Origin: Chrysomallon squamiferum
Lineage: Eukaryota > Animalia > Mollusca
Assembly: GCA_012295275.1 (NCBI GenBank)
Contig: CM022673.1
Location: 20,274,001 to 20,338,000, forward strand
Length of the DNA: 64,000 bases
Reading direction: 5' to 3'
Shown: piece after piece, positions 1 to 64,000 of the stretch
Numbering within the stretch: position 1 is the first letter of the stretch
Layout: the number at the start of each line of letters is the position of its first letter
Notes under the pieces: generated by a model
Told to the model about the DNA's origin: nothing
The model's input: the letters and a program-made list of their open reading frames with translations, nothing else
Database searches by the model: none
Translations under genes and position numbers: made by a program

Positions 1-2450
1 TCATCAATATCAAAGATAATCATCAAAGAGAATAATAAGAATGACGATAGTAATGAGGGTAACACTAGAAATGATGGAATTAATTTTGTATTTTTTAAAG
101 TTTGTTAAAAGATATATTGACATTTCTGCGGTTTGTTTTCTCAGGATGAGAAGAGGAAAATGAAGAGGAGAATCTACACATGCATCTTCTGTTTAAGAAT
201 GGTGCAGGAGAAGGACATCACCTAAATTGTAAACAGAAATGCCTGTACATTTTGTGAAGAACAAATTGATAAAAACTGAAAAATAAGAATATTTCCTTTA
301 CAAAAAGTGATTAAAATAAAATGAAATAAATTAATAGTAATAAAAATAATAATAGTAATAGTACTGATAATGACAATAATGATGTTATCAACAACAATAA
401 CAAAGATGAGTTCAATATGATCACCATCATCATCATGAAAGAGAATAAGAATTATCATGATGATGATAGTAATGATGAAATTCATTTCGTATTTGTTTTA
501 AAGTTTGTTAACTGAAATATTGACATTTCTACATATTGTTTTCAAACAATCAGAAGAGGAAAATAAAGAGGAGAACCTACACATGCATCTTCTGCTTAAG
601 AATGGTGCATGAGAAGGACATCACCTAAATGGTAAAAAGAAATGACTGTACATTTCTTGAAGAACAAATTGATAAAGACTGAAAATTTAAAATATTTGCT
701 TCTTAAAAAGTAATTAAGCTCAAATGAAATAAATTAATTTAAATAAACTTAATAACTTTTACAATAATAATCAAAACAGTAATAGTGATTATCTTGATGA
801 TGACAACAATGATGTTAACAAGAGGAATAACAAGGATGACACCAACGTGATCATCATCATCTTCATTAAAGAGAATATTAAAGAATTATTGTGGTAATGA
901 TAGTAATGAGGATAACACTAGTAATGATCAAATTAGTTTTGTTTTCGTTTTAAAGTTTGTTAAATGAAATACTGACATTTCTGCAGTTTATTTACTCAGG
1001 ATGAGAAGAGGAAACTGAAGAGGAGAATCTACAAATGCACCTTCTGCTTAAGAATGGTGCATGAGAAGGACATCACCTAAATTGTAAACAGAAATGACTG
1101 TACATTTTGTGAAGAACAAACTGATAAAACTGAAAAATAAAAATATATCTCTCGAGAAAGTAATTAACCTCAAATGAAATAAATTAATTTAAATAACGGT
1201 AATAATTTTTACAATCACATTCAGTGCAGTAATAGCGATCGTATTGATGTTGACAATAATGACGTTAACAAGAAGAATAACAATGATGATCATCATCGTC
1301 AAAGAGAATAATAAGAATTATGCTGATGATGATAGTAATGAGGGTAACACTAGTAATGATGAAATTCATTTTGTACTGTTTTAAACTTTGTTAAAAGATA
1401 TACTGACATTTCTGCGGTTTGTTTTCACAGGATCAGAAGTGGAAAATGAAGAGGAGAATCTACATATGCATCTTCTGCTTAAGAATGGTGCAGGAGAAGG
1501 ACATCACCTAAATTGTAAACAGAAATGACTGTACATTTTTTGAAAATGAAATTAATAAAATGGAAAAATAATAGTATTTTCTTTACAAAAAGTAATTAAA
1601 ATAAAAGGAAACAAATTAATAGTAATAATATTATTAAAAGAAGAGGAAACTGAAGACAGGAATATACAGCTGAAGTCAGGAATAGGTTTTTAATTTTTGG
1701 GGGTTTGCCACCGTTTGGGTGGGCGTGTATTTATTTTAACGTAGGCATCAGACTCTTAATACTGATGTCTACACATGCATGTTCTGCTTTATTATCCGTA
1801 GATCTCACAGGTGAAGAAGGTGAAAGAGTGCTGCAGGAGAGAGACATCATCTGAATGGTAAAGAGAAATGCCTGTACATTTTTTGAAAAAGATTAACAAA
1901 AAAGAAAAGTATTGGCTTCATAAAAATTAATTAAAACAAGTGAGATAAGATAAAATAAAATAAAATAAAGTGATAATAACAACAACAATAGTAAATGGAA
2001 TAATGGCAGTACTGAAAATGTGAATAATAACGAGAATAACAACAAAAACAACAACTACAACAACATAATCACCAACATATTCATCATCAAAGTGAATAAG
2101 TGTTATATGATGATGATAATAGAAAGGGTAACACTAGTAATGAATTATCTTTTTACTTGATTTAAAGTTTGTAAAATGAAATACTGACATTCCTACAGTT
2201 TGTTTTCCCAGTAGCACAAGAAGAAAATGAAGACCAGAATCCACAGATAAAGCCAGGAATGGGTTTTTCAGTTTCCTTCGATTTCTGGCATTTGAGTTGG
2301 ACTTTATGCATTTTAACATAGACAAAATGCTGCAGGAGAAAGAGATCACCTAAATTGTAAACAGACATACCTGTACATTTTGTGAAGAACAAATTAATAA
2401 AAAGCGAAAAATAAAAATAATGATTTACAAAAAGAAATTAAAATTAAAAG
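1..2450. repeat. Tandem array of ~400-450 bp units (about 6, the last two diverged)
   Basis: The core aatctacacatgcatcttctg...aagaatggtgc..gagaaggacatcacctaaattgtaaacagaaatg..tgtacattt recurs near 170, 575, 1026 and 1457, with diverged versions at ~1640-1880 and ~2190-2400. Confidence 0.9.
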
Positions 2451-3242
2451 TCACCGCGTCTATCAGCTCGGTTTCAACGAATACAATTTTTTTAAATTTT
2501 ATTTTTGATGTACTTATTTATTTATTATCGTGGGGCAGTGATGTTATATTTTATTATAAATTACGTAGAGATTAGCAGGAGACGGTGAGAATGAGAGAGA
2601 TGAAACTGATATTTATTCCCCGCATGTGGAATCGTCACACTTTATATTCATAATCATTTAATTTCTATGTATAATATATTTTATTTGGGTGAGCGTAGTT
2701 TTCTGACAATAATTTGAGAGTACTGGACAAAATTTACGGTTTGTGTTTACCACCTGCGGTCCTATTTATATGACAAAATTAAAATTGAGCGGAAATTAAG
2801 GGCTTTCATAGTAAGACTACTGCTGTTTACCTTCTTATTTACACTGCATTATGAAAATAATTTTGATTCGGTAAAGAAATTTAGAGAGCTTTTATTTCAC
2901 TGGAAGAGTGATATATATATATATTGTTAATTTTTATTGTTGTTGTACTCCACAGTTTAAACTAGATTATATGTATCTTTGATTCGACCTAAAGAGTACA
3001 CTGACATATGGAGTTTGTTACGTTGATATGTTGTCAATTGCGGTCAGATTAATATCTTATTTAGTAAGAGAATTCAGGTTTAATTAGAAATATAAAGGGG
3101 CTTCCACAATATAATTTGTGCTGATGTAAACCTTGTAACGAATATGAAGAAAAAAAATTCAGTTGCTCTTCTACCACTGATACTATTAACATCACTTATT
3201 ACACTTGTTTCAGACACAAGACAACATTATGAAACATATATG

Positions 3243-3285
<43 letters not shown>

Positions 3286-3610
3286 ATATATATAGGCATA
3301 TGTACATACAGATATATATACATTATGCACTTCATTGTAGTTTTAGTTTCACTGACAAAAAATTAAATGCAAAATTATAATCAAATATGTTTCATGTTTC
3401 CAATATTAAGACAGTAACATTTCTATTTCCCCACATGGGATGATGTCTCCAGTGTTTGAATTTACTTTTTTGTGTTGTGTTTTGAATGGAAAAAAGGAAA
3501 TAAACATAAAATGCATTACCAACACTGATAATATTATCACATCTTAATCATCATCATCATCATTTTGTTTTTGTTAATGTTTTTATTATTATTATTATTA
3601 TTATTATTGC

Positions 3611-3649
<39 letters not shown>

Positions 3650-4451
3650 TGCTGAAATTACTTACCAGAGCTTGAAACTTTTTTCATATCAAGAATTAAG
3701 TTGACAATGTTATTTGTGGGTCTTACAGTTGCAGTATAAGAAAAGCATCACATTTAGTCTTTGTGCCTGCAGTCTTGCAGGCTGTTGGATTAAAAAAGAG
3801 TAAATGATTTGTAAAAGTTTAAAAAAGCTAAATGTTTCATTTCAACACTCCCTGGAACAACAATCACACACAGACACATAACTGCATATAAATACTATAT
3901 ACACACAAACACACGCACAGACATACACATACAGAAGCTCATACATACTCAACACACATAAACAAAGAAAAACTGGTGTATTAACAGAAGCACACTGTTT
4001 TAAATCTAAATTGTTTCAAACTACTGTCTTGTGATGGTCACTAATGTATTTTCCACCTGAAAATAGTTTTATTTTATTCACTGACCTTTTCACGAGAAAC
4101 ATTCCTAACGATATTTAATAAACAGGTTGTAGCAATAATTTAGAAATGTATTTAACTACATTACTTACTTGAAGTTCAGGTATCCACACTGAAACCACCC
4201 TCATCACATTTAATTATACCGGAACCATGGTGGACGTCTTCTCCTACTTTTAGTTTACCCCACGTTGTCTCACACTGCTCAGTTTGCATGTCGTACACAG
4301 CTGAAATCTCTAAAAATATATATTGATTAGATCTAAGTGTCAGACTTTCTGTCTCTCTATCTAACTCTTTCAATATCTGCCAAAATCTGAGCTTATTTAA
4401 TTGAATCTGTGTCTCTCTGCACTATGCAATGTTTAACTTGCAATTTGATAA

Positions 4452-4487
<36 letters not shown>

Positions 4488-6139
4488 TACAAAATCAGAA
4501 GAAAAATGAGATATGATTTAAATGGTCACATAAATTGAAAATGAAGTTAAAAACAGAAAAGGTCACATAACAAAATCATGACTAACTTTCTGTTATGAAT
4601 CACATATGTACGACAGCACCACAATCAGAAGGAACATTACAGGAGGCATGTTGAATTTATGGCTATAATTATCTGAAATCAATAAGATTAAGAATAGAGT
4701 CGACATATTAACAAACATCAAAAAAAAGGAAGTAAAAATGTTACAACAGAATTGTAACTGACATGTCAGTAAGAAAAAACTAGTAACTGAACTGAAGATG
4801 TTAAAACTAACAATTCTTTACTATTTTTATTTATTTATTATTTTTTTGCATCAATCACATATAACGAGCAAAAAAGTTAATACTAATTAATGAGTGAAAA
4901 TATTAATAGAAACAGAAAGAAGGATTAGCTAAAAATGTTACACTAGAAGTAACGTAGCAAATAAAAATGTTAACACCAGTAGTAAGATGTACGATTATGT
5001 AACAGTGCTAATGCAAGTAGTGACATGAACTAAGTAATAATGTTAATACAAGAAGTCAAATCTAGTAAGAAAAAGAATGTTGAGACAAGTTATACTATAT
5101 ATTAAGCAAAACTGTTAATATCATATAGAAAGCAGAAATTTTAATACCAGTAGTAAGTAACACATAGTAACAATAATAATATTAGTAGAAACTTGTAGTA
5201 AATAAAACTGTTAACACCAGTAGTAACACATAGTGTATTATTAGAAGTAACATGTAGAAAGTAATAATGTTAATAGTTGTATAGCATGTAGTAATGAAAC
5301 CTGTTAACACCAATAGTAACATTAATAATAAATGGTAATATTAGTATACATTAAAATATAAATTTCAGGATTGATGTATCTCAAGTAAAACTATTAATAA
5401 AGAAGTAACAAACAGTAATAATGCTAGTTCTAGTAGTAACATGTAGTAAATCTACAAGTGAATTTCAGTATTGATATATCGCAAATGTTAATAGTATCTA
5501 AAAATATTAATACACGTAGTAACTCACAGTAAAAATATTAATACTGGTATAACGTGTATTAAAATGTAAATACAGGTGATGACATATCACACCAGCAGCA
5601 GCTCAAAGCAAGTAAAATTGATACCAGTACCAGTTGTAACACGAAGGATGTAGAGTTATCAGTATAAAATGTAGTAAGTAAAACATTAAATGTATTTGCA
5701 AAGTTACAATATTTAATGTTAACTCAAGTTATATCTGTGAGTGGTATAAATTATCTTGCATTAGTTCAGTTCCTAGAATTGTCAAAGTATTATAATTAAC
5801 TATGTTGTAAAATCTTTCTAAAAACGAAATGGCAACAGTAATATAGTGTTAACAAATGTAACTACTCGATTGCTGGTATTATTATTAACGTTGCTTTCCT
5901 CCTCCTCCTCTTCCTCTTCTTCTTCTTCTTCTTCTTATTATTATTGTTTCCTTCCAAATAGTAATGTAGCTTAAATAAATAACTCTAAAATAAACTTAAA
6001 AACAGAAGACACCACATCACCAAAATCATGACTGACTTGTTTGAGTCGACTCACATAAATTCAATTGCACGTGTTGGAATGACGTAATCATAATCAGTAG
6101 ATCATTACTGCAGATATGTTCAATTGTTGTCTATACCAT
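2189..6139 (-). pseudogene. Decayed multi-exon gene for a secreted Cys-containing protein (loosely CUB-like)
   Basis: Minus-strand AG/GT-bounded exons: 6139-6037 and 4672-4587 (two related signal-peptide-like exons, e.g. MPPVMFLLIVVLSYICDS*), 4300-4169 (AVYDMQTEQCETTWG...IIKCDEGGFSVDT*TS, donor gtaagt), 3781-3666 (CKTAGTKTKCDAF/frameshift/SYTATVRPTNNIVNLILDMKK, donor gtaagt) and 2370-2189 (GMSVYNLGD...GFICGFWSSFSSCATGKTNCRN, donor gtcagt). Mostly phase-1 junctions; stops and frameshifts present. Confidence 0.5.
4900..5640. repeat. Degenerate AT-rich minisatellite (~35 bp, gtaacatgtagtaaataaaactgttaacaccagta-like)
   Basis: Recurring tgttaa(c/t)a..agtagtaaca motifs; a similar tract at ~6280-6520. 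Confidence 0.6.
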
Positions 6140-6524
6140 CTGTAATAAACAACATTAATATATTAACACATCCCACACAAAAAAGAAAAAAAGTAAAATG
6201 TCAACAATTGAATTGTTGGTGAGAGAAACTAAAGTCAAGATGTTAGGAAAAACATTGACATCCTTGACATACAACAAGTAAAACTACTATTACTAGCAAT
6301 AACAGGTAACAAGTAAAATTGTTAATATAAATGTTAAAATGTAACAAGTAAAAATATTAATACTAGTACTAACATGTAGGAAATAAAGATGTTAATAACA
6401 GTAATATGCCACAAGTAAAAATGTTAATACTGGTGTTAATGTTTTTGTAGTAACATTAACATCAGGGAATAAAGCTATTAATATTATTATCAAAATATGA
6501 CAAGCAAGAATGTTATAAGCATGT

Positions 6525-9060
6525 TCATTTGGAGTTGATATACATTTTTGTTTTATAAAATGTGGGTTTTTGTTTCATGTTTTTAATAAATAAAATATAT
6601 TTTGAAGTAAAATGTAATTTTTAAAATATATATATATAAACATAGTAAAGCATTTACTACTACAGAACAATTAAAAAAAGAAACAATATATATATATATA
6701 TATATACTCACATGTATATATATTCAATTTTTGTTTTAATTGTTCTGTGGTACTAAAGGTTTACTATGTTTATAATTATATATATATATATATATATTGT
6801 GTTAGTCTATTTTTTACTGGTATTGTCATATAAAAGAAAACTACTTTTTGTTCTCTATTAATTAGAAGATACATTCATGTAATGTTTACATTTGATTAAA
6901 TTATCATTAGAAAATTGATAGTAACAAAATTTATAAAGCAAATGTAAATATTCATTGATGTTGTATTTTTTTACATCTAACTTTAATAATTACAGAATAG
7001 TGAATAATTAGTAAAGTAAATGTAAGTTTTAAGTAGGAATATTTTTTCATACATTGTTTATATAATAGTTGGATTACCAGCAAAGGTTAGCACATTATAC
7101 AGTACTTTCTGTTTTGCATAATTGAAAAACAAATGACTAAATTAAAAGTAAATCACTGTAATAGAAAATAATTTCTGGACAGAAATAATCATGAAGGAAA
7201 AAAAAAAAAAAAAAAGATATTTATACCAAACAATCATTCAGTGTAATACATTCCTCAAAATATTTTTTTATAAAAACAATAACTACTAACAAAAAAAAAA
7301 AAAAGCAGATAAATGTAAATATTTCTAATTTAACATTACGTTTATTTTATTAATGATTTACTGTTTAGTAATTATTAAATAAATGTATAACAAAAGTGAG
7401 AGTACCCATAAAAGTAAATCTTGATTGTAAAGGTATATTAAATTGCTAACATTTTCAAATAGTAATTAAATATAATAAAACTAATTTTATTATTTTTAAT
7501 ACTAAATGAGAAATATAATAACTTATTAGTGTATGTGTGTGTGACCAATATAACATATTAAGTACTAAGTCTGAATTTTGTTGAAATGAAATAATTTAGA
7601 TTTTACTGTTTCACTAATTTCTTTCAGACTTTTGTAGTCTTTTATTATAATACAGAGTGTATTGTAATGCCATCAAAAATTAACATAATAAATATGCTTT
7701 ATAAATTGTAATTACTTTTGTTTTCTTTATTTCCTGTATTCAAGAGAAACACAGTGCAATGGAATAATGCATTGTACAAGTTCTTGTGACATCCTCTGAC
7801 ATCCACTAGTGACATTGTGTTTGTGACAGAGACAACAGTTCCTCTTCAGTTTGTAACCTTAACAATTATATAAACCATGTGTGACAGAGACTAACAGGTG
7901 TAATTTATAATAGATGTTAGATTTCATTTAAAATTATATAAGCTATGTATGATGAAGATATTATCTCTTGTTGAATAGATGTTAGATTTTTCTTAACAAT
8001 TATATAAGCTATGTGTGATGAAGATAGCAGTTGAATAGATGTTAGATTTCCTTAAGAATTACATAAGCTATGTTGAGGTGTTGTTTTGGGTGACCCTTTG
8101 GTGTCTGTGTCTGCTGAAGTTGAAACAAGTCTTGACTCCACTCTGGGACAGCAGTGTTAAAAGACTCCCTCTGTGGTTTTTCGTTGGTAATAAAAACAGA
8201 GATCGCATTTTGGTTGAGGCTATTAGTTTTACACCGTACAGGACAGACATGTGGTTAACTGTCAGCTGGAAAGTTGTATAGATCCAGCTGACTTAGGTAA
8301 CTATAGGTTTTTACGGCTCTGTTTAAGTAACTGAAAGGTAGTTTGATGTGGTTTTCTAACAAATATTATTTAACTATATACATACATATATATATAGTTT
8401 GAAGTAGTATAACCATTAGTTGGAGAATGGCTGTTAATCTGAGATCAGACCAATCAAAGTAGTTATTATCTTTAAAACAGCGAGAATAGCCAAGAATCTG
8501 ATGTCAACACTAACCATCCTGCTAAGTAGTATGTTATTTTGATATACTTGCATGTTCAACTATTTTACCTTGTGGGATAAACACATTTAATATCCCTGCA
8601 TGTTCACTGATCTGGTGAGAGTAATTTCATGGCATGAAACTGTTTGTAATCGGCAAAGTAAGCATTGTAAGCTTATTTGGTAAATAACTGTTATTAGACC
8701 TTGTAATATATATATTCTATAAATTTAAACTGATATTGTGTTTCTAGTGATTTAACACTGGCTAACTATAAATACATATGTGACCTTGCTCCCTGAATAC
8801 CATTAGAGACGAGTCAGATCAGGTATTAATCTACGCTATACAGGGAGGTCTGCATGTATGGTTAGTGCTATTTTGAGGGAAGAGTTTTACACCCGTTGTG
8901 GGGTTCTAATTTGGTCACGTGACGACTGTGTTAATTATGTATGGGTCACATGCAACTGTCAGACACCCCGTGACAGTGTTACATACCAGTGAGTCTGGTA
9001 ACTCTACTAATGAAATCTTCATCACAAGTAAATTGTGGAATGTTTAAACAAAAAGCATAG
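6525..9060 (+). repeat. Segmental duplication, copy A (paralogous to ~60630-63905)
   Basis: Collinear blocks, e.g. 6741 vs 60782 (tgttctgtggtacta), 7400 vs 62083 (gagtacccata), 7740-7820 vs 62518-62598, 8040-8340 vs 62880-63180 and 8990-9040 vs 63848-63900. Confidence 0.9.
7822..8975. mobile_element. Solo LTR (~1154 bp) with 5-bp TSD gtgtt
   Basis: Begins tgtgaca at 7822 and ends gtgaca at 8975. Flanked by gtgtt at 7817-7821 and 8976-8980. An uninterrupted paralogous site exists at ~26490-26600 (ccactactgacagagtgttacaaaccagcgtgtctggtaactctac). Confidence 0.75.
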
Positions 9061-9106
9061 TTTATTATGTTAATTTGCTCACACAGAGTAATAAGTATGA
9101 CCTATA

Positions 9107-11833
9107 CATCTAACACAACTGTTATTCAGATCTTTCTAGCTGGTGGGTCAGTAGCACCTACAGGACAAAAGGACAAAACCTTTCACCAAGAGAAAGTGGA
9201 GAATACCCAGACACATCCAGTTGTGGTCATCAGTTCAAATCAACAGTTTCAACATAATCTGGATAATAGTGGTAAAGAACTGAAAGATAGTATGAAGGAT
9301 CTGGATGATAGACAGAAGGACCTGGATACCAGTAAGGACCTGGATAATAACAAGAAACTAGATGGTAATAAGAAGGTACATGATGATAAACAGAACTGAA
9401 CAGGACCTGGATGATAGTAAGAACAAACTAGATGATAGAAGGAATTACATCACAATAATAGGAATGAACTGGAGGATAGACAGAAAGAACAGTATGACAG
9501 ACACAAGGAACTGGATGAAACAGAGAATGAACCGGATGATAATAAGAAGGAATTGGATGAAACAGAGAATGAACAGGATGATAATCAGAAGGAATTGGAT
9601 GAAACAGAGAATGAACAGGATGATAATAAGAAGGAACTGGATGAAACAGAATGAACAGGATGATAATAAGAAGGAATTGGATGAAACAGAGAATGAACAG
9701 GATGATAATAAGAAGGAATTGGATGAAACAGAGAATGAACAGGATGATAATAAGAAGGAACTGGATGAAACAGAGAATGAACAGGATGATATTAAGAAGG
9801 AATTGGATGAAACAGAGAATGAACAGGATGATAATAAGAAGGAATTAGATGAAACAGAAAATGAATAGGATGATAATAAGAAGGAATTGGATGAAACAGA
9901 GAATGAACAGGATGATAATAAGAAGGAATTGGATGAAACAGAGAATGAACAGGATGATAATAAGAAGGAATTGGATGAAACAGAGAAAGAACAGGATGAT
10001 AATAAGAAGGAATTGGATGAAACAGAAAATGAACAGGATGATAATAAGAAGGAATTGGATGAAACAGAATGAAAAGGATGATAATAAGAAGGAACTGGAT
10101 GAAACAGAGAAGGAACAGGATGATAATAAGAAGGAATTGGATGAAACAGAGAATGAACAGGATGATAGTAAGAATGAACTGGATGAAACAGAAAATGAAC
10201 AGGATGATAATAAGACAGAATTGGATGAAACAGAGAATGAACAGGATGATAATAAGAAGGAACTGGATGAAACAGAATGAACAGGATGATAATAAGAAGG
10301 AATTGGATGAAACAGAGAATGAACAGGATGATAATAAGAAGGAATTGGATGAAACAGAGAATGAACAGGATGATAATAAGAAGGAACTGGATGAAACAGA
10401 GAATGAACAGGATGATATTAAGAAGGAATTGGATGAAAACAGAGAATGAACAGGATGATAATAAGAAGGAATTAGATGAAACAGAAAATGAATAGGATGA
10501 TAATAAGAAGGAATTGGATGAAACAGAGAATGAACAGGATGATAATAAGAAGGAATTGGATGAAACAGAGAATGAACAGGATGATAATAAGACAGAATTG
10601 GATGAAACAGAGAATGAACAGGATGATAATAAGAAGGAACTGGATGAAACAGAATGAACAGGATGATAATAAGAAGGAATTGGATGAAACAGAGAATGAA
10701 CAGGATGATAATAAGAAGGAATTGGATGAAACAGAGAATGAACAGGATGATAATAAGAAGGAACTGGATGAAACAGAGAATGAACAGGATGATATTAAGA
10801 AGGAATTGGATGAAACAGAGAATGAACAGGATGATAATAAGAAGGAATTAGATGAAACAGAAAATGAATAGGATGATAATAAGAAGGAATTGGATGAAAC
10901 AGAGAATGAACAGGATGATAATAAGAAGGAATTGGATGAAACAGAGAATGAACAGGATGATAATAAGAAGGAATTGGATGAAACAGAGAAAGAACAGGAT
11001 GATAATAAGAAGGAATTGGATGAAACAGAAAATGAACAGGATGATAATAAGAAGGAATTGGATGAAACAGAATGAAAAGGATGATAATAAGAAGGAACTG
11101 GATGAAACAGAGAAGGAACAGGATGATAATAAGAAGGAATTGGATGAAACAGAGAATGAACAGGATGATAGTAAGAATGAACTGGATGAAACAGAAAATG
11201 AACAGGATGATAATAAGAAGGAACTGGATGAAACAGAATGAACAGGACGATAATAAGAAGGAACTGGATGAAACAGAGAAAGAACAGGATGATAATAAGA
11301 AGGAACTGGATGAAACAGAATGAAAAGGATGATAATAAGAAGGAATTGGATAAAACAGAAAATGAACAGGATGATAATAAGAAGGAACTGGATGAAACAG
11401 AGAATGAACAGGATGATAATAAGAAGGAATTGTATGAAACAGAAAATGAACATGATGATAATAAGAAGGAACTGGATGAAACAGAGAATGAACAGGATGA
11501 TAGTGAGGAGGAGGAGCTTTATGAAATGGAGGAGGAACTGGAGGAGATGGTGACAAAGATTATAAGTAGACGAGAGTATCGTCAAAACATTCGTGAAATA
11601 CACAGTTGTCTTATTGATAAGTAAAGTGTCTGGTGAAAAAATTACTGCAAAGGAGATGCTGAACAAATTAAAAGGTTTATATTCTTGTCATATCCATACA
11701 ATTTATACATAGTTTTATACTGAATGAGATTGTGCTAGTATTTGTTATGATATATGATGACTGAATGAAATGAAATCTCCATGACATTTCTTGTCAAAGA
11801 ATGAAGGGATACCTGTTGTAGAAAAGAATATTA

Positions 11834-11873
<40 letters not shown>

Positions 11874-12020
11874 ACACGCACACATATGTATTATCACTTA
11901 TTATCATTAATTTTTATTCATTTCTTCTTCTTCGTCTTCTTTTTTTGTATTATTAATCTTATTAGTCATTTTTATTTATTATTATTGAATGAAAGTTCAA
12001 AATATAAATTATTATTGTTA

Positions 12021-12062
<42 letters not shown>

Positions 12063-12504
12063 GATTATTATTATTATTATACATCATTATTAAAGTATAA
12101 AGAAAAAGCTTGAAGACTGTTTCTTGCTTAGACCTGATGATGAAGCTGGGCTGAACACTTATACCCACCTCATTGATGTGGCTCTACTGTATGGAATTGA
12201 TGAACATGTTGGACCTGACCTCAGCCAGTCAGTTGGTGCAGCTAAACCAAATGTAAAGATAATTCCTCTCTCAGCTGATGGAACTGAAAAGAATGTTGCT
12301 ACACAGAAAGATGAACCAGCTGTTCATGTTTTCCATCAGCACAACAGAGAAAGTTCTCAGTCAGATGAGGAATCTGATGCTGAATGGCAAATGAAAACCT
12401 CAGAAATAATTAAAGACTGTGATGAATTCAGTGACAATGAAGAAATAAAAAATCTTGGATCATGTATCAGCAAAACAGTAGCCAGGAACAAAAAGTTTGT
12501 CTGA
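9107..12504 (+). pseudogene. 5'-truncated, frameshifted copy A of the acidic-repeat protein gene
   Basis: Homologous to 18057-19970. Large exon ends ...ITAKEMLNKLK at donor 11674/11675. Last exon ~12094-12504 (IKKKLEDCFLLRPDDEAGLNT...NKKFV*). The array contains stops and 2-nt deletions. Confidence 0.75.
9505..11500 (+). repeat. 42-bp coding minisatellite (EQDDNKKELDETEN)n, roughly 47 units, with higher-order periodicity
   Basis: Unit gaacaggatgataataagaaggaattggatgaaacagagaat, with 40-bp variants. Identical or near-identical ORFs recur at an offset of 1003 bp (9651/10654, 9849/10852, 9887/10890, 10069/11072). Confidence 0.95.
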
Positions 12505-13214
12505 TACCTGAATTTTGTGTTTGTTGTTTGTTTATTTTAGTTGTTTATTTACTAGAGTAATAGTTGCTAAACAAAGGTAGTACATGTATAAATATTTCTT
12601 CTTTACTTTTCTGACAGGAACATGCAGTACATTTATAAATAATTCTTCTTTACTTTTCTGACTGATACAATAAATTGAAAAATCTCTTTAATTATCATAC
12701 TTTTTAAAATAATTGTATGAGGGTTTATTTATTTATTTAAAAAAAACAAAAAAACAACAACACAAAAACACAAAAAATAATAATAATAAAATGAAAACAC
12801 AGTAAAAATAAATAAATAAATACAAAAGAAATAATTAATTCAAGCATAATTTCCAAAAAATATTTTTACTGTTCCCTTTTTATATATTCCACCAACATTA
12901 TTCGTTTACCAACACAAATTAAAAAAACACAAAAACCCACAGCAGTTGTCTATGATAACAAAAATGGCTGTTCCACCAACAGTATTTGTAAATGGCTACT
13001 GTAATCAAATAAAGAATAGTGATTTTTGATTCTTCAAAGTAATATTTTTTCTTACAAATTTGTTTTTTCATTAACCTTTTGAATTAATTTGTATCAGTAT
13101 AATAATTTAAAACAATGCTATATACCTCACTGGATATGTCATGATATTGGAATATTTGTCTTCAATCACGTGTGAACAGTAAATGTCAAAGCATGCATTT
13201 TCATATTTGCTGCC

Positions 13215-14663
13215 TTAAGCTTTTATTTCTAACCCTCCAGCATCATAGTCTTCAGCCAACTGGTAAACATACATTGCTGGCTCATTTTCACATGTGATGT
13301 TATACCAGTGTGAATATCCAGGTAGAGTAGATATCACCTGACCATTGCATGGCACCCAGATACCTTCATTCATTTGGAGTTCTTTCTTTTCTGTATCTCT
13401 TTGATTTACTTGTAACAATACTCTACGCTTTCTTCTACATCCTTCAGTCTCATATTGTACATTTGGCATGCATTTCTTCCTTATTTCTGTGACCTGACCA
13501 AGCAAATATCCCTTTTCTCAGGGGTATGAGAGTTTGGCCATTCTCCAGTTTGATTAAGTGAAAACATTATGTAACCTTCATTACACAATGTTGATGCAAC
13601 AGGTCTGAAATGTGTTAATGCATCCGAAAGTGCAAATACTCTCTCTGTGAACCTGTTATGTCTGGGCACTGTTAAGGTTTCCATGGTTAATGCTGTGTCA
13701 CTGTCAACATCTGCAAAACAACCACCTGGCAGGTGATCTCTTGCTGCTTTAATAAGCAATGTGTACCAGGAGTCATACTCTGGAAAAGGTGCATACTCTC
13801 CACACAGTAGGTCTGAGAAATCTCTTCTGGCAATTTCAAGAAATTTGTGTAGGTGCTGATATATTTCATTGGAATTGACTAGCAAACAATTTTCCTCAAG
13901 AAGTCTCTTTTCATCAATGTCATCTTCACATTCATATACAGTGTTCACTGTTTTGTCCAACTTCATTTTCAGAGCATTTTTCTCCTTTTCTGATGTAATG
14001 GCCTGTTTTTTCAAAATCTCTTTTTTTTAATGAATTTGCATTTTCTTGTAGATCTCCAATTTTTGTTAACTATTTCATGGCATTTTTGGATTTTAATTGT
14101 AATAGTCTGTATTTTGAACACAGTTATTATATTGCATTCTTTTAATTTGTAATGTGGACATTAATCGTTTGTTCTTTTGAATAACATATATTTTTTGTTT
14201 ATCCCCAATTTTTCATTTCTCTTTCTTAAAACTTCATTTGACATTTTAATATTTATTTTTTGCTTTTTAAGTTCCTGCACTGTTTTGGAAAGAGTTTCTA
14301 CCTCTGCATTTATGATATGTTTTTTTAATTATTGTATTTGAAGTTGTTGGCCTAATTTCTGCTGATGATAATGTGAATTCAAATGGTGTATTCAGCATAT
14401 CTTTCTTTTTCTGACCTCTAAGTCTTGTACATTTTTTTTCACTTCATATGTTTTTGTTCTTAAAATATTACTTGGACATTTCATAGCTAAAGCTAGTCTG
14501 TCACTGATGGATGTAAAACAAAGACTTTTGTCAAATTCTATCAACAGCAATGATGAACTGAAATACATTCACTTCACTACTGGTTATAGATATCTGTAAA
14601 TAATACATGAATGAATATAAGGTTTAAATGTTTGTAAACACTCACCGGGTTCGACGCAGCCAT
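13215..14663 (-). pseudogene. Decayed, probably internally deleted transposase-like gene with a C-terminal Spindlin (Spin/Ssty)-like Tudor domain
   Basis: First exon ATG 14663 (MAASNP|gtgagt), 52-bp intron, degenerate coiled-coil region, then PRHNRFTERVFALSDALTHFRPVASTLCNEGYIMFSLNQTGEW (resembles the N-x-x-S/T-E-R-x-F C-terminal motif of DDE transposases). Ends with WVPCNGQVISTLPGYSHWYNITCENEPAMYVYQLAEDYDAGGLEI (Spin/Ssty pattern). Frameshift near 13500. Confidence 0.65.
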
Positions 14664-16177
14664 CTTCGATTTCGATCGTAAGTTTCCGCGAGCGCTCGGA
14701 AACCGTCTCATCGGGGTTTTAAACTTCCAAATTCAATTATTTTTCGGAACTTTTTATGATTTACAGTGATAAAGGTAAGTATGGTTGTTCATATTACTAA
14801 ACCATGATGTCCTACGCCTTTCTAACTACTTTTTCAACTTAATCAAGCATTTCAAACTGGATTATTTTGGTGCAAATGCATGCATAATAAACTGAAAATA
14901 TAATTCGGAATAAGATTAATGTATCAACTTTTATAGTTGTCAATGTTCTTCCTGTGAGAACCGATGACGTGATTTGTGCCGTTACGAGTTATCGTTCCTG
15001 TTGGTCCATCTTATTAAGATGGTTGTTAGCACGTGATAACGATTTTTAAATTGTATTTGAGTTAAAACAAGAAAACACAAACATATTAAGAACATTAATA
15101 ATAAACTGAAATGACTCTCTCATGCATAAAATATAACTGCTTTAATTTTAGCAACTTCTTATTTGAATGATAATGCTATTACCACAATTCTGAATAATCT
15201 TTTCCAAATATCGAAAAAAGGTAAATACGAAAAGACCGGTAATCATCCCGCATTTTTCGCAAAAATAACAACGCAAGTATAATACTTTAAACAAACATAA
15301 AAAAAAAAAAAACAACAACAACAACAACAGGAAACAAAATTACCTTTTTTAGAACATACATACCAATTAGAAAAAGTAGCTGTTGTATCGAACATTTCTT
15401 TTCATCTTATTATAATATAAGCCAATCATTGACCGTAAATGTGAAATAACAAGTGTTTTTGTTTTCTATTCTTCTTTCCTCCCTAACTCTTTTATTTATT
15501 TATTATTATTATTTTCATTATAGTTATTATTTATTTATTTATTTTCTTTATTTTGGTATTTCTTTGTTATTTTTTAATGCGCTTTTCTGATATCTTCATG
15601 TAATCATAAAATTATTTTTATTCCATTTATTTTATTTATTCATTCTTTTGTTTTATTTATTATAAGTTCATTTATTTATTTATTTATTTATTGAAATCCT
15701 ATTATTTATTTGTTGTTGTTATTATTTATTAATTTTGATAGACGCTTATGTCCGACATGTATTATTAAAATGTAGACAGAATACTAATAATATAAACTGA
15801 AATTTAATACTACCCATTTCTTGTTCTATACTTCATTAAAGGGGTTTACTAAACGGGGGATGACGCCGAAGGTTTTCTTTAATTATTTCTACTTTATCGA
15901 TATACTAGATTTAGTCTGTGTAAAATAAAGACATTAAATTGTATTCCAAATGCTAACAAAAAGTAATGCAAAACTGTTTACCTAAATGTAAGCTGGGAGA
16001 ACAATCAAAATATTAACACTTCAAACATAAACGTACATTTCTCAAGATAGTTGCCTGGTATTCATTTAAGAACCACCAATTAAAAGAAAAACTTATTGTA
16101 ATGTCATCAAGAGGCTGGGAAAACGTAATTGCAGTTATATATAATAGTTGAAACAGTTTCTGGGAATATGTATTTAA

Positions 16178-16219
<42 letters not shown>

Positions 16220-16574
16220 TAATAAATAAATAAATAAAAATAGCAATTATGAATCAAACGAAACCAAAATAGCTTTTTAATTGTGATTATTTAAACATGA
16301 AATATTTTCAAGTTGGAAAAATCTGTGGATAGCGATTTCTGAATGTATACAATTTGTGATTTTAAAACAAGCAAAATGAGATTAATAAAGTAATAATCTT
16401 TTTAATTCTTCACTTTACTAGTCATATATATTTCATTTATTTGCTCGAACTTGATGTAATATGATCCCTTTCTTTCGTTTTTCTGGTCAGAATAAGCTCA
16501 TAAATTTCCTAAAAATAACAACAGCTTCGTCAAAATTAACGAACTGTCCCGAAGTATACGTTGCGAAGCATGTG

Positions 16575-17348
16575 ATGAAGTCATCAAATTTGGCTACTCG
16601 CATAGCAACAGTGATATTGCTGCGAATTGGCGATCGAAATTGTTATCTTAAAAAAGGTATGTTTATCTTTATTTTACTTTCTTTTTTCTTTTTTACTATG
16701 AATGTAACAAAAAAACTTTACTTTGAAAGTGAGAATTAATTTAATACTTTTGGTTTAAATCTGTTTGATGAAGTATGAGCCTTACATCTCTTAAATAATT
16801 ACCTATTTCTGTTTTGTTCTGTTTACGTGTGAATTTTCGTCAGCATTAATATAAATAAACTACTCCAGAAATCATTTATCCTTATCATATATGACGAGAA
16901 TTCTGAATTATGCAGTTTCAGAGTTATAAAGTATTTTCTTAAATTATTGCTGAAATTTTAAACATTTTAAAGATTTGTGAATGACTGAAAACGAAATACA
17001 GAAAAACTAAATACAAAACTCAGATATCGCTAATACAGGATGTTATTTACGAGTTATAAATTGTGTAAACATACCTTTTATTAAGCTTTGCAGTTTTAAC
17101 TTTCATTAAAATAAAGACAACAAATCTTAAAAAAGGGATACAAAATCTGTTAAAACTCATGAACAGACTATCTCTGTGAATAAAAGGATGTTCAATTAAA
17201 TGAAAAACAAATATGATTTAAAAAATAATTAAACAAAACATACAGACTGAAAACAAATTTCTTTAGAATTGTGTTGTTATTATTATTATGATTGTTGTTG
17301 TTGCCATTATTACTATTATTATCGTGTTGTTATTTTTCTCTCATTCAT

Positions 17349-17392
<44 letters not shown>

Positions 17393-19463
17393 TTTTTTTT
17401 TTAGGCAAGAAGAAGCAACTAAATGGTTGCATTACATGTAAAAATCTGACAAATGTTTTACTAATTGGTTTAGTAGAGATCTTCAGTGAAACATAGATTT
17501 TTATAAATGAAGAACAAACTTTCTGAAAAGTTGTGAGAGTGAAACACATTAAATATGATGCTCATCTGTGATCCATATTTAGCCAGTTCATAAAACTAAT
17601 TATATAATAAATATTGTTATCTGCACAGGAAAAAATAAAACTGTAATTTTATCTACAGAAATGAGTTTATATTTTACAAGGGCAGGATGATACATATTTA
17701 CACTAAGTGTTCTGGATAAACAAGCCGTTCCTTTCACTACAGTGTCTTTACTTCAATTTGCTTATTACAGAAGCCAAGACAGCTAAACCTGGTACTGAAC
17801 AGCTAGAAGATGATATCAAAGACAAAGAACAGAGTAAACATCTTCTTACTCTCAATCTGGACTTGGATTTTAAGTTTAAAAGTCCTCTTCCCAAGGCTCA
17901 TGGGGATTCTGGTGATGGACACAGTCAAAACACAGTCAGCTTAATGGCCATTCTGAACCCTCTCAGATATTTCAGTGTTGCCATTAGCCCTGACACTGGC
18001 AATCCCAAGGGTATTCATAGTCCTGTATCAACTGACAGATTTAACACAACTAATGAATCTAACTCAACTGTTATCCAGATTTTTCTAGCTGGTGGGTCAG
18101 TAACACCTACAGGACAAAAGGACAAAACCTTTCACCAAGAGAAAGTGGAGAATATCAAGACACACCCTCTTGATCAGTTCAAATCTACAGTTTCAACATA
18201 ATCTGGATAATAGTCGTAAAGATCTGAATAACAATGAGAAGGACCTGGATGATAGACAGAATGAACATGGTCATAGTCTGAAGAAACAGAACAATAGGAA
18301 GAAGGAAAAGGATAATCTATAGAATGAACAGGACTATACTAAGAAGGAACAGGATATTAATAAGAAGGAATTGGATGATAATGAGAAGGAATATGATGAA
18401 ACAGAGAATGAACAGAATGATAATAAGAAGGAATTGGATGAAACAGAGAATGAACAGGATGATAGACAGAATGAACAGGATGATAATAATAAGGAATTGG
18501 ATGAAACAGAGAATGAACAGGATGATAGACAGAATGAACAGGATGATAATAATAAGGAACTGGTTGAAACAGAGAATGAACAGGATGATAATAAGAAGGA
18601 ATTGGATGAAACAGAGAATGAACAGGATGATAATAAGAAGGAATTGGATGAAACAGAGAAAGAACAGGATGATAATAAGAAGGAATTGGATGAAACAGAA
18701 TATGAACAGAATGATAATAAGAAGGAATTGGATGAAACAGAAAATGAACAGAATGATAATAAGAAGGAATTGGATGAAACAGAAAATGAACAGGATGTTA
18801 ATAAGAAGGAATTGGATGAAACAGAAAATGAACAGGATGATAATAAGAAGGAACTGGATGAAACAGAAAATGAACGGGATGATAGTGAGGAGAAAGCTGT
18901 ATGAAATGGAGGAGGAACTGGAGGAGATAGTGACAAAGATTATAAGTAGACGAGAATCGTCAAAACATTCGTGAAATACACAGTTGTCTTATCAATAAAG
19001 AAAGTGTCTGGTGAAAAAATTACTGCAAAGGAGATGATGAACAAATTAAAAGGTGTGTAATCTTTTCATGTCATACAATTTCTACATATTTTTATACTGA
19101 ATGAGTTTGTGCTAGTATTTGTTATGTGTGTCATGATATATAATAATTATTATTAATAATTGAAATAATGAAAGTTCATTATATTTATATTATTATTATT
19201 GTTGTTGATGTTATAGTTATTATTATTATTGTTATTATTGTTATTGTTGTTATTGTTGTTATTATTATTAATATATCAGAGGTATAAAGAAAAAGCTTGA
19301 AGATCATTTTTTCTTTAGTCTTGATGATGAAGTCAGTCTGACAGTTAATACCGACTCATTGATTGTTCCCAACCATTTGAAAAACACAGAAATCATATCG
19401 AAAGTTCATTTATATTTATATTATTATTGTTGTTGTTGATGTTATAGTTATTATTATTGTTGA

Positions 19464-19548
<85 letters not shown>

Positions 19549-19970
19549 CATCATTATTAAAGTATAAAGAAAAAGCTTGAAGACTGTTTCTTGCTTAGAC
19601 CTGATGATGAAGCTGGGCTGAACACTTATACCCACCTCGTTGATGTGGCTCTACTGTATGGAAATGATGAACATGTTGGACCTGACCTCAGCCAGTCAGT
19701 TGGTGCAGCTAAACCAAATGTAAAGATAATTCCTCTCTCAGCTGATGGAACTGAAAAGAATGTTGCTACACAGAAAGATGAACCAGCTATTCATGTTTTC
19801 ATCAGCACAACAGAGAAAGTTCTCAGTCAGATGAGGAATCTGATGCTGAATGGCAAATGAAAACATTGGAAATAATTAAAGATTGTGATGAATTCAGTGA
19901 CAATGAAGAAATAAAAAATCTTGGATCATGTATCAGCAAAACAGTAGCCAGGAACAAAAAGTTTGTCTGA
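16575..19970 (+). pseudogene. Copy B of the acidic-repeat protein gene (3 exons, frameshifted as assembled)
   Basis: Exon 1 16575-16656 (MKSSNLATRIATVILLRIGDRNCYLKK, donor gtatgt, phase 1) joins in frame to the acceptor at 17770/17771 (E-AKTAKPGTEQLEDD...). Exon 2 runs to 19052 (donor gtgtgt) and contains ~13 repeat units. Exon 3 ~19563-19970. Several frameshifts. Confidence 0.7.
18360..18885 (+). repeat. Short copy of the 42-bp EQDDNKKELDETEN array
   Basis: ORF 18371-18904 shows about 12-13 units, in frame. Confidence 0.95.
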
Positions 19971-20057
19971 TACCTGAATTTTGTGTTTGTTGTTTGTTTA
20001 TTTTAGTTGTTTATTTACTAGAGTAATAGTTGTAAACAAATAGTTGCTGTATAAAAA

Positions 20058-20690
20058 GGGAACATGCAGTACATTTATAAATATTTCTTCTTTACTTTTC
20101 TGACAGAGGAACATGCAGTACATTTATAAATATTTCTACTTTACTTTTCTGACAGGAACATGCAGTACATTTATAAATATTTCTACTTTACTTTTCTGAC
20201 AGGAACATGCAGTACATTTATAAATATTTCTACTTTACTTTTCTGACAGGAACATGCACATGTATAAATACATTTAGGAACAAGTACATTTATAAATATT
20301 TCTTCTTTACTTTTCTGACAGGAACATGCAGTACATTTATAAATATTTCTTCTTTACTTTTCTGACAGAGGAACATGCAGTACATGTATAAATATTTCTT
20401 TCTTTTCTTTACATGTATAAATATTTCTTTACTTTTCTGACAGAGGAACATGCAGTACATGTACATGTATAAATACATTTATAAATTTCTTCTTTACTTT
20501 TCTGACAGAAACATGCAGTACATTTATAAATATTTCTTCTTTACTTTTTGACTGAACATGAAACATAAATATTTCTTCAGTGACAGAGGAACATGTACAT
20601 GTATAAATATTTCTTCTTTACTTTTCTGACAGAAACATGCAGTACATGTATAAATATTTCTTCTTTACTTTTCTGACAGAAACACGCAGT
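20058..20690. repeat. ~47-50 bp minisatellite (aggaacatgcagtacatttataaatatttcttctttacttttctgac)n
   Basis: About 12 units here; only ~2 units at the paralogous position 12578-12665. Confidence 0.9.
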
Positions 20691-21888
20691 GCGTTGTTTT
20701 CTCTTGATGAACACAAATCTTACTCTAGCCAGTAACTAAAACACTGTTATATACTATTCTACCTGTGGGAAGGTACATATTAACATCCCTTATTGCTAAT
20801 GATAGAGAATAAGCCTCCACAGCTAATTCTAGTATCTGACACAAAATAATAATAATAATAATAATTTTACAAAATGATCACTTAATAAATAACAGTTCTT
20901 TAAAAATTAATTTACCTTTCTTCTGAAAAGTTTTATCTAATCAGGCATAAAAAAAAGTGTCATTAAGGAGAAACAAAAAAGTTATAAATCAAGCTTTGTT
21001 AGTAACAGTCACTGTAAACATGTTTATGAAAACTTGAAGATAAATTTTTCATCTCATGATTTGCCATTGCTATTTATTTTAGTGTTTTTCTATTTTGATC
21101 AAAGTCTAAGCAGAGCTATATTAAACAACAGTGTATTCATTCCTAAAGCAGTCAGATATTCACATAGATACACGGAGAACTCACACACATCATACAGCTT
21201 TTCCAGATACACATAAAAGGAACAACACATAAATACAGATCAATACACACTAAAATTACACAGAGAATCCTCTTTATCCAGAGAAGTGTGCACATACGTG
21301 CATGGTTATTAAATTTTAAACTATTCCTTACTATTCAAGAGAATAACTGGTTAGAATTAGTCACTCTCATTCTAATATTAAAAATAAATTCACTAAAGTT
21401 GAATGATAAAAACAGTATCAAATTTCTCTTCTAATGATTTAATTACATTTACTTCTAAACTGACACCATATAAAGGCACTAAAGTATAAAAATCATGGAA
21501 ATACATTAACTCAGTGTTTTATGACTTTTATCATAACCATTTTAATGGTTTTAAATTTACAGGTTGGTCAGACAGAAATGAAATATTTTAGAAAATGTAA
21601 CTGTTCCGTTAAAGAGAATTACAGTTTTATCATTAATAAAGTATCTCAATATTTTTATAATAATTATTATTACTTTACAATTATTTAATTAATTTTTTTC
21701 TGTATATAAATTGTAAGTATTTTAAATTATATAATTTGTTAATATAAAAATATTTAAATGGCGCTACACATTTATCTTAATTTATATTATATGTTTATTA
21801 TGTCCAGCAATCTGTGAAAAATCTCATGTTATAACAGTTATATCCTATTTAGAAACAATTATATCCCATTTTCGTTTTGTTTTTTTAT

Positions 21889-21947
21889 TCCAGATTTGAA
21901 CTCACAACCCTGAGATCCTCTGACAAATGCTCTACCTCAGACTGCTC
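21889..21947 (-). mobile_element. tRNA-derived SINE head remnant
   Basis: The minus strand reads agcagtctgaggtagagcatttgtcagaggatctcagggttgtgagttcaaatctgg, with pol III A-box-like and B-box-like (gagttcaaatc) motifs but no full cloverleaf. Confidence 0.5.
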
Positions 21948-22307
21948 TTGTTATTATTATATTTAGATAAAAATTAAATCAGTTTATTACAGATTTACTT
22001 AAAATAAATACACTGCCAAGATAATTTAATTATATTTATATGTACAGTAAATTTTTTTTTAATTATTATTATATTCTCTGTTTTACTTGACATCTTTGTT
22101 AGTTATCTTGTTTACATATGTTGTGTGTAACTATGACAGTCTTTTTGAGAAGGTAGTGAAAAGAAATCAGACGATTGTTGCTATTAGTGAAAATTTGGTT
22201 AAGTATTTACAAGTGACCTTAATGTAGCTGAATTAATGTTCCCATATAACAAGTATATATGTCAAGACACGATGGTATTTAAACTTATTCAGAAGAGACA
22301 GAGATAT

Positions 22308-22720
<413 letters not shown>

Positions 22721-23084
22721 CTAATTACAGCCAGTCATTCTTTTTTTATTATTATTATTATTATTATTTCCATGAACAAATTATTGCCAGTCAATCAGGT
22801 TTAATAATTCAGTCATGACACATTTGCTTCATATTGCTGACAACCCAGATCACATTTTTTACTGTCACAGCTGTTTAGAACTGGAAATACTGTTGTAAGT
22901 TTTTGTTAAACATCATCAAATTATATGTGGGCAATGTGCAGTAAATATGTGTTAGTGATGTCATAGACTGTAAAAAAAACTTTGTTGAGTCTGTGTGGAT
23001 TTTTTTGTTTTTCATTTTTTTAAGTGTGTGTGTGTGTGTGTGTGTATTTGTATGCCTATGCATCTTGGTAGTATTACAAATGTA

Positions 23085-23400
23085 GAGAAATGAGTATTTA
23101 ACCATATGTGTGCTCTTGGTGAGATATATGAACCTAACACACTGGTTTTGTATACAAAAGAGGTAAAATAGCTACAACACCTGATACTGGTAATAACACA
23201 AACACTGTGAACTGTACATTGACCTTTCATACCTTGGTCATTGACCACTAGATGGAATGTGATATAACAATGGAAATACTGATGTGTATATCTGAATATA
23301 CAAACACTTGTCTCACATCTGTTATACCCCAGTTGTTACACAATCAGTGTATGGACTGATTAAGCAAACTCCTGAAATATTAGTATAATAACCACTGGTT
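23085..23400 (+). pseudogene. Possible decayed Cys-containing extracellular-domain exon
   Basis: With one frameshift it reads CALGEIYEPNT/GFVYKRGKIATTPDTGNNTNTVNCTLTFHTLVIDH*MECDITMEILMC...; codon-like composition, stops present. Confidence 0.25.
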
Positions 23401-24895
23401 ATCAATTATAAATACCACAGTAATAAAAATATTAAGAGAACTTAATAATTCAGGACAATATCTTTTAGTATATGCAAGTAAAAATCTAAATTTGTGTATA
23501 TTTTGTACCAGTTTATTATATACTCTGTACTTGTGTATTTAATCGTGGTATTAATATTAATTACCATACATATATTTATATGTTTTAACTATTTTGATAT
23601 TTTAGTGTTTGCTGAGCGGCTTTCTAAAAGATTTTGTTATGATAAAGTGTCACAGCAAGTTTTCATGTATGCTTGTTAAGCACACAAAATGCTTTTGTTT
23701 TCACTTTCAGTAAATCATATTAACAAAATACTTTATTTGGTTGGTTGTGTAGATCACATGATAGTGGGATTATCTTTGAAGGCTTTTGTGTTGGGATTAA
23801 TAAATGGGAAATTAATTAACTTTCTAGTATGAACAGTTAAACCTCTATCCGTTGCGTTATTTAAATTTAAGTAAGTGTTTTAGTGAAAATGATGTCTGTT
23901 TCATTATCAACAGTTTAGCTTAGTGAAGTCAACACATAAATACATAAAAGATATACCTTCATTTCTGAACCATAAAAAGGGTTACGACAAATAGAATATA
24001 TTCATTTCTTCAATAGACAATTCATAAATTTTCCTCTTTGGATTTTTATACATCAAGAGTAACTTGTATAACAGCTGGGAAGATCAATGCATTCTGGGTA
24101 AAAGACATAATTACCAGTTCACTCAGCCGTGACCTGTGTGTGACAAATGGGATGAGGAATGGATGGATGGATACCATACAAAACACTGAGCTCTAATACA
24201 TGAACCGTGGAGCACTGGTTATAATGGAAGAAAAGCAGCGATATGTAGCTATGAAAAAAAGAATAAAAAAAGAGGTAAGGCGGCAAACACCCCTGCTAAA
24301 AATTAGGTTACTTTTTTCCTTGTTAGTCAGCAGGAAAAGAGTCTCATAGCTAAAGTTGTAAATATAACCAAATTTAAATATGAAATAGCAAAGACAATCT
24401 TTTAATAACAATGTTTTATCTAAATTTTTATGCTGAATAACAACAAAGTCTTTTTGTTCTTTTTTATTGCCTTTTTATAATACTTTCCTTCGAATGAAAA
24501 GAGAATTAAAATAAATATTTCAAATTTACTTATTTCAGTCACGTATAACAATCTTTCGAAAGTAATTAAGAAAGTAACGAAACAAACAAATGTTTAATAT
24601 TCCTTTTGTATTAGTACCCGATAAACTGAAGTTGATTCTACTGATTGTAGGACATAAGCCACAACAAGATAACCCCCTCCCAGTCCAAAAATACATAGGC
24701 AGACAGAAGCCCTCCAGTGCATTTGCAAGGTATGAAAAAGCCCCCCCCCCAACCAACAAATCTTTAGTAAGATAAAAGCGCTCCCCATAGAAAAAAACAC
24801 CTTTTCAAACAAGTACCTTTTTTTCTTTGTTTGCCCATTTATTTATAAGCCTATCTGTGTACATTTAACCTGGTCTCTTTGTACAGTACAATTTT

Positions 24896-24945
<50 letters not shown>

Positions 24946-25544
24946 ATACACAATAAACTGTTATGCTTGCATTGTGTCATCGTTTAAAAAACCGTACCAA
25001 AAGTTTAATAACATTATCCGGTGTGTGAGAGTAGATCCTGAACATTAGGAAGACCAGGCCTGGTTCTCTACTTTTACATTCTCAGCCGTAGGTTTAGATT
25101 TAACAATAAAAATATATGTACAACAGAGTGAAAAGGACATATAGTTTAACAGCACAAACAAAAACTAGACAGAGAAAGAAAGTGGCTAAACAAACGTCAG
25201 GTAGGCCCTTGAGATAAACAATTAGCTGCTATAATCTGTATTGTAGTTCAAAGGCGTCTGTGCATATGCATGTCTGTGCATGTGCATGTCCTATATTCTA
25301 CGCATTATATGCCAACTCGATGACTTGCTCCAAAATTAAATTGGTAAAGACTGAATTCAAATGTATTGCCAAAACGTTTTTAAAAGTATATTAAACATTA
25401 TTAATAAAACGATTGGTTTCCGGACAGTTTAAATCAGCTGAAAGACTTAGTCCACCTGCAAGCCATAAAGGAGAGGGTACAATCTTCCTTTCAAGCAAGT
25501 TTTTTTCTCACTGCAATCGTGTAATCAATTATTATTATTATAAT

Positions 25545-25617
<73 letters not shown>

Positions 25618-26199
25618 TTACTTTAATTCGTGGAGCATTTATGCTCGCTTGTATTTCTGCTGGTGGATTTAGTCCGCTTGTGCATTTTTAGATTGGGAGG
25701 GCAAATGTACATATTCAGTTTCTATTTAGTTCTTTCTTTCTTTATTCACTTCTTTTTTATTTATTTATTTATTTATTTAATTAGTTAATATTTTATTTAT
25801 TTTACTTTTATTCTTCAGTTAATTTTTGTGGCAGTAAATTTAAAATATTTATTTTATATCAGTTTTAATTTCAGAGTACTATTATAATTGTATTCAACAT
25901 TGTTGATAATCGATCCAGTATTTTTCTGACTTTAACTTGAAATCATCTTTCAGAAACATGACACCCAGAACACTGACCGACATTCTCACCAGGTTACAGT
26001 GATACTGTATTCAGCTAAACCGGTCATCTAGAACGAACTGCTCTTAGAAAGCACACAAATAAAATTAAACTTGAGAGATGTTAGTTATGTGACTTTTATT
26101 CAGATTATAGGTAAATAATTGTACCAGAATATCAAAATAATAATAGTAAGAAGAAGAAGAAGAAGAAAGAAAGAAAGAAAGAAAAAATGTGTGCCTGGA

Positions 26200-26323
26200 C
26201 TACTCTGAAAGCTAAACAGAGTAGTCTTCTTTGCTGGATGTTTCACTGAGCGAGCAGCTGGTGAAGAATTTGGGTCACTTCGTTTGTTGACTATTTTCGA
26301 GTTCTTTTCTACTGCAGGTAAGT
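26200..26323 (+). promoter_or_regulatory. Putative non-coding first exon, module copy 1 (donor cag|gtaagt at 26317/26318)
   Basis: CpG-enriched block ttcactgagcgagcagctggtgaagaattt...ttcgagttcttttctactgcag|gtaagt, homologous to 32770-32861 and 39480-39544. Confidence 0.5.
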
Positions 26324-26734
26324 AAAACTTATACTATATTGTTTTGTCTTTTGTAGTGGCTGTTGATTCCTTATTTATTTCACAGTATAAAATTAATTAT
26401 TTTATTTTAAGTTATTTTATTTTATAGCACTTTTTTTTACCGGAGAGAAGTCGGTTTGCGCGCGCACACACGCACGCACACACACAATAATGCATTGTAC
26501 GAGTTTTGTGACATCCTCTGACATCCACTACTGACAGAGTGTTACAAACCAGCGTGTCTGGTAACTCTACTGATGGACTTTTCCATATAAATAAAGTTTG
26601 GAAATGTATCACGAACCAGAGGCTTATTTATTATCTTAATTTTTTCATGGAGGTAATTAATTATTGTTATGTTTTCCTGTGTGTTCATTATTCGTGCAAT
26701 CTTTTTGTTCTTTCAGCTGTTTCAACATGTATTC

Positions 26735-27000
26735 TCTAGGATTGGGTTAGAATATCAAACGTAATGTTTCCTATGTTTCAGAGTACATTGTTTGAGTTTG
26801 GGATGGAATATCATAAATGTAATGCTTGCTATGTTTCAGTGTATATTCTCTTTATTTTGGTAGAAGTATAAAAGTAATATTTAGTATGTTTCGGTGCATG
26901 TTGTTTAGAGTTGGGGTAGAGTATCATAAATATAATGTAAGGTATGTTTCAGTGTAGATTTTTAAGGATGCGGTGAAGTATCATAACTATTTGGTATGTT
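26735..27000. repeat. ~58-bp degenerate minisatellite (about 5 units)
   Basis: Recurring gtatcataaatgtaatg....tatgtttcagtg...ttgg..taga. Confidence 0.75.
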
Positions 27001-27413
27001 TCGAGCTGTTTGCTCTGGGACTAAAGTGGGAATGATGTTTCCAAACAGCAGCACAGAAAATAACATGCTCTTCCACCCAAATGTTGACAGTGTTGAAGGT
27101 AAAGTTTTGTAGAATTTCTGTGAGTTGTCTGTTACTTGCAGCCAGAAATTTCAAACTGATGTCAGAGACAGTACAGTACCTCAGCGATGAGGTATGTTAC
27201 ACTTTGTGCTACGAAAATCGAAATAACTAGATATCAAGAAAGTTAAGCAATCTACATTGCGAGAAAACAAAAATACCTTGATAAAATTGAATAACAATAG
27301 CTAAACAGAGAGAAAATAAAAATAGCTATTTACAGAGACAAAGCACTTACATGTGTACTGTTTTAGTACAGGATCGTGTAATGTATGTACATGTTGTGGG
27401 ACTGCGATTTGCC

Positions 27414-27509
<96 letters not shown>

Positions 27510-27752
27510 TTTTGTTGTTGTTGCTTTTGAATTTTATTTGCTGTTTAATAGCTATACAGGTACTTAGATGGCACATTAATCGTGTTCACGATTGAGTTGA
27601 TAACAAGGAGAATTTGAAACCTTTGTATTTACACTCATTGTTAGAGAATAGAAAAATGTTGTTACACGGGTACTGAAGATAAGATAACTAATACTACCTA
27701 GTTTTGTCTGTCAAATGTAGGTCAGATTTCAAAGTTTAGTGTTAAACTACAG

Positions 27753-27853
<101 letters not shown>

Positions 27854-28329
27854 CATCATCATCATCATCACCATTATATTTTTTACTGTGTTTAAATGTT
27901 CTCATAGTTCTTAGGTATTTACTGATTCATTTTCAAGTTGATTTTTCCTCTTTTTTTTTCTTTTTATTGTTTTAGTGGATTGTTTCATTTTCTAAAATAG
28001 TGTGCTCATAGGACGTATGCACAAACTCACAGATATACCAGTACATTCGCAAACATAACTATACACATGTATATGCTCAGCAAAAAACATACACCTATAA
28101 AATAGATGTATAGGTCGAATCCAATAACACACTCGCCCACAGCCACACGCATAGATAGACATATTTATATATAATTTTGTAAAGCACGTTATTATTGTTT
28201 ACTACAGGTAGTTGATACCTTCCATCCCACTACCACCATATTCTTTCCCTCTTTTCCTATCCTGCATGCAAACCAGTTTCAACACATTTGTGTAAGTGGT
28301 AGCGTTCTAGCTGTTCTCATGTAAATGGG

Positions 28330-28710
28330 TTACCTTAACTGTGACCTCTAAGATAACAACAAACTGTGAGGGTTCTAAAAGTTATTTATTAAACTTGAAG
28401 CCAAACATCTGAAGTAACCTAGAAGAGAAATCACGCAATGTTGCCTGTGCACGTGGTGTCTCGTGAGTGACAGTATTGAAATATCACCGATTGAGTTAAA
28501 TGCAGGTGCGCAGTCTTTTTGTCAGTCGTCAATGTCCATAGTCAGAGGTCAGGTGTGGATGATTATGTACATAATGTAATACATTTATTAAAATCAATAA
28601 AAACCACTGACACTGTTACAGTACAAGCTGTACATCGTCAAAACGACGAGAGATTTGCATATTAGTCCTGTTACTGTTATTCAACCCGTATGTAGAAAAA
28701 CAAAACTTCA
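28330..28710. promoter_or_regulatory. Enhancer-like module copy 1 (E-box retained, CRE degenerate)
   Basis: Homologous to 30880-31240 and 35830-36110. cacgtg at 28450-28455; the CRE position reads tgaagtaa. Confidence 0.4.
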
Positions 28711-29199
28711 ATAAATAGTAGTGTGTATAGTGTGTATATAGTGTATATAGTGTGTGTAATGTGTGCGTGTACTTACTCCTGGCAAGTATAACAATCTCTG
28801 GAAACTAATTAGGAAAGTAAAGATACAAACAACATTTTATTTTCCTCTCTATTCGTGCCCGATAAGTTGAATCGAGTTAATTCTTTTTTTTTTAAACTAA
28901 TATTCTTGGTAAATGAAAGCAATTTTTTATAATAATTTATTATAATAGGAGAAGAAAATTTATTACTTACAATATTAATTTAAGAAGCAAGGTAAATCAG
29001 AATGTAAGTTTTGTATTGTTCTATTGACACGACAGAAGAGTTGTATGGTCAGTTACAGAAAAACCAGATCAAAATATTTGAATGTCACATTTCAAATCCT
29101 CTTCTGGTTTTGTTTGAAAATGCACACTTATTATTATTTGATTGCATGACAAAATTATTTACATCTTTAATAATGAAGTATTTCAGTTCTTGTTTACTT

Positions 29200-29232
<33 letters not shown>

Positions 29233-29559
29233 GCTTTTGAAATTTGGGAATTTATTGTTTTGTATTCCTAATAAATTACCAACTCAAACATTTTGATCTG
29301 GTTTTTGTTTGGTAATAAACACTTGTTACTATTTGATTGCATAATTACTTAATATTAAATACATTCGTTAAATCATAATTTTATTGTCATACTCAGAACA
29401 CTTTTAGGACAGATTGTATTAATACTGTAGACTGTCATATCTCTACATGTAACTAAAATTGGTTTTAGAGTCTGTTTTTTATGAATTTTATGAATTTTTC
29501 ATTTTCATTTTTTTTTATATGAGTTCATTATTTTTTTTATTATAACTGTTATTGCAGAT

Positions 29560-29743
29560 TTTGTTTTTGTTCTTTGTGCGTGCCTTTTACTGTGTTTAAT
29601 AGCTCTACGGGTACTTAGATCGCATTCACGATTGACTTGTTAACAGTGAGAATTTGAAACCATTGTTAGAGTATAGAAAAATGTCATTTCAAGGGTAATG
29701 ACGATAATATGACTCATACTGACTAGTTCTGTCTACAGTTCAC

Positions 29744-29803
<60 letters not shown>

Positions 29804-30301
29804 CATCATCATCATCATTATCATCATCAGCAGCAGTATTACATGTTTTACTGTGTATAAATATTCTCCACATTGTTAACTGTTTATTTATTAATTTTCA
29901 GTGTGTGTGTGTGAGTGTGTGTTTCTTTGTGTGGACTGTTTTAGTGGACTGTTTCATTTTCTAAAATAGTGTTCGAAAACACGTATGCATAAACGCACAG
30001 GCATAAATATATGTAAACACATGTATATGAACTGCAGACAATATACACGTACAAAACAGACTTATAGGTCGACATCCAATAACACATACTCACCCACACA
30101 GACACACGAATAATATGTATACACACATACTTACATACATACATACACACATACGTATATACACATACATACATACACACACATACATACATACATATAT
30201 ACATACATACATATATACACACATTCGCACATACTACATACATACATATATACATACACACATACATACATGCATGCATACATACATACATACATAATAC
30301 A

Positions 30302-30333
<32 letters not shown>

Positions 30334-31236
30334 CAGATAGTTAGATATAGATATTAAACTAAAATGAAACAGAGAAAAAAAAAAAAAAAAAATGAAGGTC
30401 AAGGTCAAGGGAGTCGTTATGCTTCCGTGGATGCTCCTGAGTTGATTTATCAAGACAAAGAGTATAATACCCGAAATGAGATACTTGCTGTTCACTTAAA
30501 GTTATTTATAGATAATTGTAGTTTGAGAAAAGAATGAGAAAGAAGAAGATGAAAAATATAAAGAAATGGATGTTAATATGAATGGTTTTAAAACAAAATT
30601 TATCGGAGTTTATTTTCTGTATGTTTGCAGCGTCGTGTTTTATATAGATAAATTAATGCTAAAATACCTATCTCTTGGGTATTAAAGTATCGAATTTCTT
30701 ATTACGTATTTAATTACGTACTCAGTTCTTAAACATGAGAAAAGTAAGTAAATTTAAACTATTAATTCAATATTCTATGGAACTTTGTAAAGCACGTATT
30801 CTTTCCGTGTCTTTCTTACACTGCATGCAAGTTTTAACAAATTTGTATAAATGGTAGAGTTCTGGTTGTAAATAAATGGTTGACCTGAACTGTGACCTCA
30901 AAGATAACAACAAACTGTGTGGGTCCTAAATGTTCTTTATGAAAACTGGAAAGAAATATCTGACGTCACGTAGAAGAGAAATGTCGCCTGTGCACGTGGC
31001 GTCACATGAGTGGCAGTATTGAACGATCGCCGTCTCAGGTGCCCAGTCTTTTTGTCAATCGTCAGAGGTCAGATGTGGATGATAATGTGCACAATGTGAA
31101 AAGTTTATTAAAACCAATGACAACAACGGATATGGTTACAGAACGAACAGTAGTTAGACCTGTCTCGTCAAAATGAGGAGAAATTTGCGTATTAGTCCTG
31201 TTAGTGTTATTCATCCTGTATGTAGAAATACAAAAC

Positions 31237-31268
<32 letters not shown>

Positions 31269-31800
31269 ATATACAACAACAATAATTAAAATACAAAAAC
31301 GTTTGACTTCCAGGAACTCCCTATTTTATTTCTTTATTTCTTTCTTTCTTTTTTTTTTCTTTATTTCTTTTATCTTTTTTTTATTTTTCTTCTTTTTTTT
31401 TTTTTTTTTTGACGAATTTTATTGTTATTTGATGTATTCATTAATTTTTTATTACGTGTATGACTGTAACTACATATATTTATATGTTGGTATTATAGAT
31501 TTTTTATCGATTTGCATATTGGGGGTCGTCTTTGCTCAATCTATTAAATAATAATAATAATCATAATAATAATATATCTTGTGTTAAGAGTTACAGAACA
31601 AAAGTTAACTTTTTATGGACATGTATGTATGTATGTATATATGTATATATATATATGTTCACCTTTATTTAACTTCAAGAAACTCATTATATTTTTATTC
31701 TTTCGTATTTTTTTCACTCATAATTTTATTTTTTATCTGATTTTATTATTTTATTTATTTAATTATTTCTTTTTATTATCATTTTTATTATTCGTAATGT
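29560..31800 (+). repeat. Direct duplication, paralogous to ~34700-36550 (partial third copy at 27540-28710)
   Basis: Near-identical 30396-30630 vs 35314-35550 (aaggtcaaggtcaagggagtcgttatgcttccgtggatgctcctgagttg...); also 29590-29740 vs 34740-34905. Confidence 0.9.
30880..31240. promoter_or_regulatory. Enhancer-like module copy 2 with a perfect CRE and an E-box
   Basis: tgacgtca at 30961-30968 and cacgtg at 30993-30998, followed by gcgtcacatg. Confidence 0.45.
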
Positions 31801-32689
31801 TATAATCACTTGTTGTAACACGAGGTAAATGCACTGTACGGGAAATAAACGGAGTGTTCAGAATTACCTACCCCTGCTCTGACGAGAACTGCGCTATACC
31901 GACGTGAATTAGAGTTATTTATAGATAATGTTTATTTGATGAAAGGAGAAGAAAGATGGAAATGAAAAGAAACTACCGTTATTATGAAAGCTTTCAATAC
32001 GAGACTTAAATTTTTTTTTCAAACGTCCAGTGTCGTTTTCAATATGGCAGTTATTAATTTCAAGCCTCATGTTAGCTGCGAAATGAATCAAGAAGAAAAG
32101 AAAGAAACAGAAACAACTTAAATTTATCGGTCACTAACATGTTAGATATCAAAAATATGAGAAACTTGCATGTTAATCACAAGATTTTTGTTTGTGATTT
32201 ATCCATTGATCAACATTGAAACAAATGAGCCAAATTCCTTATACCGAAATTGATTTTTTTTTTAAGTATTCTTTTATACGAATTTTTTATTTATAAAATA
32301 TAAAATAAATAAGTAAATAAATTAAGAAAAGTGAAAGGTAGAGTTGGAAGAAAGGTTATAGAATAAAACTGTGAGCTAATGTATTTTTCCAGAAAACGTT
32401 TTCAAGAGGGATGAATCAAGACGAAACGCAGAGTTAGTGAGAAATAAAATTTATTAATTAAATAAACAATGTCTGCCTGACTTCTTTAACATGAAAACAG
32501 AGTAGTCTTAAAACATAAATCTTAATAATAATAATTTTGTGTGTATATGTGTTATTTTAAACTATATTTAAGCTTACTATAACAAAGTGATATATTGCTC
32601 GTTCTACTCATATCTTTCTGAGCAAGTATACAAAACCAGTTTGACAAGCGTGTTATGCTTAGAACTGATCATGTTTACACTATCACTAA

Positions 32690-32861
32690 GCAACCAGGGT
32701 AATATAAACGTGACGTACAAACGTGTCGTATTGCCTTATTAAAATATCACCTGACGTGTCTCAGCGGACGATTCACAGAGCGAGCAGACGGCGTGGAATT
32801 TGTTACAGTTAGTTAGCTGACAAGATTCGTGTTTTACTTCGATTTGGATCCACAGGTAGGC
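32690..32861 (+). promoter_or_regulatory. Putative promoter plus non-coding first exon, module copy 2 (donor cag|gtaggc at 32855/32856)
   Basis: CpG-rich for this genome; tgacgt half-sites at ~32711 and ~32752; exon body homologous to 26240-26317. Confidence 0.5.
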
Positions 32862-33995
32862 AAACCTTTTACTACATACTAATGACTGTTGATTGTTTAT
32901 TTATTTCTCATTATAAAATTAATGATTTGATTTGATTTGATTTTTTTTTTCTTTGATTTATTGATTATTTATTATGATTTTGTTTTCTTATTTTTTTTTT
33001 TTTTTTTTTTTTTTTTTTCTGTGGTTTTTTTTGTGTTTTTCTTTTATCTTTTATACGGTGAATTCGGACTCTGGCGTCTGCTTTTTAATTTAAAAATAAT
33101 ATTCACACCAACGATTATGAGCTAATAAAATTGCATTATAAATAAACTAATAAACTAATGATTGATTTCTTTTATTACCTTTTTAGTGTATCTTTCTCAT
33201 TGAATAATAAAAAGTCGAAATATATCTTTGTATCAACAAAAATATAATAATAATTTTAAATAATAATAATAATAATAATAAATAAATAAATAAATAAATA
33301 ATGCAGCATCTACGGATATGTTGTTCAGTCATCTCATAAAGCAGACAATGGAGCGGAATAACTGATTATTTAAAAATACAAATTTAAAATTAATTTGTTT
33401 TCTGAAAAATTAATGCTGATGTAAATTAGTCTATTTAGGAAGTTACAAAAAGTAGAATAATTATGATTAGCCATTGAGAGTAGTTTCACAACAGAACAGG
33501 ACAAATATAAACTATATTACTTTTTTTCTTCTTTTTTATTATTAGGGTTGTTATTTGGGTTTATTTCGTTTTTAAAGTTTGTTTGTTTGTTTGTTTGTTT
33601 ATTCTTTTCCTTATCTTTCTTTTTTATTATCGTTTAACATGGAATTGTTCAGGGGTTCTTTTGTTGTTTTTTTATTTCACAAGGTTATGAAACATTAGCA
33701 TTGTCAAATCTTTCGACTTCATTAAATGAAAATATAATTAATTATTAAATTACATCCATACGATAAATTATTTCAACGGTTAAATACTACGATACAAATA
33801 AACGTTTCAGAATAAAATTTTATTATTAAAAGTTCATTATAACATCAACAAGGTCAGTGTTACTTTAAGGTGAGATCATTGTCACGTGATCTAAACATTT
33901 GAAATACTTAATGTGAGTTTTGTCACGTAGACATGAGTAAACAAAGAAAAAAAGTAACGCATACCTTTTTTCAAATGATGATTATTATTATCTTT

Positions 33996-34037
<42 letters not shown>

Positions 34038-34180
34038 TAGCTAGCTTTTGCAATAAACGATTCAATGGAGTGTTTGAATTGGAAATGTTTCTGCAGCTTG
34101 GGTTCTAAATTTAACAGTGAAACAAAACATTGTGGACAATTTCTCACACTTAATCTTAGCCTCCAACAGAAACCAGATTA

Positions 34181-34225
<45 letters not shown>

Positions 34226-35829
34226 GTATGTGGGATTGCCTTTAGATTCTTCACACATCTTTGACTGCTGTTTCTGTCTATGGGACTTGGCTGGCAACGA
34301 ATCTTTTAAATTACAAGGAATAATTTAATTTTTTCTTCTTCAATCTATTGTTGTAAAATCTGTTTCCAAACAAATCAGCCAAATCTTCTCTTAACTGATG
34401 TCGAAGAAGTTTATATTTTATGTATATTTATCTATTTACCTGTCTATATATGTATGCATGTATGTATGTATGTATGTATTTATCTATCTATCTATCTATA
34501 ACAATCTATAATTGCGTACCTTATTTTGTTTCATTATTTTGTCTTCATATAATGTTTCACTCAGTAAAATTTTGTTAATTTTTCATTTCATTTTTTTATT
34601 TTAGTTCAATATTTTTTCATTTTAATAATAATAATAATAATAATAAATATTATTATTATTATTATTATAGTTGTTGTTTTGTTGCCGTTGATGTTGCTGC
34701 TGTTCTTGCGGATTTTGTTTTTGTTCTTTGTGCGTTCCTTTTACTGTGTTTAATAGCTCTACGGGTACTTAGATCGCATGATGACCGTGTTCACGATTGA
34801 CTTGTTAACAGTGAGAATTTGAAACCATTGTTAGAGTATAGAAAAATGTCATTTCACGGGTATTGAAGATAATATGACTGATACTGACTAGTTCTGTCTA
34901 AGTTCATTAGTATTATTATCATCATCATCATCATTATTAAATTTTTTCACTATGTATAAATATTCTCCAAGTTGTTTATTGATTAATTGTGTGTGTGTGT
35001 TTTTTGTTTTGTTTTTTTCTTTGTTGTTTTATCGGACTATTTCATTTTCTAAAATAGAGTGTTCGCAAACACTATGCACAAACACACAGGTATAAATATA
35101 AGTAAACACATGTATATGAACTGCAGACAATATATAGGTACAAAACAGACTTATAGGTCGACATCCAATAACACACACTCACCCACAGCCACACGCATAA
35201 TACACACACATACATACATACGTAAATACATACATACATACTTACCTATATAGATAGTTAGATATAGATATTAAACTAAAATGAATAAGAGAAAAACAAA
35301 ATTAAAAAAATAAAGGTCAAGGTCAAGGGAGTCGTTATGCTTCCGTGGATGCTCCTGAGTTGATTTATCAAGACAAAGAGTATAATACCCGAAATGAGAT
35401 ACTTGCTGTTCACTTAAAGTTATTTATAGATAATTGTAGTTTGAGAAAAGAATGAGAAAGAAGAAGATGAAAAATATAAAGAAATGGATGTTAATATGAA
35501 TGGTTTTAAAACAAAATTTATCGGAGTTTATTTTCTGTATGTTTGCAGTGTCGCGTTTTATTTTTATAAACTCATCGTAGCTGAAGAATACCTATGTCTT
35601 GGGTATTAAAGCATCGAATTTCTCATTACGTATTTAATTACTTACTCAATTCTTAAACATGAGAAAAGTAAGTAAATTTAAATTATTAATTCAATATTCT
35701 GTGGGACCTTTGTATTGCACGCTATTATTGTTTATTACACGTATTTTTTCCGTCTTTTTCTTTCCCCGCATGCAAAGTTTCAATAAATTTGTATAAATGG
35801 TAGAGTTCTAGCCGAACTCAAATAAATGG

Positions 35830-36110
35830 TTGACCTGAACTGTGACCTCAAAGATAACAACAAACTGTGTGGGTCCTAAACGTTCTTTATTAAAACTTGA
35901 AACCAAACATCTGACGTCACGCAGAAGAGAAATCACGCAACGTCGCATTTGTACGTGGCGTCACATGAATAGCAGTATTGAAAAACCACCGACTGAGTTA
36001 GATACAGGTACCCAGTTCTTTTGTCAGTGTCAGTGTCCATAGTCAGAGGTCAGATTCTATGATAATGAACACAATGTGAAACGTTTATGTAGAAATACAA
36101 ACGTTATATA
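35830..36110. promoter_or_regulatory. Enhancer-like module copy 3 with a perfect CRE
   Basis: tgacgtca at 35912-35919, followed by tacgtggcgtcacatg. Confidence 0.45.
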
Positions 36111-36691
36111 AATAAATAAATAAATAACTAAACAACAACGACAATTAAAATACAGAGACATCTCTATTTTATTTATTTATTTATTCATTTATTTATTTTA
36201 TTTCATTATTATCTGAGATATTCATTTATTTTTCTATTACTTGTATCACTGATAACTACATATATCTTATAGGCTGGTGTTTTTTAAAGTATTTTATTCG
36301 ATTATAATATTTGGGGTTGTCTTTGACCAATGTATTAAATATGAAAAAATAAATAAAACATAAATAAATTAATAAATTAATAAATAAACTAATAATAATA
36401 CGTCGTGTTTTAAATGTTATGTTACAGAAGGAAAGTTAACTTTTTATGGACATGTATGTTTATAACTTTTCACGTTCATTTATCTTCAAGAACCTCATTT
36501 TATTTTTATTTCACTCATAACTTATTTTGTATCTGATTTTATTAATTAATTTGTTTATTTGATTCATTTTATTATCATTCTTATTATTCTTAATATTACA
36601 ATCATCGTTATTGTTGTTATTCGTCTTGTTCTTCTTCTTCTTCTTCTTCTTCTTATTATTATTATTATTATTGTTGTTGTTGTTGCTATTG

Positions 36692-36730
<39 letters not shown>

Positions 36731-38678
36731 TTTACTGTGCATAGTACATGTACAGATACTTAGATCGCTCGTTAATCGTGACATGGTTGAGTTGCAAACA
36801 AGAATTTGAAACCAGTGTATACAATAAATGTCGTTATGCGGGTATCGAAGATAATGTTGCTAATACTGCCTTCTTTTGTCCGTGAAACCGTAGGTCACAT
36901 TTGAAACTTTAATATCAAAGTACACTTCATTATTCTGGTTCCTGTGTTGTTGTTTTGTTATTATTATTATTAGTAGTAGTAGTAGTAGTAGTATTATTGT
37001 TGTTGTTGTTGTTGTTGTTGTCGTTGTTATTTACTCGAATTATATCTTTAATAATAATAATAATAATTATTATTATTATTATTATTATTATTTTATTATT
37101 ATTTTTTTAAACTGTTTAATATGGAGTATCTTCTCGTTAAAATTATTTCTGACAAGGGTCAAACAAGATTCAATTTGTTGTTAAATTTCTTTTTTCATTA
37201 ATGAAATTATTTCTTAAGTTATAATATATACGATATATACTTACTTGGTAATTGTTTGAGAATGAAATATTTATTTTAAAACTTTGTCATTAGATTTTAA
37301 AATAATGGTCTTTGAGATCAGATCATTGTCACGTGATCTAGAGATGTAAATCTTTAAATAATTAACATGAGTTTGGTCACGCAGACACGAGTTATGAAAG
37401 AGCAGGCTTTATTGTTTTACAAGTCTATATTATTTATTAGTATGGTGAGGTTTAAAATCAAATGATTAAACAGAAACATTTTATGTTGATCTGCGAGTGT
37501 GGTTCTTTATTATTATTGTCTCGTGTATGAAAGATTCCAGTTAGTTTGTTCTTAAAGTTTTTGTTTCCATTAAATGATTTTTTCGTTTTATTAAATTACA
37601 ATATTGCAATGAACTAAGAAATGAAATCAATGATATCAACAGATTTGGTAAATGTTTGAGAATGAAAAGTTTAATATTAATACTCATTATTTTTCTGTCG
37701 TTAGATTTTAAAATAAACAAGCTCACTGGCCAAGGTCACGGACACGTATTCTGTCACGTAGACACGAGTTAGCAATGAACAGACTATAGTTTTTCAACTG
37801 TTTTTTATTTTTTAATACATTATTACATGAGTATGTTACTGTAATATTTAGAGATTTCAAAAATAACACTGTAGAGTAAGTCTGGTATTCCGAAGATGCG
37901 AATACGCTTACAGTAACACATTTTAATTAACAACGCGTACACAAAGAAAATACATTAAATAGACGCGAAGTCAGAGTACTTACATTACAACACTCACTGA
38001 CATTTACTGAACAACAGACGTTGAAAGTATCAAAGGCATAGCCAAATAAGCCAACAGTAGAGAATAACTTCGTTAGCATTGAAAAAGAAATTAACAAAAT
38101 TCAAGTTTGTTAACTGAAATTATCGGTAGCAACAGGAAATGTGACTGATTACGTTGTGGAAGATGTATGTTATGTCCCTTCTAATTATCATTTTTCAGTT
38201 GTTTGAGAGTTTGTTGCTTATGTGCTATTTTGTTTATTACAAAGAAAGCACATCTTTGTTGTTTCTTTTTTAAATTGTGTGTCTGTGTAGCAATGTATCA
38301 ACACAACTGGTGTTTTTCCTTTTTTCCCGAAAAGTCGCTAATTTACTCAACAACATACATTAAAATTATAGCAGGCCTAGCCAGAGCAATTGTGGAGAAA
38401 ATCTTCGTTAGCCTTGATGAAGAAATTAATAAAATTCCTGTTTATTAATTGAAATTGTCAAAACCCAAAGGAAATATAAATAATTCCGTCACGGAAAGAT
38501 TTATGTCATGTGTTTTCTATTTATCAGTCTCCCAACGTTTGAGAGTGTATGGTTTATGTTCTGTGTTGTGATTACAAAGAAAGCATTTATTTTGTTTTTA
38601 ATGTTTAAAAACGGTAGTAATAATAATGTATGTACAAATTCAGTTGCGCTTGAGTGTTATTGTGCAAAAAAAAATAAA

Positions 38679-38712
<34 letters not shown>

Positions 38713-39399
38713 TCGAATTATTTCTCTTATTTTTCCTCTTTCTGTGTGCCTCCTTCCGCCTCCGACTTTGGAGTGTGTGTGTGAACGCGCATGTGTCTAA
38801 TTTGTACATAGAAGTAAACCTGTGACCTAGAACGAACTGCACTTAGAAGTTTCTTTTATGTAAAACGAAGTGCATTATCTCTTCTTATTGAGACAGGTTC
38901 ACTTGAAAGTGTAAAAAGACATTGGTTCATACTGGTACTACAAAAAATAAATTTATTATTATGGTCACAGTTAAAATTATATGTTTATCAAATATATTGA
39001 CCTGAAACTGGCATATAATTTAACTGAAGTGTAAATAAATAAATAAATAAATAAATGTGAAATGCAAAGTTGGCTGGAAGGTTAATAAAATAAAATTATC
39101 TTTACGATTCAGTGTATTTTATCACGAACGTTTCATGACTAAACGCAGAGTGAGTGAGAAATAAAAATAAATAATAAAATTAAAAATGCCTGCCCTAACT
39201 TCTGTGACACGAAAACAGAGTACTACAGAGTATCTTCTTTGCTGGACGTGCAACATAAATCTTAATAATTATGTGTGTGTGTGTGTGTGCTATTTCAAGT
39301 TCTCGTTAAGCTTATATAAGAAAATGATGTAGCTGCCACCTGTTTACTGCGCATATCTTTTTGAGCAAGTATAAAAACCACTTAGATAAAAGTGCTATA

Positions 39400-39544
39400 C
39401 TTAGAAATGATTGTGGTTACCTTGTCACGAAGCAACCAACGCAACATACTACGTGGAAACCTGTGACGTGTGTTTTACAAATTTGTGACAATTCGCTAGT
39501 GGGCAAGATTCGAGTTTTTCTTCAATTTCCATCCAAAGGTAGGC
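39400..39544 (+). promoter_or_regulatory. Putative promoter plus non-coding first exon, module copy 3 (donor aag|gtaggc at 39538/39539)
   Basis: Homologous to 32600-32900 (gagcaagtata..aaacca, caagattcg.gttt..ttc.attt, gtaggcaaa.ccttt). Confidence 0.45.
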
Positions 39545-40063
39545 AAAACCTTTTCCTACACTGCTATTACTAGTGACTGTTGGTTGTTTATTTATTCCTT
39601 AAGATAAGATTAATTACTTTATTTTATTTTATTCTTTTTATGGACAACCCGGATTCTTACATTCGAAACTCGGCCCATATTTGCGTTTTCATTTAAAAAT
39701 AATAAAGTAACATTATGTTTTATTTCATGCGTAATTTTATTTTTGGTTTATTTTTATTATTTAATTTGTTTATTTGATTAATTTGATTATCATTGTGGTT
39801 ATTCTTCATGTAGTTCTTGTTGTTGTTGTTGTTCTTCTTCTTATTATTATTATTATTCTATATGTTACTGTGCATAGTACATGTATAGATACTTAGATCG
39901 CATGTTAATCGTGCTCACGGTTGATTTGTAAACAAGCACAATTTGAAACCTGTGTAATTACTCTCAGTTCATTGCAATATTGTAATTTAATTAAAACAAA
40001 ATTCATTTAAATGAAACAAGAAATTCAACAATAAACTAACTGGGATCTTTCATATATATATAA

Positions 40064-40794
40064 GACTTGTAAAACAATAAAGTCTGCTCTTTCGTAACTC
40101 GTGTCTACGTGACCAAATTCATGTTAAGTATTTAAAGATTTACATCTCTAGATCACGTGACAATGATCTGATCTCAAAGACCAGTGAGCTTGTTTATTTT
40201 AAAATCTAATGACAAAGTTTTATAATAAATGTTTATTCTCAAACAATTACCAAGTACGTATATATCGTACTATTATAACATAAGAAATAATTTCATTAAT
40301 GAAAAAAGAAATTTAACAATAAATTGAATCTTCTATAGACCCTTGGCAGAAATAATTATCACGAGAAGATACAACAATTTCAAAAAACAAAACATACAAA
40401 AGAAAAAAGAAGACAAAAACAAGAACAATATCAGCTAATAAGTAGAACTGTAATAAGGAATATTTATTTTAGCCATTTTAAATTACAACTCTATAATTGT
40501 ACCAATGTAGAAATTAACCTGTTACTTTATTAACGGTGACTAAAGCTTGAACATACTTTCTGCGACTTACCGAATTACATCGGCATCAATACTTACGAAA
40601 CAATTAATTTCAAATTTGTCATTTCACATAATGAGTTATTCTGTAGACGATTCATTCCTCCATCGACTATCTTATAAGATAACTGAACGAAGTTTACATT
40701 AATATTTTTACAAACTGCTCGTTCATCAATGGTGTTTATACTTAGTACAGCTTTTTTCTTTCGTTCTTCTTCTTTTTCTTCTTCTTCTTCTTTA

Positions 40795-40834
<40 letters not shown>

Positions 40835-40970
40835 TGTGTTGTGTTTACAATCTGACCTACTGTTTCACAGACAAAACTAGGCACTATTATTATCATTATC
40901 TTCGATACCCACATTTATTGTATTCTCTGACAATCAGCGTAACTACACAGGTTTAAAATTCTACTTATTT
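40064..40970 (-). repeat. Inverted duplicate of ~36740-37430
   Basis: 40064-40370 is the reverse complement of ~37125-37426 (gatcattgtcacgtgatctagagatgtaaatc...), and 40820-40965 of ~36800-36960. Confidence 0.85.
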
Positions 40971-41648
40971 ACAATTGTTCATTGTTTATTTATTCCTCAA
41001 GATAAAATTAATTACTTTATTTTATTTTCTTATTATTCTTTTTACGGAGAACCCAGATTCTCACATCCGAAACTCGGCGCACGTTTGCGTTTTCATTTAA
41101 AAATAATTCTCAACAATTATGAAGAAATTAAATTATATTATAAACAAACAAACGAAAAATGAATAAATAAATAAACCTTTTCTATATCTTTTTTCATTGA
41201 GTAATAATATATGTTGTATAAACAAAAGTTTAATGATATTAACAACAACAACAACAATAATAAATAAATAAATAAATAAAGCATATTGTTCAGTTATCTC
41301 ATAAAGCAGTCGATAGAGGAATACATATCTATGGAAAATTTAAAAATTAATTAATATTAATTCTGATGTAAATTAGTGTGTTTAGGACGTTACAAAAAGT
41401 GTAGAATAATTACGATTAGTTGCATATTCAGGACAAATCTGTGATATGAATTTTATTACTTTTCTTTATTTTGTTTTTTATCTTTTTATCTTTTTTTTTT
41501 TCTTCTTATTTTACTGTTATTATTAGTTATTTTATTTAAAAAAAATTTCTTTCTGGATTTTCCTGATCGACTAAGCAAAGATAAAAGTATTCCTTTTCAA
41601 GTGATTATTATTTTCTTAATGGAAAACATATATATATATAATAATGTT

Positions 41649-41688
<40 letters not shown>

Positions 41689-44079
41689 TGCATTTTTACG
41701 CGTTAGAAAATACACATGGTTTCGTTTCCGCCATCCCTCGTTTTCCCCATTCTCGTTATAAAAGTAACATCATATGAAAAAGCATATTCAAAATGACGTT
41801 TTCCTTTCATAAATCTAAAAACAAACTTGTTTCGGAACAAAAAAAACAAATAAACAGGTATTTAAAGTGAAAATTATTTTTCTTTCTGCAAAAGACACCC
41901 GATCAAGCATAATTCATGAAAAGAGCAATTTCTGCTTTTTCTAATAAAATAAACACGGAGATTATTCTGAACATATCACGGTGAAAATGCGGGAAGCCTT
42001 AAAAGACAGTCACTCGTTGGTCAGAAATGAATCAATCAATGTTCTCACTAAGCAAATTAATGGGAATGCGATGTGAAGGAAAGTATTAGAGATTACCTTA
42101 AACATAACTGAATGAAGTGCTGTATGACAGAAAAGAGTATTTATATATATATATAATTTTATTTAATTTTTGTTATTTATTTATGTATTTATTTATTTAT
42201 TTATTATTGTTTTGTTGTCGTTTACCTTATCTTGTTTAAAAAAGCATATATTAATAGTTTTTGTTCGAGGAAGTTGATGTTTGCTAATTCCAAGGGCGGT
42301 AATTTGTGATCACTGTGTTGATAATTTTATTTGCCTTTGACATTAGTCTGTTTCTAGTTTTAGTTTCACACACATATCATTTACCGTTATCTGTCTTACT
42401 CAAATCACAATCACACATACATGTACATATATTACCTGACACTGTATTAAAACAGTACACATAAGTGCACTGCCTTTCTGTAAAGTTACTTTGTTTTTGT
42501 TCATATCCTGGTATTTGGATTTTCTTGCTATCTAGTTATTTGGATTTTTTGGCAAAAAGAATGTGCAGTAACAATTTGTTTTCAGTCAGAACAGAGGCAA
42601 CCATGCTATCTCAATAACTTGTGTACGTATAAAACTATCATGTGACTGAAACAAGTCTTGTATTTTGCAAATATGCTAGAAAATAGAGCTGATCTATTTT
42701 TGTTAAAAGTTCATGACATTTGATTCATAACATTTTATTTTGTAAACTAACCAAATCCATGTACATTGATAATAAATAAATAAACAAAATTAAATTTTAA
42801 GCATCAGTTTTAAGTCTTTTAAAGAATTTTTGATACTTATTATTATTAATATTATTATTATTATTATTTTAAATATTTTCCTTAAATGACAGCAGTTCTT
42901 TCATAATAATAATAATAATAATAAAATAATAATAATAATAATAATAAAAGAAAGTGTATTACTTGACAATATTATTTTAAGAAGAAAGGTAAATGTAAGT
43001 TTTGTATTGTTCTGTTCACAGGACAGAAAAGTTGTATGGTCAGTTACAGACAACTGGTTTAACATACAGCAGCTAATGTCTAAAGATGGGTTAAACTGAA
43101 CTGTAAGTAAGTAAATGTTCAGTTTGTTCTTATTATTAATATTGACACACAAACAGAAGCATAAACATACACACGTACATATTTGAAATAAGAATTGTGA
43201 TTAACAGTAAACATACTAAAATTTAATATTATAAGTGTACAATTTACAGTACAAGACCGATACAAACTTAAATTTTCAAAGCTAGTCATAAGCTGGGTCG
43301 ATGTTTTGTTTTAAAACAAATTACTTTTCATTCTTGTTGTTTGTTTATTATAATTATTTCTTTAGCAGTTTTCAACCTTTACATTAAATATCTTACATCG
43401 ACTTAAAAAGCAAATTTCATATCTGTCTCTGATAATAGAAACAATAAATATCAAATAAAATTATTTTTTACCTTAGTTATCTTGTTTTCTTTGTTATTTA
43501 TTTATTTATTTATTGATTTATTGATTTATTTACATTTCAAAAAATGAAATAACAGGACTTACTGAACAGTTTATAAATGGAAATTATGGTGAATGTTTGT
43601 CATTTATTTAAAAAAGAAAAAAGTTTTATATTTTCAGTCACTGAATATTCTTAACTTCAGCTTCTTCAAATACTTAATAACTCTTTAGCAAGTATTATCA
43701 AAACTTGTAACCCCAGTTAGGTAACACTAATTTTCATCCGAAGATTTTGAAGCATAAATACATTTTTTTTTACTGATTTTGTCCTGACACAGTCTAGCAA
43801 TAAAAACGTTTGTTTCAACTGGAGCTGTGTGTTTACGTATATACATCTTCAATCTGTCAAGTTATTCATGCCCAGATATAATATAATGATACATTAAATA
43901 TATATAATATAATATGTAACACAAACATATTTTTTATAAATTCATATATTTTTATTATTATTATTTATTTACAGTCTTCACTGTTAACATTTTTCCATTT
44001 ACACAGTTAACTATTTGCCAGTAAGACCTTCGGGGATACGTAACTATTTACATCTATATTTGCCTCTATATGAATGCCC

Positions 44080-47000
44080 CCTAAGCACTTTAACTTTCTG
44101 GATAAAATGTGATGCAGCTGACTAAAACTAATAACCACTTAATAACCAAGGACCCCCTGGAGTCAATCCAGACCGCTATCCTGATACTGTATGTGGTTCG
44201 TCCGTGCCAGCCTGGCACACATGGTTGTCTGCTTATACCCCTCCTGACATTTAAATCAGAGAGTGGACAAGAGACAAGGTTCCAATCTGTAAATGCTGTA
44301 ATTAACACTAGCCCCCTCGTCAAAGTCATAGGTGCGCTGAGCAATTCCATTCGGCCTCGAAGGTGTTGCAGATTCCTCTGGCAGGCTCCCGGTGTTCCAT
44401 ACACCAGAGTGAGTCTATATCAATTCCATCTATCCATTTACCTCATGGAAACACCTTGTCCCCACCCAAAACCAACAGTTCCACTGAGCCCAGCATTGCT
44501 TCCAGATACAATGTATTTCTTTTACGTGACAAGTGCACCCAATCAGTCAAGAAGAGCTCCAGATCTCCAACTCTCATTGCAGGGTGCCCAGTTACTGCTC
44601 CTCCTTCTGCAAGGATCAGTGATTTCACTGCCCCATTCGCCGTTTCCTCAGCCTTGTCTACCTGCTTTGGGTGTTTAGATCAAGGTGAGGCAGCATGTTC
44701 AACAATATGATCCTCACACAGGGGAGGAGCGTTCAGTCGCAGGACCGAGCAAGTGACGTTCTGAATCAGAACCTTGTTTTTCATTGTCACCATGTCATTC
44801 GATCACAGCTGTAAAATGACAGTATTAGGTGGGGCTGGTGTTTCAACTTATCTAAAATAAAACTGTCTAGCTGGGACTATCGCTTTCCCCTGTTACCATA
44901 TCATTTTACCTTGATACCAGCCCACATCAAACCTAGGTTGCTTCTATCTGGCCTTGCCTGTCCTGGATTCCTGCCCACTGGACCACAGAAGATCCTGTTA
45001 TGCATATTTCATGCCTCCCTTGGGTAACCCTGATGGTGTGACATGGTTTAGTAACTCCTTGTTGCATTAATCATCCATCTAATAAAGTCTGGCCTGGTTT
45101 TAGTGCTTGGGAGGCACAATTCATGGACGCAGTTAGTGATTGCAATCTTTTTTCTTTTCTTGCGAGTAAGCTCCATACGCTGCCTTAATCCTACCTATTT
45201 CTTCAGATGTAGGCGCAATATTGTATCTATTTCTATACCGAAAAATATTTGAACCGTGCTCGGTCCCACAGTTTTCTCCTCTGCAACTGGAACCCCAAAC
45301 TTGCAACATAATGTCTGAAAACTTCCTATTGCCTTGTGACATTCATTTGACCCTGCCCTGCCCCTAAAATGAAAATCATCCAGGTAATGCAGCACAACCG
45401 GCCAGTCATGCACATACTGCCTCTCAGCTTCCCACTGAATAAGAGTAGAACACTTTTCAAACTGACTGATTCATTCATGGATAAACTCTTGTCATAGTAG
45501 TACAGATCATCCATTTTATACCCTAACAAATTGAAATCTCCTAGAAATAGTGGTAGTAGCCTTAATGCTGATTTTATATCAGCTTTTCCTAACAGGGCTC
45601 TCTCATCTACCGTCTACAGAACACACACTTGGATCAATGTGATTATTTACCAAATTTAGATTTGGTTAGGAAAGATGGTGAATAACTCTGAAGTCTCCAT
45701 TTTATGATACCAATCCTGGGGGATATTCTGAGGGTTTTAAATGGGCATTCTGTAAATTGTCCTCCCGGCCTCCCAAACAGTATCTCTTTACTTTTTTCTT
45801 TATTTTTCTTTTTTATTTATTTATTTATTTTTTAATTTTCAATTTTATTTTATTTTATTTATTTATTTTTTTTTAATCTCTGGACCCTGTGTTACACTTT
45901 TTCAATTGTTTGCATCTGCCTGCTGCTACTCTAGATTCCCGATACTGTAGTCTAAATATCTTAGTAAAACCTTTAATTATTTCCTGTGCTGCTAGTTCCG
46001 ACGTCCGCAATTTCCGCATTTGGCAAGTGTACATTTTCCCAGCATTAACTAACGCCACCCCCATCTCAGCTTGTATGAAACAGTATGTGCTGTCTGTGGG
46101 TAGGTGTAAATGAAACATCACTTTCTAGACTGCATGAAAGAACTGGTGAACTGGCGCCCAGAACTTTTCTGGCCTACTCCAGCTTGCCTCCTATACCTTA
46201 TTCCCGACATGCACAACAATAACCAGAGATCATTGTCTATTACCTACCATGAGTTTTCTTGGTGTCTAGCATTCTTTTTATTCTGACATGGTCATATACT
46301 GCTTCTGTTGGCTAACATCCTAATATCCCTTAAATATTTTAACACACTCATAAAAATCATAAATCACGAACTGCCCTTATCCTTTTTTCGGACCTCTAGT
46401 TCGTCCCCCCCTCTTCTACACAAGTTCACCTAAGCCACCTTGACTGCTTCTGTTTCATGTTCATTATTCAATACTATGGATAACTCAACATATTTCCTTT
46501 CCCAAATTTTCAGGTACATTGATCCCTATCCCGTCAAACGTACTGACAATTTGAAAAGGTAGTCGAGGTAAAATATCGATATACCCAATTTCAAAATTAC
46601 TAGTAGTATCTGACTTACCGTTTTCCATTGTTCTGTCTTGCGGGCACCAAACGGAATGAGAGGAGCTGGTCGATCAGTCATGTCGTTCCCTTCTGGAACT
46701 ACCGTGGTATCGACCATGGCCCTTCACTGTTCAGGCGGCTCTGTCGACAAAATACAAGATGTGTGGTCCTATGCTTTCGTCTTCCTCGAGTTGTCTGGAC
46801 AGACACTTTCCTCTTTTGATTTCTAGGAACGGTCTGTATTTTTTTTTAAATAAAAAAGGCTGGCTTCCAATGGATAGTTTATCGAGCAGTTGCTGTAATG
46901 ACGCTTGAATGGAAGAGACCGACTTGTGTCAGGCAGTCAGTAAAACAGTTAATGTGATAATCAGGGCAAGCTGTAGTAAAGAATGTCTGGGTCAGGCACT

Positions 47001-47125
47001 CTCTCTCACAAGCGAGGTGGTGTGTATGTCGCAGCTCTAATATTATGTTGGGCCAGTCAACTAGAGTTAATTCCATTTGGCCGCAAACCCCCCAACCGTT
47101 TACTAGTAACCACACAATTAGCTGT
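44080..47125 (-). mobile_element. Degenerate Ngaro/DIRS-like (tyrosine-recombinase class) retrotransposon: gag-like, RT and SGNH hydrolase remnants
   Basis: RT motifs AQEIIKGF..IFRLQY, LLGKADIKSA.RLLP, HYLDDF and GVPVAEEKTVGPST...FFGIEIDT. SGNH motifs ITGSSVVQWA...NLGL, VILQL*SND and LFLTDWVHLS. Many stops; no recombinase recognised. Confidence 0.8.
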
Positions 47126-47992
47126 ATGTTCTTGGCATTAAATTGGATTATTAGGTGTTACTTATAATCTGTATTATATTTACTTTAGACTAATTTTCAT
47201 TCAGTAAACTATTAAACCATTTAAAAACATTTACATTTACATTTAAGTGAAGATATATTTGTTCAAACACAATCACAATTACTGTAGAATAACTAAACGA
47301 AATAACTTTAGAACATTTTTTCTTTCTTCAAATTTATGAATGAGAAACCGTTTTTCAAAAATAAATAGTAAATAAAGAAAGTCTGTGTCAGTATGATAAT
47401 GGCTGCACTATTTATAGATGTTACTACTTGTTGGTAGTTTGTCGAGATGAAGTTTCAAACACAGCAAACAGGAAATGTCTGTACATTAAATGTCTGAAGT
47501 GATCAAGATTTGGAATGAAAATTTAGAAGATTCCTGAAAATTGAAGTCTACAAATTCTCAAAGTATGTTTATACAGACACAATAGAGAAGAATGATTACA
47601 ATATTTATTTAACAAATATAACAGTCACCCTCATTTGAACTATTAATATGTTCATACTGATTTATTCCAAAAATCTAACACTAAAAACACATTCCACAGT
47701 ATGGAGCTGCAGAGTTTCTAAAATAGTTTAAGAAATCTATTTCAGAGAGAAAATGTTACTTTGAGTCTCTAGATTACATCTGTAGTTAAATAATCCAGTG
47801 ATAAGTAAACATTCAACTGCCTTCAGCACCCACTCATTTCTCGAGTTAAAAGTTGTATTTGTTAAAAGTTCAACTGAAGTCATTCCCAGTTCTAAGTTGA
47901 TTCCACTTCCAATGTATCTAAAATGCTGACTGATATCCCAAATGTGCTCCAGTGGATTCAAAACTGGACTCATGAATGCCAAGGCTGAAGAG

Positions 47993-50578
47993 CAGTGCTG
48001 CCCAACGTCCGGCCCACGAAGCCTTAGAATCCGGCCCGCTAGTCGGTCTTCAATTTATTCCTTAACATTAACGCAGACGCTTACTACTGTTATTTTTCTT
48101 CGATGATGATTGGCTACTAAATCAATAGTTTTCAGTTTGAAGAATGGAGTAGCGTTATGTCTAAAAATAGAGTGTTTGCTGACATCGAAAAATTGATAAA
48201 AAGTGAAGTATCACAGAGTGTACGATTGATTGATTCGGTCGTCCATTCAAAAGCCTGAGAGCGCTCACCTCAGCCAGTTGAAGACGGACTGCTGGCAAAT
48301 TACCATAGATATTTCAATAGAAAAAGCTGAACTTTTTACCGTTTCTTATTGAAATATCTATGGCATTTTACACCGGGGCGCGCACGCCACAATAATCTAT
48401 CGTGGTTGAAGGTGTCGTTTTTTTAGGAATAATATCACGTGACTTTTCCGCATCAATAAAACTGGCATTTGAGGTGGTATAATTTCAAATTTACTCAGGC
48501 ACAACTTTTGATACGGAAGCCTTCTTATACCGATGAGCAAATTACAGTAGTTTCTTTTTCACAATAAATTTCAAATTTTGTTCATCCATGGCGTCGGCTA
48601 GAAAAATCAGAAAAGTAGACAAGGAGGACCGCAGGTTTAACGAGGCGTGGACAAATTTGTATTTCTTCGTGGAATCAAATGCAAAATGTCTCTGTCTGAT
48701 CTTTGGTGAAACAGTCGCAGTTCCAAAAACGGCATTACACATTAAAGCACGCTTCGACCGTAATCATTATGAAGGAGATCAACACAAGGGGAAAGCACTT
48801 TAACTTCAAAGGAATTTAGTCTCGCAACAGAATATTTTTCGGAAAATAGACGATGGATCGAAAAAATACGCCAAAGTAAGTTTCGTCATTGCTGAAAAGA
48901 TTGCACGCAACATGAAACCTTTTTCGGAAGGAGACTTTGTCAAAGAATGTATCACCTCGGCGAATGAAATTCTGTGCCCAGAGAAAGAGAAAGCTATAAA
49001 ATGTGTTAGCTTGTCGCATAATACAATAACCCGAAGGATGGAAGAACTGCCCGAAAATACGAAAATGCAGTTGAACGAACTTTGTAAAAACTTCGAACGA
49101 ATCTACTGACATGACTGATACACCACAACTGGCGATTTTCGTGAGAGATGTTGATTCACGTTTTAATATCACTGAAGAATTACTCGTTCTATGTCCCATG
49201 AAAGGAAAGTTCACAGGTGCTGTTTTCAAAGAAATCGATACTGCACTCGAAAAGGCGGGACTGACTTACGATCGCCTGGTTAGAATTGCTACCGATGGTG
49301 CACCGGCCATGATCGGCAAGGAACAAGGTTTGCGTGGTTTCATCCAAAGAAAACTGGAATCCCTGAATGTGAGTAAAGACCAAATATTGTGGTACCATTG
49401 CATTATACATCAGGAATCACTTTGCTCCAAAATCATTAAGTTTGATCTCGACATGGATAATGTCGTGGAAGCTGTCAACTTCATTCGGTGTCGTGCATTA
49501 AATCATTGACAGTTTCGAAATTTTCTCGATGAGATAAACGCCGAATTTTCTGGCATTCCTTACTTTACCGAGATCAGGTGGCTCAGCCATGGACGTACTT
49601 TGAAACGCTTTTACGATATTCGAGAACACGTGGCAGCATTTTTTGAAGCAAAACTTTCGTTGCCTTCAGGAACAGTCGCACATTTCAGCCATAAACCGGG
49701 AATTCTTTGTGAGCGAGTTAAAACGGATGCAGGAAGAATTTGCCAGGAGATTTAAGGAGTTCCGTGCTTGTGAAGACCAGCTGAAAACTTTTTCAGTGCC
49801 TTTTGACGTGGATCCTGCTGATGCCTCCGTTGAGCTTCAAATGAAATTGAATGAATTACAAAGTGACTGTCAAGAGTCAGTTTTTAAATAGGAATCTGAT
49901 GGACTTCTACAAATACGGTCTGCCTCACACTCAATATCCAAATCTTACTTGCTACTAAAAACGTTTTCTCGTTTTGTTCGGTTCGGCATGCAATTAGTAA
50001 AATCGAACAAAAGAAATTCTTTGAGTGATGGTCATCTCGAAGATGGACTCCGACTGGCTTTAACAAATATTCCGGCAGACATTGAAAACCTTCTTGATGA
50101 CTCGAAACAATTTCAAGTTTCTCACTGATATTTTCGTTCATTACCGGTATACATCTAAATAAAATAGTTTTATTATTGAAATACAAAGCCATTTATTTGA
50201 ACAAATGTTTTTTTTTTTAATCTTGATCAATTGTTAAATTTGTTTTATAGAATGTAAGGTTCTAAATCAAAATTTTTAATGGTCATTTCGTATTCATGTA
50301 ATATCTGGAGACTATAATTTTTTGATAGCAGTGAAGAAGTAATAGAAATAGTATCATATGTAGGACCCCTATGTATAAATTGAGTTATGAATTATAATTG
50401 TATAATGGATAATTTCTATAAATAGAATAATAGAATCAATGTTTTCAGTTCTGAATACTTTATCAAACCATTTCAAGTAGCTGTATTAAAAAATGAAAGG
50501 CTAGAAATGTGAGTCCGGCCCACTGGCATCGTTTTTTCTTAAATCCGGCTCATGTTCGGAAAAGGTTGGGCAGCACTG
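47993..50578 (+). mobile_element. hAT DNA transposon (Charlie/SPIN/Buster-type), both ends intact
   Basis: 14-bp perfect TIRs cagtgctgcccaac / gttgggcagcactg; perfect 8-bp TSD ctgaagag at 47985-47992 and 50579-50586; subterminal tccggcc repeats. Confidence 0.95.
48588..50130 (+). pseudogene. Frameshifted hAT transposase (GTF2IRD2/Charlie-like)
   Basis: RRFNEAWTNLYFFVE..KCLCLI, KPFSEGDFVKEC, VSLSHNTITRR, TDTPQLAIFVR, IATDGAPAMIG, HCIIHQESLC and RWLS, spread over several frames with deletions. Confidence 0.9.
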
Positions 50579-50749
50579 CTGAAGAGTTATAGTATTGGTT
50601 TTGATGTAGAGTGCTGGAGGTCACTAATGAACTGATTACTGTAACCGTAGTCAAGCTGATGTGTGTAGGTTTGAATGTATCTAAATAAAACTATTCTGAT
50701 ATTATTTATACATTAATATTGTTTATGTGACATAATTTACTAAGCCGAG

Positions 50750-50965
50750 CAGTATTGTTCATATAACTTAGTAAAAGTATTTGTATGTTATATTTATATT
50801 TGTATTGTTTATATAACTTAGTAAAACTGTTTGTGTTATATTTATATTTGCATTGTTTATATAACTTAGTAAAACTGTTTGTATGTTATATTTATTTTCG
50901 TATTGTTTATATAACTTAGTAAAACTATTTATATTTATAAACTTGTATTATTTATATAATTTAGT
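50750..50965. repeat. ~47-bp minisatellite (about 5 units)
   Basis: tattgtttatataacttagtaaaactgtttgtatgttatatttatatttg repeated. Confidence 0.9.
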
Positions 50966-51469
50966 AATAGGATTGAGAAAACTAAGAGAGGAATTGATTC
51001 TAATACTTTTTATATGATGCCTGACATGAATCTGAATCCTGAAATATCTGAGCTGATCCAGCTGAGACAGTGCACGGATTTAGTCATTTACAGTGATTTC
51101 TGTTCTGTTGATTTTTGCCATGTATATTTGTAATGTATAAAAGAAAAAAAAAGGAGTAAATCCAAAACAAAATAATTAATTAGAACTACGTTTTTACATA
51201 ACAGTATTGTGAAATAGTGCTTTCATGAGAATTTTTAAATAACATAATCTAACAGCTCAAATTAAAAAAGTATTTATTAAAACCTTTTTCAATTGATTAC
51301 GTTTGAAAAATGTTCGAAGCATATATTTGTAGAACAAAAGTTGAGAATACAGTCTATAAGTGTTAATACAAGGTACTAAATGTAGGTCTCTAGTAAGTGT
51401 GCAAGGTGGTAAGTATTTGGATCAATTCCTTCTAATGGAATCTTGAACTGTTTTGATTTTAGCAGTGCT

Positions 51470-51670
51470 TATCAGCTGATGAATGAAATAGTGTGTACTG
51501 TCTGTGGGTAGGTGTAAATGAAACATCACTTGTTGTTAATAAGAAAGAGTAGACTGTGAAGTGACTGCGGTGGGTTTCTTCTTTTGTTATCTGACTGTTC
51601 CTAAATCTTATGTATGATCCCATATAACAGTAAATAAAATAAGTAAATAAAACATTTCGTTTCTTCCTTC
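51470..51670 (-). mobile_element. Interspersed SINE-like repeat fragment
   Basis: The core ctgtctgtggg(g)taggtgtaaatgaaacatcactt also occurs at ~46090-46124, inside the Ngaro-like remnant. Confidence 0.5.
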
Positions 51671-51709
51671 TACATAAAAAATAATTATATATTTTACAGC
51701 TCAACCAAT

Positions 51710-51821
51710 ATGGATAAAATATTTAAGTATTCAGGACGTCCTTCATTTCTTTCTCGCCTGGATAAACAAGTTAAAGAAGATGCAAAACGTCGCGTACTAC
51801 AACCTGCGTCAAGGAGTTCTG
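51710..51821 (+). CDS. First coding exon of the STAND-ankyrin gene (MDKIFKYSGRPSFLSRLDKQVKEDAKRRVLQPASRSS)
   Basis: Acceptor ttttacag ends at 51699, ATG at 51710, 37 open codons + 1 nt, donor g|gtaata. Phase 1, compatible with the downstream exons. Confidence 0.6.
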
Positions 51822-52422
51822 GTAATACACACAGTATTTCAATATACTGCTTACTTTTTTGATAGGAAATTGTAAACATTCAAAGTTATTTGTATATTTG
51901 TAATAACAGAATATTTCAATATATTGTTTACTTTATTGATACACTTGTTTCAATATATTATTTAGTTCCATCGTAGTCATTCGTAAACACAAGTCACTGT
52001 TTCATTACTTCATCGTGATTATAATTATAATTATAATTAGCCTTGTATTTACTGTTACACATTTTAATACTGTAAAGTAAGGCTTATTTCATAGCACCTG
52101 CACATAATCAGTCAAAACATTTTAAAATCATATATTGTGATATGCAATAATACTTTTAATAGATTGTATTAATACTGTATCCTGTCCTTAAAAATGTATT
52201 CACTCTGTTTCACAAATAGTCAAATAATACTTGTACAACCAACAGTAAACATACATCACTGTGAAAAATGTTCAGTTAGGAGTCGAAAACAATTTAATTG
52301 GTAAATTGAAAACTGAAAATGTTCAGTTTCTGTACATGTTTAATATATAATATAATACACATTAGTGCTTTTCTGTCTCACTGTGATCTGAACAACATGC
52401 ACACGTGACCCACTTTCGTTAA

Positions 52423-53383
52423 AGGAGACGAGTCCAAATTCTGAGATATGAATATATTTAGCATTCACATGAAATATCCTTTCCAATATATGATGCATGT
52501 ATCTTTGAAGTTGTAGCAGTTTCTGATACTGATGTCACCAAGTCATCACAAGAAACACATTTGTCAAAAATCCCGTGTAAACATTTATAAGTAGCCTCCA
52601 ACAGAAAACCCAACCAATAACTTGCTGAAACGTTCACGAATTTTATATCATAAAATTAAAAAAACTCTTAGTAATGGGTTAAAAAATTGTAATTCTTAAA
52701 CATGTTATGAAATATTGCACTTCAGTATAGTAATAAAATTGATACTTCTAGTAAGTATTTCGTCTAAAGGCTGTTTTTAATCTGTCTTTGACCATGCCTT
52801 TTAGTATTTGGACACACACATTTATTGTAAATTTGATGGACATTCTGTCCTGTTCTGGTGCCCATAATCTTACTGGATGTAACCTAAAAGAGCAGTGAAC
52901 TACACAAGTAAAACCGAATTACCAGACAAGCTCACTCAGTAATTATTCAGAAGTCATTCTACTGCAGTGCTGACCTTCTAGCAACTACATGAGAAAACTA
53001 CTTATTTTTCTTTAAATCAAACACTGACTAAAATTCTTGACACCCATTAATGTTGCCCAAAATACAAAGCCCACTTGCCATATGTGACTTGTATCAACCA
53101 ATAACCAATACACTATCCAAGGATTCTGTTATCTGTTATTCTCTGCGATTAGAAATGTTTTTACTCACGTTTGTTTTTAGACACTGCTTCTAAAATCATC
53201 ATTTTAAGTATCTTATCATGTGAATATCCATGTTTTAACATTTTGAATTAAAATCTACGTACTGATGCAGTGATCTCATTTTTTATATTTTATACATTTT
53301 TTTTTTTTTTTTTTTTTGGTTATCTTATCTCACTGTTCTACAAAGTCAGTTGTTCATAATCAGGTCATAATGATATGTCTCCT
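52423..53383. mobile_element. Non-autonomous TTAA-flanked TIR element (Kolobok-type MITE candidate)
   Basis: ttaa|aggagac ... gtctcct|ttag; AGG/CCT termini; no ORF. Confidence 0.45.
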
Positions 53384-53526
53384 TTAGCAATAGCTGGTGA
53401 CGTATGCAAAAACATGCACACATAAACACACAAACATACATTTTTGATACATGTAGCTACATACAGTTTTAGAAATAACACTTGTAGATTGTGAATTTAA
53501 ATAATTTATTTTTCTATTTGCCGCAG

Positions 53527-53583
53527 CACAAACAGTGGTAGAACATAATGTAAATATTAGAACAGATAAAAAAAATCTATCAA
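53527..53583 (+). CDS. Possible 57-nt symmetric (phase 1-1) exon of the STAND-ankyrin gene
   Basis: Acceptor tttttctatttgccgcag; open frame AQTVVEHNVNIRTDKKNLS; weak donor a|gtaaag. Confidence 0.3.
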
Positions 53584-54712
53584 GTAAAGAAATACTGTAT
53601 CAGGAGACGAAGCTGTGGAAACTGAAGCATACTTTATAGATAACAGAACTATGTCAAATTAATCGCTATAGTATATGACCAACACAAGCGAACATAGACA
53701 AAATACATAAATACATACATATGTACATGTCTACAAACCACCAAGGGCGCACAATTTGTGCGAACGACTGTTTAGTTTACATGAGGGTTGTCCAAAACCA
53801 TCCTTGCTTGGCTCATTTTCTTTCACGCACATTTTTTTGCTATGCTGAATGACAGTTTACTCATGGTTAAAATTAAACTGCCATTCACCAAACCAACAAC
53901 GTTGGCCTGAGTTCTATTAGGAGACAACAACAATTTAATTAGTATGTTGAAAATTGAAAGTGCTCTTTTGCCTGCCTGTTTAACAGATAACAGAATGCAC
54001 ATCACAGTACTCATTAGTACTTTTCTACGAGACACTCTAATCTGAACAACGTTCACACAGACACAAACATAGACATACACCCAGATACATACACCCAGAG
54101 ATGCAGAGATTTAATGTAAAGATTGTACAGCTTTTTTAAAACATACTGTTTTATTCAATAATGCTAACAAATGACAGATTTTATTCAAACTGTGCAGTAG
54201 ATGCTCTACATATGGATCCGACAAATAATAGTTGTAAGTTGTGAAATTGAAAAATTTGAACCTGAAGCATTCAGATTAGAACAGTCCCATATGGAAAATG
54301 TCATAACAGATGTTAATGCTGCCAAACAGAAATTTAAAAATTCCCAAGTTTGTGAGAGCTTGTACAATTTGAAGAAATTGAAGTCATGGACTACCTAGCA
54401 GTGCTTATAATTTGTAACTGTTTGAAGTTTATGATTTGAGTACAAATGTTTCTTAAATAATAATAATAATAACAAATGTTATTGCCAGCGCGGTTTTGTT
54501 AGCGCACTTTTGTCTTATGCGCTCAAATATACATACAAGAACACACGAACACACAGACACACATCACATCACACACACACACAGACACACGCCCAAATTG
54601 TAAGTATCAACACTCTTACCTAGATTTTGTTATTAAGATAATTCAGCATAAATTAAACAAGCCAATATATCTGTCAATATATCGGTCATTATTAAAATAC
54701 AGTACGAAGAAC

Positions 54713-54751
<39 letters not shown>

Positions 54752-54975
54752 TGAACAATAACAATAACTAAGTAACAGTAGTGAGAAAAAAATCCAGTAG
54801 TTTTAATAATAGTAAATAAATAATTATAGTAAAATAGATAAAGATATAATAATAATGTTATATGGTGACTGTTCCATGAATAAAGTACAGAGTAACTGTA
54901 CAGATCACTTTAATCGTTCTCTTTTACTCATCATCAGTAATATAAACTTACTTATTTTATTTTATATTTTTTCAG

Positions 54976-55008
54976 CAAAGACTGATGGACGAGCACCCAA
55001 AATCAAAG
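54976..55008 (+). CDS. 33-nt symmetric micro-exon of the STAND-ankyrin gene (AKTDGRAPKIK)
   Basis: Polypyrimidine acceptor tttttcag, donor aag|gtattt. Phase 1-1, in frame with 55283. Confidence 0.6.
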
Positions 55009-55282
55009 GTATTTCTTGTTTTGTTTCTTTCTTTTTGTATTTACTTCTGAAAGATGTCAATTTATAAGAAGATAATTATCACGTTACTTTTGCATTTAAA
55101 ATTGTTACATCTTAATGATGTCATTAAATTCTGATGAACTAAAATTATGACAAAAACTGCTGTTTTATTTTAAAAACTTCATATCTGATGAGTAGTTAAA
55201 AATTATATTATTTATATTTAAATAGTAAAATATATTTAAAATATGTTATAATAGATGTCAATTTTTTAATTTTGTGTTACAG

Positions 55283-58200
55283 AGTCACTATTAAACTCAG
55301 TTGACAGCAGTGCCTATGTTGAAACAAGAGCAGAAAAAAGAGGTGTAGCACTTTTGAAAAAGAATGGTATTGTGATTATAGTAGGAAGTCCAGGTTCAGG
55401 AAAGACAACTCTAGCTTTGAACATGATTAAACATATAGCCAAAGAAGAAAAAAGAGGATCTTACATCGTGACTCATCACTCTGATTTCAAATTCGTCCCT
55501 GTATTGCTAGAAAAAACATGTATTCTCATTGATGATATATTTGGTAAAACTAATCTTGTATTAAATTTTGTGTCGTGTTGGGAACTGCTTTTTCCGAAGG
55601 TGTGGAGTCTTGTTGAGAATCAGCGTGTGAGATGTATTATTACTTTAAGAAAACAAATATTTGCAGAAGTTATAGACAGGCTGAAGGAATTTGATCTGTT
55701 TAATGAAAATCATCTCCTTGACCTGCAGAGTGATGAATATTGTCTGGATGGAGATGAAAAGAAAGAAATTCTAAACAAATATCTTGAACAAAAGATTGTT
55801 ACAATGGATCAAGATGATAAAGAGACTGTCATTGCTAGTTCATGTACAGAGTTAGGATTTCCTCAGGTGTGTGTGTATTATGTTAATTCAAATGATGCAC
55901 AAAAAAGAGGTGTTAAATTTTTTGAGAAACCTGTAGAATATCTCCGACAAGAGCTGGAAAATTTGATAAAAGATGAAACTTTACAGCTCAATTACCTAGT
56001 TCTGCTGCTGATCATGTTTCAGCAAGGCAGTCTCAGCATCGATTCACTGGACTCATCTGAAAATGACATTGATAGTGACATAATGAAATTAATAAGACTG
56101 CTAGAGCGAGTCTGTCTAAGTGTAAAAAACACTGACGTTAGAGATATAAAGAAAATAGCTGATGGAATGTGTGGTACCTATTTGAAGTGTGGCGACAACA
56201 AATACACATTTATTCACCAGTCAGTGTTTGACTCTTTGTTTCTGGTGTTTTCATCACAGTTTCCAAAGAAAGCAGCAGAGTTGCTAGAATTGTGTCCTGT
56301 CTCCATGTTGTTAGAATATGTTGTGACGCCTGGAGTGTCTAACAGAAGTCACATTACAATGACTGTTAGATCTGACTGCTTTGATGTTCTTGCTCGCAGA
56401 TTTACTGACCTGATGGCATCAAGCAATGCCAAAGAAATTATTTCACATCCATCACTGAAAGATGAAGAGTTTGTGAAGTATCTCATAGAGGAAAAATACT
56501 TTAATGATAAATTGTCTGAAATACTGGAGCAAACACTACATGAACATGCAGTTACATATTTTAAAATATCATCTGTAAATGTAGACACTGCTGATGAAAT
56601 ATTTAGCACTATTTCATGTCTTCTTGACAGTGATTCAGAGTATCATTCTAGTTACATATGGCAGTTGCAAATTGAACACATACGGATAGTTTTATTATCT
56701 GTTCCAAGTTGGTGTACTGTGAATGGAATAAGAACATTGTCAAGATTTTTCGCAGAACAACTGTGTAAAATGAAATTAAAAGATCTGAAGAAAGAACTCT
56801 TGCATGTTGCTTGTTGGTTTGGTGATGAAGATATTGTGAGAATGTTGCTAAAATCAGGCATTATTCCACCTTTTGATATACTGAGTGCAGCTGCTTGTTC
56901 AAAAACAGACAGTGTTACCATAATCAAAGAACTGTTACGGTGTAAAAAAGCGATGGAATTGAGTGAATATTCACATCTCTTACTTGTTTCTATTTGTTCG
57001 TGTAACATGAAGATTGCATGTTTTTTAGCTGACATCATAAAAAATGAGAAACACACCAGTGAAATCAAGGAAAAAGCCATTAAAGTGTTATTGGTTAGGT
57101 TCCTCAGACGAGTAGTACTTGAATCAGATTTCAATATAGGTGACATATATTTGGAGATTTCTGAAGTTGTTGATGTAAGCCATGTTTTTAGGAAACTGGT
57201 TACCATTGATACTATAAACAAAATTGAAGACATTGCTATCATTGCTGCTTGTCAGAGTACTTCAAGTGTTTTAAAAGAAATAGTAAAACTGAAACCTGAT
57301 TGTTTAAATGATGATAACAGAGATAAAGTACTTTTAGCAGCAGCAATATGGGGAGTCGCTGATACAGTGAATTTTCTCATTGAGCAGAGATGTAATGGTA
57401 CAGATGAGAACAACTGGAAGAAAACTCAAGTACTGAAAGTAGCAGTGATGTTTAACAGTGCAGATGTTGTTCAGTGTCTTCTTGATAAAGGAGCAGATCC
57501 TAATGTGTATGTAGCTGTTAATGAGAAATTGATGAAGTTGTATAAAGAGGAAACTATATTAAAACTGCTGTCTGATCCAAATAATATTAGCCAGAAAGAA
57601 GATCTGGTGTTTTTGGAGATATTCAAATCTGAATTGAAAGAGTTGTTTGAAGATAAAACTGAATTGGATCTGTTTCTTGAAGATAAACTGTTGATTTTAG
57701 AATCACCTCTTCACATTTCAGTTCTGCGTGGTGACTTAGATATGATAAAATCACTGATAGAGAGAAATGCTAATGTTAATGCAGTAAACAGTGAGGGAGA
57801 AACTCCACTTCATCAAGCTGTAAATACAGTGACACACGGAAAGGAAGTAGCTTTGTTGTTACTGGAAAATGATGCTGATATCAATTTAATGGATGACGAC
57901 AAAAATTCAGCATTGCACATAGCATCCCTAATTGACATAGATGTGGTGAAAGAAGTAATAGAAATGGGTGTTGAAATAAATGCAATTAACACTAAAGGGA
58001 AAACTCCTCTTCATTTGTCCTTATATCATAACAGAACAGAAATAGCTTTATATTTACTGAACCATGAGGCTGATCCTAATTTAACAGACAGTAATAACAA
58101 TTCTGCTTTACACTTTGCAGCTGAACACGGAAATGTAGAAATTGTGACAGCTCTGATTGAAAAAGGTATTGATGTAAATATAAAAAATGATAAAGGTGAA

Positions 58201-59541
58201 ACTCCTCTTATTACAGCTTTGAACTCTGATAAGAATAAAGTAGTTTTGATTTTACTGAACCATCCTAATTTAACAGACAATGATAAGAATTCTGTTTTAC
58301 ACTTAGCAGCTGAACATGGAAATGTAGAAATTGTGACAGCTCTGATTGAAAAAGGTTTTGATGTAAATATAAAAAATGATAAAGGTGAAACTCCTCTTAT
58401 TACAGCTTTGAACTCTGATAAGAATAAAGTAGTTTTGTTTTTACTGAACCATGGGGCTGATCCTAATTTAACAGACAATAATAACAATTCTGTTTTACAC
58501 TTTGCAGCTGAACATGGAAATGTAGAAATTATGACAGCTCTGATTGAAAAAGTTATTGATGTAAATATAAAAAATGATAAAGGTGAAACTCCTCTTATTA
58601 CAGCTTTGAACGCTGATAAGAACAAAGTAGTTTTGTTTTTACTGGATCATGGAGCTGATCGTAATCAAACAGACACTGATAATAATTCTGTTTTACATCA
58701 AGCAGCTAAACAAGAAAATCTAGAACTAGTGACAGTACTGATTGAAAAAGGTTTTGATGTAAATATTATAAATGGTCAAGGTGAAACTCCTCTTCTTGGA
58801 TTTCTGAATTATTACAATGATCTTTTTTACAAGCATCCAGCTGTGTACTATGAAAATAAAATATGTTCTTATTTACTGGAACATGGAGCTGATCCCAGCT
58901 TAACTGACAGTTATAACAATTCTGCTTTACACCTAGCAGCTAATCATGGAAATATGGAAATTGTGACAACTCTGATTGAAAAAGGTGTTGATATAAATAG
59001 TAAAAACTGTAAAGGTGAAACTCCTCTTTTAATAGCTGCTAACTGTAAACATAAAGTAATTTTGCATTTACGGGAAGAAGCAGATTATCTCAAATTAGCA
59101 GACGCTAAGGATATGTTTTTACACCTAGCAGCTAGAATTGGAAATATGAAAACTGAGGGAACATTGGATGAAATAATATCGGAACAAAATATTAAAAACA
59201 CAAGACATGAAAAGCCTATTTATTTGGCTATGACTTACATCAAATATTTTCTCAAACATGCAGTTGTGTACTGTCATAATAACAAAATAGTTTTTTATTT
59301 ACTAGAAAAAGGAGCTGATCCTAATTTAACAGACAATGATAACAATTCTGTTTTACACACAGCAGCTGAATGTGGAGATACAGAAATAGTAAAAGCACTG
59401 ATTGAAAAAGGTGTTGATGTAAATGTTGTTAACTCCAGTGGTGAAACTCCTCTTGACAAAGCTAAGAGTTGCAGATTTCTTTATAGCAAAATGGAAATTG
59501 TATCGTATTTATTGGAGCATGGTGCTAAAGATAGTGAATAA
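55283..59541 (+). CDS. STAND-class P-loop NTPase (nSTAND3-like) with C-terminal ankyrin repeats; main exon
   Basis: Acceptor tgttacag ends at 55282. YVETRA...IVIIVGSPGSGKTT (Walker A), ILIDDIFG (Walker B), IITLR (sensor-1-like), LGFP (GxP), FIHQSVFD (winged-helix/MHD-like), then degenerate and canonical ankyrin repeats (GETPL, SALHxAA.HG..EIV..LIEKG.DVN). Open for ~1419 codons. Confidence 0.92.
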
Positions 59542-61453
59542 TGTTTGATATGAAACTGAACTTTTCAATTTAGTACATTATATACACAGAGAGTATACAC
59601 AGACTGTCACTTTAAATGGAAGGTTAGCTAGTGAGAACATTTTAAAGTTGTGCAGAAATAACATTTTTGTATAAAACTGATGTTCATAATAAAATAATTG
59701 TTGTGAAGAAATCTAAATTTTGTTTGTAATGTCTATGATACAAAGTTGAGGTTAATGTTCTACTTCATGCTGAAATACATTGATTTCTGATGTAGTTTCA
59801 GTTTGAACTGCTTCATTTGTGCTTATTTTTGATATTATGTTGTGTCAGTGTATTTAGTTGTATTAAATACTATGTACAGTTATATTTTTTAATTCAAAAG
59901 TATAATTATTGATACTTGAGCCAGACCACATATTCAAAATAAAATTTGTGAACTAATTCATTGTGATGAAGAATTAAATCCAGTGTAAGTTTGTGTAACT
60001 ATATTGCTGTTTAGTCTAGTTACTGTAAATTGTTTCTGTTCAGATATTCCATTACTGTACTCTGCTCTTTCTGTTAAAATATTGTACACTCATATCTTGT
60101 GTAGTTTTTGTTTATATACAAATACTGTATTACTATATTTTATAGCTGCTGTAGCTATTCAAACTATTTTATTCTCTACCGTATTTGTACACAACAAAAA
60201 ATATTGTAATACCTGTACCTTTATGAAAATTTCACTTCATTTTTAATTTTCATTGAAAACGTTTGGAGTATTTATTGCATAATTCCATTTAAAAAGATGT
60301 TAAGATATATTTGGTTTCCCAATAATAATAAAACAACAGTAATGCTATGTTACTTTTGATCAGGTTATTCAGTAAGTGAGAAGTCAGGCACTTTTTAAAT
60401 CAGATTTGTTATATTATTCATTATTAGTGGTGTTGCTATTAGACTATTCATGTGTGAACATATTGCTTAAATAGGATATTATAATTAAAGTTGTGTTTTA
60501 AAGTTGAAATTTTTAATGTATATTTTTTGTTTGACAAAATTATTCTGGATTACTAAATACTTACATACATTAATGTTATGTAAAAGTGGTTTTATTTACT
60601 ATGTTTATACTAAGTAAACTTGTATTTTCACTTGGAGTTTATATATATTTTTGTTTCATAAAATGTTTATTTTGTTCATGTTTTTAATAAATCAATTTGT
60701 ATTTTAAAGTAAAATGTAATTTGTAATATATATATATATATATTAAAAATAATTATATATATAATTTCTTTCTTAATAAATTGTTCTGTGGTACTATATG
60801 TTTTACTACGTCTATATACATATTACAGTTTATTCTTCATTGTTAATGTCATACAAAAGAAAATATCTGAATGTTACTGTTATTAAGTAGAAGATACATT
60901 TATATATTTTTTCATTTGATTAAATTACCATTAGAAAAGAGAAAGTAATAAAATTTATAAAGCAAATGTAAAACTTCATTGATCTGATATTTTTTACATT
61001 TAACTTTAATAATTACAAAATAGTGAATAATTAATAAAGTAAACGTAAGTAGGAATATTTTTAGTTAATCATGTTTACATTTATTTAATAATTGTAAAAT
61101 AGTGAATAATTAATAAAATAAATGTAATTTTAAATTAGAAATATTTTTAATTAATAATATTTACATTTGTCTGTTGAACTATGATTTTGAAGTTAAACTG
61201 ATTAAATTTCTGATAAAATTTTAATACTATCTTTATTTTATTTGTAAATAACTTGTATCAAACTACGTTTCTTTCTTTCTTTTTTGTGAGTAGTTATTAT
61301 TTTTATTAAAAAAATATTTTGAGGAATGTATTGGTCTTACATTGAATGATTGTCTTATATAAATATCTTGTATTTTTTTGCCTGTCTTGATGATTGTTTC
61401 CACTCAGAAATTATTTTCTGTTTTAATGATTTATTTTATTGTGTTTGTTGCCA

Positions 61454-61494
<41 letters not shown>

Positions 61495-61799
61495 ATTGAT
61501 GAATGAAAAAAGCTTTATAATGATCTCCTTTTAACTTACTCGTTTATTTTTGAATTATGCAAAACAGAAAGTATTGTGTAATGTGCTAACCTTTGCTGGT
61601 TATGTCACTATTACATAAACAATGTATGAAATGTGTCAGTTTATGTATAGTTTTAATACACTGATGTAAATATATTTTTTTTAATACAGTGTTTGTAATA
61701 CTTGGCTATTATATACAATTAATATTTTTCATACATTTATTTTATTTTCATACACTGAATAAGAAGACAAAGAATGTTTTAAAAATATGTTCATATTTA

Positions 61800-61853
<54 letters not shown>

Positions 61854-62598
61854 TGGGAATATATTTATTTATCTAATTTTACGCCAATCTATTTAATCAT
61901 TACATATACTGAATGAATTTAAATAGCAAATACTTGTATTTATTTTTAATTACACTGATTATCTGTTTTTCATATTTTATTTGCATGATAGAATGTTTTT
62001 ACTATTTTCATTTTGTGTATCAACTAACTTTACATCAATCTTCAACTTACTGTTTTACTATTAACCATTTCTGTAATTATATGAGTACCCATATAAGTAA
62101 ACCTTGAGTGTAAAGGTCCATAAAATTGCTAATGTTTTCAAAAAGTGATTAATAAAACTAATTTTATTATTTTGTAGGCTAAAAGAGAAATATAATACCT
62201 TATTAGTGTGTGTGTGTGTGTTTGAGACAATATACCATTGTTAAATGAGTAAGTACTAAATCTGAATTTTGTTGAAATGAATTAATTTAGAGTTTACTGT
62301 TTCACTAATTTCTTTTACATTTTTGTAGTTTTTATTATTTATTATATATATATATATATGTATGTATGTATGTATATATATATATTATGGTAACGGTAAT
62401 TATTATTATTATTAAATACGGAGTATATTGTAACGCCATTAACAATTAATATAATAAATATGCTTTATAAATTGTAATCACTTTTTTATTATTATTAAAT
62501 GCTATATTTCCTGTATTCAAGAAAAACACAGTGCAATGGAATAATGCATTGTACAAGTTCTTGTGACATCCTCTGGCATCCAATAGTGACATTGTGTT

Positions 62599-63203
62599 TG
62601 TGGCAGAGACAACAGTCTCCTCTTAAATATGTAACAATCATATAAGCTAAGTGCGACGGACACGCCCGCTGACCTGTCAGAAAGCGTGCCCTTCGTAGAC
62701 GTGCTTCACAACAGCTTGCTCTGATTAGCACGTTAATGTTTTTCAAGTTCAAGTTCAAGTATAAGCTAAGTGTGACAGAGAGTAACAGTCTCTTGTTTAA
62801 TATGTAGTAGATGATAGATTTCTTTAAGAATTATATAAGCTATGTGTGACGGAGACTAACATGTTTAATAATAATAGATGTTAGATTTCCTTAAGAATTA
62901 CATAAGCTATGTTGAGGTGTTGTTTTGGCTGACCCTTTGGTGTCTGTGTGTCTGCTAAAGTTCCAACCAGTCTTGACTCCACTCTGGGACAGCAGTGTTA
63001 AAAGACTCCCTCTGTGGTTTTTCGTTGGTAATAAAAACAGAGATCGCATTTTGGTTGAGGCTATTAGTTTTACACCGTACAGGACAGACATGTGGTTAAC
63101 TGTAGCTGGACAGTTGTATAGATCCAACTGACTTAGATAACTATAAGTTTTTACGGCTCTGTTTAAGTAACTGAAAGGTAGTTATCTAACAAATACTGTT
63201 TAA

Positions 63204-63249
<46 letters not shown>

Positions 63250-63832
63250 CATAACCATTAGTTGGAGATTATCTGGTAATCTGATATGAGACCGATCAAA
63301 GTAAACTGTAGTTGTTATCTCTAAAACAACGGCTGAGAATAGCTGGGAATTTGACCATTAGTAATTGTAAACATAGATACCTTAACTGACTATCATGTCA
63401 ACGTTCTGTTAAGTAGTATTTTGATATACTTGCATATTCAAATACATCCTGAGGTGTGCTATTTTACCTTGAGGGATAAACATATTTAATACCCCTCATA
63501 TGTTTACTTATGTTGTGAGTGTAATTTTGTGTCGTGAAACTGTTTGTAATCGTAAGCTTACGCGGTAAATACCTATTATTAGACCGTATAACATATATAT
63601 TCTTTCAATCTAAACTGGTGGCGTTGTGTTTCTAGTGATTTAATGTTGACTAAATATAAATACATACATGACCTTGTACCCTGAATTGTTAGAGCCGATC
63701 CAAATCGGTTAGCAGACTACCTGATTCAGGGAGGTTTGTATGTATATGTAGTGTTGGTCTGGCGGAAGAGTTTTAAGCCCGTTGCGGGGTTCTGATTTGG
63801 TTACGGGACGATTGTGTTAATTACGAGTAAGA
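62599..63832. mobile_element. Second copy of the solo LTR, right terminus deleted
   Basis: Same left junction gtgtt|tgtggcagagac; right-hand gtgtt at 63833-63837; the last ~30 bp of copy A are missing. Confidence 0.7.
62654..62759 (+). mobile_element. 5'-truncated non-LTR retroposon/SINE insertion with 13-bp TSD
   Basis: TSD tataagctaagtg at 62641-62653 and 62760-62772; GC-rich body; 3' tail (ttcaag)3; absent from copy A. Confidence 0.8.
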
Positions 63833-64000
63833 GTGTTACGTAGCAGTGAGTCTGGTAACTCTACTATTGGACTGTTCGAAACAAGTAAATTGTGGAGTGT
63901 TTTAACTGAAAAAAAACAGACATTAGTTTCTTCATACAGGAGAATAAGTAAATTATTTATGCATATTCTTACATGTTCCTGCATCTCCGTATCACTTAGA

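Follow-up and report, generated by a model that had tools for sequence, protein, structure and literature searches.

A STAND NTPase with an ankyrin sensor and candidate RHIM exons, broken as assembled, in the gastropod Chrysomallon squamiferum

A gene of Chrysomallon squamiferum encodes a STAND NTPase, as judged by its sequence and its modelled fold, joined to an ankyrin-repeat sensor; between its short candidate upstream exons lie a segment that matches the RHIM family once a one-base frameshift is bridged and a decayed look-alike of that segment. We analysed the gene within a window of 64,000 nucleotides (positions 20,274,001 to 20,338,000 of contig CM022673.1, assembly GCA_012295275.1), whose numbering is used throughout. 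The explanation that we favour, and hold tentatively, is that this copy encodes an NLR-type intracellular immune sensor belonging to a many-copy gastropod family of RHIM-amyloid receptors; its own RHIMs are dead, and it would signal in trans or serve as a decoy.

Results

Most of the gene is a single 4.26-kb open exon, exon D (55283–59541, + strand), which ends with the stop at 59541 and lies within an open frame of 1423 amino acids (55270–59541, +). Its first part (55283–56290, +) encodes the STAND core, comprising an nSTAND3 NTPase, a helical domain with a GFP motif and a winged helix with an FIHQS motif. In Pfam, nSTAND3 (PF20720) matched at 88.8 bits against a curated cut-off of 27.2 (E = 4e-25; model positions 1–154 of 155), whereas NACHT stayed below its cut-off (18 versus 26.7 bits, P-loop only) and NB-ARC was absent among the 25 families listed out of 38. 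All tested STAND motifs, those listed by the earlier note among them, were present on the + strand: Walker A (GSPGSGKT, 55384–55407), Walker B (ILIDDIFG, 55522–55545), the sensor-1-like arginine (IITLR, 55636–55650), the GxP motif (GFP, 55855–55863) and the winged-helix histidine (FIHQS, 56209–56223). The K, D, R, GFP, F and H of these motifs were conserved in at least 90% of 84 aligned sequences.

The AlphaFold2 model of the core (mean pLDDT 89) shows the NTPase, helical domain and winged helix of the STAND class. The top three structural matches were all STANDs, namely NRC2 (Z 14.5, rmsd 3.8, 272 aligned), MalT (Z 14.4, 5.3, 323) and 6mfv (Z 14.2, 4.9, 303); DnaA came after these (Z 12.6 over 199), and further matches included NLRP9/3, Avs5 and Apaf-1. 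Sequence searches of the PDB returned P-loop noise or ankyrins and nothing else. The Pfam score and the structural ranking together led us to reject a non-STAND ATPase, and the earlier note's assignment to nSTAND3 rather than NACHT or NB-ARC stands.

Downstream of the core come a helical linker and degenerate repeats (56291–57690, +; the model is helical to about residue 430, the remainder being assigned from sequence), then an ankyrin array of about 15 clear repeats (57691–59541, +). Pfam ankyrin families matched down to E = 1e-128, in agreement with the ankyrin sensor noted earlier. The array includes a two-repeat unit of 198 nt (period 198, 3.8 copies); three of the 66-aa units are 93–94% identical in DNA and 86% in protein, the other units 44–56%, and one unit is shortened. 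From these identities, the 198-nt unit appears to have been amplified recently. High internal repeat conservation, defined with T-REKS as units at least 70% alike, is enriched in NLR-like proteins according to PMC13449251, a pattern that the amplified units may fit, the 86% applying to three units only.

Upstream of exon D, four short candidate exons could supply the N-terminus. Exon A (51700–51821, +), the candidate first coding exon, starts at ATG 51710 with A at -3 and G at +4, contributes 37 codons and ends in a phase-1 donor; it has AG/GT ends and a GC content of 0.39 against 0.24 in the following intron. Exon B (53527–53583, +; 57 nt, phase 1-1, AG/GT ends) is open and frame-preserving, with a predicted peptide that is short and beta-strand-like, then basic. 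B′ (54198–54233, +; 36 nt, donor GTAAGT), a further candidate phase 1-1 cassette, likewise reads as open and frame-preserving. Exon C (54976–55008, +; 33 nt) encodes the start of the helix preceding the NTPase. Exons A, B and C are mutually frame-compatible, and joining A, B, C and D across AG/GT ends gives an in-frame product of 1487 amino acids, with 78 residues N-terminal to nSTAND3. RNA contigs of related copies contained the C–D splice junction in three of three runs, and exon C contributed exactly 33 letters to it. Rfam had no match over 46000–64000. The intact spliced reading frame, the short N-terminus devoid of a folded effector and the phase-1 cassette exons (the donor of A; B and B′) proposed by the earlier note were thereby recovered.

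That note had also described no death-fold, TIR or enzyme domain, and none of 141 upstream plus-strand frames of at least 40 aa had any Pfam match above cut-off, RHIM in these unshifted frames included. These 141 are a subset of the 187 frames in 20700–55269; the subset excludes 21 frames of low complexity, 21 with a start before 25395 and 4 more. tblastn with 78 N-termini of relatives found only a microsatellite match, a search for short, close relatives that could bear the N-terminus gave 23 candidates, none of them a hit at E ≤ 0.001, and no effector gene adjacent to the studied gene was found in the window. It is very improbable, on our assessment, that the RHIM-like segments are irrelevant and that signalling relies on the short peptide of exons A and B or on an effector exon further upstream. 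The reading frame of exon A stays open as far as its acceptor, which leaves room for an extension by a phase-2 coding exon upstream, and the N-termini exchanged among relatives include caspase, Death, SAM and HEPN domains; against this stand the empty frames and the tblastn result, and the likely upstream exon at 43022–43102 has stops in all three frames. The exon A peptide had no Pfam match and no usable ESM Atlas match, leaving the suggested signalling through an A/B peptide without support.

Between exons A and B, a motif scan located R1 (52246–52300, +), a candidate cassette exon of 55 nt that encodes a RHIM with the core VQLG and is flanked by AG at 52244–45 and GT at 52301–02. Its length is one base over a multiple of three, the extra base lying in a run of five A (52264–52268). 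Read with X at this one-base frameshift, R1 matched Pfam RHIM at 22.1 bits (E = 1e-4, cut-off 20); its unshifted frames had no RHIM match. Alternative acceptors lie at 52219 and at 52162, use of the second bringing in an in-frame ATG (52194), and all three start/acceptor choices tested stop ahead of the NTPase in the assembled sequence. A second segment, R2 (53878–53941, +), is 70% identical in DNA to R1 plus its downstream intron (nhmmer E = 1.3e-5) and is likely a decayed twin of it. R2 carries a 10-nt insertion and AA where the acceptor AG is expected, while its donor GTATGT is kept; it had no Pfam match when read with X. Going by these two lesions, neither of them a homopolymer slip, R2 is clearly dead, and RHIM-type exons therefore do decay at this locus. 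Including either segment as assembled brings an early translation stop, whereas skipping both keeps the frame and gives the full protein.

A chance RHIM match at R1 was rejected by arithmetic: E = 1e-4 over 24,736 models corresponds to about 4e-9 per model, and with about 1.6e5 possible one-base-shifted peptides in the 3.2 kb that separate exons A and C, about 7e-4 matches are expected. R1 also sits where amyloid motifs sit in RHIM–NACHT–repeat proteins, as these are described in PMC4262963 and PMC12881547. Among relatives, Pfam RHIM matched none of 14 hand-picked RHIM-like stretches and none of 28 whole proteins (E ≤ 0.01), phmmer of R1 against 77 N-termini gave a best E of 0.07, and a 17-row profile of the relatives' stretches, one row of it mis-anchored, ranked R1 only fourth on its own strand. 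Two RHIM-like patterns occurred in 8 of the 77 N-termini (shuffle mean 1.8; 1 of 1000 shuffles as high) and in 3 of the 77 (mean 0.7; 37 of 1000), both weak signals from patterns written post hoc. Metagenome scans gave 125 pattern matches by protein, none of them confirmed, and no match to the R1/R2 DNA pattern. The claim of no recognisable N-terminal effector is thus only partly correct: it stands for folded domains in the frames covered, but it overlooked what is probably the signalling element of the family, present here as R1 and its decayed look-alike R2.

One-base homopolymer indels are a classic assembly error. Only slightly less probable than the favoured reading is that the extra A in R1 is such an error and that the locus encodes an intact RHIM–nSTAND3–ankyrin receptor nucleating amyloid itself after ligand-induced oligomerisation, like the fungal amyloid NLRs. 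This is the only lesion of R1 and falls in a homopolymer, the donor, acceptor and RHIM residues being intact; with the additional base removed, R1 has the 54 nt and phase 1-1 borders of a cassette matching those around it, and a repeat near 10.4 kb of the window likewise has one A too many in a run. Against an error, exon D spans 91 homopolymer runs of at least 4 with no frameshift, which speaks against a high local indel error rate, although selection of the gene for intactness biases this observation; R2 is truly decayed; and the nearest R1 acceptor has a poor pyrimidine tract. Either way, absence of an effector is not part of the receptor's original design: its RHIM is lost or is kept behind an assembly error. 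The favoured reading, of dead RHIM exons in a copy still in use, presumes that the R1 lesion is real.

The nearest relatives are proteins of the vent snail Gigantopelta (43–48% identity), and in a FastTree phylogeny built on 55 of 130 well-covered rows, the query nests among eight Gigantopelta proteins with SH-like support of 100. The family comprises 1030 representatives at E ≤ 0.001. In three RNA runs of one study, 942, 623 and 875 contigs were placed on 5.3 kb, mostly 85–95% alike and up to 16 at one site, and 90, 55 and 71 contigs were at least 99% alike. Many variants of the family are expressed; a single-copy conserved gene was rejected on the contig variants and the 1030 representatives, in keeping with the multi-copy invertebrate family inferred earlier.

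The exact studied copy was not seen in the contigs of the three runs: at sites such as 55457, 55911 and 57927, all contigs in all runs carry another letter. We consider it unlikely that the gene is a recent duplicate fading away, with dead RHIM exons, a transposon upstream, little or no expression and a long exon still free of stops. Consistent with fading are these unmatched letters at well-covered sites, a hAT insertion that lies about 1.1 kb ahead of exon A and still has its target-site duplication intact, the absence of three codons that expressed copies have where exon D begins, and the shortened ankyrin unit. Codons that differ from the contigs (40 of the 888 listed sites) number 7 for synonymous and 29 for non-synonymous changes, close to the neutral 27%, so purifying selection is not visible, but this ratio is also compatible with diversifying selection, and the runs may derive from a sister species or from animals without this copy. 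Against fading, every catalytic motif is intact, contigs at least 99% alike exist in every run, and the 4.26-kb frame has no stop, although 5% neutral divergence would predict about 7 (an open frame has a probability of 0.06 at 2% divergence and of 0.001 at 5%).

Discussion

From STAND proteins and fungal amyloid NLRs, we infer a family mechanism, together with its immune role, ligand, oligomer, amyloid and partner. The ankyrin array would hold the NTPase shut, ligand binding would allow nucleotide exchange, and the NTPases would then oligomerise, such that clustered N-terminal RHIMs would template amyloid on a downstream RHIM protein and thereby drive cell death or inflammation. Because its own RHIM exons are broken as assembled, the studied copy would signal through relatives that keep theirs; it probably yields a RHIM-less sensor whose signalling would depend on co-assembly with RHIM-bearing relatives, or which would damp them. 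Signalling in trans, which the earlier note had raised, is the leading but unproven reading. Sensor–helper NLR pairs are represented by NAIP–NLRC4 and by plant sensor NLRs with NRC helpers. By analogy only, they resemble this arrangement, in that a sensor lacking its own signalling domain nucleates a signalling-competent relative.

Amphioxus BF82280 and fungal NWD2, as presented by Kajava et al. (2014, PMC4262963), share with the studied gene the order of short amyloid motif (a candidate one here), STAND NTPase and repeat sensor; the studied gene has nSTAND3 instead of NACHT, an ankyrin sensor and a gastropod host, and its RHIM lies on small cassette exons and is broken as assembled. Fungal amyloid NLRs such as PNT1 with its PP/RHIM motif (PMC12881547) have a comparable RHIM-like N-terminal motif, and NLRs with high internal repeat conservation (PMC13449251) have ankyrin or TPR sensors of similarly near-identical units. 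Unlike these proteins, the studied gene belongs to an animal, and no adjacent effector gene was found within the window. Bacterial Avs5 (Sir2–nSTAND3–TPR; 10.1101/2025.07.08.663546) shares the Pfam NTPase family with conserved Walker A and sensor arginine, and its chains match the model at Z 11.4–11.5 with only 10–14% identity; the studied gene differs in having no Sir2, ankyrin rather than TPR and a canonical DD Walker B. Neither Sir2 nor TPR had a Pfam match in the gene or the 141 upstream frames, and none of the 14 PADLOC matches was an Avs model, the best being PDC-S73 over the P-loop region. The gene also departs from canonical animal NLRs in its sub-threshold NACHT score and in having an ankyrin sensor in place of LRRs. 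The same core occurs in mollusc nSTAND3–ankyrin proteins (Gigantopelta aegis, Haliotis, Mytilus, Mizuhopecten, Potamilus, Solemya), which databases name "uncharacterized" or ankyrin-like; none of those tested matched Pfam RHIM, and their N-termini vary among a membrane anchor with disorder, caspase, HEPN and short forms.

Knowledge of amyloid-based NLR signalling comes mostly from fungi, with a predicted case in amphioxus. A RHIM on an nSTAND3 receptor would add molluscs to its range, and with them the NTPase family to which bacterial Avs5 belongs, and the studied locus suggests that a signalling motif can be gained or lost as a cassette exon with the sensor untouched. More speculatively, and on balance improbably in its full extent, snails might run a large expressed amyloid-signalling network of nSTAND3 and fast-shuffling ankyrin proteins, missed by NACHT-based NLR surveys, in which RHIM cassettes undergo duplication, retention or inactivation separately in each copy and RHIM-less sensors trigger RHIM-bearing helpers, possibly in symbiont management. 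NLRs of molluscs are counted with models of NACHT and LRR, and the numbers are low, Aplysia having four NACHT proteins, one with LRRs, in PMC9334734. Such counts pass over a many-copy, expressed nSTAND3–ankyrin family, which could make up much of what is missing from the picture of intracellular immunity in snails.

An nSTAND3-ankyrin receptor gene

The window has the base composition of AT-rich animal DNA and carries a single long open reading frame (55270-59541) encoding 1423 residues. Pfam analysis of its protein covered the whole nSTAND3 model at 88.8 bits against a cut-off of 27.2, whereas the NACHT match was confined to the P-loop (18 bits versus 26.7), and ankyrin families matched strongly. 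An earlier note, made from the sequence alone, had described an NLR-like receptor with an nSTAND3 NTPase and many ankyrin repeats. The domain identity was borne out, the sensor comprises ~15 clear repeats, and the Walker A, Walker B, GFP and FIHQS motifs lie where the note had placed them; these motifs and a sensor-1-like arginine, likewise confirmed, are kept in at least 90% of 84 aligned sequences. Three two-repeat ankyrin units share 93-94% DNA identity. The AlphaFold2 model of residues 1-472 was confident (mean pLDDT 89), and its best structural matches were STAND proteins (NRC2, Z 14.5; MalT, 14.4; an archaeal STAND protein, 14.2), followed by DnaA (Z 12.6), NLRP9, NLRP3 and Avs5; Foldseek gave a comparable mix. 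The receptor gene is real and the anatomy first described for it stands.

Exons A (51700-51821), B (53527-53583), C (54976-55008) and D (55283-59541) splice in frame into 1487 residues, 78 of which precede the NTPase, in agreement with the ~70-90 residues originally proposed. Transcript support is limited to the C-D junction, found in 3/3 RNA runs of one study in contigs of related copies; in every run their C portion is exactly 33 letters long, and they begin D with 9 bases more than the window copy. A folded effector upstream was sought in 141 of 187 frames, and none of these 141 plus-strand frames exceeded the cut-off for any Pfam family; when 78 N-termini of relatives were compared with the window DNA, a microsatellite was the sole match. 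That the receptor signals through the peptide of exons A and B, or through an upstream domain that escaped notice, is rated very improbable.

A RHIM exon, broken as assembled, between exons A and B

A motif scan of the A-B intron identified a RHIM cassette exon, R1 (52246-52300), bounded by AG (52244-45) and GT (52301-02). R1 measures 55 nt, one above a frame-preserving cassette length, and the surplus base sits in an A5 run. With X at the frameshift, R1 exceeded the Pfam RHIM cut-off of 20 bits, scoring 22.1 (E=1e-4); neither unshifted frame gave a Pfam RHIM score. By an arithmetic estimate, fewer than 0.001 such matches would be expected by chance over all one-base-shifted peptides from A to C. 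The claim that the receptor has no recognisable N-terminal effector fails, because a RHIM exon, albeit broken as assembled, can be recognised within its gene. A decayed look-alike, R2 (53878-53941), shows 70% identity to R1, counted together with the downstream intron; it bears a 10-nt insertion and AA at the position of R1's acceptor, and gave no Pfam match with X. Inclusion of R1 as assembled (three start/acceptor choices) or of R2 leads to a stop at codon 40-81; if both are left out, the reading frame continues intact into the NTPase.

The R1 frameshift is probably genuine. Exon D spans 91 runs of at least four identical bases with zero shifts, and R2 displays real decay. Against this, the lesion is a lone indel within a homopolymer and R1 is clean elsewhere, a repeat near 10.4 kb also carries an extra A, and exon D's clean record is biased by the gene having been selected as intact; on these grounds an intact RHIM receptor masked by an assembly error is a possible, if somewhat doubtful, reading.

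Other elements of the window

A hAT-type DNA transposon (47993-50578), whose terminal inverted repeats measure 14 bp and whose 8-bp target-site duplication is exact, lies ~1.1 kb upstream of exon A; its transposase is broken, with a weak DUF4371 match below cut-off. A 60-bp segment occurs at 46066-46123 and, just upstream of exon A, at 51472-51531 (90% identity). Three first-exon-like units with GT donor ends (26240-26317, 32770-32855 and 39450-39538), the latter two alignable with each other, stand among duplicated upstream segments (27.4-36.6 kb) and are possibly alternative promoters of the receptor gene. A candidate non-coding exon (43022-43102), interrupted by stops in each of the three frames, has a strong donor, GTAAGT; its partial copy (28929-29062) is followed by a copy of the DNA immediately upstream of R1 (29370-29436), together perhaps a relic of a paralog's 5′ end.

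A GC-richer block (44106-44710) holds two overlapping open frames (190 and 132 aa) that gave no Pfam match and is likely an inserted element. Two adjoining minus-strand frames (13215-14026; 181 and 100 aa), with no Pfam family above cut-off, are possibly a mobile-element remnant. A tandem gene-like unit encoding a highly charged peptide is present twice, with 49 (9061-12504) and 14 (17707-19970) units of a 42-bp repeat; the first array is broken in frame in 8/44 intervals, the second has a downstream ORF with a one-base loss, and neither yielded a Pfam family above cut-off.

Expression and selection

In the three RNA runs, 942, 623 and 875 contigs, short and from metatranscriptomic libraries, aligned to 5.3 kb, mostly 85-95% alike and up to 16 deep at one site. 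Such a spread suggests that many copies or alleles are expressed. At several well-covered sites the window's letter was absent from every contig, so the contigs do not demonstrate expression of the window copy. Among the 40 best-supported of 888 differing sites, 7 codons were synonymous and 29 non-synonymous (27% synonymous expected at random). The differences thus appear neutral or diversifying, with no purifying selection visible in this comparison, as a fading copy might show; the receptor frame is nevertheless stop-free, which is improbable past a few percent neutral divergence, and we regard fading as unlikely.

Relatives and known systems

A representative protein search returned 1030 clusters at E≤0.001. 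The closest proteins, sharing 43-48% identity with the query across the core, belong to a vent snail, Gigantopelta aegis; in a FastTree phylogeny of 55 rows the query nested among eight of them (SH-like support 100), with named Haliotis and bivalve proteins outside, a placement that makes a gastropod related to Gigantopelta the likely host. Two Gigantopelta relatives, P0002 and P0003, have a hydrophobic, membrane-anchor-like stretch (residues 1-26) and ~350-400 low-complexity residues between it and the NTPase, and another relative, P0011, is a double receptor in head-to-tail order that contains two nSTAND3 domains. Among 28 relatives picked for long N-termini, Pfam placed a caspase, a Death and a SAM domain (one each) above cut-off, a Death, a DED and a HEPN domain (one each) below it, and no RHIM; one Mytilus relative has a clear HEPN. 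RHIM-like stretches are visible by eye in several relatives, and the pattern occurs in 8/77 N-termini versus 1.8 expected, a post hoc enrichment. Since 0/14 stretches matched Pfam RHIM and a profile built on these stretches failed to pick out R1, a RHIM common to the wider family is suggested at most.

Published work already describes an amyloid motif-STAND-repeat layout in fungi and amphioxus (PMC4262963) and treats nSTAND3 and high-internal-conservation repeats across kingdoms (PMC13449251). In the text examined, the Gigantopelta genome paper includes ankyrin proteins in its expanded families related to immunity and names no NTPase (PMC7895826), a survey of Aplysia uses NACHT to count NLRs and makes no mention of RHIM (PMC9334734), and a further study treats, of the nSTAND families, nSTAND1 and nSTAND2 only (PMC8195603). 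Our full-text literature search found no mollusc nSTAND3-ankyrin or RHIM-nSTAND3 receptor described; supplementary domain-architecture tables may list the layout. The window receptor differs from canonical NLRs in having neither NACHT nor LRRs and from Avs5 in having no Sir2; its working mode is likely akin to that of amyloid-signalling NLRs.

A model for the receptor family

Established STAND biology and the amyloid NLRs of fungi (PMC12881547, PMC4262963) indicate that a RHIM-STAND-repeat protein senses through its repeats and, with exchange of nucleotide, forms an oligomer that templates amyloid on a partner. For Avs5, which shares nSTAND3, immunity is reported to depend on the residues of Walker A and on an arginine that is conserved (10.1101/2025.07.08.663546). 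Their equivalents are intact in the window receptor. In the receptor family, sensing by the ankyrin repeats would lead to nucleotide exchange, oligomerisation and templating of amyloid on a partner. Sensor-helper arrangements offer an analogy for a RHIM-less sensor alongside RHIM-bearing relatives, and the leading, though tentative, reading of the window copy is such a sensor, which would act via these relatives or damp them.
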